NCBI GenBank assembly: GCA_950097015.1
Contig: CATNEN010000001.1
Span: 1,984,001 to 2,048,000 of the forward strand
From: Macrostomum hystrix
Lineage: Eukaryota > Animalia > Platyhelminthes
Length of the DNA: 64,000 nt
Reading direction: 5' to 3'
In this document: in pieces, positions 1 through 64,000 of the stretch
Position numbering within the stretch: position 1 is the first letter of the stretch
How the letters are laid out: every line of letters begins with the position of its first letter
The notes under the pieces: generated by a model
What the model was told of the DNA's origin: nothing
The model's input: only the letters and a program-made list of their open reading frames with translations
Database searches by the model: none
Made by a program: the position numbers and the translations under genes

Positions 1-129
1 CTCAAGGGTAGGGCTATGTCTCTACCTGCTTGAATTCTGCTGTTTTAGGTGTCAGGTTATTTTGGCTGAGGTGGTCTTAATAAAAGTCTGTTAATATGCT
101 CAATCACGAATTCACAAGTGTTCGGGACT

Positions 130-1040
130 GGTTAGCTACTCTGCTATTCACGGGTTGTTAGCTACCCTGCCATTCACGGGTTGTTAGCTACCCTGCCATT
201 CACGGGTTGTTAGCTACCCTGCCATTCACGGGTTGTTAGCTACCATGCCATTCACGGGTTGTTAGCTACCCTGCTATTCACGGGTTGTTAGCTACCCTGC
301 CATTCACGGGTTGTTAGCTACCCTGCCATTCACGGGTTGTTAGCTACCCTGCCATTCACGGGTTGTTAGCTACGATGCCATTCACGGGTTGTTAGCTACC
401 CTGCCATTCACGGGTTGTTAGCTACCATGCCATTCGCGGGTTGTTAGCTACCCTGCCATTCACGGGTTGTTAGCTACCATGCCATTCACGGGTTGTTAGC
501 TACGATGCCATTCACGGGTTGTTAGCTACCCTGCCATTCACGGGTTGTTATCTACCCTGTCATTCACGGGTTGTTAGCTACCCTGCCATTCACGGGTTGT
601 TAGCTACACTCCCATTCACGGGTTGTTAGCTACCCTGCCATTCACGGGTTGTTAGCTACCCTGCCATTCACGGGTTGTTAGCTACCATGCCATTCACGGG
701 TTGTTAGCTACCCTGCCATTCACGGGTTGTTAGCTACCCTGCCATTCACGGGTTGTTAGCTACCCTGCCATTCACGGGTTGTTAGCTACCCTGCCATTCA
801 CGGGTTGTTAGCTACCCTGCCATTCACGGGTTGTTAGCTACCCTGCCATTCACGGGTTGTTAGCTACCCTGCCATTCACGGGTTGTTAGCTACCCTGCCA
901 TTCACGGGTTGTTAGCTACCCTGCCATTCACGGGTTGTTAGCTACCCTGCCAGTCACGGGTTGTTAGCTACCCTGCCATTCACGGTTTGTTAGCTACCCT
1001 GCCATTCACGGGTTGTTAGCTACCCTGCCATTCACGGGTT
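130..1040. repeat. Minisatellite, 26-bp unit CCCTGCCATTCACGGGTTGTTAGCTA (~35 copies)
   Basis: Direct tandem periodicity of 26 nt. Confidence 0.97.
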
Positions 1041-1589
1041 TTTCGCTATGTTTCGCTATATTAATTATTATTCACAATAATTCTTTTTTCTTATTTTAAT
1101 CCATGTTTTAATCATGGTGATGTATTTGCGTTCATATTTTTATTGAGGTAAATTTTGTTGGCAATAATTTTTTGGTGTTCAATTTGTTATCGCAATATGT
1201 CTTGAAAACTCCTGAAAATGTATTTAAATGTGAATCACATTACTTCAGTAGTAAGCTACAGTTTTTTTAGTCTGTATTGGAAATGGAAATGTTTTAATTA
1301 TATTTCTAGCCCTCTCTGTTAAGATAACTTTCTATATACTGATGTTAGATGACTCTTTCTGAACTGAAATGGTTTGGTATATAAAGTAGGATTTATCTGT
1401 GATGCACAAATATTATCTTTAATTGCATTAATATGTGTTTTGTGTGTTCTATAGCATGCATAATTTCAATTTTGGCCGAGTTCTACTCTTAATATGTTTA
1501 TTGTATCATTGAATGTGTCTCAATTTACCTATTCAGTACAAACTTACATCTCTGTTGCTTAGCGATCATTAGTTCTTTAAGCTCATTTC

Positions 1590-2500
1590 CAAGCGATTTC
1601 TTAGTGGAGTTACATGTTGCTAAGGGATTTCCCAGTGAAGTTACATGTTGCTAAGGGATTTACCAGTGAAGTTACATGTTGCTAAGGGATTTCTTAGTGG
1701 ATTTACATGTTGCTTAGGGATTTCCCAGTGAAGTTACATGTTGCTAAGGGATTTCCTAGTGGAGTTACATGTTGCTAAGGGATTTCCCAGTGAAGTTACA
1801 TGTTGCTAAGGGATTTCCCAGTGAAGTTACATGTTGCTAAGGGATTTCCCAGTGGAGTTATATGTTGCTAAGTGATTTCCCAGTGAAGTTACATGTTGCT
1901 AAGGGATTTACCAGTGAAGTTACATGTTGCTAAGGGATTTCTTAGTGGATTTACATGTTGCTTAGGGATTTCCCAGTGAAGTTACATGTTGCTAAGGGAT
2001 TTCCTAGTGGAGTTACATGTTGCTAAGTGATTTCCCAGTGAAGTTACATGTTGCTAAGGGATTTCCCAGTGAAGTTACATGTTGCTAAGGGATTTCCCAG
2101 TGGAGTTATATGTTGCTAAGTGATTTCCCAGTGAAGTTACATGTTGCTAAGGGATTTCCCAGTGAAGTTACATGTTGCTAAGTGATTTCCCAGTGAATTT
2201 GCATGTTGCTAAGGGATTTCCCAGTGGAGTTATATGTTGCTAAGGGATTTCCTCGTGGATTTACATGTTGCTAAGGAATTTCCCAGTGGAGTTACATGTT
2301 GCTAAGGGATTTCCCTGTGAAATTGCATGTTGCTCAGTGATTTCCCAGTGGAGTAACATGTTGCTAAGGGATTTCCTCGTGGATTTACATGTTGCTAAGG
2401 AATTTCCCAGTGGAGTTACATGTTGCTAATGGATTTCCCACCGGCAGTACAGCTTGCTAAGGGATTTTCCAGCGGCATTGCGTGTTGCTAAGGTATTTCC
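1590..2500. repeat. Minisatellite, 31-bp unit GTTACATGTTGCTAAGGGATTTCCCAGTGAA (~28 copies)
   Basis: Direct tandem periodicity of 31 nt, degenerate at the edges. Confidence 0.96.
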
Positions 2501-2933
2501 TAGCGTCAGTATATGCCTTTGTCTAGCAGTTGATTTCTTTAAATTTGCCTAACTTTTAGTCTTATAAAAAGTAGCAAGTATTAAATAAATGTCAATGCTC
2601 ATTAAAATTTTCTAGCTTTTGAAATTTTTTTGTCAGCATGATAATCTCGGCTAGATTAATTTTATTTCACTTGACTGTCAAAGATACTATATCGGCATTT
2701 TCTGGACAAACAGCTGCAATTTGCAATTCAGTTATAAAGTTTAGAAATTATTTCTTTCATTTTTTCCTACTTGCTAAAAAGTTATCGTTTTTCGCGCAAA
2801 GCATTTTTCCTACTATTCCTTGAGTATTTATAGGTGACAATCTAAAATTAAAATAATTAAATATAAATGAAAAAAATATATAAAATAAATGATATTTTGC
2901 ACACGATTGTAATGTGCTTCTTATTCTACTAAG

Positions 2934-2968
2934 GTGACTGTCAACAGTAGTACTTATGGATGGTGGGC
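2934..2968 (+). other. Candidate upstream WDSUB1 exon with in-frame ATG at 2956
   Basis: ttattctactaag acceptor and gtgagt donor; ATG GAT GGT GGG C joins in phase to the acceptor at 5590 giving MDGGRRSSAPG-MRVTAK. Confidence 0.35.
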
Positions 2969-3106
2969 GTGAGTTATTTTTCGTCCTTTCATTAAAACTT
3001 ATAACACAGAGTGCGTATTTTGACTTAGTTTTTTTTCAGTTTTTAATGTGATTTCTAGGCTGTAAAATGATATTAAACTAAATAATAATTATTCTCGATA
3101 AATTGT

Positions 3107-3703
3107 CAAAATGTAATGACTGACAGCTTGGATAATCTGAAAAAGGTAATGACTGACAGCTTGGATAATCTGAAATGGGTAATGTCTGACAGCTTGGATA
3201 ATCTGAAATGGGTAATGACTGACAGCTTGGATAATCTGAAATGGGTAATGTCTGACAGCTTGGATAATCTGAAATGTGTCATGACTGACAGCTTGGATAA
3301 TCTGAAATGTGTCATGACTGACAGCTTGGATAATCTGAAATGGGTAATGACTGACAGCTTGGATAATCTGAAATGGTTAATGTCTGACAGCTTGGATAAT
3401 CTGAAATGTGTCATGACTGACAGCTTGGATAATCTGAAATGGGTAATGTCTGACAGCTTGGATAATCTGAAATGGGTAATGACTGACAGCTTGGATAATC
3501 TGAAATGGGTTACGACTGACAGCTTGGATAATCTGAAATGTGTCATGACTGACAGCTTGGATAATCTGAAATGTGTCATGACTGACAGCTTGGATAATCT
3601 GAAATGGGTAATGACTGACAGCTTGGATAATCTGAAATGTGTCATGTCTGACAGCTTGGATAATCTGAAATGGGTAATGTCTGACAGCTTGGATAATCTG
3701 AAT
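3107..3703. repeat. Minisatellite, 33-bp unit (~18 copies); source of spurious ORFs 3106/3116
   Basis: Unit ATGACTGACAGCTTGGATAATCTGAAATGGGTA; length divisible by 3. Confidence 0.96.
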
Positions 3704-3711
3704 AGTATATT

Positions 3712-5405
3712 ATAGAATAGCATAGAACAGTAGTTCAGTTCATAGAATAGTAGTTCAGTTCATAGAATAGTAGCTCAGTTCATAGAATAGTAGTTCAGTT
3801 CATAGAATAGTAGCTCAGTTCATAGAATAGTAGTTCAGTTCATAGAATAGTAGCTCAGTTCATAGAATAGTAGCTCAGTTCATAGAATAGTAGTTCAGTT
3901 CATAGAATAGTAGTTCAGTTCATAGAATAGTAGTTCAGTTCATAGAATAGTAGTTCAGTTCATAGAATAGTAGTTCAGTTCATATAATAGTAGCTCAGTT
4001 CATAGAATAGTAGTTCAGTTCATAGAATAGTAGTTCAGTTCATAGAATAGTAGTTCAGTTCATAGAATAGTAGTTCAGTTCATAGAATAGTAGTTCAGTT
4101 CATAGAATAGTAGTTCAGTTCATAGAATAGTAGTTCAGTTCATAGAATAGTAGCTCAGTTCATAGAATAGTAGTTCAGTTCATAGAATAGTAGTTCAGTT
4201 CATAGAATAGTAGTTCAGTTCATAGAATAGTAGCTCAGTTCATAGAATAGTAGTTCAGTTCATAGAATAGTAGTTCAGTTCATAGAATAGTAGTTCAGTT
4301 CATAGAATAGTAGCTCAGTTCATAGAATAGTAGTTCAGTTCATAGAATAGTAGTTCAGTTCATAGAATAGTAGTTCAGTTCATAGAATAGTAGTTCAGTT
4401 CATAGAATAGTAGCTCAGTTCATAGAATAGTAGTTCAGTTCATAGAATAGTAGTTCAGTTCATAGAATAGTAGCTCAGTTCATAGAATAGTAGCTCAGTT
4501 CATAGAATAGTAGTTCAGTTCATAGAATAGTAGCTCAGTTCATAGAATAGTAGCTCAGTTCATAGAATAGTAGTTCAGTTCATAGAATAGTAGTTCAGTT
4601 CATAGAATAGTAGTTCAGTTCATAGAATAGTAGTTCAGTTCATAGAATAGTAGTTCAGTTCATATAATAGTAGCTCAGTTCATAGAATAGTAGTTCAGTT
4701 CATAGAATAGTAGTTCAGTTCATAGAATAGTAGTTCAGTTCATAGAATAGTAGTTCAGTTCATAGAATAGTAGTTCAGTTCATAGAATAGTAGCTCAGTT
4801 CATAGAATAGTAGCTCAGTTCATAGAATAGTAGTTCAGTTCATAGAATAGTAGTTCAGTTCATAGAATAGTAGTTCAGTTCATAGAATAGTAGCTCAGTT
4901 CATAGAATAGTAGCTCAGTTCATAGAATAGTAGTTCAGTTCATAGAATAGTAGTTCAGTTCATAGAATAGTAGTTCAGTTCATAGAATAGTAGTTCAGTT
5001 CATAGAATAGTAGTTCAGTTCATAGAATAGTAGCTCAGTTCATAGAATAGTAGTTCAGTTCATAGAATAGTAGTTCAGTTCATAGAATAGTAGTTCAGTT
5101 CATAGAATAGTAGTTCAGTTCATGGAATAGTAGTTCAGTTCATGGTACAGTAGCTCAGTTCATAGAATAGTAGTTCAGTTCATAGAATAGTAGTTCAGTT
5201 CATAGAATAGTAGTTCAGTTCATAGAATAGTAGTTCAGTTCATAGAATAGTAGTTCAGTTCATAGAATAGTAGTTCAGTTCATAGAATAGTAGTTCAGTT
5301 CATAGAATAGTAGTTCAGTTCATAGAATAGTAGTTCAGTTCATGGAATAGTAGTTCAGTTCATGGTACAGTAGTTCAGTTCATAGAATAGTAGTTCAGTT
5401 CATAG
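3712..5405. repeat. Minisatellite, 20-bp unit CATAGAATAGTAGTTCAGTT (~84 copies)
   Basis: Near-perfect tandem array. Confidence 0.98.
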
Positions 5406-5610
5406 CTTGAATTTCTGTGTCTGCCTTTTTCTTTCGGGTTTATGAGTAACCGATAGCCACAGCTGGTTGGACCTAATGTCAGAGTGCATATATAGTTTTC
5501 CCCATCTCATATAAATGGGCTGATTTTGCCATAGTGACTGTGATACTAGTGACAGTTAAACTACTTATCTGTGCCCCTATTGTACTGCAGGCCGTAGCAG
5601 TGCACCCGGC

Positions 5611-8600
5611 ATGCGAGTGACAGCCAAACTGGCGGCCTCCTTCGCCGCGCACTCCGGCGACGTCAACAGCCTTGCCTTCAGCAGTCGCTATTTGGCTACA
5701 GCCTCCGGTGACAAGACTGTGCGGTGAGATGTTTGCGCTTTTATTCAGTTATTTATTCTGCGTAAAATTACATTAGGCAGCTTGAAGCTAATTTTCTAAT
5801 ATGAAAGTACGTTAGCTATGCAAAAAATAACAATTGCAGGAGGGCTGCGGGCAATGGCACATCATTTAGTGTGTACATCTGCCCTGACTTTCTCATCGTC
5901 AGGTAGTGTACACTCTCACTGTGCCTTGGAGGTTGGCACTCAAGGGCGTAAATTGCACGACAAGCCCCCAAGCCTTCTCTCCGCGGCTGCGCAACAAATG
6001 AATGTGGCCTCGCCGCGGAATCGAACTTAGGGACCTTGGTGCGAGAGGCAAACGCGTTAGCCGCTCTGCCACTGAGCCCCCTGTTGTACAATAAAAGTAC
6101 ATTGTTCTTACCATAAGTCAAACATTATTACAGTCAAAGCACATCGTTATAAAGCAAAAGTACATTATGTTTACAAAAAACTTTTACACTAGAAGTACCT
6201 TTTGTGTACATTAAAAGTGCATCGCTATACAGTAAAAGTACAAATTTTGTCTACAAATACATGAACTGAAGTACATTGCTTTTGGATAACAAGTTCGATT
6301 GCTTTTTACAATAATTGTACGTTGGCTATGGATTTTAAAAGTACATAGTTGTTTTGTCAATTGTTTTACTGTTAAGTATTATTTTAAAGGCTTTTTATCT
6401 TCAAAGGACATTCAAGCGAGTTGGCTAATCTCGTTAAAGTACGTTTTAAGCATTGAACCATTAAATATGTTACATACTTAATGAATTTCTCGTAAAATAT
6501 TCGCTACCGTTCACAACTTTGTCCTTGCGAGTAAAAAAAGTTACGAGCTCAAAGTACAAATGATTCCGTACTACCTACAGGCTGTGGGAGATTAACAGCT
6601 GGCGAGAGGCCAACTGCTCACCATTGTCTGGCCACACCTACTACGTCAACTGTGTCGCATTCTCGCCATTCAGCACCATATTGGCTAGTTGCTCAACCGA
6701 TGGCAATATTATCTTCTGGGAGCCAAACACAGGTGAGATGGAGTTGATAGGAAATCAGCTTCATGTTACAGTAAATTCGTACTATTTTTAACTAAGCCGG
6801 GTCAGTATTACAGGAAATGCTGAAAAATTAACGTTATTTTCATTTTATATTATGAATATTTACGAAAAACATAATAGGAGACCCGTTTCATTTTTTGGGA
6901 ATCCGTTAAAATAATAGGAAACCAGTTGATTGGAAACTCGTTGCAATCATCGGTACGCCGTGACAGTTATAAGAAAACCGTTACAATTATTTCCAGTCCA
7001 TTACAATCATCAGAGAGTCGTTACGTTTATAGAAATCCCGTTATATTTCTAGGAAAGCCGTTACAATTATAAGAAAACCGTTGCACATGTAAGAAAACTG
7101 TTACATATGTCAGGAATCCGTTACAATTGTAAGAGAACTGTTACAATTATTGAAAACATCTTACATTCGTTAGAAACCCTTTACAATCATAAGAAACCCG
7201 TTAAATTTATAGGAAACTCGTCACATTTATAGGAGACCCGTTAAATTTATAGGAAACTCGTTACATTTATAGGAAACCCGTTACATTTATAGGAGACCCG
7301 TTAAATTTATAGGAAACTCGTCACATTTATAGGAAACTCGTCACATTTATAGGAAACCCGTTACATTTATAAGAAACCCGTTAAATTCATAGGAAACCCG
7401 TTACATTTATAGGAAAATCGTTAGAATTATAGGAAACCCGTTACATTTATAGGAAAACCGTTAGAATTATAGGAGACCCGTTACATTTATAGGAAACCCG
7501 TTACATTTATTGGGAACCCGTTATATTTATAGGAGACCCGGTACATTTATAGGAAACCCTTTACATTTATAGGGAAACCGTTACATTAATAGGAAACCGT
7601 TACACATATAGGAAAACCGTTACAATTTTAGGGAACCGTTACATTTATAGGAAAACCGTTACATTTATAGGAAAACCGTTAAATTCATAGGAAACCCGTT
7701 ACATTTATAGGAAAACCGTTAAATTCATAGGAAACCCGTTACATTTATAGGAAAACCGTTAGAATTATAGGAAACCCGTTACATTTATAGGAAAACCGTT
7801 AGAATTATAGGAGACCCGTTACATTTATAGGAAACCCGTTACATTTATAGGAAACCCGTTACATTTATAGGAAACCCGTTACATTTATAGGAGACCCGGT
7901 ACATTTATAGGAAACCCGTTACATTTATAGGGAAACCGTTACATTCATAGGAAACCGTTACACTTATAGGAAAACCGTTACATTTATAGGGAACCGTTAT
8001 ATTTATAGGAAAACCGTTACATTTATAGGAAAACCGTTACAATTATAGGAAAACCGTTACAGTTATAGGAAAACCGTTACATTTTAAGGAAAACCGTTAG
8101 AAGGAGGTTTATAGGAAAACCGTTTCATTTATAGGAAAACTGTTACATGTATAGAAAACCCGTTACATTTATAGAAAACCCGTTATATTTATAGGAAAAC
8201 CGTTACAATTTTAGGAAACCCGTTACATTTATAGGAAAACCGTTACATTTATAGGAAACCAGTTACATTCATAGGAACCCCGTTACATTTATAGGAAACC
8301 CGTTACATTTATAGGAAAACCGTTTCATTTATAGGAAACCCGTTACATTTATAGGAAACCCGTTACATTTATAGAAAACCCGTTACATTTATAGGAAACC
8401 CGTTACATTTATAGAAAACCCATTACATTTATAGGAAACCCGTTACATTTATAGCAAAACCGTTACATTTGTCGGAAACCTGTTACATTTATACCCGCTA
8501 AAAATTGGGATGTTTCTTTGGGTGATTCCAGTTGGAATCTGCGGTGTTTCCAGAAAAAGAAACAGCCGAACGCTAAAAACAGACCAATCGGATGATTCCA

Positions 8601-11600
8601 TGCTTGGAATCTACCCAACTGGGCGGTTTCTCGGTGCTTCTTGGTGGCGAAATGGAATCACCCAAAGAATCCTCCAGTTCGTGAGATTCCATGCTCAGAA
8701 ACCGCCGAGGAATCGACCGTAAGGAATTCTCTGGTTGTCCCATGGGCCACTGTTTCGGGTGATTTTTCGGCGGTTTCCACACAATTTGCGATCACAAAAA
8801 ACCCGCCGAAAAAGCAGCCGAATTTTTTACAGGGTAGGAAACCAGTTACATTATAGGAAACATGGAGGATATAGGATATATAGGATACTAGCTTTTTTTG
8901 CCCGTTGTTTTTGGGGCAGAAATTTAAAGCAAAGCAGTAAGCAATTCACGTCTCTGTATTAACTTTATAGTGAAGGTCACCATTTATTTATTTACTGCAT
9001 TAATGAAAAGTGAAGAGTTTGTTTAAGGGCGTTTTAAGTAAAAAATAAGTGAAAAGTTTGTCCAAACAGCCCCCTCTTGATTACTTCTTTAGAAACATGT
9101 CTCTTAGCCACTCCTCTATACAGTCAGTGGCAGATCCAGGAATTTTGTTTTGGGGCGGTCTGTCAGGGGAGCGCCATGAGAATCACAGAGGGGGTGCCAG
9201 CGGCCGAAAAAGGGCGCCAGGAGCCAAGAAAGGGCGCCAGCGGCTGAAAAACGGGAGCCAGCGGCTGAAAAACGGGAGCCAGCGGCCGAAAAGGGGCGCC
9301 AGTGCTGCCCCTGGTGGGGGCATCTTATTCCCATGATTAAAATTTAGGGGGGGCGACTGCCCCCCCCGCCCCCCCCTAAATCTGCCTCTGTATACAGTAT
9401 ACAGCGCATTCAGGTGTATTAAAGTATTTTTGGCGCATTCAGGTTGCGGAGGAGCATAATTGGTGCCCCAACTTTCAGCTGCAAGTTGTGCGATGGAGTT
9501 CCAGGAGGATCTAGAGAGTTCAGAAACTCAACAGGATACTCCACAGCGGTGTCATCAGTCAACGTTGTATCAATTGACTTGTAGGTGAAAACTGCACCTG
9601 GCAACTCCTGAAGCAGTTGGTAGTTAATTTCGTTGGCGGCATCATTTCTGTACTGTCTAACCCAAATATCGACCGGAGAGCCCTGCGCACTGGGACGCCA
9701 CCGCACTCACCACACTCAGTCTCAGTGCTGCTTGGGGGCCAGTAGACAGTCTAGGGGTTTGGGCTGTGTACATTCACGGCTTAAAATACAATGTACAGTC
9801 TGGGGTTCCGGCGCCCGGGGAAGGGAGGGGGTGGCTGTAATAAAATTTGGCCCGCAGAGTGGCGGAGGGGAGTTGGGGTGGCTGTCCTCGGAAAACAAAA
9901 AGTGACTCACTTTGAGATGATGCAGCTTTGTTCTGGATTGAGTAGAGATGTTCAAAATTGACAGCATTGTTGGAAAACATGTAAAGTGTAAGCGGATCAA
10001 ATTTGGAGAAAATCTGACAAAGTGGGGCGACGATATGTCGAATTGAGTGATTTTTTGACGATTTTTGAGCAGTTTTTTGCACTTTTGAGCAGGAAGGAAA
10101 TGATTTTTCGGGAATTTGAGTAGCCTATTGCACTCAGCGTAGGTGGTTTTAGGTATGTGCAAAGTTTGGTGCGATTTGGTTGAGCGGTTTCGGCGTCTAT
10201 AAAGACAAAAGGTTGCACACACACACACACACACACACACAGACAGACAGAGTTTTCACTTTTATATATATAGATATCCTATATACAATATAGGATATTT
10301 GTAGGAAACATGTTACATTTATAGGAAATCCGATACATTCATTTGAAACCCGTTGTTTAAAACACAGTGTGATTTGTTAGATATGGAGGAGTTCGTTAGA
10401 AATTAAGTTATTTTTCACATTTTTCAACATTTTAGTCACAGTGAAATTTCGAGACATGTTTTTTATGTAGAACAGGTTAGACTTCTTAGAACGTGTTAGA
10501 CATCTTAGAACGTGTTAGAAATCTTAGAACATGTTAGACATCTTAGAACATGTTAGACATCGTAGAACATGTTTGAGATCTTAGAACATTTTAGGCATCG
10601 TAGAACATGTTAGACATCTTAGAACGTGTTAGACATCGTGGAACATGTTAGACATTGTAGAACATGTTTGACATCTTAGAACATTTTAGGCATCTTAGAA
10701 AATGTTAGACATCTTAGAACATGTTAGACATCTTGGAACATGTTAGACATCTTAGAACATGTTAGACATCTTAGAACGTGTTAGACATCAAAGCGCACCC
10801 ACCCTCGAACAGGCGAGAAGATTTGCGTGTTCTCTCACCCTAGCAAGTGCGGAGTTCGCTCAGGCTCGTTCTCCTTGAACTCGCAGCTATTCGCCACCGG
10901 CAGCGAAGACGGCAGCATCTGCCTGTGGGACGTGCCTTCTAGATCCCTGCTCAGGCAGCTAGCTGGAGGACACGAAGGCTCCGTGCTGGGCCTAGCCTTC
11001 AGCCCGGACGCTCTCTACCTGGTCAGCGGATCGACTAGCGGCGATCTGAGAGTCTGGGACAGCAAGTACGGCCATTCCAAGACCCTGCACCTGCAACTGG
11101 ACGGACACGATCTTGGAGTCGGCTGCCTGGACTTGTCCCCTTGCATTGGTGCGCTTGGTGAATTGGGATTTAGGTTTTTATTAGAATTGACATCAAATAA
11201 AAAGCCTGAAGGGAGGTTGGAAAGCCTGAAGGGAGGTTGGAGTAGACTGAAGGGAGTTTGGAGTAGCCTGAAGGGATGTTGGAGTAGCTTGAAGGGAGTT
11301 TGAAGAAGCCTGAAGGGAGGTTGTAGCCTGAAGGGAGGTTGGATTAGACTGAAGGTAGGTTGGAGTAGCCTGAAGGGAGGTTGGAGTAGCCTGAAGGGAG
11401 GTTGGAGTAGCCTGAAGGGAGGTTGGAGTAGCCTGAAGGTAGGTTGGAGTAGCCTGAAGGTAGGTTGGAGTAGCCTGAAGGGAGGTTGGAGTAGCCTGAA
11501 GGGAGGTTGAAGAAGCCTGAAGAGAGGTTGTAGCCTGAAGGGAGGTTGGAGTAGCCTGAAGGTAGGTTGGAGTAGCCTGAAGGTAGGTTGGAGTAGCCTG

Positions 11601-14600
11601 AAGGGAGGTTGGAGTAGCCTGAAGGGAGGTTGGAGTAGCTAGCCTGAAGGGAGGTTGGAGTAGCCTGAAGGGAGGTTGGAGTAGCCTGAAGGGAGGTTGG
11701 AGTAGCCTGAAGGGAGGTTGGAGTAGCCTGAAGGGAGGTTGGAGTAGCCTGAAGGGAGGTTGGAGTAGCCTGAAGGGAGGTTGGAGTAGCCTGAAGGTAG
11801 GTTGGAGTAGCCTGAAGGTAGGTTGGAGTAGCCTGAAGGGAGGTTGGAGTAGCCTGAAGGGAGGTTGGAGTAGCCTGAAGGGAGGTTGGAGTAGCCTGAA
11901 GGGAGGTTGGAGTAGCCTGAAGGGAGGTTGGAGTAGCCTGACCGGTTGGAGTAGCATGAAGGGAGGTTGGAGTAGCCTGAAGGGAGGTTGGAGTAGCCTG
12001 AAGGGAGGTTGGAGTAGCCTGAAGGGAGGTTGGAGTAGCGTGAAGGATGGAAAGAGGGAGTAGCCTAAAAGTTAGTTAAAAATATTTTTTCGAACCACTT
12101 CTGCAGACCCCACCGAGAACGGACACTTGCTGACTAATCGTTACACGGTCGCCACGGGAGGATTTGATAATCTGGTGAAGATTTGGCACCTGGTTGCTAA
12201 GGGAGAAGATCTCAGTAAGTAGTTACGTTTTTTCAGATTGTTGTTCTTTTCTAAATGAATCCATTTATTAGTATGATAGTATTTAAATAATGGTTATGCT
12301 TTTCAACTTATTTTTCTCAGGGTTCGCAGGTAATAATCAGATATGATTTTTTCCTTTATTGTAGTTTTGTCTTTTGTGTTGTCTTTTCTATTTAGTTATT
12401 TAGCAATCATTTTTATGATTCCGGGCACCTTAAACTCTTAGTTTGTGAATGTGTTCAACTGTAAATTCCTGTTTCTGCACTTCTATATGTCTGTTTTTTG
12501 AGTCTGCTAATCTGTTTTTAGATTATGGTAATCTGTTATTGGAATATGACAATCTGTTCTTGGATTATGGTAATCTGTTCTTGGATTATGGTAATCTGTT
12601 CTTGGATTATGGTAATCTGCTCTTGGATTATGTTAATCTGTTATTGGATTCTGTTAATCTGTTATTGGATTCTGTTAATCTGTTCTAGATTCTGTTAATC
12701 TGTTCTAGATTCTGTTAAATGTGTTCTAGGATTCGGTTAATCTGTTCTAGGATTCTCTTAATCTGTTCTAGATTCTGTTAATATGCTCTAGATTCTGTTA
12801 ATATGTTCTAGATTCTGTTAATCTGTTCTAGATTCTGTTAATCTGTTCTAGATTCTGTTAATCTGTTCTAGATTCTGTTAATGTGTTCTAGGATTCTGTT
12901 AATCTGTTCTAGATTCTGTTAATGTGTTCTAGGATTCTGTTAATCTGTTCTAGGATTCTGTTAATGTGTTCTAGGATTTTGTTAATGTGTTCTAGATTCT
13001 GTTAATGTGTTCTAGGATTCTGTTGTTGTGTTCTAGGATTCTGTTAATGTTTTCTAGGATTCTGTTAATCTGTTCTAGATTCTGTTAATCTGCTCTAGAT
13101 TTTGTTAATGTTTTCTAGGATTCTGTTAATCTGTTCTAGATTCTGTTAAATGTGTTCTAGATTCTGTTAATCTGTTCTAGGATTCTGTTAATGTGTTCTA
13201 GGATTTTGTTAATGTGTTCTAGATTCTGTTAATGTGTTCTAGGATTCTGTTAATGTGTTCTAGGATTCTGTTAATGTTTTCTAGGATTCTGTTAATCTGT
13301 TATTGGATTAAGTTGTTGGATTCCGTAGATCTCTGTTTTAGACTATTTAAAACATAACTATGACTAGCCAAATTTAAAGTATCTATTTTATGTTAATTTT
13401 TCCTATATAAATTTACTTTTATGTTTTAAGTAGGTCGTATTAATTTTAGTACTTACGAGCTTATTTTCTGTTTGTAAAATGCAAAAAAACCAAACAAAAA
13501 CAAAAATATTATACTTCTTTGTTGCAGAAATCTCACTCAACTTGGCATCCGTTCTGAAGGGTCACAGTGGGGCAGTTATGTCATTGAAATTTTCGCCCAG
13601 CGGTAAACTTCTGATTTCAGGGTGAGGAAACATTATTTATCCTAGAATTACTAGTAATCAAGCTTAAGTTAGGCCTCGATTGTCAAATTAATTTTTTTCT
13701 TTAACTCTTTGTACAGATCCGGTGATCACACTGTTCGCATTTGGAAACCGGTTTGATTCTCAAATTGATGCTCACGCATTAGATTTTCTTGCATTATGAT
13801 AATCCGTTAGGGATTAAGAGACAGTCCTACAGGATGATTCTTTAGGGATTAAGATACAGTCCTCCCAGATAATCCTTTGGAATTAAGAGACAGTCCTACC
13901 AGATAATCCTTTGGAATTAAGAGGCAGTCCTACCAGATAATCCTTTGGGAATTAAGAGGCAGTCCTACCAGATAATCCTTTGGAATTAAGAGGCAGTCCT
14001 ACCAGATAATCCTTTGGAATTAAGAGGCAGTCCTACCAGATAATCCTTTGGGAATTAAGAGGCAGTCCTACCAGATAATCCTTTGGAATTAAGATACAGT
14101 CCTACCAGATAATCCTTTGTAATTAAGAGACAGTCTTTGTCAGACCGCGCTGGTCCTTTGGAATTAAGAGGCAGTCCTACCAGATAATCCTTTAGAATTA
14201 AGAGACAGTCCTACCAGATAATCCTTTGGAATTAAGAGGAAGTCCTACCAGATAATCCTTTGGAATTAAGAGGCAGTCCTACCAGATAATCCTTTGGAAT
14301 TAAGAGACAGTCCTACCAGATAATCCTTTGGAATTAAGAGACAGTCCTACCAGATAATCCTTTGGAATTAAGAGGCAGTCCTACCAGATAATCCTTTGGA
14401 ATTAAGAGGCAGTCCTACCAGATAATCCTTTAGAATTAAGAGGCAGTCCTACCAGATAATCCTTTGGAATTAAGATACAGTCCTACCAGATAATCCTTTG
14501 TAATTAAGAGACAGTCTTTGTCAGACCGCGCTGGTCCTTTGGAATTAAGAGGCAGTCCTACCAGATAATCCTTTAGAATTAAGAGACAGTCCTACCAGAT

Positions 14601-16433
14601 AATCCTTTGGAATTAAGAGGAAGTCCTACCAGATAATCCTTTGGAATTAAGAGACAGTCCTACCAGATAATCCTTTGGAATTAAGAGACAGTCCTACCAG
14701 ATAATCCTTTGGAATTAAGAGACAGTCCTACCAGATAATCCTTTGGAATTAAGAGGCAGTCCTACCAGATAATCCTTTGGAATTAAGAGACAGTCCTACC
14801 AGATAATCCTTTGGAATTAAGAGGCAGTCCTACCAGATAATCCTTTGGAATTAAGAGGCAGTCCTACCAGATAATCCTTTAGAATTAAGAGGCAGTCCTA
14901 CCAGATAATCCTTTGGAATTAAGATACAGTCCTACAAGATAATCCTTTGGAATTAAGATACAGTCCTACCGGATGATCCTTTGAGATTAAGAGACAGGAT
15001 CGCACTGGATAATCCTTAAGGATTTAGAGGCAGTCGCACAGGATAATCCTTGAAAATTAAGGGATAATCCTTTGGTGCTTAAATGACAATCCTATCAGAT
15101 AATCTGCAGCGGAATAAGAGGCCTGTAATTTCAATTTAAATATCGCTACATTCTTAGCAAACGAAAGTTCTACGATCTAGCCGTTTACTATTTCAGGATA
15201 AATTCTCCCTGCTGCACGTGATCGATGCTCATTCAAGGTGAGTCGTTCTCGTAGAAGCATCATTTTAACTTCATATCTGATTATATAATTATTCGTAGCA
15301 AATTATCTCGTCTACTATGAGTAGTTTTTGCGAAAAATGTCTTCTATTTAAGATACGTTACTAGCTGCTGCTGGTCTAACGACGGCTTATCTATCGCTAG
15401 CGGCTCCAACGATCGACAAGTTCGCGTCTGGGCATTAGACATTGACGAGGAGACACCGGATGCAGGTGGGTGGCTTTTTTAAGGCTCTCTATCGCACGTA
15501 GAGAGCCTTCTTTGTCCAATGCACCTAGAGAGCCTCGTAGAACTATTAGAAGTAGACAGACTTCTTTGTCTATCGCGTACTTAGTTTACTGTTACACGTA
15601 GAGAGCCCCTTTATTTATAACACAAAGAGCCATATATATTAGACGTAGAGAGCCTATTGCATCTATGCCGCTTATGACAGCTACAGCCTACAGCCTATTG
15701 AAAGATGTTATGAAGTATTGCGTGAACAAAAACTTTTTCGCCGCAGAGGTTCCAATACCGGATCTGGCCACCGAGGCAGCCGTGGCTCCGGTGGGCGCGC
15801 CCAGTTGGTCGCCAGTAGCAGCCTGGACCGCTGATCACGTGGCCCGGCTGTTGTCGCGTCTCGGCCTCGGCCAATACAGCCGCGCCATCTACGAACAGGT
15901 CGTGGACGGTCGAGTTTTGATGACGCTTACCGATGAGCAGCTTCGAGTTGAGCTCGGCATGAGTACGGATTCGTCTATGCTATATATTTAGTTTTATTTT
16001 CCTACTCATCAGTAGTATGCATGTACGCGAAATAAAAATATACATTTTTTTATTCCAGACGTTCTTGGACACCGGCAGAAGCTGTTGGATGCAATTGAGG
16101 CCTTGCGAACTAATCGAACTGCGATCGATAAGGATTCCGGTGAGGTCGGGGGTTCGAATCCGAGACCTAATTAAGATTATATGACTTTTCAACGTATCCA
16201 CCCTTACAGGCATCCCGGACGAATTCCTGTGCCCGATAACCCGGGAGATCATGCGAGATCCGGTCTTAGCCGCAGACGGCTACACCTACGAGAGAGGCGC
16301 CATCGAGTCTTGGTTGGAGCGCGGCCGGATTGTCAGTCCGATGACCAACGAGCTGATGACGCCGCAATTGACTAGCAATCGGAGCTTGCGACTGCTCATT
16401 CAACGCTACATCGAAGAGAACTCAACTACTTGA
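5611..16433 (+). CDS. WDSUB1: WD repeat, SAM and U-box domain-containing protein 1 (11 coding exons)
   Basis: Phase-compatible GT-AG exons: 5611-5723, 6581-6732, 10813-11157 (or 11148), 12107-12214, 13528-13621, 13717-13750, 15197-15237, 15353-15465, 15747-15962, 16059-16139, 16210-16433. WD40 repeats (AHSGDVNSLAFS..LATASGDKTVRLW; GHTYYVNCVAFSP; GHEGSVLGLAFSPD), SAM domain (WTADHVARLLSRLGLGQY..DGRVLMTLTDEQLRVELGM..LGHRQKLL), U-box (PDEFLCPITREIMRDPVLAADGYTYER..SPMTN). Confidence 0.93.
5822..6081 (-). mobile_element. tRNA-derived SINE, family 1
   Basis: Pol III A box TGGCAGAGCGG, B box GTTCGATTCC, body shared with copies at 38128, 18563, 55049 and 49672, AT-rich tail. Confidence 0.8.
6880..8493. 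repeat. Minisatellite, ~20-bp unit GTTACATTTATAGGAAACCC, degenerate at 5' end
   Basis: Tandem periodicity within WDSUB1 intron 2. Confidence 0.93.
8494..8834. mobile_element. MITE with imperfect TIRs and TA target-site duplication
   Basis: TA|CCCGCTAAAAATT...AATTTTTTACAGGG|TA interrupting one unit of the 20-bp satellite at its TA. Confidence 0.75.
8888..10274 (-). mobile_element. Non-autonomous Helitron with a Pif1-helicase fragment (9419-9650)
   Basis: Minus strand: A|TCTATATATATAAAA 5' end followed by (TGTC)/(TG)n; 3' hairpin GCCC-CAAAAACAAC-GGGC then CTAG|T; internal peptide [47 protein letters not shown] typical of Helitron Pif1 helicases. Confidence 0.88.
9125..9390. mobile_element. 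hAT-type MITE nested in the Helitron
   Basis: CAGTGGCAGATCCAGG...CCTAAATCTGCCTCTG TIRs flanked by perfect 8-bp TSD TATACAGT (9117-9124, 9391-9398). Confidence 0.85.
10470..10790. repeat. Minisatellite, 19-bp unit GACATCTTAGAACATGTTA
   Basis: Tandem periodicity ending ~20 nt before the exon 3 acceptor. Confidence 0.9.
11203..12045. repeat. Minisatellite, 21-bp unit GCCTGAAGGGAGGTTGGAGTA
   Basis: Tandem array in WDSUB1 intron 3; source of spurious ORF 11193-11957. Confidence 0.95.
12500..13310. repeat. Minisatellite, 20-21-bp unit GATTCTGTTAATCTGTTCTA(G)
   Basis: Tandem array in WDSUB1 intron 4. Confidence 0.92.
13790..15110. repeat. Minisatellite, 34-bp unit GGAATTAAGAGGCAGTCCTACCAGATAATCCTTT
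   Basis: Tandem array in WDSUB1 intron 6 with a 381-bp higher-order duplication. Confidence 0.95.
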
Positions 16434-16550
16434 GTCTTGAGTTAACATATTTTACAAACTGACTGCAACAGTGCTTCTCATTGGTTATTTAATGTACTAC
16501 GCGCTTCATACTACTCACGAACTACTAAGTAAATTAGTAAAGTGCACAAA

Positions 16551-16790
16551 TTATACTACTTGCCTATAAGTGACTAATAGTTGTAAGTAGAACGATGCGC
16601 GCATTATACTACTTGCCTATAAGTGACTAATAGTTGTAAGTAGAACGATGCGCGCATTATACTACTTGCCTATAAGTGACTAATAGTTGTAAGTAGAACG
16701 ATGCGCGCATTATAGTACTTGTCCATTAGTGACTCATAGTTGTAAGTAGGATGATGCATGAATTATACTAGTGATTTATAGTTGTAAGCG
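16551..16790. repeat. 53-bp tandem repeat (~4 copies) just 3' of the WDSUB1 stop
   Basis: TTATACTACTTGCCTATAAGTGACTAATAGTTGTAAGTAGAACGATGCGCGCA repeated. Confidence 0.9.
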
Positions 16791-17629
16791 GGATATTATA
16801 CATACACACTCTTTATTCCGTCGCTCGGTCAACAATGTCAGTTCTTTAAAATCTCTTTCTATATTTAAAAGAGACAAAATTTTATTATCTGTGATTATAT
16901 TGATCATTCTCTCTAAGATATTACATAGATTTTCTGACTTATGCAACATTACCTTTTACGAGGTATATGTATCATAACATGTAATTTAATTTCGCAAGTA
17001 AGAAAAACATTTTTAAACTATGCTTTTTTAATTTTAGTCGGACAAAGAAATTAAATATGCGATAATCCTGTGCCTAATCCTTCATTCAAAATCTAAATCG
17101 TTTTCGCTGTTTATAACAAAATTAAAATTACACGGAATTTTATGTTTGAAAACGGTGATTTTAACAGAATTTTAATTAACTAAATGTTTTAACCTTAAAA
17201 AACAGTGTTTTACAATTTTTTTTAGTAAAGCAACCTTGGTAGAATCTTCATAAAAGTAAGAGTAACAACAATAGATATAATTTTTAATGCTAAAGCACAC
17301 AATCAGAACTAAAACCTACATAATCAATGTTATTCAGGTAATTTTGTAGATATTGTGAAAAAATGGAAAGAAATTCACCAAAAATAGAACAATAACATCA
17401 TTAGTATTTTCTAAAAGCTTGTTAGCATTAAATCTACGGGAACAGGAAGTTGCTGGATGAAACAGTTTTTTTTAAGAAATTGGCCATGGAATTGATAGTA
17501 ACGGCAGATCGATCATGATTTATTCAAAAATATGTTGCTCGACCATAAATATTTATTTAACGCTTGCAGTTTAAGTTCAACCCATAATATTTCTAGGAAA
17601 CAACCAGAATTGAGAGTTCATTTACTTTC

Positions 17630-17870
17630 TGACCCATCCCTGCAATAAAAGTACATCTCTGCCTGACGCATCACTACAAAAGTACATCTCTGTCTGACGC
17701 ATCACTACAAAAGTACATCTCTGCCTGATGCATCACTACAAAAGTACATCTCTGCCTGACGAATCACTACAAAAGTACATATCTGCCTGATGCATCACTA
17801 CAAAAGTACATCTCTGCCAGCCTGACCCATCGCTACAATAATAGGCTACAGGCTGACCCATCACTGAAAT
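17630..17870. repeat. 31-bp tandem repeat (~7 copies) 3' of transaldolase
   Basis: CATCACTACAAAAGTACATCTCTGCCTGACG repeated. Confidence 0.88.
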
Positions 17871-18003
17871 AGTGGGTCACAGCCTGGCACACCCACAAAA
17901 CGATAATAGATTAATGGGTTTTGCCCACGCAATTCTTAAAGTACTCTAATTAATGTTCCTTTGCACACAAATTGTTAACAATTCCGCAATGATTGCCGAT
18001 AGT

Positions 18004-19928
18004 TCAAGCAGACTTTCCGCCAATAGCAGCCTCGATCTGCTTCTCCAAGGCGGCAGCGTCAGCAGCGAATCGTCGAATACCTTCGGCCAGTTTGTCCGTA
18101 GCCATTTCGTCTTCGTTTAGTTGCCAACGAAACTCGGCTTCGGACAGGGAGCGAGCAGTGGAATCTGGACAGTCCTGGGCGGCCCTCTCCGGACAGAGTC
18201 GGCGAGGCACTTCAGCTGGCAAGATGCGCAGCTGCTCTAGCAGGGCCGGACTAATTGTGAGCAGATCGCAGCCACACAATTCCAATATTTGCATGGTGTT
18301 ACGAAAGCTGGCCCCCATAATCTCAGTTTTATAATTGAACTTCTTGTAGTAATTGTACACTCCGCGGACAAATCTAACGCCAGGCTCCGAGTCGGCGTCG
18401 AATGCGCTCACATTGAGTCGTTTGCCGTACCAGTCCGTGATGCGTCCAACGAATGGGGAGATCAGAGTGATGCCTGCTTCGGCACAGGCGATGGCCTGGT
18501 TGTGAGTTTGTTGGCAACAGTCTCATTTTTAACTAGGTTGCTGCATTCGAACAAAATACTCTGGGCGAGTAGCAGAGCGGCATAACGCGTTTGCCTCTCG
18601 CACCAAGATCCCTGAGCTCGATTCCGCGGGAAGGCCACATTTAATTGGACGCCACACTCAACCTCATTTTACCCCAGCTGATTCTGGTACCCATTTAACA
18701 GTTTGATGACCAATTCAGAGTTAAGTATCTTGCTACAGGACATAGATTGTTCCAACGAAGGCCAGTAATCAAACCCCCAACCTTCAAGTCCTGAGTCCGA
18801 CACTCTAACCACTAGGCTGCAACCCCCACAGGTTTGAGTGTCACGCCAAATACGAATATGCAAGCCAGGTAACAATGAAGTCTATATTTAGAGACCTCCA
18901 ACAACACACCTGCGGCATGGAGAACATCAGTGTCAGATTGCAGTGGATGCCTTCAGCTTCGAGCACTTTGGCAGCTTGAATACCTTCCCAGGTGGAGCTC
19001 AACTTAATTAGGACTCGCTCTTTGGTGATGCCAGCGTCAGAGTATAGCTTGATGAGGTGCCTGGCTTTGGCAATCTGGGCATCCTTGTCAAACGACAGCC
19101 TTTATTTTGATGGTTAAATTAAATTAAGCTATAAATTATCCAAAGGGGTATAAAACCGAAAAAAAGAGTGCTCCAAACCAACCTGGCATCAACTTCAGTA
19201 GAAACTCGACCAGGCACCACTTTAAGAATTTCAAGTCCAAAGGCAACAAACAGGCGGTCCATTGCTTCCTCAAGGCTGCCAGAGCTGGCAACAGTTGAAT
19301 CCACTAGCTGCTTATACTGGGGCATCTTGGCAGCAGCAAGAATCAGTGACGGATTTGTTGTGGCATCAGTTGGCTGGTAGGCCTTGATAGCTATGCAATG
19401 ATAAAATTTGTTATTTTCAAAGTTACATATGAAACTCTAAAAAGTCATGAATTTATCACAAGCAGCTGGTAAATTATAGAGCTAGGTAAAAAATAATAAT
19501 TGATTATCACAAAGAATTGCCAATTTGCTAAAGATACATAGACTTTTTAAACAAGCAATACACTAGTTTATATCAGTTTTACAAAGACTAAAAGTTTATC
19601 ACAACTAGCTATAAGTTTATAGTTTTTAGTTTATAACTAACAACAGTAACATACAACTTATAGGTATTTGTAAAGTGAAACTTGTAAAATACCTTCTCAA
19701 TGTAGCTGTATACTTGAAAATTTATGTTAATTAAAATCTTTAGAAGTGCATAAATGCAACAGAAACACATGCAAGTAAAAGCATTCTATCGTGAATGAAA
19801 TACAAAGAAGTACGACTGATGTACTACGATTCAAATACAAATCTATTCAGTTCGAAACTTAACGTACCATCAAAGTCGCCGGTGTCAGCAACAATAATCG
19901 TGTACTTCTTAAGTTCCTCAAGAGCCAT
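18004..19928 (-). CDS. TALDO1: Transaldolase (4 exons)
   Basis: Exons 19928-19868, 19390-19183, 19099-18910, 18495-18004. Motifs [41 protein letters not shown] (catalytic Lys), [35 protein letters not shown]. Confidence 0.97.
18563..18652 (+). mobile_element. SINE family 1, 5' fragment in TALDO1 intron 3
   Basis: Matches the tRNA-like head of the 38128 copy. Confidence 0.7.
18668..18827 (-). mobile_element. tRNA-derived SINE, family 2 fragment in TALDO1 intron 3
   Basis: Head GGGGGTTGCAGCCTAGTGGTTAGAG and core CTGTTAAATGGGTACCAGAATCAGCTGGGG shared with the 50464 copy. Confidence 0.65.
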
Positions 19929-20342
19929 TGCAGAAAATGTGATTAACAACTTTTGAGTCTAAGATCCGTGGTTTTCGGCTTTGTAAGAGAGTAGAGGGGA
20001 GGTTCTAGAATGACATTCTAGGAAACAAAACTTAGAATGCCTTTTAAATGTACTTAGTAAAACAAAATAAGTATTTTAAAAACTTTTATGCTTCTTAAAA
20101 AATTGAAGCAGCCACAAATTTTAACAGAAATAAAATTAATAGATAATAATTATACAAATAAAATTCACTCATTACTTTTTTTTAACACAAGGTTAATTTT
20201 TTTTTTATGATTATCGTATTTTTCTAAGAAATCAGTAACTTCCAATTAGTCAATACGTCCAATACGACAGGAATCGTCGCTGCGAACGTTCTTTGTAGAC
20301 TGACAAACAGTATAAATTCTCAAAAGCGTTAAAAGTTTAAAC
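19929..20342. promoter_or_regulatory. Probable bidirectional promoter TALDO1 / ATP6V0D
   Basis: Only 414 bp between divergent start codons; AT-rich and repeat-free. Confidence 0.6.
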
Positions 20343-23300
20343 ATGTTTTCAGAGTCAATGTTCAGTCAGGATGCGGGCTATCTAGAAGGACTAGCCCGTG
20401 GTTTCAAGGGAGGTGTCTTAAAAAAGGCCGACTATTATAATCTCACTCAATGTGAAACTCTCGAAGGTAACAGCTCTGTATTTGTGTACCTTTTCTTCTT
20501 ACTATGTTTTGCATTGCATTGTGTTTTTATCACATTATTCATATGCTGATTTACAATGAATTGTAAATGACACACTTGGGAAAGACATGAAAGCTAGGGG
20601 ATATAGATAACGTGAATATTAAGTACGCCTTATAAATTTCTGTGAGGTCTACTGGCAAGCTATGGTAGTACTTGTTTTAAAATATCTTTAGAATTACATA
20701 ATTCTTGCTCTGTTTATTATGCAATTTATTTGTTAATATTGTTTTGAGTATCAGTTTGCATTTTGTATGAAAGCTAACTCCATCGTCAGGAAGGTGGCAG
20801 ATTGTGCCCTGAAAAAAAACTGTGCCATGTGCCAACACAAAACTATATTGTGTGCTGTATGACAATAAAAGACCTTTTTTACAAAACAAAATTTTTGTGC
20901 CATGTGCTCATACAAACCACTTTGTGTGCCATGTGACAATAGGGTACTGGTCATTTCGTCAACTGCCACACTGTCAACTTGGTTGACAAAGTGACCAACA
21001 TTTATGGGTGGTCTTACTGGCAGTTGACAAAATGACCAAGGTTTGAGCCTGCCTTATTGGCCAGTTGACGAAAAAAAACCTCACATTGTTAGTTAGTTCG
21101 CCAACCAGTTAACATTGTCAAAAATTGTTATAGTGTAACATTGTCTAGTTAACATTGTCAAAAATTGTTATAGTGTAACGTTGTCTAGTTAACACGATGT
21201 GTGCATCCAGGTGCAAATTGACATTCATTGTAAGAACCAACATATGTGTGAGAGAGGGAGAGAGAGAGTAGGGGAGTTGTGTGAAGAGTCACATTGCATG
21301 TTGTCATGTTTTGTTGGAAAATATCCCTCTCCTAGGTAGGCCTACCCACTTTCTGAAATCCCCACTGAATTGAAACAAACAAATTGAAATATCTTTTGAC
21401 ATCTGTTAATTCTTTCAATCCATCTTCACACCCACCCCCAAGCTGACAATGTGTGCCCTATCTTGGTCTTGGTTTCAATAAAAATGTGGGGGTGCTAGAG
21501 CGGAGGGGTAAATGACACCTTTAATTGGTAAGCAGCTCTTGTAAGGTACAAATTAGCACCATGTCTTATATCCCTAAATATCATGTCTTAACAACCAGCC
21601 CCACTAGCCATGCCAATCCGAAATACTTAAACCTGACACTGCACCCTCCTCAAACAACTGTATATAATGTAGTAGAATTTCAGGAAGGCCACTCAATTTT
21701 TGCATCTTGCAATGGAGACTGTAAGTTTATTCAGTGCTCAGAGACTCAGACTCAGTGCTCAGAGACACGTCAACAGGCCATATATACAGTGCAATTTGTG
21801 CCAAAAGTGGCAAAATCAAACTTGTAATACTGGAATCTAACAAGCAGAGTACAGGCGGCTTATGTGGCAAGACATGTTTGCATGTTAGCAAATGTATGTT
21901 AGCACAGCTACTAATCTGAATAAAACAACTTTTACTTTTTATTTAGACAGAAGCCAATAATGTTGTTTCAATTGAAAGTTTTAAAGTAATTTTTTTCTAC
22001 CATGAGTTGTATTATTAGTAATTTTGTCTAGATAAAAAATAACTAGCTTGTCCATCTATTTCTTATTTTCATATTTTCATTGGTGGCAATCTTAATCCTG
22101 ATTAATCACAAAATTTTCCCTTTGTACTGTTTTACTTAAATTTAGTATTGGTAGTTTAATTCTGTATTTTTAACAGCATCTTTTTTTCATTGCTGTATTT
22201 CCCATATATTTTGTAATGCTAATGTACTATATTGCCTAAACCTATAATAATACAAACTTCTTACTAATATATAACTAATTGCATTTGCACCTAACATATT
22301 TGGCAGACCTAAAGCTTCACCTGCAGTCAACTGACTATGGCCACTTCTTGGCCAACGAAGCCGGCCCACTAACTGTTGGCGTCATCGAAGAGCGACTCAA
22401 AGAGAAACTTATCATTGAGTTCAATCATCTGCGCACCCAGGCCACTGGCTATCTGGCCGAGTTCATGGACTATATCACCTACAGCTACATGATTGACAAT
22501 GTTGTCCTACTGCTATCCGGCATCCTACACGACCGACCAATCAAAGAGATGCTAGCCAAGTGTCACCCGATGGGCACTTTTGAACAGATGGAAGCTATAC
22601 ACATTGCCGCTACCACTAGGGAGCTGTATGATGCCGTTCTGGTGAGCCCATTGGAGAGATCGGCTGTTTAGTGTGAGGAAGATCAGCGGTTTGGTGTGTG
22701 TGAGATTGGCCGTTTGGTGTGGGTGAGATTGGCTGTTTGGTGTGGGTGAGATTGGCCGTTTGGTGTGGGTGAGATTGGCCGTTTGGTGTGGGTGAGATTG
22801 GCTGTTTGGTGTGGGGAAGATCAGCTGTTTAGTGTGAGGAAGATCAGCTGTTTGGTGTGGGGAAGATCAGCTGTTTAGTGTGGGGAAGATCAGCTGTTTA
22901 GTGTGAGGAAGATCAGCTGTTTAGTGTGAGGAAGATCAGCTGTTTAGTGTGGGGAAGATCAGCTGTTTAGTGTGGGGAAGATCAGCTGTTTAGTGTGGGG
23001 AAGATCAGCTGTTTAGTGTGGGGAAGATCAGCTGTTTAGTGTGGGGAAGATCAGCTGTTTAGTGTGAGGAAGATCAGCTGTTTAGTGTGGGGAAGATCAG
23101 CTGTTTAGTGTGGGGAAGATCAGCTGTTTAGTGTGGGGAAGATCAGCTGTTTAGTGTGAGGAAGATCAGCTGTTTGGTGTGGGGAAGATCAGCTGTTTAG
23201 TGTGGGGAAGATCAGCTGTTTGGTGTGGGGAAGATCAGCTGTTTAGTGTGGGGAAGATCAGCTGTTTAGTGTGAGGAAGATCAGCTGTTTAGTGTGAGGA

Positions 23301-25248
23301 AGATCAGCTGTTTAGTGTGGGGAAGATCAGCTGTTTAGTGTGGGGAAGATCAGCTGTTTAGTGTGGGGAAGATCAGCTGTTTAGTGTGAGGAAGATCAGC
23401 TGTTTAGTGTGGGGAAGATCAGCTGTTTAGTGTGGGGAAGATCAGCTGTTTAGTGTGGGGAAGATCAGCTGTTTAGTGTGGGGAAGATCAGCTGTTTGGT
23501 GTGGGGAAGATCAGCTGTTTGGTGTGGGGAAGATCAGCTGTTTAGTGTGGGGAAGATCAGCTGTTTAGTGTGGGGAAGATCAGCTGTTTGGTGTGGGGAA
23601 GATCAGCTGTTTGGTGTGGGGAAGATCAGCTGTTTAGTGTGAGGAAGATCAGCTGTTTAGTGTGGGGAAGATCAGCTGTTTGGTGTGGGGAAGATCAGCT
23701 GTTTAGTGTGAGGAAGATCAGCTGTTTAGTGTGAGGAAGATCAGCTGTTTGGTGTGGGGAAGATCAGCTGTTTGGTGTGGGGAAGATCAGCTGTTTAGTG
23801 TGGGGAAGATCATAATGAGGCCAGGGCACACATTACCCAGCTCTGCCATCCCGTTGCTCAGGTGGACACGCCGCTGGCTCCGTACTTCGCCGACTGCATC
23901 AACGAGGAGGACCTGAACGAGATGAACATCGAGATCATCCGTAACACCCTCTACAAGGCCTACCTGGAAGACTTCAGCGCCTTCTGTCAGCAGATTGGCG
24001 GCACCACCGCCGAAGTGATGCAGGAGATTCTGGCCTTCGAAGCCGACCGGCGCGCCTTCATGATCACCATCAACTCGTTCGGCACCGAGCTGCTAAAGGA
24101 GGATCGCAAAAAGCTTTACCCAGCCTGCGGCAAGCTGTACCCCGGCGGATTGGAGATGCTTGCTCAGGCAGAGGAGGTTGAGCAGGTTAAACTGGTGGCC
24201 GACTATTTCGCTGTGAGTTTGAGCTACGAGCAATTTTACTAATCCCTAAAAGGCAGCTTCACTAATCCCATAAAGATTGCTTCAGTAATCCCTTAAAGGT
24301 ACCTTTACTAATTCTTTAAAAAGCTTCACTAATCCCTTCAAAGTAGCTTCACTAATCCCTTCAAAGTAGCTTCACTAATCCCTTAAAGGTAGTTTCACTT
24401 ATCCCTTCAAAGTAGCTTCACTTATCCCTTCAAAGTAGCTTCACTAATCCCTTAAAGGTAGCTTAACTATTCCCTTAAAGGTAGCTTAACTAATCCCTTA
24501 AAGGTAGCTTAACTAATCCCTTAAAGGTAGCTTAACTAATCCCTTAAAGGTAGCTTCACTAATCCCTTCAAAGTAGCTTCACTAATCTCTTAAATGTAGC
24601 TTCACTAATCCCTTAAAGGTAGCTTCACTAATCCCTTAAAAGTAGCTTCACTAATCCCTTCAAAGTAGCTTAACTAATCCCTTAAAGGTAGTTTCACTAA
24701 TCCCTTCAAAGTAGCTTCACTAATCTCTTAAATGTAGCTTCACTAATCCCTTAAAGGTAGCTTCACTAATCCCTTAAAGGTAGCTTCACTAATCTCTTAA
24801 ATGTAGCTTCACTAATCCCTTAAAGGTAGCTTCACCAATCCCTTAAAGGTAGCTTCACTAGTCACTTAAAAGTAGTTTCACTTATCCCTTCATGGTAGCT
24901 ACATTAATCCCTCAGTGGCAGCTTCACTAAGCTGCTGTAATCCCTTACTAATCCCAAATCCCTATTTAGCCACCCGACGGTCACTACCCTGCGTAAATAA
25001 TTTCGCAGGAATATCGCGTCATGTTTGAAGACGATGGCACCGGCATGGACAAGACTCTGGAGGACAAGTTCTTTGAGCACGAGGTCCGCCTGAACGTGCG
25101 CGCCTTCATGCAGCAGTTTCACTACGGTGTGTTCTATTCTCTGGTCAAGCTGAAGGAGCAGGAAATTCGCAACATCATCTGGATTGCCGAGTGCGTGAGC
25201 CAGCGGCACAGAGCCAAGATTGAAGCCTACATCCCCATTCTGGAATAG
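20343..25248 (+). CDS. ATP6V0D1: V-type proton ATPase V0 subunit d (4 exons)
   Basis: Exons 20343-20466, 22307-22641, 23862-24212, 25009-25248. [118 protein letters not shown]. Confidence 0.97.
22655..23812. repeat. Minisatellite, 23-bp unit GAAGATCAGCTGTTTAGTGTGGG (~50 copies)
   Basis: Fills nearly all of ATP6V0D intron 2. Confidence 0.96.
24238..24950. repeat. Minisatellite, 23-bp unit CTTCACTAATCCCTTAAAGGTAG
   Basis: Fills most of ATP6V0D intron 3. Confidence 0.94.
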
Positions 25249-26167
25249 GCCTGTCTATGGTACAAACTCAATATTTAATTCTGGAATACCCACTCCATAC
25301 TACTTGTATTACTAATAAGCGAAAGTGGATAACGCGAATTAAAATAAAAAACAATTTTTAATTAAACTTTCTCTACACAAAACCAATTTTCTTCATCCAC
25401 CCTGTTGTTGTCGTTGTTTAAATTGTTTCAAGTTGCATAATAATTGTTATATACTGATTAAACATTATTTAGTGCGTCATTATTATATACTACTGATTGT
25501 GAACTAGATTTCGAACTTAGATTTAGTAAGTGAAAAAAAAATTGAGAGATAAGTATCAATATAATAATACACGAGAAACTATAGTCGTTAGACCGTAAAA
25601 TAATAAAAAATTGTCTAATCATTTGTTCAATCATACTATTTACCTCTCTTCTGTGAGGCTTTGTGTTTTTTATATACTACTGCTATTACTAAGTAGTATA
25701 ATGGAGAATTATCTTATTTAATTTCATCAAGTAGAACAGTCTACAGGTAAATTATCTTTCTATTTATTATCATTTTCCTAGGTTAGAGAGTGCTTCGTGA
25801 TTAACTGTTCGTCTCCTGTTATTTTTATTTTTTGGTATCATTTTTATCTTTAACTTGTGCACAATTTCAGTGTTGTCATTAGTTACCAGTGCTACAATGG
25901 CGAATTTCAATTATAAAATTAGTTCTGCTCCTGCTTGGACTTTTATTCCGAAGGCACGACATGATTATCTATGCCTGATGTTGTTGAATAAAGGATAGAT
26001 TATTTGGCTGCTTAAAATTTGCTAGCCGTTAAATATATAGATATAATTTTGGCCACTTTCGGATAAATCGGCTCTATCTAACTCTTGTCCACTACTATAA
26101 TGTGATATTCATTTGGTTGCAATCTGACTGATTCAAAACCTGTTTCTGTGATAACGAATTAAAACGA

Positions 26168-27265
26168 ATTACTAGTGGAATCTGCTCACAGTTTACTATT
26201 AGAATCTGCTCACAGTTTACTATTAGAATCTGCTCACAGTTGACTATTAGAATCTGCTCACAGTTTACTATTCGAATCTGCTCACAGTTTACCATTAGAA
26301 TCTGCTCACAGTTTACTATTAGAATCTGCTCACAGTTTACTATTAGAATCTGCTCAGAGTTTACTATTAGAATCTGCTCACAGTTTACTAGTGGAATCTG
26401 CTCAGAGTTTACTAGTGGAATCTGCCCACAGTTTACTAGTGGAATCTGCTCAGAGTTTACTAGTGGAATCTGCTCAGAGTTTACTAGTGGAATCTGCTCA
26501 AAGTTTACTATTAGAATCTGCTCACAGTTTACTATTAGAATCTGCTCACAGTTTACTACGCTCGTATTAGAATCTGCTCAAAGTTTACTAGTGGAATCTG
26601 CTCAAAGTTTACTAGTGGAATCTGCTCACAGTTTACTATTAGAATCTGCTCACAGTTTACTATTGGAATCTGCTCACAGTTTACTATTAGAATCTGCTCA
26701 CATTTTACTATTAGAATCTGCTCACAGTTTACTAGTGGAATCTGCTCAGAGTTTACTATTCGAATCTGCTCACAGTTTACTATTAGAATCTGCTCACAGT
26801 TTACTATTAGAATCTGCTCACAGTTTACTATTAGAATCTGCTCAGAGTTTACTATTAGAATCTGCTCACAGTTTACTATTAGAATCTGCTCAGAGTTTAC
26901 TATTAGAATCTGCTCAGAGTTTACTATTAGAATCTGCTCACAGTTTACTATTAGAATCTGCTCACAGTTTACTATTAGAATCTGCTCACAGTTTACTATT
27001 AGAATCTGCTCAGAGTTTATTAGTGGAATCTGCTCACAGTTTATTAGTGGAATCTGCTCAGAGTTTATTAGTGGAATCTGCTCACAGTTTATTAGTGGAA
27101 TCTGCTCAGAGTTTATTAGTGGAATCTGCTGAGAGTTTATTAGTGGAATCTGCTCAGAGTTTATTAGTGGAATCTGCTCAGAGTTTATTAGTGGAATCTG
27201 CTCAGAGTTTATTAGTGGAATCTGCTCAGAGTTTATTAGTGGAATCTGCTCAGAGTTTATTAGTG
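26168..27265. repeat. Minisatellite, 21-bp unit GAATCTGCTCACAGTTTACTA(TT/GT), left block
   Basis: Tandem array; source of spurious 353-aa ORF. Confidence 0.95.
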
Positions 27266-27692
27266 AAAACTATAGGAATGGAAAAGGTACAGGAGGAATG
27301 ACTAAGATTTTTCGCATTGAACCAGCCGAAAGTCATTTTGGAATCGGAACAGAATATAAATGAAAAGGCTTAGCTGAACATATTCTCGGTAAAAAACACC
27401 ATGAACTTCACTAACAGCCGAAAAAATGTTGTTTTAGCTTTCGTAATGTAATAGAACTTTGAAAGCTGCATTAAATAATCAATAACAAGTTGGCGTCCTT
27501 TTATTTAGATGGGTGAAAATCTACCTGACAGACTTCAGATCCGTATAAGCCAGTGAAGCGATGAAATGACGCATGACATGCATCTATTTCTAAACTGCTT
27601 TTCCTAGAAAGCACAGCTATAATTTAAGGCTAGAATAAAAAATAGTTTAGTCCGTTAAATAAGTAGCGATTCTGCAGCTGCCGGTCTTCAAT

Positions 27693-28089
27693 TCAAGATC
27701 TAAAATTCTCAACCCCAGCCTGGGTCATGAGGTCGGCGACGCTACGCTCCAGCTCATCGATACGGCGACCCATCTCGTCGATCCGGCCCGTGATTTTGTC
27801 GCTGGTGTGGTTGAAATTGTCCGAAAGGCTCTGCAGAACAGACTGGAGCTGTCGAGGGCACAAAAACACAATTCGTTACTTTTTTATTCCGTTAAAAAGT
27901 TACTTTTTTAATCCATTTAACTTTTACGATAAAAGTTCGTTACTTTTGTTATAAAGAGCAGCGAAGGTTTTTATGTTAACTGCACTTCAAATCTGAAGGC
28001 GAGTTAAACCGACTTACGTGATTTGTTAATTCGTTAACACTGCCAGGATCGGCGATGCCAAATGATTTATCCTTGGAAAAGTCCGTCAT
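27693..28089 (-). CDS. HSBP1: Heat shock factor-binding protein 1 (2 coding exons, 75 aa)
   Basis: Exons 28089-28018 (MTDFSKDKSFGIADPGSVNELTNH|gtaagt) and 27848-27693 (LQSVLQSLSDNFNHTSDKITGRIDEMGRRIDELERSVADLMTQAGVENFRS*), matching the HSBP1 signature GRID.M..RID.LE..IADLMTQAGVE. Probable 5'UTR intron 28295-28202. Not in ORF track. Confidence 0.93.
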
Positions 28090-28689
28090 TATCAATTAAT
28101 ATTTTGGCGAATCTCGCGGCCTGTTTTTCGCAGCTTCCAGTTGGCGAGTCTGTGTGAAGATCTGTTCTCGAGGTGAAAACTGGCTGCCTTTTCTATCTTT
28201 TCTAAGAATTCAGAATAGAGTTTCAAGGTGGTTTGAGTTAGTTGAGAGGCAGAAAGTAGGAGGGCAGAAATGCACATTTGGTCTGTGTCTCTTACCTGGG
28301 CTTGCTCGCGTAGACTGCAGTCTGTCGAGCTACTCGTTGGTTGCCATTGGTTACGCAGTCTGAGGTTAAGGGGTTGAAATTTGGAGAGTTGGCTCGACTG
28401 TACGCACCTCTGCGATTGTGTGCAATTAGCCAATTTATTTCGCGCGCAACAGGTTTGGCAGAAGAATGGTTTAGAGACTGCTGAAATGATTTTATTTCTC
28501 TTTGTCATTCTGGACCAGAACGAATTTCTCTTTGCGGCTGAAATGTTCGTAAATTAAAACTAAATTAACTTTTCTCTTTTTCTGTTGCAAAAATGTTCGA
28601 AATACCCTCTAGACTACTGAAACACCCACATTAAGTAGTAGTAATAGAACTCAATATTGCACTAAGGTGTGAAATCTACTCAGGGTTAA

Positions 28690-29042
28690 ATATTAGAATC
28701 TGCTCACAGTTTATTATTACGAGCGTAGAATCTGCTCAGAGTTTACTAATGGAATCTGCTCAGAGTTTACTAATGGAATCTGCTCAGAGTTTACTAATGG
28801 AATCTGCTCACAGTTTACTAGTGGAATCTGCTCAGAGTTTACTAGTGGAATCTGCCCACAGTTTACTAGTGGAATCTGCTCAGAGTTTACTAGTGGAATC
28901 TGCCCACAGTTTACTAGTAGAATCTGCTCAGAGTTTACTAATGGAATCTGCTCAGAGTTTACTAATGGAATCTGCTCAGAGTTTACTAGTGGAATCTGCT
29001 CAGAGTTTACTAATGGAATCTGCTCAGAGTTTATTAGTGGTG
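28690..29042. repeat. Minisatellite, same unit as 26168-27265, right block
   Basis: GAATCTGCTCAGAGTTTACTA-based unit, same orientation as left block. Confidence 0.94.
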
Positions 29043-29394
29043 CACTAAGGACTAGTTGAAACTAGTAGGACACACTAGTATAAACTAGTTAAGCTAGTAG
29101 AAACGTGTAGGCTACAAGATTCATAGTTACATTTGGCAAATATTTTTGCCAGCTGGTTCTCATATTTTAACAATCGAATCGATTGTTGTGGAATACCAGG
29201 TGTGATTTTGCTGAGCTATTGTAATCGGCACTTCAAGCCTGATTTTCAATAACACAATATTAAAACGCATGATTGTTTCAAAAAGCTCCTGTCTAAATGA
29301 GTTTCTGAATAAAAAGTGTACTTTTATAGAAATGCAAGACTTAGTAGAAAACGTTTTCAATAATATTCTACAACTCAGTCATTCCTTTAAATTT

Positions 29395-30962
29395 ATCTCT
29401 CAATCTCTTTCACCCTCTCTCACCCTCTCTCACCCTCTCTCCCGCTCTCTCTCTCCCTCTCTCCCTCTCTTTCACCCTCTCTCACCTTCTCTCACCCTCT
29501 TTCACCCTCTCTCACCCTCTCTCACTCTCTCTCACTCTCTTTCACCCTCTCTCACCTTCTCTCACCCTCTTTCACCCTCTCTCACCCTCTCTCACTCTCT
29601 TTCAATCTCTCTCACCCTCTCTCACTCTCTCTCTCACTCTCTTTCACCCTCTCTCACCTTCTCTCACCCTCTTTCACCCTCTTTCACCCTCTCTCACCCT
29701 CTCTCACTCTCTTTCACCCTCTCTCACCCTCTCTCACTCTCTCTCACTCTCTTTCAATCTCTCTCACCCTCTCTCACTCTCTCTCACTCTCTTTCACCCT
29801 CTCTCACCTTCTCTCACCCTCTTTCACCCTCTTTCACCCTCTCTCACCCTCTCTCACTCTCTTTCACCCTCTCTCACCCTCTCTCACTCTCTCTCACCCT
29901 ATTTCACCCTCTCTCACCCTCTCTCACTCTCTCTCACCCTATTTCACCCTCTCTCACCCTCTTTCACCCTATTTCACCTTCTCTCACCCTCTTTCATCCC
30001 TTCTCACCCTCTCTCACCCTCTTTCACCCTATTTCACCTTCTCTCACCCTCTTTCACCCTATTTCACCCTCTCTCACCCTCTTTCACCCTATTTCACCTT
30101 CTCTCACCCTCTTTCATCCCCTCTCACCCTCTCTCACCCTCTTTCACCCTATTTCACCTTCTCTCACCCTCTTTCATCCCCTCTCACCCTCTCTCACCCT
30201 CTCTCACTCTCTTTCACCCTCTCTCACCCTCTTTCACCCTCTCTCACCCTCTCTCACCCTCTCTCACCCTATTTCACCCTCTCTCACCCTCTTTCACCCT
30301 ATTTCACCTTCTCTCACCCTCTTTCATCCCTTCTCACCCTCTCTCACCCTCTTTCACCCTATTTCACCTTCTCTCACCCTCTTTCACCCTATTTCACCCT
30401 CTCTCACCCTCTTTCACCCTATTTCACCTTCTCTCACCCTCTTTCATCCCCTCTCACCCTCTCTCACCCTCTTTCACCCTATTTCACCTTCTCTCACCCT
30501 CTTTCATCCCCTCTCACCCTCTCTCACCCTCTCTCACTCTCTTTCACCCTCTCTCACCCTCTTTCACCCTCTCTCACCCTCTCTCACCCTCTTTCACCCT
30601 ATTTCACCTTCTCTCACCCTCTTTCATCCCCTCTCACCCTCTCTCACCCTCTCTCACTCTCTTTCACCCTCTCTCACCCTCTTTCACCCTCTCTCACCCT
30701 CTTTCACCCCCTCTCACCCTCTTTCACCCTCTCTCACCCTCTCTCACCCTCTTTCACCCTATTTCATCTTCTCTCACCCTCTTTCACCCTATTTCACCTT
30801 CTCTCACCCTCTTTCACCCTCTCTCACCCTCTCTCACCCTCTTTCACCCTACTTCACCTTCTCTCACCCTCTTTCATCCCCTCTCACCCTCTCTCACCCT
30901 CTCTCACCCTCTTTCACCCCCTCTCACCCTCTCTCACCCTCTCTTACCCTTTTACCCTCTCT
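29395..30962. repeat. Polypyrimidine 10-bp repeat CTCTCACCCT (~1.57 kb)
   Basis: Almost G-free top strand; source of spurious 650-aa ORF. Confidence 0.96.
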
Positions 30963-31470
30963 CATTATCGTAACACCTAATATTACTCTCTGTCCCAAAA
31001 CGTCATTTCTTCCTATTTCCAATGCTTACATACTACTTTGTCCCTTTCGTTCTACCCTTACTGTCTTCCCTCAGTGCAATCAGAAAATTAATCAACTGAT
31101 CAATGGGACTTTGCTAAGCATTCTCTACGTCTCACGCCCTCAAGAGCTATATTTGCCCAACTGTACTAGCAATCCATCATACCCACGCAGTCTCACTATA
31201 AAATTGGCCACTTTTACATAGGAACGCCTTATACTCGTGCGAGTACTAATTTCTATTATTTTTTAAGTTTTCGTTTTCACCTGCCAAAACAATTTTCATG
31301 GGGGGATAAGCATAAAAAACCTATTGTAGGATCAAGTTGACCAAATATAGAAACATTTAATGATAGTTCCAAGCCCGTCATTGGCTATTTGATTCTCCCC
31401 AAAGGACTCAGTCAATTTCCTATATGTTTAGACTGCCGTGCGGGATCTTGTTCGCCATCAGTGTGTAACA

Positions 31471-31668
31471 ATGGGCAATTCTCAGGCGGCTCTATCGTCA
31501 GGGTCGAGATTCGGCGCAAATTATCGCGACCCTCACCGGCATGGCAACAACGCCGATCACGTGGCGGTTTCCATGGAGATTCGGGACAGCGGCGAGGAGG
31601 GTTTCGACGACAATGGCCTCGGCGGCGGCTGGGGAGAATTCCGATCGGTTGGAAGTCCGAAAATTCGG
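31471..31668 (+). CDS. Candidate first coding exon (MGNSQ..., 66 codons), probably of the pLGIC gene
   Basis: GC-rich open frame from acaATGG to a strong phase-0 donor CGG|gtaaga; N-terminal MG resembling a myristoylation start; phase matches acceptors at 36190, 39070 and 39426. Confidence 0.55.
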
Positions 31669-31825
31669 GTAAGATTTCGGATAAATTTCGGAGACTGAGT
31701 GCCTACCCAATCTGTCATTAAAAGTACATTATTCTTATGTACTTTTAATAGTAACAGAAAGGGTTAAAAAGCATTGAGGAATCAAATAAAAAAAACATTC
31801 AAGAAATTGACGCATAAATGACAGT

Positions 31826-32255
31826 AGGAATCGAAGCAGGAAGCATATATGGAATCGAAGCAGGTATCATATTTGGAACTGAAGCAGGAAACATATATGG
31901 AATCGAAGCAGGACTACACAAGGAATCGAAGCAGGACCCCACAAGGTATCGAAGCAGGACCCCACAAGGTATCGAAGCAGGAACGGTACAAGAAATCGAA
32001 GCAGGACCCCACAAGGTATCGGAGCAGGACCCCACAAGGTATCGAAGCAGGACCCCACAAGGTATCGAAGCAGGAACGGTACAAGAAATCGAAGCAGGAC
32101 CAATGCGAAGTATCGAAGCAGGAAAAGTACATGGCATCGTAGCAAGACCCATGTAAGGAATCGAAGCAGGACCCCACAAGGTATCGAAGCAGGAACGGTA
32201 CAAGAATTCGAAGCAAGACCCCACAAGGTATCGAAGCAGGAACCCAATGAGGAAT
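31826..32255. repeat. Degenerate ~22-bp minisatellite ATCGAAGCAGGACCCCACAAGGT
   Basis: Recurrent ATCGAAGCAGG anchor with variable 3' part. Confidence 0.85.
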
Positions 32256-32664
32256 CGTAAAAAACAGTAGCAACTAGAACCTTCTATACCACAATTTAAT
32301 TTAGACAGAAAAGCAATCAGCAAAAGTAAAAATAAAGCGAAGAGCACGTCTGAGAACCCAAAAAGCCGAAATGCATTCATCCTGGCACAGGCCAGGCAGG
32401 TCTCAAGATGAGGACTAAAAATGCGACAAAAAATAGAAATCCCACCACGCAGAATTGGAGCTTTAATTTTTAAATGTTTTTTGTTTTGTATTTTCCCTCC
32501 CAAAGTAGACGCTAGACTCTCTTGGCTAGTCTCGAAAAAAAAGCTTTTTTGTTTTAATCGAAGCAGTTTTCCATTTCAGCAATTACTTGAGATTTTGAAT
32601 TCTAGATAGTTTTATTGGTTCCTCCGATAAGCCTTTAGCGGGCTGAACTTTTTGAAGGAATTAA

Positions 32665-33803
32665 GGTCTGTTTCACTGAGGATATGAGAATGATGAGAAG
32701 GAAGGGTCTGTTTCACTGAGGATATGAGAATGATGAGAAGGAAGGGTCTGTTTCACTGAGGATATGAGAATGATGAGAAGGAAGGGTCTGTTTCACTGAG
32801 GATATGAGAATGATGAGAAGGAAGGGTCAGTTTCACTGAGGATATGAGAATGATGAGAAGGAAGGGTCTGTTTCACTGAGGATATGAGAATGATGAGAAG
32901 GAAGGGTCAGTTTCACTGAGGATATGAGAATGATGAGAAGGAAGGGTCAGTTTCACTGAGGATATGAGAATGATGAGAAGGAAGGGTCAGTTTCACTGAG
33001 GATATGAGAATGATGAGAAGGAAGGGTCAGTTTCACTGAGGATATGAGAGTGATGAGAAGGAAGGGTCAGTTTCACTGAGGATATGAGAATGATGAGAAG
33101 GAAGGGTCAGTTTCACTGAGGATATGAGAGTGATGAGAAGGAAGGGTCAGTTTCACTGAGGATATGAGAATGATGAGAAGGAAGGGTCAGTTTCACTGAG
33201 GATATGAGAGTGATGAGAAGGAAGGGTCAGTTTCACTGAGGATATGAGAATGATGAGAAGGAAGGGTCAGTTTCACTGAGGATATGAGAATGATGAGAAG
33301 GAAGGGTCAGTTTCACTGAGGATATGAGAGTGATGAGAAGGAAGGGTCAGTTTCACTGAGGATATGAGAATGATGAGAAGGAAGGGTCAGTTTCACTGAG
33401 GATATGAGAGTGATGAGAAGGAAGGGTCAGTTTCACTGAGGATATGAGAGTGATGAGAAGGAAGGGTCAGTTTCACTGAGGATATGAGAATGATGAGAAG
33501 GAAGGGTCAGTTTCACTGAGGATATGAGAGTGATGAGAAGGAAGGGTCAGTTTCACTGAGGATATGAGAGTGATGAGAAGGAAGGGTCAGTTTCACTGAG
33601 GATATGAGAATGATGAGAAGGAAGGGTCAGTTTCACTGAGGATATGAGAGTGATGAGAAGGAAGGGTCAGTTTCACTGAGGATATGAGAATGATGAGAAG
33701 GAAGGGTCAGTTTCACTGAGGATATGAGAATGATGAGAAGGAAGGGTCAGTTTCACTGAGGATATGAGAATGATGAGAAGGAAGGGTCAGTTTCACTGAG
33801 GAT
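32665..33803. repeat. Minisatellite, 40-bp unit GAAGGGTCAGTTTCACTGAGGATATGAGAATGATGAGAAG (~28 copies)
   Basis: Near-perfect tandem array. Confidence 0.97.
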
Positions 33804-34187
33804 TCGGGAAGTCTTAGGCTTCAGTGACTTCAAGCTACATTTACTTTACCCAATCCCATCCCGTGCTTAGAAAGACATGATAGAAAATTGTTTGTGACTT
33901 GCGTTCCCCCTATCGGACACCTTACCATCCGGCTTCTTGCACTCCGGCTCACGCCAAACGCAAGTCCGCTTCTCAGTCACAAATTAGTGCTGGCTTGGAT
34001 AGAAAGACGCGAACAATTGTTGTCCCGTCAGCTGAGTGGTTGGCGGGGCATTGTTGCGAACCAGTTGTCAGACAGTTGCACTTCCTGCCGGATCAAAAAC
34101 TCCTGCTTAAAGTCCCGGTTCAGATGAAAGAAAAAAATCTACGGTGAATAATGTACGCTGACAGTGTCTGTTGTGGTAGATCCAACG

Positions 34188-36048
34188 TTGTGAATAAGAG
34201 TGACATTGTGAATAAAGTGACATTGTGAATAAAGTGACTTTGTAAATAAAGTGACATTGTGAATAAAGTGACATTGTGAATAAAGTGACATTGTGAATAA
34301 AGTGACATGGTGGATAAAGTGACATTGTGAATAAAGTGACATGGGGATAAAGTGACATTGTGAAAAGGCGTGACATTGTGAAAAGGCGTGACATTGTAGA
34401 TAAAGTGACATTGTGAATAAAGTAACATTGTGGATAAAGTGACATTGTGGATAAAGTGACATTGTGAAAAGGCGTGACATTGTGAATAAAGTGACATGGT
34501 GGATAAAGTGACATTGTGAATAAAGTGACATTGTGAATAAAGTGACATTGCGAATAAAGTGACATTGTGAATAAAGTGACATTGTGAATAAAGTGACATT
34601 GCGAATAAAGTGACATTGTGAAAAGGCGTGACATTGTGAAAAGGCGTGACATTGTGGATAAAGTGACATTGTGAATAAAGTGACATTGTGAATAAAGTGA
34701 CATTGTGAATAAAGTGACATTGTGAATAAAGTGACATGGTGGATAAAGTGACATTGTGAATAAAGTGACATTGTGAAAAGGCGTGACATTGTGAAAAGGC
34801 GTGACATTGTGAATAAAGTGACATTGTAAAAAGGCGTGACATTGTGAATAAAGTGACATTGTGGATAAAGTGACATTGTGAAAAGGCGTGACATTGTGAA
34901 TAAAGTGACATTGTGAAAAGGCGTGACATTGTGAATAAAGTGACATTGTGGATAAAGTGACATTGTGAAAAGGCGTGACATTGTGAATAAAGTGACATTG
35001 TGAATAAAGTGACATTGCGAATAAAGTGACATTGTGAAAAGGCGTGACATTGTGAATAAAGTGACATTGTGGATAAAGTGACATTGTGAAAAGGCGTGAC
35101 ATTGTGAATAAAGTGACATTGCGAATAAAGTGACATTGTGAATAAAGTGACATTGTGAATAAAGTGACATTGCGAATAAAGTGACATTGTGAAAAGGCGT
35201 GACATTGTGAAAAGGCGTGACATTGTGGATAAAGTGACATTGTGAATAAAGTGACATTGCGAATAGAGTGACATTGTGAATAAAGTGACATTGTGAATAA
35301 AGTGACATTGCGAATAAAGTGACATTGTGAAAAGGCGTGACATTGTGAAAAGGCGTGACATTGTGGATAAAGTGACATTGTGAATAAAGTGACATTGTGA
35401 ATAAAGTGACATTGTGAATAAAGTGACATTGTGAATAAAGTGACATGGTGGATAAAGTGACATTGTGAATAAAGCGACATTGTGAAAAGGCGTGACATTG
35501 TGAAAAGGCGTGACATTGTGAATAAAGTGACATTGTAAAAAGGCGTGACATTGTGAAAAGGCGTGACATTGTGAATAAAGTGACATTGTGAAAAGGCGTG
35601 ACATTGTAGATAAAGTGACATTGTGAATAAAGTAACATTGTGGATAAAGTGACATTGTGGATAAAGTGACATTGTGAAAAGGCGTGACATTGTGAATAAA
35701 GTGACATGGTGGATAAAGTGACATTGTGAATAAAGTGACATTGTGAATAAAGTGACATTGCGAATAAAGTGACATTGTGAATAAAGTGACATTGTGAAAA
35801 GGCGTGACATTGTGAATAAAGTGACATTGTGGATAAAGTGACATTGTGAAAAGGCGTGACATTGTGAATAAAGTGACATTGTGAAAAGGCGTGACATTGT
35901 GAATAAAGTGACATTGTGGATAAAGTGACATTGTGAAAAGGCGTGACATTGTGAATAAAGTGACATTGTGAATAAAGTGGCATTGTGGATAAAGTGACAT
36001 TGTGAATAAAGTGACATTGTAGATAAGTGACATTGTGAAGAAAGTGAC
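34188..36048. repeat. Minisatellite, 17-bp unit TGACATTGTGAATAAAG (~109 copies)
   Basis: Tandem array; no stops on the minus strand, hence three overlapping spurious ~640-680-aa ORFs. Confidence 0.97.
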
Positions 36049-37371
36049 TCGTAATTAAAACAAATGCTTTAGATCTGAAATGAGGCGCCACAATTGGCTT
36101 ATAACGCTTCATCACTCCATGAAGAATCATCAAATTGAGATTTATCACCTTAGCTGGTGACTGTGTCTGAGCTACAAGCAATTTTTTAAGCTACCCTTCT
36201 ATTTCTTGGCCATGGCAGAATCTTTTTCAAAGCAAGACGTTCGGAGCTTGATGAAGTTCCAATTCCTGCAAGGAAAGAAACCTCCGGAGATGTTTAGAGA
36301 GCTTCAGCAAGTGTTTGGTGACAGTGCACCAACTGAACAGACTGTTCGAAAGTGGTTCCGGTTGTTCGCTGAAGGCAGAGAGAGCGTCGAGGACAACGAA
36401 CGCTCTGGAAGACCGATGACTGCCACCAACGAGACCGTGGTGAAGAAAGTGCAGGAGCTCCTGGATGATGATCGCAGACTGACTTGCGAAGAGCTGTCAG
36501 AAGATGTCGGAGTGTCAGTTGGCAGTGTGCACACCATTCTGACAGAGCGTCTCAACCTGCAGAAGAAATTCAGCAAGTGGGTGCCACACCTGCTGACAGG
36601 TGAGCAGACGATGCAACGTGCTCTGGCCGCCACCAACCACCTGCGCCGTTTCCAGCGAGAAGGAGAGAATTTTCTTTCGAGAATCGTTGCCGGAGATGAA
36701 ACATGGGTTTATAGCTGGGATCCGGAGACAAAGGCCCAGTCTGCTGAATGGCTTCCAGCCGATTCTCCAAGGCCTCAGAAGGCCATCAGGAAGCAGGGTG
36801 CATTGAAGATCATGCACGTCATGTTTTTTGATGTCCAGGGAATTCTGCTGAACTGGGCAGTCCCACATGGAACAACTGTGAATGGGGACTATTATAGATG
36901 GATTCTGCAAGAGAAGCTGCGCCCGGCGATTCGAAAGAAGCGCCCTGGTTTGCTGGAGTCTGGTGTGATCTTGCTGCATGACAATGCGCCGGCTCATCGC
37001 AAGCACAATGTTGTCGAACTCCTGAGCGGTTGGGGCTGGGAAGTGCTGCAACATCCGCCCTACTCGCCCGATTTGTCCCCCTGTGACTTCTTCCTATTCC
37101 CATCTGTGAAGAAGCACCTTCGGGGCATTCGATTCGACAGCGTCGAGCACATCAAAGCTGCTTGCCAAGGTGCGGTGCGTGAAACGGACGCGAGAGGCGT
37201 GGGTACTGGAATCAGAGGTCTGGTGCATCGCTGGCAGAAGTGCAAGGACATTGGCGGTGAATATGTTGAGTGACCGAATGACATTGAATGACCTAAACAT
37301 GTTTTCATTGTTCCATACGTTTTTTGTTAATTTTTGCTGAGCACCGAAAAGAACTTTTTGAATGCACCTCG
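36049..37371 (+). mobile_element. mariner element lacking its left TIR
   Basis: Right TIR ...GAACTTTTTGAATGCACCTCG|TA (TA 37372-37373); no CGAGGTGCATTCAAAAAG upstream, where the 17-bp satellite abuts. Confidence 0.85.
36212..37273 (+). CDS. mariner (DD34D) transposase, intact ORF
   Basis: HTH region, RSGRP, WVPHLL, GDETW, HDNA, YSPDLSPCDF with 34 residues between the 2nd and 3rd Asp. Confidence 0.96.
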   Translation: MAESFSKQDVRSLMKFQFLQGKKPPEMFRELQQVFGDSAPTEQTVRKWFRLFAEGRESVEDNERSGRPMTATNETVVKKVQELLDDDRRLTCEELSEDVGVSVGSVHTILTERLNLQKKFSKWVPHLLTGEQTMQRALAATNHLRRFQREGENFLSRIVAGDETWVYSWDPETKAQSAEWLPADSPRPQKAIRKQGALKIMHVMFFDVQGILLNWAVPHGTTVNGDYYRWILQEKLRPAIRKKRPGLLESGVILLHDNAPAHRKHNVVELLSGWGWEVLQHPPYSPDLSPCDFFLFPSVKKHLRGIRFDSVEHIKAACQGAVRETDARGVGTGIRGLVHRWQKCKDIGGEYVE

Positions 37372-38127
37372 TACTAAGGTCTCAAATCTCGTAGTCTCAA
37401 ATTGCTAATCTCTAAGTAATTAGAAATCTAAAATCTTTGCATTATGCATGAAAGAAACAATGAAAGTACAGTTTCACACTTGAACCACAACCAATGTATT
37501 TTATTAGATGTTGAGTCGTTTCTCCGTCATTGTGAATCCAGTTTACATTTTCCCTATTCAGTTCCAACTGGTAATCTTAGATGTCGCTCGGGTCTTACAG
37601 TCACAGTACAATCAGACCAATTAGCGCCTACGCAAATATGCCTATGCCTTATAACTATAGGCAACAAATACTCGTATATACATAGGGTGACTCAAATTTC
37701 ACAATCGATCTGAGTGCTCTTAACAGCGCCGTTGCATTGCTGCATTTTGCATTTTCATAATTTTCATTGGCGCAAAATTAATCTGCAGTGTAGCTTTGCA
37801 CAGTTCGCAAGTCGTTGCATAAAGTCAAACTAATGTGAGTGGGCATACTCGTGTATAGTTATTGCAATAAATTAAATAAAGAATTGCTTTTTATTACAAT
37901 GCTACTTGCAGTAACAAGTTAAAGAAAAATCGAACAATTTCTGCACGATAAAATTAGAAACTTTTGTAATAAACGGTTGCCCATTTTGCTACTGGGTGAA
38001 CTGAAACACTATGTAGGAAATTAGCTCGTAGGTGTCTCGCTCAAGGAAACAAAAAGTTTTCACTTCGAGATTGAGACTCGAACTCCCGAACTCTTGGTCT
38101 CAGAAGTCTGAAGTTCGAAGCTTCTAA

Positions 38128-38425
38128 GGTCGAGTGGCAGAGCGGTCTAACGCGTTCGCCTCTCGCACCGAGGTCCCTGAGCTCGATTCCACGGCGAGGC
38201 CACATTTATTTGGGGCGCAGCCGCGGAGAGAAGGCTTCGGGGCTTGTCGAGAAATTTACCTTTAACATCCAAAGCAAGGTGAGAAAGTCAGGGTACACAC
38301 CTGTGTGAGTGTGTGCTCAGGAGTCAGCGAAATGGGCAGAATTGCCTCCTCGCTGGCTGCAGGTCTAGTGTCAGCAAATGATTTGCCATTGCCCTCAGCC
38401 CTCCTACGAATAATTTTATTATTTA
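38128..38425 (+). mobile_element. tRNA-derived SINE, family 1
   Basis: A box, degenerate B box, body and CAGCCCTCCT 3' end shared with the 5822-6081 copy. Confidence 0.8.
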
Positions 38426-39070
38426 ACTTGTTTACATGGTTTCCATAGAAACCTTTATACGCTTGCAAACGAATTAATTATTTTCTGGACCAAATTTATG
38501 ATTAAGCGCGCCTTGGTAAACACCTTATTATTAGAAACAAGAAATAATAAGCTGCTACAGATCTGACTCGATTTAATCCTGTCAAATCGAATCCGATTTC
38601 ACATTTTTCGTTCATTATTTGTAACCTAAATATTTTTTGCTATTTGGCACATTCCATACACGGTTTGAGTCAGGTCCTGGTCAATCCCGATTTCAGCAGT
38701 GTCTCAAAGCAACTGCTGTTGGCATGGAACTCATTTTCCTCAATTCCAGTGAACAGGGACAGAAAGGAAAACGGGATCATAAACTGAGAGTGGGGATTTT
38801 CACAACAGAGAAAAAAATTAGGGCTGGAGCTGCTCGCACTGTGCTCGTTTCCTAGGAAAAGTGCATTGCTGGGCAGAAGAAATTGTTCGCTGTTCAAGAA
38901 AGCGATCAATAATGCTGTATTTTCTGCTGCGAGAAGGCAATGAGACAGTATTTGAAGTGGGCTATTATGTGTCTAAAGGCGTCTAGATTTTAACAGACAG
39001 CCTGAAAATACTTGTAGAATCAGCTCAAAACCTCTAGGTTTGAGCCTAGAGATAAAAACATTAATTCAAG

Positions 39071-39211
39071 ATGGAGCAACGTCGATTTCAAAATCAGCAG
39101 CAGCAGCAGCAGCAGCAGCATCGTGAACAATATCTAGAAGACTACACAAATGAGGCATTTGGCACAGTTAGTAGCAGTAGCATTGATGAACTCATAAAAG
39201 AAGTTGAAATG

Positions 39212-39254
<43 letters not shown>

Positions 39255-42200
39255 TAAAGAGTCATCAATCAGCTGTTTCAGCTATGCTCCCATTACTAAA
39301 GCTTTCTCAGTTAACATGCGTAAGGCCAATACTGCATTACTATCAATAATATAGGTGCCCTGAATCATTTGATTGTTCTATGAGTTATTTTGCTAAATCT
39401 TAACCATTCTGATACTCAACTTTCAGCGCCAGGTGTTCTTACGCTTGGTGTTCACCAAGATTGGCGACATTAACACTGTTCGAGAGTGCTTCGACGCCTC
39501 CGTGTACCTGGAGGCTCAGTGGCGCGAACCGTCTTTGGACGCTGGGCCGGCAACAGTCCGTTCAGCGGCGGCATCAACGGCTGCCATCGGTTCTGACGGC
39601 TCCGTTTCCGAAGTTAGCGCTCTGTGGCATCCGGATCTGTACATTGACAACAGCATCGGCGACCTGATGCACCGACGGGAGCGCGAGATGACGCGCAATT
39701 CGGCGGGCGAGGCTTTCGTGTTGGAGCGGCACAGCCTGCGCGGTCGCTTCTTTGAACGCATGGAGCTCTGGCACTTTCCGTTCGATACCCAGGTAGGTGT
39801 GCTTGAGTCCTCAGAGGCTTTGGATGCTTGGTTCTGAGATGGTTTTGAGACTGTCTTAATCGCACATAGTTGGTCTAGACGGCTCTGAGATAGTCTAAAT
39901 GGTTCTGAGATGGTATAGATGTTTCTGAGATCGTCTAGCTGTTTTAACAATAGTCTTGATGGTTCTGAGATAATTTAGATGGTTGAGATCGTCTAGATGG
40001 TTTTGGCATCGTCTAGATGTTTCTGAGATGGTTCTGAGATCGTCTAGATGTTTCTGACATCTTCTAGATGGTTCTGAAATAGTCTAGATGGTTCAGACAT
40101 CGTAGCTCGTATAGATGTTTCTGAGATCGTCTAGATGTTTCTGAGATGGTTCTGAGGTAGTCTAGATGGTTGTGAGATCTTCTAACATTGTTCTGACATA
40201 GTATGATTATTTGATCATATGTTTTTACTATTTCAGACACTGCTAAAACTGTTATCGTGATTTTTCGTTTATTTGCATCAGATAATTTTCAGTTCGGTAT
40301 CAAATCTGCACTAATAATTCTAGGACATCACGGTGACAGTGTGCTCAAATCTGCCAGAGTCAGCCGTCGAACTGCAAGAGATGCCAGACAAGCCATCGAG
40401 AGTGTTCACCAGCACCTTCACAGACGAGCAGGAGTGGAGCCTGCACACCCACGTCGAGGCCAGCAGAACCAGCGTCATCTCGGACAGTCAAATCGGTCCG
40501 CGCCAGCGCCCGGCCGTCCAATTTAGCACCAGGGCCACGAGACGGGCCATGTTCTACGTGGTGAACATTTGGTTCGTGTCCTTTATCCTGTGCATGCTGG
40601 CCATGTGCGTGTTCGGCATCGACCGACAGAATCTGCAAGGCCGGCTGCAGCTGTCCTTCATCCTCCTATTAACCACCGTAACTTTCAAATTCGTCATTGC
40701 CAATCATATTCCGAGGATTTCCTACCTCACAATGCTGGTGAGCCCGATGACATTGGAGACCTCTGGTTACACATGCTGCGCTTACAGAAAAAAGCTGAGA
40801 TTACAAAATTCAGCTGCCGAAACCCATGCAATAGGAATCGTACCAGGAAATTCCCGATAACAGAATCGCAGCAGGAACCCTACTGAAAATCGCATCATGA
40901 AACCTATTTAATATCGCATAAAAAAACTCAATAAGAATCGCAGAAGGAACCCCAAAGTGAATCGAAGCTAGATCCCTAAAGGGAATCAAATCTGGAGCCC
41001 TAAAAGGAATCGAAGCAAGAACCCTAAAAGGAATCGCAGCTCTACCCCTACTGAGAATCGCAGCACGACCCCTACTGAGAATCGCAGCAGGAAACCTACT
41101 GAGAATCGCTTTAGGAACCCTCTTTAGAATCGCAGCAGGAACCCAGCTGCAAAAAGAACAGAAGCAGTGAAAGGTAAAAAAATATCCTGCCTTAAAATGC
41201 ATCGTACGTATTCTCGCAGGACAAGGCGGTCATGCACAATCTGCTATTCCTAGTCCTGCTGAGTATTTGGCACTCTGTGGCCTCTCTATTCCCTGCGGCG
41301 CATCCGCTTCAGGCCAACGAGAAGTTCGCCATAATCGCCTTCGCCGGAGTCTACGTACTGGGCATTGCAGTAATCTGGCTGCAGATTGTGTTTGGGGTGA
41401 GGCTATATAACTTCTAGTTTTCATCTTAGAGCACCTCGCAGGAATTTTTACACAACAAAAAACTAAAATGGTATGGCATATAGTACATGAACACTGTCCT
41501 ACCCTAGTGATCTTAAAAAAAATCGGAAATTCTCGAAATAAAAATGTTTAAAAAAGTTAAAATGTAATGATGTAGTATCATTTAAAAAATCGAAACACCA
41601 AAAATAATTTTTATAACAAATGTTGTATAAAAATATTTTGTCAAACATGCTCCTAAATTTATATATTTCACTTTTAAGGCGGTACAAGATGCATTATTTG
41701 AATAGATATGTTCTTCTAAAAATAACTAATTATTACGTAAATTAAGAAATGAATTTATAAAGATAAAGATCGCCTAATTGTCTATCGATCGATAATTATT
41801 CTCTATAAACAATTTTAAATTTACAATAATCTTAACTAAGTTTTACGCCTGAATTAAAGTCGGAAATAAAAACTTTTCTTCAAATTGATCATAAAAACTC
41901 CAAATTTCTTAATTTCTTAATTTCTTAATTTCATTTATGAATTCTACAAAAGTAGAAAAAATGAAAATCGTAAACTAAAAAAAGTGTTATAATTTATTGA
42001 ACCTCATGTTCTTAAGAAGCCAAATTTTCAATGTTCCAATATTATAGTGGAATATTATATTTTATTGCATATTCTATTATATTATATTAGATCAAAATAT
42101 TATATTGCTCTTGTAAATATTTAAGTAGTATAGTTAGCGCTTACATTGTAACTATGTTTTTTAATTAATCCCTTTAATTTGTAACAGGCTCTGAAGAGGA

Positions 42201-43730
42201 AGAAGCTGATGGACGAGAAGGACTTGCAGTATCAGGTACGATATTCGAATCATTTATAAAGGGATTAATTTTTTAATTGCTTATAAATAAGTAGTCTTTA
42301 AAAAAATTTACGAGCTATAATTCGGTTGCGGAAAACTAAATACTAAAAGTCTATTCCGCTAGCTTATTTTACAATATAAACTAAGTATTTGAAACACACA
42401 TGGTTTGAGATAGCACCATAATTATAAAATGTAAAAATAATTTATTAAACGACTGCTATACTCAAAGCTTCTCTATGAAAATTGTGGGAATTCTGTTAAT
42501 TTACATTCTGCTTTGTCACTTTTTACTTCGTCTACCGTATTCTAGCTTCCATTATCTCTCCCATATCTATTTAATTTATTCTTTTTTAATTTCTAAAGCA
42601 TAATACTAGTATAGATAATTTAATACTTCGCCTTGATATTTCTGTCTAAAGGTGAACTAAGAGAGCGCAATTTTGTTGACCACTTTTCTATTCCCTATTT
42701 TCCAGGTGCACCTGTTTTCAAAAGCTCCCCAGCATATGTTCTCGTCGAGCGATTGAAAAGAACCGTTTTAAAAGGCAGAGTTATTTTTACAATTAATATA
42801 GTTTACATTTTATAGACCTTCTAGACTGTAAACAATCTCTTAATCAATCTTACGTTATGCTTAGATTCGTTAACTATTATCTACTTTCTGTTTTGCTTTA
42901 ACTTCACATAGATTAAAGTCACGTCCTTATTTGCCTGCTAATAAGTAGACACATGAGCATTTTATTTCTGTTTATGTTATGTGATTGTTAAAACATTAGC
43001 TAGAACTTCTGTCGAGATTAGTTCTTTAGTTTCTTCGCGACTGTTTTCTGAAACATTCCAGTATTTAAAAGACGTATAAAAAAGTTGAATCTAAATATTA
43101 CAGCATCGCACAAATCAACTGAAACGTGAGTTTCCTGCTACTAATAGTACAGTAATTGAATATGCCGAGTGACAATTATTTTCCTTCTTTTTACCTTTTT
43201 ATATTTTTTAAGTAAAGTATTTTCGTAGCTAACTAAAAACACATTCGAACATTATCAGATAGGAACACACACACACCTGTCTAACAGGTTACACACCTGT
43301 CTAACAGGTTACACACCTGTCTAACAGGTTACACACCTGTCTAACAGGTTACACACCTGTCTAACAGGTTACACACCTGTCTAACAGGTTACACACCTGT
43401 CTAACAGGTTAGTACACACGCGACTAAAAGGTATATACGAACACCTGTACAATGGGTGCCCTAGATGTAAGACACGTACATCGTACACGTACATTAGGGG
43501 ATGTTTTTACGTTTTTCAGTTTTCTATCTTGTTCGGGGAATAATTAGGCCTTTTGTATTTCCACTAAAGCTTGGCGTCTTACATCCTGCCTTTTCTTTCT
43601 AAAAAAACTTGAGATATTTAAAACAAACTTAGCATATTATTTTCAGATTATCAGCCAGGGCCCGAATGTACAATTTGACGATGCTGTCGAAGCTGGAGCA
43701 ACAGTTGTGAAGAAAACAAATACAGAATAA
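39071..43730 (+). CDS. Cys-less (Pro-loop) pentameric ligand-gated ion channel subunit
   Basis: Exons 39071-39319 (polyQ), 39427-39792, 40324-40737, 41220-41396, 42188-42235, possible microexon 43104-43125, last exon from ~43647 (frame uncertain). Motifs IGDINTVRECFDA, W..P, LWHPDLYIDN, MELWHFPFDTQ (no Cys pair), EW, M1-M4 helices, RLQLSFILLLT, PRISYLT..D. Confidence 0.85.
39830..40200. repeat. Degenerate ~20-bp minisatellite TTCTGAGATCGTCTAGATGG
   Basis: Tandem periodicity in a pLGIC intron. Confidence 0.8.
40845..41145. repeat. Degenerate ~24-bp minisatellite GAATCGCAGCAGGAACCCTACTGA
   Basis: Tandem periodicity; resembles the 31826 unit. Confidence 0.78.
43270..43412. repeat. 20-bp tandem repeat ACACACCTGTCTAACAGGTT (~7 copies), each unit with an internal hairpin
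   Basis: ACCTGT-CTA-ACAGGT inverted repeat in each unit. Confidence 0.92.
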
Positions 43731-44053
43731 CTAAATTGTCTTTTTACAATCACTATACAAATTAAAAAAATGTTTTTCTAGTTGGGTCTGTCTTTGAGTT
43801 GGGTGAGTCAATCTGTCTTGGACTTCGGTGGGTCATTGATCTGTCTTTGAGTTGCTGGTCGGATTGTTGTTGTCAATTTACCGTAGTCGCGATTCACTTT
43901 TTACCTTAGATCTGAAACACATTTCTGCCACTATCCTATATGATACCATCGAGAAAATGCAATCAAAACACAGTAAAACAATTCTTATTTATCTTCGAGT
44001 ATCATTTTTGAAACGATGCTTTAAGCATTCCATTTTTTGCTTTATTAAATATA

Positions 44054-44788
44054 CCTTTTTGCGTTCTATTTGGGCTTTGTTGCGAGCCATTTGGGCAGCG
44101 CAGGCAGTGGTGAGCGAGACGAAAGCAGGCACTCTGTGCCATAGACAAAGATTGCATTTGCTTCTGAAGTCGGCAACCAATTTGGGCCCCTTTGCGAGCA
44201 ATTTCGGCCAGTGGTGGCAGTCAGAGATAAAAAAACAGGGGCAGCAGTCATAGACAGTGAAGAGACTCGCCGTTCCTGAACGCAGCTTGTCACAACCGGA
44301 CATTCAGCGCCAAGCCGGTAACCGAGACGCAGCAGCCGCAGCGGGAAGCACGCTACATCAGCAACGACTGCGGATTCTGCAGCAACTGATCGACACGGCT
44401 GTATTCGAGATCACGCCATTCAAGTGTCGACAGTGGGTGAACCACAGTCTGACCTACATGCAGCGTTGCCTCGAGGCATTACCGAGTGACGTTTTGACAT
44501 CATCATGTTGACTCCTTTTCAGTCAGTCAGATTCTTTTCCCAAGTTAACATTTTCCTATTGGTGCTTTCACCTCTTTGTCTGTTTGTCTGTATGGCTCAT
44601 GTTCTTCTGCGTTCATAGCGTAGCTTTTAAATGGCCGAAATTGCTCGCAAAGGGGCCCAAATTGGTTGCCGACTTCAGAAGCAAATGCAATCTTTGTCTA
44701 TGGCACAGAGTGCCTGCTTTCGTCTCGCTCACCACTGCCTGCGCTGCCCAAATGGCTCGCAAGTAAGCCCAAATAGAACGCAAAAAGT
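44054..44788 (+). mobile_element. Internally deleted Tc1/IS630-like DNA transposon with ~155-bp TIRs
   Basis: Near-perfect inverted arms ~44054-44210 and ~44631-44788, flanked by TA(TA); internal peptide LIDTAVFEITPFKCRQWVNHSLTYMQRCL resembles the C-terminus of Tc1-like DDE transposases. Confidence 0.78.
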
Positions 44789-45034
44789 TATAATAAAACG
44801 ATGCATATAATGTTGTTAAATTCGCAACTTTTAAGTTAAAGTAGTAAAGAAGGAAAATAATATTAGTATAGCATTGTTACATATCCAATATGATTTAACT
44901 TTTCACAGTAAAGTTCTGTATAAAGTTATTTTAACATTTTCAAAATAAACCAATATCACAAAATTTAGTTTTTTATTAAACAATAGTGCTTAATCATTGT
45001 TTTGACTGCTGACTCATTGATTTTCTAAACAGTC

Positions 45035-48000
45035 AGTAACAGTAGCTCGCGTTGGAATCGTATCAAGAACAGTAGCTCGGAATCGTATCAAGAACAGTAG
45101 CTCGGAATCGTATCAAGAACAGTAGCTCGGAATCGTATCAAGAACAGTAGCTCGGAATCGTATCAAGAACAGTAGCTGGGAATCGTATCAAGAACAGTAG
45201 CTCGGAATCGTATCAAGAACAGTAGCTCGGAATCGTATCAAGAACAGTAGCTCGGAATCGTATCAAGAACAGTAGCTCGGAATCGTATCAAGAACAGTAG
45301 CTGGGAATCGTATCAAGAACAGTAGCTCGGAATCGTATCAAGAACAGTAGCTCGGAATCGTATCAAGAACAGTAGCTCGGAATCGTATCAAGAACAGTAG
45401 CTGGGAACAGTAGCTCGGAATCGTATCAAGAACAGTAGCTCGGAATCGTATCAAGAACAGTAGCTCGGGAATCGTATCAAGAACAGTAGCTCGGAATCGT
45501 ATCAAGAACAGTAGCTCGGAATCGTATCAAGAACAGTAGCTGGGAATCGTATCAAGAACAGTAGCTCGGAATCGTATCAAGAACAGTAGCTCGGAATCGT
45601 ATTCAAAGAACAGTAGCTCGGAATCGTATCAAGAACAGTAGCTCGGAATCGTATCAAGAACAGTAGCTCGGAATCGTATCAAGAACAGTAGCTCGGAAAT
45701 CGTATTCAAAGAACAGTAGCTCGGAATCGTATCAAGAACAGTAGCTCGGAATCGTATCAAGAACAGTAGCTCGGAATCGTATCAAGAACAGTAGCTCGGG
45801 AATCGTATCAAGAACAGTAGCTCGGAATCGTATCAAGAACAGTAGCTCGGAATCGTATCAAGAACAGTAGCTCGGAATCGTATCAAGAACAGTAGCTCGG
45901 AATCGTTTCAAAGACAGTAGCTCGGAATCGTTTCAAAGACAGTAGCTCGGAATCGTATCAAGAACAGTAGCTCGGAATCGTATCAAGAACAGTAGCTCGG
46001 AATCGTATCAAGACAGTAGCTCGGAATCGTATCAAGAACAGTAGCTCGAATCGTATCAAGAACAGTAGCTCGGAAATCGTATCAAGAACAGTAGCTGGGA
46101 ATCGTATCAATAACAGTAGCTGGGATCGTATCAAGAACAGTAGCTCGGAATCGTATCAAGAACAGTAGCTCGGAATCGTATCAAGAACAGTAGCTCGGGA
46201 ATCGTATCAAGAACAGTAGCTCGGATCGTATCAGAACAGTAGCTCGGAATCGTATCAAGAACAGTAGCTGGGAATCGTATCAAGAACAGTAGCTCGGAAT
46301 CGTATCAAGAACGTAATCTCGGAATCGTATCAAGAACAGTAGCTCGGAATCGTATCAAGAAACAGTAGCTCGGATCGTATCAAGACAGTAGCTCGGAATC
46401 GTATCAAGAACAGTAGCTCGGAATCGTATCAAGAACAGTAGCTCGGAATCGTATCAAGAACAGTAGCTCGGAATCGTATCAAGAACAGTAGCTCGGAATC
46501 GTATCAAGAACAGTAGCTCGGAATCGTATCAAGAACAGTAGCTCGGAATCGTATCAAGAACAGTAGCTCGGAATCGTATCAAGAACAGTAGCTCGGAATC
46601 GTATCAAGAACAGTAGCTCGGAATCGTATCAAGAACAGTAGCTCGGAATCGTATCAAGAACAGTAGCTCGGAATCGTATCAAGAACAGTAGCTCGGAATC
46701 GTATCAAGAACAGTAGCTCGGAATCGTATCAAGAACAGTAGCTCGGAATCGTATCAAGAACAGTAGCTCGGAATCGTATCAAGAACAGTAGCTCGGAATC
46801 GTATCAAGAACAGTAGCTCGGAATCGTATCAAGAACAGTAGCTCGGAATCGTATCAAGAACAGTAGCTCGGAATCGTATCAAGAACAGTAGCTCGGAATC
46901 GTATCAAGAACAGTAGCTCGGAATCGTATCAAGAACAGTAGCTCGGAATCGTATCAAGAACAGTAGCTCGGAATCGTATCAAGAACAGTAGCTCGGAATC
47001 GTATCAAGAACAGTAGCTCGGAATCGTATCAAGAACAGTAGCTCGGAATCGTATCAAGAACAGTAGCTCGGAATCGTATCAAGAACAGTAGCTCGGAATC
47101 GTATCAAGAACAGTAGCTCGGAATCGTATCAAGAACAGTAGCTCGGAATCGTATCAAGAACAGTAGCTCGGAATCGTATCAAGAACAGTAGCTCGGAATC
47201 GTATCAAGAACAGTAGCTCGGAATCGTATCAAGAACAGTAGCTCGGAATCGTATCAAGAACAGTAGCTCGGAATCGTATCAAGAACAGTAGCTCGGAATC
47301 GTATCAAGAACAGTAGCTCGGAATCGTATCAAGAACAGTAGCTCGGAATCGTATCAAGAACAGTAGCTCGGAATCGTATCAAGAACAGTAGCTCGGAATC
47401 GTATCAAGAACAGTAGCTCGGAATCGTATCAAGAACAGTAGCTCGGAATCGTATCAAGAACAGTAGCTCGGAATCGTATCAAGAACAGTAGCTCGGAATC
47501 GTATCAAGAACAGTAGCTCGGAATCGTATCAAGAACAGTAGCTCGGAATCGTATCAAGAACAGTAGCTCGGAATCGTATCAAGAACAGTAGCTCGGAATC
47601 GTATCAAGAACAGTAGCTCGGAATCGTATCAAGAACAGTAGCTCGGAATCGTATCAAGAACAGTAGCTCGGAATCGTATCAAGAACAGTAGCTCGGAATC
47701 GTATCAAGAACAGTAGCTCGGAATCGTATCAAGAACAGTAGCTCGGAATCGTATCAAGAACAGTAGCTCGGAATCGTATCAAGAACAGTAGCTCGGAATC
47801 GTATCAAGAACAGTAGCTCGGAATCGTATCAAGAACAGTAGCTCGGAATCGTATCAAGAACAGTAGCTCGGAATCGTATCAAGAACAGTAGCTCGGAATC
47901 GTATCAAGAACAGTAGCTCGGAATCGTATCAAGAACAGTAGCTCGGAATCGTATCAAGAACAGTAGCTCGGAATCGTATCAAGAACAGTAGCTCGGAATC

Positions 48001-48922
48001 GTATCAAGAACAGTAGCTCGGAATCGTTATCAAGAACAGTAGCTCGGGAATCGTATCAAGAACAGTAGCTCGGAATCGTATCAAGAACAGTAGCTCGGAA
48101 TCGTATCAAGAACAGTAGCTCGGAATCGTATCAAGAAACAGTAGCTCGGAATCGTATCAAGAACAGTAGCTCGGAATCGTATCAAGAACAGTAGCTCGGA
48201 ATCGTATCAAGAACAGTAGCTCGGAATCGTATCAAGAACAGTAGCTCGGAATCGTATCAAGAACAGTAGCTCGGAATCGTATCAAGAACAGTAGCTCGGA
48301 ATCGTATCAAGAACAGTAGCTCGGAATCGTATCAAGAACAGTAGCTGGGAATCGTATCAAACAGTAGCTGGAATCGTATCAAGAACAGTAGCTCGGAATC
48401 GTATCAAGAACAGTAGCTCGGAATCGTATCAAGAACAGTAGCTCGGAATCGTATCAAGAACAGTAGCTCGGAATCGTATCAAGAACAGTAGCTCGGAATC
48501 GTATCAAGAACAGTAGCTCGGAATCGTATCAAGAACAGTAGCTCGGAATCGTATCAAGAACAGTAGCTCGGAATCGTATCAGACCCGGAATTACAGTAGC
48601 TGGGAATCGTATCAAGAACAGTAGCTCGGAATCGTATCAAGACAGTAGCTCGGAATCGTATCAAGAACAGTAGCTCGGAATCGTATCAAGAACAGTAGCT
48701 CGGAATCGTATCAAGAACAGTAGCTCGGAATCGTATCAAGAACAGTAGCTGGGAATCGTATCAAGAACAGTAGCTCGGAATCGTATCAAGAACAGTAGCT
48801 CGGAATCGTATCAAGAACAGTAGCTGGGAATCGTATCAAGAACAGTAGCTGGGAATCGTATCAAGAACAGTAGCTCGGAATCGTATCAAGAACAGTAGCT
48901 CGGAATCGTTTCAAAGACAGTA
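45035..48922. repeat. Minisatellite, 25-bp unit CAGTAGCTCGGAATCGTATCAAGAA (~155 copies)
   Basis: Largest array in the window; perfect core with scattered 1-nt indels on the flanks. Confidence 0.98.
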
Positions 48923-49058
48923 GAGTCTGTCAGAGTGAGTCTGTCAGAGTGAGTCTGTCAGAGTGAGTCTGTCAGAGTGAGTCTGTCAGAGTGAGTCTGT
49001 CAGAGTGAGTCTGTCAGAGTGAGTCTGTCAGAGTGAGTCTGTCAGAGTGAGTCTGTCA
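48923..49058. repeat. 14-bp tandem repeat GAGTGAGTCTGTCA (~10 copies) derived from a splice-donor region
   Basis: Matches the exon 2 donor region CAGA|GTGAGTCTGT of copies B and D. Confidence 0.88.
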
Positions 49059-49125
49059 CATTGAGATTTAACAGAGAATTTTGAGTCTACGAGCATATGT
49101 TTAGAAAAGATTGTTTTCACTGTAG

Positions 49126-50198
49126 ACTCGAGCATCGGGAGGAGCGGCTCCGTCCAGCTGACTGTCGTGAACGTGACCGGCTGCTACCGCTTGGAGGCCT
49201 GGGGCGCGGCAGGTGGGGCCAACAGCTTCAACAACAAGGTCGGCGGCAGAGGCGCCTACTCAGCCGGCAGCTTCAATTTCACCGGAGGCACCCGGCTGTC
49301 GATCGTTGTCGGCCAGGCCGGAGGCAACGTCGCTTCTGATCGCGCCGGAGCTGGTGGCGGCGGTGGCAGCTTCGTGCTTCTGGCGGCTGGTGGTGGTGGC
49401 GGCGCTTCGTCTTGGGCTTCAGGTGAAAAAGTTCTTGGAAATGGAATGGAAGTGTCTGATGCCAGAAAAAAAGCGTACTAGCAAAAATATCCCACAGATG
49501 AAAACGGACACAATAACCTTTTTCTAAAGTACTTTCTTCATATAAATTTAATAAAATACTAAGCGGAGCGTTTCAGATCGTAACAAAAGCAAGTATTTTG
49601 AGGGACAGATTACTTAATGTTGTAATAAGCCACTAGTAAGGACGAATATCCATCGATTGTAGGGAGTGAGTGGCAGATGTACACACCTGTGTGTGCTCAG
49701 GAGTCAGCTGAATGGGCAGAATTGCCTCCTCACTGGCTGCGGGTCTAGTGTCACCAAATGATGTGCAGCCCTCCTGCAATTATTATTATTATTATCGATC
49801 TCTTGCAAAAGTTTCCTGGCGCGCACTTCAGGCAGCGCCGGACAGGCGGGACCCGACGGCAGAAAATCAATCGGTCAAAGGGGGACAAAGGGGGATCCGG
49901 CGTTGGCTGGCGAAGTGGAGCCGCCAGTCGCACTGATGTCAGCTTCGGCGACGGTGGAAGCGGCCTCATCAACTTCTGGCTCGGTGGCAGCGGCGGCAGC
50001 GTCAACGGCACCAGCGGTCTAAGCAGCGACGACGGCGGCGGCGATGGCGGATTCGGCGGCGGCGGCGGAGGCGGTCGAGCAAACGGCGCCGCTGGCGCTG
50101 GCGACGGCTCTTACCACGCTAACGACGGCGGCAACGCGGGCGCCGAACACGGAGAGATTTTACTCCACCTTCTCCATTTCTCTAAGGCCGATTGTTAA
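49126..50198 (+). pseudogene. PAN-ALK/LTK Gly-rich family copy A (5'-truncated, internally deleted)
   Basis: Exon 3 49126-49422 with a 24-nt in-frame deletion versus copy B; degenerate exon 4 ~49830-50198; exons 1-2 absent; SINE fragment in the intron. Confidence 0.75.
49672..49795 (+). mobile_element. SINE family 1, 3' fragment with (ATT)n tail
   Basis: Matches the 3' half of the 38128 copy. Confidence 0.7.
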
Positions 50199-50463
50199 CT
50201 GAGTGGAGACTGAGGGGTCAACCAGAAGGAGAAGTTTACCTTGAATAACAGTACTTGAGAAAGAATAGAACACCCTTAGCTTAAATTTACTTAAATTCAC
50301 TTGTTAATAGTTACTCGTATTTTCTTATCAAAATAATTTTTTGTAGGAGTAATAATAAACAGTATTTCTGTCTAAATGAAAAAAATACGGATCATGATGG
50401 ACGATTATTTTTTCGTAAGTCTAATACATATATATTTACCGAATTGTCTCGTATTTTTTATAT

Positions 50464-50700
50464 GGGTCGTAGCCTAGTGGTAAGAGCGACGGACTTTCGA
50501 CTTGAATGTCGCGGGTTCGATTCGCGTCTCCACAGGAACAATTTGTGCAGTTAACTCTGCATTGCTTCAGTTCACCCGGCTGTTAAATTGGTGTCAGCAT
50601 CAGCTGGGGAAAATGAGGGTGGGTGTGACGTCCCCCAGTCCATGGACTGATCGGCCGTACGTAGCCTTCAGATCCCATCAACTCAGGCTCGGATGAAATA
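50464..50700 (+). mobile_element. tRNA-derived SINE, family 2
   Basis: A box TAGCCTAGTGG, B box GGTTCGATTC, core CAGTTCACCCGGCTGTTAAATTGGT. Confidence 0.7.
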
Positions 50701-51142
50701 TAGTATAACAAAAAAATTGATTTCTTTATATTATATGACATATACCAAGATTTCGTGTAACTTAAGGATAATCAGTAATCTTCATATTTGTATAGTTTTA
50801 AGCCTATAAAGTGTAACAAAGTTCACATTAAATGTAAACCACGTTAACTAACTGCGATGCATTATTAAAAAAAAATTACTTCTGATTAATTAGAATTCAA
50901 TTAGCTAAAGCTGCATAGTTCTCAATTTATCATATGCAAAAGCACATATCATTTTACGATGCTTTAATAAAAAAATGGATTAAGTTTGGGAGAAAAATTT
51001 TATGCTTAACTGCATGACTGTATGACTGTATGAGGAGAGTCAAATGGTCAGAATTGGTCAATAATGTTTGAAAATTTACAGAAATACCGCTAAATAAGAG
51101 AATGCAAGCAGCAGTTAGGCTGTCGACAAAAACTTCAGTGGC

Positions 51143-51544
51143 TTAATAATAATAATAATAATAATTGACACTAGACCCAAGGGCCAGTGCAGGTGTTGTG
51201 TGTCAGGCACACTAGCAGGTGGGGACTGCACACCTAATGTACTCCCCGGCTCTCTCGGACACCGGTTGACAGCCGCGTGTCAGCAATGGAATTTATTTTT
51301 CTAAACATATCGGCAGCATCCAAACCCCACAGAATTGCCGCACAGAACTGCTTTATTCCACGCCAGCCGGAATTATTATTACCCGACGAAATGTCGGTAC
51401 TCATTTGCAGCTGAGTAGACTGTGTGCACATCAGGGCAAAGCAGCTTGCCAAAGGCTGCACGAATAGTTCTAGACTAGGTCGGGAGTCGAACCCAGGACC
51501 ATCTGATCCAGAGTCCGACACCTTACTGACTGAGCTATCCGCCC
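51143..51544 (-). mobile_element. tRNA-derived SINE, family 3
   Basis: GGGCGGATAGCTCAGTCAGTAAG..GGTTCGACTCCC head, core CAGTCTACTCAGCTGCAAATGAGTACC, (TTA)n tail. Confidence 0.75.
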
Positions 51545-51728
51545 AGATAACCCAGATAGTGGCTTAATGGTATTAAATTTCACGAACGTTAGCTCATTGC
51601 GCAGTATTATTAAATAAAAATACCCGGATATAGTTGGCAAACTGCATGAAAACGACAGCTCAGCTAAATCATTGCGGTATCGTTTTGACAAGAAAAACAA
51701 AACAGAAGCCAAGGGCAATACACAACCA

Positions 51729-53371
51729 ATGTCCTTCGTCATGAAAACGCAAGTTTGCAAAGCTATGCTGACTTTGCTACTTCTGCTTGACATCAATGGT
51801 AGATAATTTTCTTCCAATCTCCTTTTTTTAAAACCTAGCGTTAAAAAATTGCTTAAAACATGACTTAAAAAGTAACAAATTAAAATTTCCACTCTGTTTG
51901 TTTTCTGCCTATTAGAATCTGTTGAGGACAGTTCATCACATGAGTTTCTTCCCTCATTCAACATCAACAGCGTTGTCGACTGTCTGCGCTGACGTCAACA
52001 GCGGCCAAATCTTTGTCGAGCAGTCGGTCTCGCTCCGCCTGAACGACTCCGTGAGCAGCCGCGTCTTAAACGCCTCGGCCGATAACTTTCGCTCGAAGTT
52101 TGAGTGCCTGACCACATGCCAACGCACCGACTGCGCTGCCGCTAGAGCACTGAGGACATCGGTCAGCGACTGGGTCTGCCAGCTGCTGCTCATCAACGAC
52201 GCCTCGGTGGCTCCGGGACCGCCAGGGAGTCATGCCGAGCGGCTGTTTGAGCTCGGAGACGGCTGGAGACTGTGGCTGCCACACGAACTCGACCAGCTGC
52301 TGCGGTCTCGACGATTCACCAATGGTTCCATCGGATTTCAGAGTGAGTCTGTACAGTGAGACTGTTACAATAAGGCTGGCAGAGTGAATTGTGAGTCTAT
52401 GCTCACAAAAGTTCTGTCTATCTACACTACAGACTCGAGCATCAGGAGGAGCGGCTCCGTCCAGCTGACTGTCGTGAACGTGACAGGCTGCTACCGCTTG
52501 GAGGCCTGGGGCGCGGCAGGCGGGGCCAACACCTTCAACAACAAGGTCGGCGGCAGAGGTGCCTACTCAGCCGGCAGCTTCAATCTCACCGGAGGCACCC
52601 GGCTGTCGATCGTTGTCGGCCAGGCCGGAGGCGACGTCACAGCGGGCGGTGCCGGAGCTGGTGGCGGCGGTGGCAGCTTCGTGTACCGGACGAACGACAA
52701 TGCGCTTCTCCTTGCGGCTGGTGGCGGCGGCGGAGCTTCTTCTTGGGCTGCGGGTGAGTCGAGAATCCGATTTAAATTCCATTTGCCGAATAATGTTTAA
52801 CAATGTTTTAAGTCGAAAAGAAGTTTTTAAATTGATGGCGTCATTACTGACTTATAGTAGCAATTTGGAATTTTGAAATCGCACAACTTAAGGCCGACCC
52901 GGGCTGTCTGGCACCAGCGGCGGCGACTCTTTTGGTGATTTGAGCGCCAACACGGGCTTCGGAGGCAGCAACGGCCAGCCGGGGAACAACGGTGCTGGGT
53001 CGACTAGCGATTTCTACGGTGGCTGCGGCGCTGGCTGGCTCGGCAGGGCTGCGAATCGAACCAACGTCAGTCACGGCGACTCAGGCGCTGATCGCATCGA
53101 AAACTGGATCGGCGGTTTTGCGGGCTCCGCTGGAAACGGCGGTGACGGTGGATTCGGCGGCGGAGGCGGAGGCGGCAACGCCAACGGAGCTGCAGGAGGC
53201 GGCGGAGGCTTCAGCGGCGGAGGTGCCGGTGTGGGTGGTTACCACGCCGGTGGCGGCGGCGGCTCCTTCTGCAGCGGCGGCAGCTGCACCGGAGCAAACG
53301 CCGGCAACTCCGCCGACATTCAAGGCCGAGTAGTTTTCCGCATTCTAACCGAGACTGATGCCAACTGCTGA
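51729..53371 (+). CDS. Secreted PAN/Apple-like + ALK/LTK-type Gly-rich (TG) protein, copy B (intact, 413 aa)
   Basis: Exons 51729-51798, 51971-52342, 52433-52753, 52893-53371 (1242 nt, all phase 1). Signal peptide-like MLTLLLLLDINALSTVCA; PAN-like C-x3-C-x4-C-x13-CQL; TG motifs TGCYRLEAWGAAGG, GGRGA..FNL..G..LSIVVGQAGG, GGGGGSFV, LLAAGGGGG, GGFGGGGG, GGGGGFSGG, GGGGSF, GRVVF; stop with no TM helix. Confidence 0.85.
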
Positions 53372-54104
53372 ACCAATCGATATGCCAAACATTGACTAGA
53401 GTAAAAGTACTTCGTTAAAAATCAGATGCACAAAAATACGTACAACAGTCCTTGCCTCCCTAAAGCCTTACTGATCCAGCAGCACAGAGTGTTAGTGTTT
53501 TTGTTAATTTGTCTATCACAAAACCATGTTCCCAATTTTTACGACTGACTTTTCATAACGATAAAATTATTCTTAAGTGGTCTTGGGTATTGTGCTCGAT
53601 CATAAAATATTTGCAAGGACTTCAGAGTTATCACACCTCAGTATATAATTACATTGATAATAATCAGCAATCAGCAATAAAACACGAGCTCCTTGAAACA
53701 CAACAATGGCGTCGCGACAGCTCGTACTAGACCTGATATCGGCCGAAAAAGCAAGATCGTGGCTTATCGATTCAAAGAATTTGCATTTGCGAAAGGATGA
53801 AAGGGCGTCTTTTTAGGCAAACAAGTTTCGGACAACTTTCTGGCATGCGGTCGGCTCCATCTGGTACCACTTGTAACACGAGGCCTTGTAACACGAGTAA
53901 AAATCAAGCCCCGTGAGGCGGTGCTCCAACTTATGCAAGTTGGAATTCATCAATTAGCGATGTACATAGAGAGAGAGCGAACGTAAATTAGAAGCGATAT
54001 AATTATTCAGCTAATTCGTCATCGTTCACGGTAACAGTTCGACAGTACAGTTTTCACTCGTAATTACTCGTGATCGTGATTCCGAATGTAAACTGCACAC
54101 AAAA

Positions 54105-56547
54105 TCAGCATGCAGACGGCAGCAGTTGCAGCACAACTTGTCCATGCTGACTGTCGCTGTTGCCACCAGTGACGGCAGTACAGTCGACGCCGTCACAGAA
54201 GGAGCCGCCTCCGCCGCCAGCGTGATTGCGTCCAATTCCAGCGCCGCCGCCGCTCTATCCTCCGCCGGCACCTGCGGCACCCCCTCCGCCTCCGCTGCCG
54301 CCGCTGCCACCGCCACCGCCAAAGCCGCCATCTCCAGTGTTGCCACTTCCAGCGATGCCACCCGTCCAGCCTTGATTTGGGCCTCCGCCTCGGTCACCGT
54401 CGTTGGCACTGCGCCTCGAGTTCCCGGCCTGACCCAGCCAGCCAGCACCGCAGCCTCCGTGATTGCTGCTCGGGGGTGTGTCGCTTGGTTTGTTAAATCC
54501 CGGACTACCATTCGTCCCACCAAAGCCAGCATTAGAGCCAGGATTAGTTGAATCCGATCCGTTCACACTCGACTGGCCGGGAAAGCCTAGGAAATCAGGT
54601 CAGTGAACAGTTTGCAAATTCAAATAGGCATTGGCCAGTAGCTAAAGGCAGTGGTGCCAATGTTACACAGGTGCCTGGTTATGGGTATTCTGTTCGATTG
54701 TAGCTTACATGTCAATCTCGGCAACATACTGGGAATGTTTCAGTCAAGCGAGTACTACTCCAACTCCTACTGCTTATAGTAACATTTGCAGGAGGGCTTT
54801 GAACACAGGCATTCTATTTGATAACATTTGAACCTCAGCCTGAGGCAGACAATACCACAGACTCCAAGCGACACCCGGGACCGAAAATTCCTTAAGAAAA
54901 CGGAAGTGGACACTCATAAACCAAAGTAGAAAGCGATATAAGTCACATTTAATTGTGAATGGTACAGTGAGTACTGCCAGGGTTGTATTTGTGAATTAGC
55001 TTTTATAATTCTCGCGTTTTATAGTGTTGATGCGTATACATCAAGCGCTAAGGTCCCTGAGCTCGATTCCGCAGCCGTTTGCCCTTGAGGGCAAACCACC
55101 AAGGCACAGTGAGAGTGTGCAATACCTGACGATGAGAAAGTCAGGGAAGATGTACACACCTGTGTGAGTGACTGCGTACATTATCTATGTGCATGTGTGT
55201 TTAGGAGTCAGCTGGCTACTGGGAAAATTCGTCTCTTCGCTGGCTGCATCTAATATCACCGAATAATGTACCTTTGCGAGCAGCCCTCAAAAAGCAGTCT
55301 GAAAAATACTTTGTACGAGCTCGGGGACGCTCTAGTTTACAATTAATGCCAGCTTTGTTAGAAAAACCGACCTGAGAGGGAGAATGACGCCCCTCCTCCG
55401 CCTCCCGCCGCTACCAGTGGGCGATTGGCACCGTTGACATACACGAAGCTGCCACCTCCTCCGCCGCCGCCGTTGCTGCCATCCGTGGCTGGTCCTCCGG
55501 CCTGGCCGACAAGAATCGACAGCTGGACGCCGGCAGTCAGGTTGAAGCGGCCCGACATGAAGGCTCCGCTGCCGCCAGTTGTGCCGGTGACGCTGTTAGA
55601 GCCGCCCGCAGCGCCCCAGGCGTTGATGCTGTAGCAGCCGGTGAAGTTGATTGACAGCTGCTGGATGGAGCCCAGCCTGCCCGAGTTGGAATCTGAGAGA
55701 CAGTTCCAGCGATTGTGTGAATTCAGTTTACAGGCTTTAAGCTGAGGACTGATAATAATTTTATTTTCAAACGAAACTGCGTCCAAAGTTTATTAAGTTA
55801 GCTTAGAAAATTCTCTGCTAATAGGCGGTATAAAAGTACGTCGTAGTGCTTTTTTATAATCAGTGTACAATTTAGGAAGCAGCACATGTTTGAGAATGCT
55901 CCTTGTGAAATCAGGGGACAACAGTGAACGCGATTCTACCGTAAAAAACATAAATGCTGTGAAAAATGTAATACAAAACTTAACAATTTAATACTCAAGG
56001 CTCACTGTTAAACTTGTAGAGGAGCATTCTGCTCAGCAGCACTTCCTGGAAGTTCCACAGCTTCCACACCTTAGCTCCGGGCTCGACGCCGATCGTTCTG
56101 GTCACGTGACTGGCATTCGACCTCCGCGTGCCGTTGGACTCGTCGTTCAAGAAGACCAGCTGGCAGACACCGGCGCTGTCGATCACGCTGACGGCTGCGC
56201 AGTCTCTCTCGGAGCACAGGTTCAGGCAGCCGAGCTCCTTGCTCCAGGCGGTCTCGTTGATGACATCAGAGCTGACAGCCGTGCTGATGATCAGCGGGCT
56301 GGGAGCGGCGTGCTCGACGAAGGTTGCAGCGTTGCAGAGCAGAGCACTGCTAACTAAGAATTTGAGATGGTCTTGTCTGTTCAATTCGTGCAACTGAGCA
56401 GCATGTTTCTGATATTGTTCAATTTTCATGCCCAGTGCCTTAATAGATTAAGCAGCGATCATTTCATTTACTTAAGCAGTAGTAAATAATCATCTGAAAA
56501 CGGTTACCTGAAGTTAGAACTTGCAGTAGTTCGCCAATGAATCTCAT
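54105..56547 (-). pseudogene. PAN-TG family copy C (divergent subtype) with a single in-frame TAG
   Basis: Exons 56547-56508, 56353-56006, 55692-55372, 54586-54105; TAG at 54257-54255 where copy B has Phe; frame stays open and homologous to TGA at 54107-54105. Confidence 0.75.
55049..55290 (+). mobile_element. SINE family 1, deleted copy in copy C intron 3
   Basis: Shares CCCTGAGCTCGATTCCGC and AAGGCACAGTGAGAGTGT..GATGAGAAAGTCAGGG blocks. Confidence 0.7.
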
Positions 56548-57776
56548 ATCAAGTCGAGTTTTTGTGACGTTATTGCTAAGTTTTTGTTTTTTGTTCTATT
56601 TGTTTAACTTTTGCCTTGGTTTTGGCTGTCTCAAACGGCGAAACTCAGGTCTCAGGTAGAAGCCATCGGAAGCTAATTGGCTCTCCTATATAGTCTACAG
56701 GAAGCGCTGATGAATAATTATTCTCCATGTGAACTAGCAGCAACTGCCTTTACCAATCGGCTTTGCCAATTAAGCCGCAATCGTCACTGCTGAACGACTT
56801 GCGTGCTGAATTCAGCGAGGCCAGCTTCCACAGAGCCTCATTATTTCTTTTAAGTATTTTAGAAGCAGAAGACATAATGTGGAGCACTGGTAAGCCTTCA
56901 AATTAGTCTGTCAGGTAGAAATGCGTTTCTGAGAAAGGCTCGGACTTTAGTTCATGCTTTTTGGATCTATTCCGATTGACGCAAATGTTAAGCCCACTTT
57001 TAGTATTTTGTTTGAGAAACCGATGAAAAATTTACTAGCAAAGCCTGTTGCATTGTACAGTTTCTCGCCATTTGCCATTTGCTGCTCACAAACCTTGTAC
57101 CGTTAGTAGCTATTCCAGAGTTTGTTATAAAGAGCCATTGTAACTCCGACTTTAGTTAGCTCAGATTTGGGGTCAATTTCCGAAAACAGTTGCTTCCCTG
57201 TCTCTTTCTCGCGTTCTGCTGCATTAGTGTCTTAGGCTGTAATCGACGATGAATTCGACTGAAAACGGAACAGCACAACATTTTTAGGAATTTTCGTGCA
57301 CATAAACGACTTTTTTATTTCCTTTTTTTATCTTTTCTTTATGCCTTTGGGAGTCAGTATAAGCTATAAATATAAATATACAAGTTTCCTGAGCTCGATT
57401 CCACCGCGAGGCCAAATTCATGGTCTTGGGGGCTCGGCGAAACTTTCCCGAAACGTTTCTGAAATTATCATTTGTAGTTATTATGGTTTCATAAATTTTC
57501 TCATCTTGTTAGCTGTGCCGCAGAGCGCATAAGGCAAACAGGCCTAAACTCGCAAAACTTTCCAATTGCTGGTTGAAGGCTTTTGTTCTCAGATCTTGAA
57601 ATAAAAAACTTCAGCTTCCGTCTGAAAAAGTTCTTGCTGGGCCTTAAAGACATTGGGACAAGCCACTTAAAAGCAGGCACAAAAGACTGAAATTCTGGCA
57701 TCTGTCGCTTCTAAAAGAAGAAAAAAGTGCAGCAACGATATTAGCAGACTGTTAGAGCACGGGAAGGACAATTGCC

Positions 57777-59405
57777 ATGATGACAGAGTCATTCAAAATT
57801 CTGCTAAGCTACAATGCTGGTGAGTAAATATTTATTCATTTGGATTAACAACAATTTTCTTAAGACTGTCGATTGAAAAAAGTGTTCGGAAAGCGTCATA
57901 AATTTATGCCTTATGGAGGCGTCACATTCATGAAGTTCCGCCACTGTGTTCAGGCGCATGTGCCAATCTGATTCTGGCCCACATTCGCCCAGTGTTCATG
58001 GATGTCTCTGCTGACGTCAACAGCGGCCGAATCTTCTTCGAGCAGTCTTCCGCATTGCGCCTGAACGACTCCGTGAGCAGCCGCGTAGTAAACGCGTCAA
58101 TCGCCTCGCTGAGGGCCGATGTAGAGTGCCAGAGCGCCTGTTTACGCATCGACTGTGGCGCCACGCGAGCTCTCAGGACGTCGACGAGCGACTGGGTCTG
58201 CCAGCTGCTGCTCATCAACGACGCCTCGGTGGCTCCGGGACCGCCAGGGAGTCATGCCAGCGGCTGTTTGAGCTCGGAGACGGCTGGAGACTGTGGCTGC
58301 CACACGACCTCGACCAGCTGCTGCGGTCCCGACGATTCACCAATGGTTCCATCGGATTTCAGAGTGAGTCTGTACAGTGAGACTGTCAGAGTAAGGCTGT
58401 CGCAGTGAGTTGTGAGTCTATGTGAAAAATATAGGTTCAATCGTCGCTGTAGACTCGAGCATCGGGAGGAGCGGCTCCGTCCAGCTGACTGTCGTGAATG
58501 TGACCGGCTGCTACCGCTTGGAGGCCTGCGGCGCGGCAGGCGGGGCCAACACCTTCAACAACAAGGTCGGCGGCAGAGGTGCCTACTCAGCCGGCAGCTT
58601 CAATCTCACCGGAGGCACCCGGCTGTCGATCGTTGTCGGCCAGGCCGGAGGCGACGTCACAGCGGGCGGTGCCGGAGCTGGTGGCGGCGGTGGCAGCTTC
58701 GTGTACCGGACGAACGACAATGCGCTTCTCCTTGCGGCTGGTGGCGGCGGCGGAGCTTCTTCTTGGGCTGCGGGTGAGTGAAAAATCTCCGTTGATTGTT
58801 TAAATTTAATTTGCATTGTAAAAGAACTTTCAAAAACAATGATAAAAGTTGAATAAAAAATTGTTTTGATGGCGTCTTTACTGACTTGAAGTATCAATTT
58901 TAAATCTCTACCTCACAAAATTTCAGGCCGACCCGGGCTGTCTGGCACGAGAGGTAGCCACTCCTTCGGGCAAGAAAGCGCCAACACGGGCTTCGGAGGC
59001 AGCAACGGCCAGTCGGGGAACAACGGTGCTGGGTCGACTAGCAACTTCTACGGTGGCTGCGGCGCTGGCTGGCTCGGCAGGGCAGCGAATCGAACAAACG
59101 TCGGTTACGGCGACTCAGGCGCTGATCGCATCGAAAACTGGATCGGCGGTTTTGCGGGCTCCGCTGGAAACGGCAGTGACGGTGGATTCGGCGGCGGAGG
59201 CGGAGGCGGCAACGCCAACGGAGCTGCAGGAGGCGGCGGAGGCTTCAGCGGCGGAGGTGCCGGTGTGGGTGGTTACCACGCCGGTGGCGGCGGTGGCTCC
59301 TTCTGCAGCGGCGGCAGCTGCACCGGAGCAAACGCCGGCAACTCCGCCGACATCCAAGGCCGAGTAGTTTTTCGCATTCTGACCGAGACTGATGCCAATT
59401 GCTGA
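57777..59405 (+). pseudogene. PAN-TG family copy D (frameshifted)
   Basis: Exons 57777-57819, 57993-58363, 58453-58773, 58927-59405; 1-nt deletion after 58258 (GCC-AG vs GCC-GAG in B), 15-nt deletion in the signal-peptide core versus copy E, EAW>EAC. Confidence 0.8.
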
Positions 59406-60497
59406 GCTAGCTGCTTCGGCTCCGTAGCCGACTACCGGACTTCCTTTGACCACGAAGTTGTAGTTCGAACTTCAGCCTAGGAAATAACTGTAGTCAAGCA
59501 AGACACGAAACAGTCCATTGCAACAGTTAAAACTGCAAATGAACTTGTACTTTGCTATGTGAAATTACTTTAACTGCGCCAAAGGCTGTTCATTTGGCCC
59601 AACTTGGTTTGGTTTAAAGGCGATCTCTCTGGGCGAACCAAACCCCCTACACAAGTACGATATCTGTTTCTTGCTTCAAAATATTGCTTTTAATTTTTTA
59701 TTTGCAATACCTTTTATAAGTCTGCAGATAAGAAACAAAAAAGTTTTTATTCAGCGTAAATGCAATGAAAAACCGCCACTTCAAATGACACATTATGGCA
59801 TCGCCGTCTTTCAGCCAGCCGGCTCACTAAGCGGCGGGGTTTGCGAAGTCACACCACCTTTTCGCACCTCCCTAGTCTCCTATCCCGCTCTCGCGTTGTT
59901 TGCTTTCGGATATAAATATAAAATACACGCCATACAGCCCCACTATCTTCGCTGCCATTCCATCTCTTAAACAAAAAATCCTTCCGCCTTAAGATGACAA
60001 TTTCTTCATCTCTAATGTTATCCTGCACTCGTCTTGAGTATACGAGACTTGAGAATTACGAGTATACTCTTAAGTTTAGCGAAACGCTACAGCTGTCAAT
60101 TATGTTTCATATTCCGCTTCTAATTGGCATGAGCTCTCAAACTGACAATTCAAATCTGACTTGCACTTGAAATTTTTTTTGCGAAAAAACTTCTGTCGAT
60201 CGCGTTTGAAATTCGCTACTCAACATCGTTCGGCGTACTATGTGTCTTAGCTTGAGCAAGAATTAAAGTCAAACTTCAAACTACCATATAATAATAACTT
60301 ATATCTAGCATATAAATAGCATAAATAATGAGGACTGATGGTAATTTCAAATGCCATAAAAGGACCAAAACCCAGAACAGTCGCCAGTCCAGGGCCGCAG
60401 TCCCGTCTCGTTCGCACAGCCTCCGTAAAGCCCCCTGAAGCTCAATATCACAGGGACCTCAGAGCAGTCTGCTTGGCCTTTCAGGGCACGGTTGCAC

Positions 60498-60984
60498 GGG
60501 GACGTTCTAGTTTACAATAATGCCAGCATTGTTAGAAAAAAACCGACCTGAGCGGGAGAATGACGCCCCTCCTCCGCCTCCCGCCGCTACCAGTGGGCGA
60601 TTGGCACCGTTGACATACACGAAGCTGCCACCTCCTCCGCCGCCGCCGCTGCTGCTTAGAAAATTCCTTTCTAATATGCGGTATAAAAGTTCGTCGTAGT
60701 GCTTTTTTATAATCAGTGTACAATTTAGGAAGCAGCACATGTTTGAGAATGCTCCTTGTGAAATCAGGGGACAACAGTGAACACGATTCTACCGTAAAAA
60801 GCATAAATGCTGTGAAAAAACTCAATAATTTAATACTGAAGGCTTACTTTTAAACTTGTAGAGGAGCATTCTGCTCAGCAACACTTCCTGGAAGTTCCAC
60901 AGCTTCCACACCTTAGCTCCGGGCTCGACACCGACCGTTCTGGTCACGTGACTGGCATTCGACCTCCGCGTGCCGTTGGACTCG
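60498..60984 (-). pseudogene. PAN-TG family copy F (deleted remnant of C subtype)
   Basis: Colinear with 55325-55475 and 55800-56142, with an internal deletion. Confidence 0.8.
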
Positions 60985-61742
60985 ACTTGGAAGCGTTGGT
61001 ACGAGCATTACCTAGCAGTAAAACGAAGATTTGCCGGCTGCCAGTTTCCATGTTTTCTGGGATCTTTTTGATGAGTAGCCCTTGGCGACAGGTAGTTTTC
61101 TACCTGTTGAAGAGTGAAGAAATTCAAGAAACGGGAGCTGAAATGCTCTCGTTAAGGAAATTTTTCAAGCCCCGCAAGCCGTAGTGGATCTTCTACAGTT
61201 AGGAAGAAACACGTTTGTGTTGAGTATAGAGTTACATTGAGAATATTCGCTTGACAACTCCACTTCTTTAGTGTTGAATAATTTTTTGCGGCGTCTGTGA
61301 GTCTTTTGTTTCTTGTTTACGAAAGCACAGTCTTTTATCAATATTACTTTATTAATCATTATTCTTTATTTTCTTGATCAACTGTTCACAAACGGGTGCT
61401 TCATATACTAATTAAAATGTCGCTTAAAAGACATTGTAAAAATATTTATAATAATAATAAAACAATGGACTAAACCTGCCTCAATCGGGACAGACGTGCA
61501 ACCTACGGCACAGCCGCAGTAATGCCACGTAGAGCAATGAATATTCTAAGATAGTTTAGGCGGTACTTAGCTTGTTGTCTTGACATTTGACAAGTTTTTT
61601 TCAGGTCAAGAGTAATTACGAGTGAAAACTGTACTGTCGAACTGTTACCGTGAACGATGAAGAATTAGCTGAATAATTATATCGCTTCTAATTTACGTAC
61701 GCTCTCTCTCTCTATGCACATCGCTAATTGATGAATTCCAAC

Positions 61743-62377
61743 TTACATAATTATAGCGAGCACTGCCTCACGGGGCAGATGGTACCAGATGGAGCTGAAT
61801 CGTCGAGACCGCAGCAGCTGGTCGAGGTCGTGTGGCAGCCACAGTCTGCAGCCGTCTCCGAGCTCAAACAGCCGCACGGCATGACTCCCTGGCGGTCCCG
61901 GAGCCACCGAGGCGTCGTTGATGAGCAGCAGCTGGCAGACCCAGTCGCTGACCGATGTCCTCAGTGCTCTCGCGGCAGCGCAGTCGGTGCGTTGGCATGT
62001 GGTCAGGCACTCAAACTCCAAGCGAAAGTTATCGGCCGAGGCGTTTAAGACGCGGCTGCTCACGGAGTCGTTCAGGCGCAATGCGGAAGACTGCTCGAAG
62101 AAGATTCGGCCGCTGTTTACGTCAGCAGCGACAGCCGTGAACACTGGGCGAATGTGGGCCAGAATCAGATTGGCACATGCGCCTGAACACAGTGGCGGAA
62201 CTTCATGAATGTGACGCCTCCATAAGGCATAAATTTATGACGCCTTCCGAACACTTTATTTTTCAATCGTAGGTCTTAAGAAAATTGTTGTTAATCCAAA
62301 TGAATAAATATTTACTCACCAGCATTGCTGAGTAGAAGGAAGCAGCTTAGCAGAATTTCGAATGATTCGGTCATCAT
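61743..62377 (-). CDS. PAN-TG family copy E, truncated to signal peptide + PAN domain (~152 aa)
   Basis: Exon 1 62377-62320 (MMTESFEILLSCFLLLSNA), exon 2 62143-61743 open; after SRRF the sequence switches to a copy of the B-C intergenic region (53853 onward) and stops at TAA. Confidence 0.6.
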
Positions 62378-63959
62378 GGCAGTTGTCCTTCCCGTGCTCT
62401 AACAGTCTGCTGATATCGTTGCTGCACTTGTTTCTTCTTTTAGAAACGACAGATGCCAGAATTTCAGTCTTTTGTGCCTGCTTTTAAGTGGCTTGTCCCA
62501 ATGTCTTTAAGGCCCAGCAAGAACTTTTTGAGACGGAAGCTGAAGTTTTTTATTTCAAGATCTGAGAACAAAAGCCTTCAACCAGCAATCGGAAAGTTTT
62601 GCGAGTTTAGGCCTGTTTGCCTTACGCGCTCTGCGGCACAGCTAACAAGATGAGAAAATTTATGAAACCAAGATGGCGATTCAGGTATGAGGAAAGCATT
62701 TCCACCGTCTTCTGCACCCAGTAACAGCGGAAGATCGCCTTTTTACCTTGGCCAGTGAAAATCTAGTTTTGAATTAAAATTGAGCCACTATGTGCAATAA
62801 ACCTAAGACTTGGCTCCTTCTAAAATTGAAAGCTGAGATGCACGATTTTCCTCCGGCATGCAACCTAAAAGCAATCTTTTAGTTTTCTAGCTTCCATTCT
62901 AACGACGAAAATGGCCAGGTAAAAAAGTCCAGAATTACTAATTAAGCGCCTAAAGAATTAGTAAGGCGTTTAATTATGCAGTGGTCCTACAAGAAGGGAA
63001 TTATGCACTATTCTCCAGAATAACTCGAACTGATAATTTCAGAAACGTTTCGGGAAAGTTACGCCGAGCCACCAAGACCATGAATTTGGCCTCGCGGTGG
63101 AATCGAGCTCAGTAAACTTGGTGCGAGAAGCAAACCAATAAAAATATAAATATGCAGATATATTTATATTTATAGATTTTACTGACTCCCAAAGACATAA
63201 AGAAAAGACATGAAAATAGGAATAATAAGTCATTTATGTGCACGAAAATGCCTAAAAATGATGTGCTGTTCCGTTTTCAGTCGAATTCATCGTCGATTAC
63301 AGCATAAGACACTAATGCAGCAGAACCTGAGAAAGAGACAGGGGAGCAACTCTTTTTAGAAATTGACCCCAAATCTGAGCTAACTAGAGTCGGAGTTACA
63401 ATGGCTCTTTATAAAAAACTCTAGAATAGCTACTAACGGTACAAGGTTTGTGAGCAGCAAATGGCAATAGGCTCACGAGAAACTGTACCTCGCAACAGGC
63501 TTGGCTAGTAAATTTTTCAAATTTGCGTCAATCGGAATAGATCCAAAAAGCGTGAACTAAAGTCCAAGCCTTTCTCAGAAACGCATTTCTACCTGACAGA
63601 CTAATTTGAAGGCTTTCCAGTGCTCCACATTATGTCTTCTGCTTCTAAAATACTTGAAAGAAATAATGAGGCTCTGTGGAAGCTGGCCTCGCTGAATTCA
63701 GCACGCAAGTCGTTAAGCAGTGACGATTGCGGCTTAATTAGCAAAGCCGATTGGTAAAGGCAGTTGCTGCTAGTTCACATGGTGAATAATTATTCATCAG
63801 CGCTTCCTGTAGACTATATAGGAGAGCCAATTAGCTTCCGATGGCTTCTACCTGAGACCTGAGTTTCGCCGTTTGAGACAGCGAAAACCAAGGCAAAAGT
63901 TAAACAAATTGAACAACAAACAAAAACTTAGCAATAACGTCACAAAAACTCGACTTGAT

Positions 63960-64000
63960 ATGAGATTCATTGGTGAACTACTGCAAGTTCTAACTTCAGG
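63960..64000 (+). CDS. PAN-TG family copy G (C subtype), exon 1 only; runs off window
   Basis: ATGAGATTCATTGGTGAACTACTGCAAGTTCTAACTTCAG|g = MRFIGELLQVLTS, same as copy C exon 1. Confidence 0.7.
   Translation, partial: MRFIGELLQVLTS

What the first reader, a model, noticed from the sequence alone, without database searches (positions are those of the whole stretch)
49126..64000. Expanded cluster of secreted PAN + ALK/LTK glycine-rich ectodomain proteins with no TM or kinase
Seen: at least seven copies or fragments (A+, B+, C-, D+, F-, E-, G+) sharing a 4-exon, all-phase-1 structure. Intact copy B encodes signal peptide, 4-Cys PAN/Apple-like domain and a Gly-rich region, then stops. Established: motifs TGxYxLxAxGAxGG, FxLxxGxxLxIxVGQxG, GGGGGxFV, LLAAGGGG, GGFGGGG and GGGGG(Y/F)SGG characterise the TNF-like/polyglycine-II domain of ALK/LTK receptor kinases, their ligand-binding module. 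Inference: a soluble family in birth-and-death evolution, which could be decoy receptors or ligand carriers, recognition proteins, or mucus/adhesive components built on a polyGly-II bundle.
Basis: partly seen in the sequence, partly recalled or inferred. Interest (0 to 1): 0.82.

Follow-up and report, generated by a model that had tools for sequence, protein, structure and literature searches.

The report
Secreted kinase-less ALK-type glycine-rich gene array
This stretch of the flatworm Macrostomum hystrix starts the genome's largest tandem array of genes for secreted proteins that join a small PAN/apple head to the ligand-binding module of the ALK/LTK cancer receptors, with no membrane anchor or kinase; one of the seven copies here is intact, and no paper on the family turned up in the held library.

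Summary
Window 49126-64000 holds seven copies or fragments of one four-exon gene with all introns in phase 1.

- **Copies:** only B (51741-53371, 422 codons) is intact. C has an in-frame TAG, D a 1-bp frameshift, and A, E and F are truncated. G runs off the window and looks intact beyond it.
- **Glycine-rich domain:** exon 3 passes Pfam PF12810 (42 bits against a cut-off of 24.5). Among solved structures it hits only ALK/LTK. A natural single-exon paralog folds into the ALK/LTK glycine-rich domain (Foldseek E 3e-12).
- **PAN head:** exon 2 folds as a PAN/apple module (Z 6.6) with four invariant cysteines. Copy B itself has no Pfam PAN match.
- **No receptor parts:** B ends at a stop codon facing a convergent neighbour. 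It has no TM-like stretch, and no kinase motif occurs in the window.
- **Genome:** it is the published M. hystrix assembly (exact size match). It has at least 109 such GRD exons, and this array is the largest.
- **Evolution:** copies evolve under relaxed purifying selection (dN/dS 0.2-0.6) with mosaic exchange between them.
- **Other animals:** corals carry the same PAN+GRD architecture.

Function is inferred: soluble binding or recognition proteins. The scan had already found this family in other windows of the same genome.

The parts
45054..49058 (.). 25-bp satellite (155 copies, 45054-48923) followed by a 14-bp minisatellite (48923-49058). Together they replace the 5' half of copy A.
   Evidence: Tandem Repeats Finder. 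The 14-bp unit GAGTCTGTCAGAGT matches the exon 2/intron 2 donor region of copies B and D. Copy A aligns to B from 49028 onwards.
49126..50198 (+). Copy A, a 5'-truncated pseudogene. Exon 3 is 49126-49422, with an in-frame internal deletion. The decayed exon 4 remnant is about 49890-50198.
   Evidence: tblastn gives 90% identity to B exon 3 and only 53% over 38 aa of exon 4. Sequence read. PF12810-type exon hit at C1:2033176.
51741..51798 (+). Copy B exon 1, the signal-peptide exon (MKTQVCKAMLTLLLLLDIN). The donor is in phase 1.
   Evidence: The hydrophobic core AMLTLLLLL has a Kyte-Doolittle 9-residue mean of 2.87.
51932..52342 (+). Copy B exon 2, the PAN/apple-like domain. It has four invariant Cys spaced C-x3-C-x4-C-x14-C and three N-glycosylation sequons.
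   Evidence: Alignment of 25 paralogs. AF2 model with pLDDT 81. The top structural matches are all PAN/apple modules, with Z up to 6.6. PAN_1 is sub-threshold in 14 of 25 paralogs.
52433..52753 (+). Copy B exon 3, the N-terminal half of the ALK/LTK-type glycine-rich domain (TNF-like strands plus the first Gly runs).
   Evidence: PF12810 E 1.1e-10, 42.3 bits against a cut-off of 24.5. phmmer against PDB hits only LTK (9.4e-5) and ALK (about 1e-3).
52893..53371 (+). Copy B exon 4, the C-terminal half of the GRD (GGFGGGG, GGGGGFSGG, GGGGGSFC), followed by the stop codon at 53369-53371.
   Evidence: 48% identity over 118 aa, E 3e-6, to residues 324-441 of coral P0071, which lie almost wholly inside that protein's Pfam GRD match (176-430). 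No Pfam or PDB sequence hit on its own. AATAAA at 53676.
54105..56547 (-). Copy C, a pseudogene or truncated gene. Exon 1 is 56547-56508, exon 2 56353-56006, exon 3 55692-55372 and exon 4 54586-54105. There is an in-frame TAG at 54257-54255.
   Evidence: Sequence read. PF12810 on exon 3 at 2.7e-8. The intact sister copy G has a Tyr codon at the TAG position.
57777..59405 (+). Copy D, a pseudogene. Exon 1 is 57777-57819 (shortened), exon 2 57954-58363 with a 1-bp deletion near 58259, exon 3 58453-58773 and exon 4 58927-59405.
   Evidence: It is a mosaic relative to B. A 35-codon PAN-core patch (58082-58186) has saturated dS.
60494..60984 (-). Fragment F, a partial direct copy of C (3' part of exon 2, part of intron 2 and the end of exon 3), with about 320 bp missing.
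   Evidence: blastn gives 95% and 92% identity to 55319-55479 and 55801-56142.
61796..62377 (-). Fragment E. Exon 1 is 62377-62320 (MMTESFEILLSCFLLLSNA). Exon 2 runs from 62182 to about 61796 and is then joined to a copy of the 3' flank of a C-type gene (61606-61776).
   Evidence: 93% identity to B exon 2 and 91% to D upstream through exon 2, both inverted. Sequence read.
63960..63999 (+). Copy G exon 1 (C-type). The gene continues beyond the window end and looks intact there.
   Evidence: Inverted duplication of 56507-57486 at 64000-63015. Exons 2-4 are open in L054, ending GQVVLQLLPSAC-stop.

Best explanation
**What it is.** The region is the start of the largest tandem array, in the Macrostomum hystrix genome, of a family of about 100 or more genes. 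Each gene encodes a roughly 420-residue secreted protein. The protein has a signal peptide, one PAN/apple module, and a complete ALK/LTK-type glycine-rich domain (a TNF-like beta-sandwich carrying a polyglycine-II lattice). It then stops, with no EGF-like module, membrane anchor or kinase. This part is shown.

**How the array evolves.** It turns over by direct and inverted segmental duplication, deletion, point inactivation and patchy sequence exchange between copies. In this window one gene (B) is intact, five copies are wrecks, and G is intact just outside.

**How the proteins most likely work (inferred).** They act as soluble, glycosylated extracellular binding proteins and cannot signal on their own. 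The conserved glycine lattice and beta-strands would serve as a rigid scaffold. The variable loops between the Gly runs, together with the faster-evolving PAN head, would be the binding surfaces. This resembles how the same TNF-like plus glycine-rich module serves as the receptor-binding tip of phage tail fibres and as the ligand-binding module of ALK/LTK. The most likely setting is surface or mucus recognition of foreign or self glycans and proteins, comparable to other expanded families of secreted recognition proteins.
For: **Identity**
- PF12810 matches exon 3 of B, C and D above the cut-off.
- The PDB sequence search with B exon 3 returns only LTK and ALK.
- B exon 4 aligns to the GRD C-terminal half of coral P0071.
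- The complete single-exon GRD of paralog L016 was modelled at pLDDT 82.5, pTM 0.87. It gives 21 Foldseek hits at E<=1e-3, all ALK/LTK GRD (7lrz 3e-12, LTK 7nx1 TM 0.64, C. elegans 7lir 3.8e-6). The next hit is a cyanophage fibre at E 0.18.
- The exon 2 model's best matches are HGF N domain, plasminogen PAN, HAI-1 MANEC, LAPP and kallikrein/FXI apple, with Z 6.6 to 4.6. It has four invariant Cys.

**Secreted, no receptor parts**
- Exon 1 has a hydrophobic core. There are seven N-glycosylation sequons.
- The maximum Kyte-Doolittle 19-residue mean in exons 2-4 is 0.91. No HRDxxxxN motif occurs in any frame of the window.
- Copy C is convergent, about 730 bp downstream of B's stop.
- No scored kinase exon lies within 60 kb of any GRD exon, apart from an unrelated ACK/TNK-like gene.

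**Family size**
- At least 109 GRD exon hits and 108 PAN-type exon hits genome-wide.
- 63 of the 109 are paired within 3 kb. This array has 14 hits and the next largest has 5.

**Selection**
- dN/dS is 0.16-0.66 among close paralogs and higher in PAN, at 0.42-0.63.
- Gly runs and strands are conserved while the loops between them vary.

**Turnover**
-.

**Same architecture elsewhere**
- M. lignano 'Apple domain-containing protein' entries.
- Coral PAN_1+GRD proteins of 416-497 aa.

**Analogy**
Against: - No expression, localisation or binding data exist for any member. I found no transcript-derived protein of M. hystrix and no paper on the family.
- The conserved-scaffold, variable-loop pattern is what most protein families show, so it does not single out recognition.
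- Whole-exon dN/dS is below 1 in all but one very recent pair. There is therefore no direct sign of diversifying selection.
- The complete GRD fold was tested on a paralog about 45-50% identical to copy B, not on B itself.
- PAN support for copy B rests on a predicted model with middling Z scores and no Pfam hit.
- Signal peptide and TM calls are by hydropathy only.
Confidence: 0.55

Rival explanations
1. The proteins are structural or material components of a secretion (mucus, rhabdites, adhesive, egg shell). The glycine-rich lattice would give stiffness or self-assembly, and many gene copies would supply bulk product.
For: Exon 3 is 25% Gly and exon 4 is 35% Gly. Copy number is very high and the genes sit in tandem arrays. 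PAN modules occur in extracellular matrices (established knowledge, e.g. PMC4970718 listed). Coral relatives are auto-named 'loricrin-like'.
Against: The Gly runs are not open-ended low-complexity repeats. They are fixed motifs of a compact globular fold with conserved Cys, sequons and strand cores. Copies differ by 40-60% in sequence, which is unusual for bulk-material gene arrays. There is no repeat expansion inside genes.
Confidence: 0.2
2. The proteins are rapidly evolving reproductive proteins (seminal fluid or egg coat) shaped by sexual conflict in a hypodermically inseminating, selfing hermaphrodite.
For: dN/dS is elevated at 0.4-0.6, there are many pseudogenes, and arrays turn over fast. 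Macrostomum is a model for such proteins (my own knowledge, not tested here).
Against: No expression evidence exists. The same architecture is present in corals. About 100 copies is far more than typical seminal-fluid families.
Confidence: 0.1
3. The proteins are soluble decoy receptors or ligand carriers that trap the ligand of an ALK-type receptor kinase and so tune its signalling.
For: The GRD is the ligand-binding module of ALK/LTK, and the fold match is specific.
Against: No ALKAL-family (PF15129) match was found in the genome at E<=0.01 (a weak test for a short, intron-split gene). No GRD exon lies next to a kinase exon, and the one near-neighbour is an ACK/TNK-like gene separated by an ING gene. 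More than 100 divergent copies with frequent loss is not how decoys of a single cytokine behave.
Confidence: 0.07
4. These are ordinary ALK-like receptor genes whose TM and kinase exons were missed.
For: UniProt auto-names some M. lignano relatives 'receptor protein-tyrosine kinase'.
Against: The stop codon falls at the same place in B, D, G, other paralogs and coral homologs. The downstream neighbour is convergent. There is no TM-like stretch and no kinase motif in any frame of the 64-kb window, and no scored PF07714 hit within 3 Mb on this contig. The automatic name follows from PF12810 alone.
Confidence: 0.02
5. The family is largely a graveyard of decaying duplicates with no present function at this locus.
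For: Five of the seven copies in the window are broken.
Against: Copy B and the adjoining G are intact. Exons are far better conserved than introns. dN/dS is below 1 in nearly all close pairs. Most hits genome-wide have open frames.
Confidence: 0.05

Closest known systems
Ligand-binding glycine-rich domain of ALK/LTK receptor tyrosine kinases (Pfam PF12810; PDB 7lrz, 7n00, 7nwz, 7nx0, 7nx1, 7lir)
   Same: The sequence motifs are the same and the Pfam match is above the cut-off. The predicted fold is the same: a TNF-like sandwich plus a polyglycine-II lattice. Both are extracellular.
   Different: The flatworm proteins have no EGF-like module, TM helix or kinase, and no MAM or LDLa modules. They carry a PAN head instead. 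There are over 100 fast-evolving copies rather than one or two conserved receptors. The ligand is unknown.
Coral PAN+GRD proteins (Porites harrisoni ABFA07_017308 = P0071; Stylophora pistillata AWC38_SpisGene21703 = P0090; Pocillopora P0135) and Acropora millepora 'leukocyte tyrosine kinase receptor-like' (P0036)
   Same: The domain order is the same: an N-terminal PAN_1 followed by a complete GRD, with the chain ending a few residues after the last strand. Size is similar (393-497 aa). B exon 4 is 48% identical to P0071 residues 324-441.
   Different: They come from a different phylum. The coral PAN passes Pfam's cut-off whereas copy B's does not. Corals also attach the GRD to EGF repeats or to Ig plus collagen stalks. 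The copy number in corals was not determined.
Macrostomum lignano UniProt entries 'Apple domain-containing protein' and 'receptor protein-tyrosine kinase' (A0A1I8H2N5 = P0001, A0A1I8GD19 = P0003, A0A1I8JJH8 = P0008)
   Same: They belong to the same family in a sister species, at 35-45% identity to M. hystrix paralogs, and have PAN followed by the GRD N-terminal half.
   Different: They are fragmentary automatic gene models of 190-305 aa. They are named by domain only, and no study of them turned up in the held library.
Phage tail-fibre tips with TNF-like plus glycine-rich domains (cyanophage Pam3 gp24, PDB 7ypx; Salmonella phage S16 gp38)
   Same: A polyglycine lattice acts as a rigid scaffold whose distal loops vary and bind a target. 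Pam3 gp24 resembles the C. elegans ALK GRD (PMC9608196). It is the first non-ALK hit of the GRD model, though not a significant one (E 0.18).
   Different: The phage proteins are trimeric fibres docked to a baseplate and need a chaperone. There is no detectable sequence relationship to the flatworm proteins. This is a functional analogy, not membership.

Membership tests
ALK_LTK_GRD (Pfam PF12810) | Match to the family HMM above the curated gathering score | tested here: met
   B exon 3 scores 42.3 bits, E 1.1e-10, against a cut-off of 24.5, covering profile positions 7-114 of 243. C exon 3 scores 34.6 bits and D exon 3 scores 39.2 bits.
ALK_LTK_GRD (Pfam PF12810) | C-terminal half of the domain present (later Gly runs and closing strands) | tested here: met
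   B exon 4 alone gives no Pfam or PDB sequence hit. It does align at 48% identity over 118 aa, E 3e-6, to P0071 residues 324-441, which lie almost wholly inside that protein's PF12810 match of 176-430. It carries GGFGGGG, GGGGGFSGG and GGGGGSFC.
ALK_LTK_GRD (Pfam PF12810) | Fold: TNF-like beta-sandwich bearing a polyglycine-II lattice, matching solved ALK/LTK ectodomains | tested here: met
   This was tested on the natural single-exon GRD of paralog L016, not on copy B, because the joined exons of B were not built. The model has pLDDT 82.5 and pTM 0.87. All 21 Foldseek hits at E<=1e-3 are ALK/LTK, the best at 3.2e-12, with TM up to 0.64.
ALK/LTK receptor tyrosine kinases | Single-pass transmembrane helix after the ectodomain | tested here: not met
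   The maximum Kyte-Doolittle 19-residue mean in B exons 2-4 is 0.91. The stop comes 12 codons after the last predicted strand.
ALK/LTK receptor tyrosine kinases | Cytoplasmic tyrosine kinase domain | tested here: not met
   No HRDxxxxN motif in any of the six frames of the window. No scored PF07714 hit on contig C1 nearer than about 3 Mb. The downstream gene is convergent.
ALK/LTK receptor tyrosine kinases | EGF-like module after the GRD (and MAM/LDLa modules in ALK) | tested here: not met
   Pfam finds nothing but PF12810 in the exons of B, C and D. The chain ends right after the GRD.
ALK/LTK receptor tyrosine kinases | Binding of an ALKAL/Jeb/HEN-1-type ligand | not testable with these tools
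   The only result is a negative genome scan for PF15129. That scan is weak, because nothing rang in its control genomes either.
PAN/apple domain (Pfam PF00024 clan) | Match to a PAN family HMM above the gathering score | tested here: not met
   B exon 2 has no Pfam family at E<=1. PAN_1 is the commonest family among the 25 paralog exons (14 members), but only sub-threshold, with a best E of 5.5e-4.
PAN/apple domain (Pfam PF00024 clan) | Conserved cysteine core of four to six Cys around a central helix | tested here: met
   Four invariant Cys (C58, C62, C67, C82 of the exon 2 translation) occur in all 25 paralogs. hhalign places them on the Cys core of the coral PAN_1 domain, although weakly at E 0.064.
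PAN/apple domain (Pfam PF00024 clan) | PAN fold: a helix packed on a curved antiparallel sheet | tested here: met
   The model has pLDDT 81. In VIA-align, 17 of the top 20 matches are PAN/apple-type modules: HGF N domain Z 6.6, rmsd 3.4 over 80 residues; plasminogen Z 6.3; HAI-1 MANEC Z 5.6. The Z scores are middling and Foldseek E-values are not significant, the best being 0.03.

The most novel reading that the evidence does not exclude
PAN+GRD proteins of flatworms, together with the coral proteins that place the same GRD behind PAN, EGF or Ig-collagen stalks, may form an old and overlooked class of soluble animal recognition molecules. The glycine-rich domain would act as a globular binding head, comparable to C1q/TNF or fibrinogen-related heads. 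On this reading ALK/LTK arose when such a soluble head was fused to a kinase. The flatworm expansion, diversified by patchy exchange between copies, would then be a new innate recognition repertoire.
Probability: 0.2. Interest if true: 0.78.

Novelty: new variant of a known kind. Interest (0 to 1): 0.55.

Why it matters
In the literature I could search, the ALK/LTK glycine-rich domain is treated only as the ligand-binding part of two receptor kinases of medical importance. Here the same module appears as a free, secreted protein, in over 100 fast-turning copies in a flatworm, fused to a PAN head. The same module also sits behind several different stalks in corals.

If these proteins bind targets through the loops of the glycine lattice, they would show what the module did before it was attached to a kinase. 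They would also add a new scaffold to the list of animal recognition families.

Macrostomum has in situ hybridisation and RNAi, and a transgenic sister species, so the question is directly testable. For this window alone the result is more modest. It is one more locus, although the largest array, of a family already sitting unnamed in databases and already met by this scan.

Tried and rejected
- **PDB sequence searches.** phmmer with the complete GRD of L016 and with B exon 4 gave nothing useful, probably because of the glycine bias. Only exon 3 gave ALK/LTK hits.
- **Foldseek on the exon 2 model.** It gave no significant E-value. The PAN assignment rests on VIA-align Z scores and the cysteine pattern.
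- **A suspected true ALK gene.** The best PF12810 hit (C38:10780800) has a kinase exon 14 kb downstream on the same strand. On inspection the GRD gene stops, an ING-type PHD gene follows, and the kinase belongs to an ACK/TNK-like gene with SAM, SH3 and UBA parts.
- **Donor of D's divergent patch.** I searched the genome for the source of the 35-codon PAN-core patch and found only the patch itself.
- **Transcript-derived proteins.** I spent the third homolog search on B exon 4, hoping for M. hystrix proteins that cross the exon 3/4 junction. It returned only 5 hits, none from M. hystrix. An M. lignano gene model (P0008) does span the junction.
- **ALKAL ligands.** The PF15129 scan found no match, but nothing rang in its controls either.
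- **tRNA-like stretch upstream of B.** ARAGORN did not call a tRNA there.
- **Literature.** Seven searches found no study of kinase-less GRD proteins in flatworms or corals. The one paper citing PF12810 concerns a fungus and says the domain gives no hint of function.
- **BLASTP of B exon 4 against L016.** It failed under composition correction.
- **Steps not taken.** The large representative-protein search was not used, because the family scans had settled the identity.

Full report
**Source.** The window is G000:C1:1984001-2048000 of an assembly of 220,453,370 bases in 42 contigs, the longest being 35,345,953 bases. These three numbers are exactly those in Table 1 of the Macrostomum hystrix genome paper (PMC10468722). 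The DNA is therefore the published M. hystrix assembly. It is not human, and nothing in it suggests contamination: the genes have GT-AG introns and lie in a 27.5-Mb contig.

**Observation.** tblastn of copy B's exon translations against the window, and reading the sequence, recover all seven copies on the stated strands.

Copy B is intact. Exon 1 is 51741-51798, exon 2 51932-52342, exon 3 52433-52753 and exon 4 52893-53371. Every junction is GT-AG in phase 1, and the total is 422 codons. The other copies are as follows.
- Copy A starts at 49126 with exon 3. Its exons 1-2 are replaced by a 25-bp satellite (155 copies, 45054-48923) and a 14-bp minisatellite (48923-49058). The minisatellite unit derives from the exon 2/intron 2 donor region. 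Its exon 4 is decayed.
- Copy C (minus strand) has an in-frame TAG at 54257-54255, within the GGG(Y/F)SGG motif.
- Copy D has a 1-bp deletion near 58259 in exon 2 and a shortened signal-peptide exon.
- F is a partial direct copy of C.
- E has exons 1-2 only and is then joined to a copy of a C-type 3' flank.
- G has exon 1 at 63960-63999. Beyond the window its exons 2-4 are open, with a Tyr codon where C has TAG.

**The glycine-rich part.** I never built the joined protein of copy B for any search or fold.
- Exon 3 of B, C and D matches Pfam PF12810 (ALK/LTK glycine-rich domain) above the gathering score: 42.3, 34.6 and 39.2 bits against 24.5.
- Against all PDB sequences, B exon 3 hits only human LTK (9.4e-5) and ALK (about 1e-3).
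- B exon 4 gives no Pfam or PDB sequence hit by itself. It is, however, 48% identical over 118 residues to the C-terminal GRD half of a coral protein whose PF12810 match spans that region.
- To test the fold of a complete domain without joining exons I used a natural paralog. In L016 (C24), a two-exon gene for signal peptide, PAN and GRD, the whole GRD lies in one exon.
- The L016 model has pLDDT 82.5 and pTM 0.87. It has 21 Foldseek matches at E<=1e-3, and every one is an ALK or LTK glycine-rich domain: 7lrz at 3.2e-12, the LTK TG domain 7nx1 at TM 0.64, and C. elegans 7lir at 3.8e-6. The next match, a cyanophage fibre, has E 0.18.

**The PAN part.** Copy B's exon 2 has no Pfam match at E<=1.
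- A genome search with it finds 108 related exons.
- In an alignment of 25 of them, four Cys are invariant, spaced C-x3-C-x4-C-x14-C in copy B.
- PAN_1 is the commonest, although sub-threshold, Pfam family, matching 14 of 25 with a best E of 5.5e-4.
- The AF2 model of B exon 2 has pLDDT 81. It gives no significant Foldseek E-value.
- In an all-against-representatives structural search, the top matches are nearly all PAN/apple modules: HGF N domain Z 6.6, plasminogen Z 6.3, HAI-1 MANEC 5.6, leech antiplatelet protein 4.9, and kallikrein, FXI and MIC4 apple domains.

I accept PAN/apple as the fold, at moderate strength.

**No receptor parts.**
- B's frame ends at 53369-53371, twelve codons after the last strand. 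Paralogs and coral homologs end at the same point.
- The next gene, C, is convergent, with its stop about 730 bp away.
- Exons 2-4 have no TM-like stretch: the maximum Kyte-Doolittle 19-residue mean is 0.91.
- Exon 1 has a hydrophobic core, and the protein carries seven N-glycosylation sequons.
- No HRDxxxxN kinase motif occurs in any frame of the 64-kb window.
- Genome-wide, no scored PF07714 exon lies within 60 kb of a GRD exon, with one exception on C38. That case proved to be a separate ACK/TNK-like gene lying beyond an ING gene.
- Only 130 of 862 kinase candidates were scored, so absence of an ALK ortholog is suggested, not shown.
- A scan for ALKAL ligands (PF15129) found nothing, and this is a weak test.

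**Family and array.**
- There are at least 109 GRD exon hits and 108 B-type PAN exon hits in the genome.
- 63 of the 109 GRD exons have a B-type PAN exon within 3 kb upstream on the same strand. This is a lower bound, since two of the 'unpaired' ones I inspected (C38:10780800 and L016) do carry divergent PAN exons.
- 71 of the 109 lie on contig C1.
- The array that begins in this window (C1:2,033,176-2,112,378) has 14 listed hits, plus copy D, which the list missed. It is the largest in the genome; the next has 5.

**Turnover.** Self-comparison shows the following.
- B and D share 88.7% identity over 1.4 kb.
- The head-to-head unit from C exon 1 to D exon 2 (56507-58339) is duplicated in inverted orientation at 64000-61796, giving E and G.
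- F is a direct partial copy of C.

B and D are mosaics. Their upstream region, exon 1 and intron 1 are unrelated. The first half of exon 2 is 67% identical and the second half 96%. Exon 3 is 98.8% identical and exon 4 94.6%, yet introns 2 and 3 are only 76% and 70% identical.
- Synonymous divergence in exon 3 is 0.023, against intron distances of about 0.3. I read this as recent homogenisation of that exon (inference).
- A 35-codon patch covering the PAN helix and three of the four core Cys in D differs from B and E at saturated dS (1.5-2.0). The rest of exon 2 has dS 0.03-0.125. That patch is therefore an exchanged tract and not accumulated point change. No donor survives elsewhere in the assembly.

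**Selection.** Among close paralog pairs with dS between 0.03 and 0.8, dN/dS is as follows.
- PAN exon: 0.42-0.63.
- Exon 3: 0.16-0.69.
- Exon 4: 0.25-0.66.
- One very recent pair has about 1.3 in both GRD exons.

The family is thus under relaxed but real protein-level constraint. Column entropy shows conserved Gly runs and strand cores, with variable loops between them.

**Relatives.**
- The nearest database proteins are fragmentary M. lignano models named 'Apple domain-containing protein', 'receptor protein-tyrosine kinase' or 'PE-PGRS family protein'.
- Stony corals have full-length PAN_1+GRD proteins of 416-497 aa (Porites, Stylophora, Pocillopora). They also have GRDs behind EGF repeats or Ig plus collagen.
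- Many bacterial proteins carry the domain too.
- I found no paper on kinase-less GRD proteins of animals.
- The phage Pam3 fibre paper describes a TNF-like plus glycine-rich tip that resembles the C. elegans ALK GRD. Its conserved glycine stem carries a hypervariable receptor-binding end (PMC9608196).

**Interpretation.**
- *Shown:* a tandem array of genes and pseudogenes for secreted PAN+GRD proteins without TM or kinase, in birth-and-death turnover with mosaic exchange.
- *Inferred:* they act as soluble binding or recognition proteins, with the glycine lattice as scaffold and the loops and PAN head as binding surfaces.
- *Rivals:* a structural secretion component, reproductive proteins, ALK-ligand decoys (least supported of the three), a missed receptor (effectively excluded), or a dead family (contradicted by constraint).

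**Prior findings of the scan.** The same family had been reported from other windows of this genome (s1-846790, s1-847614, s1-332718, s1-344297). Those notes gave me the species name as a lead, which I verified independently, and a family size that my counts agree with.

This report adds:
- the exact gene models and lesions of this locus;
- the finding that this is the largest array;
- the exon-limited homogenisation and the exchanged PAN-core patch;
- per-exon dN/dS;
- the coral architectures.

Noticed in passing
window 45054-49058: A 3.9-kb satellite of a 25-bp unit (GGAATCGTATCAAGAACAGTAGCTC, 155 copies, 95% matches) abuts a perfect 14-bp minisatellite (9.7 copies). The minisatellite unit comes from the exon 2/intron 2 donor region of the PAN+GRD genes. 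Together they replace the 5' half of copy A.
   Followed up: partly
window 58082-58186 (copy D exon 2): A 35-codon patch over the PAN helix and three core Cys differs from copies B and E at saturated synonymous divergence (dS 1.5-2.0). The flanking codons are nearly identical. No donor sequence exists elsewhere in the assembly.
   Followed up: yes
window 51460-51540: A tRNA-like stretch, possibly SINE-derived, lies about 200 bp upstream of copy B's start codon. ARAGORN does not call a tRNA there.
   Followed up: partly
P0091-P0098, P0117, P0194 and others: In stony corals the GRD is the C-terminal module of several secreted architectures: PAN+GRD, EGF-CA repeats+GRD, and Ig+collagen+GRD. The last recalls the stalk-and-head proteins of the C1q/TNF type. 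Hundreds of GRD-only proteins of about 300 aa from ENA assemblies are 70-80% identical to the coral GRD, some on contigs of 0.5-2.4 Mb whose origin was not determined.
   Followed up: no
L051-L053 (G000:C38:10772000-10800000): Another PAN+GRD gene, which gives the best PF12810 hit in the genome, is followed on the same strand by an ING-type PHD-finger gene. After that comes an ACK/TNK-like non-receptor tyrosine kinase with SAM, SH3 and UBA parts and long peptide-repeat introns. This adjacency could be mistaken for an ALK-like receptor.
   Followed up: yes
L013, L018, L019 (G000:C1:4.93 Mb, 0.65 Mb, 24.3 Mb): In some paralogs the reading frame stays open from the PAN exon (in L013 from the signal peptide) through to the end of the GRD N-terminal half. 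Intron 2 is therefore either lost or stop-free and in frame there. L016 has the whole GRD in one exon. Intron content varies within the family.
   Followed up: partly
L020 (G000:C39:9489500-9493500): A long open frame made of KEGR-type tetrapeptide repeats lies next to a weak PF12810 hit. It is probably a coding-looking microsatellite.
   Followed up: no
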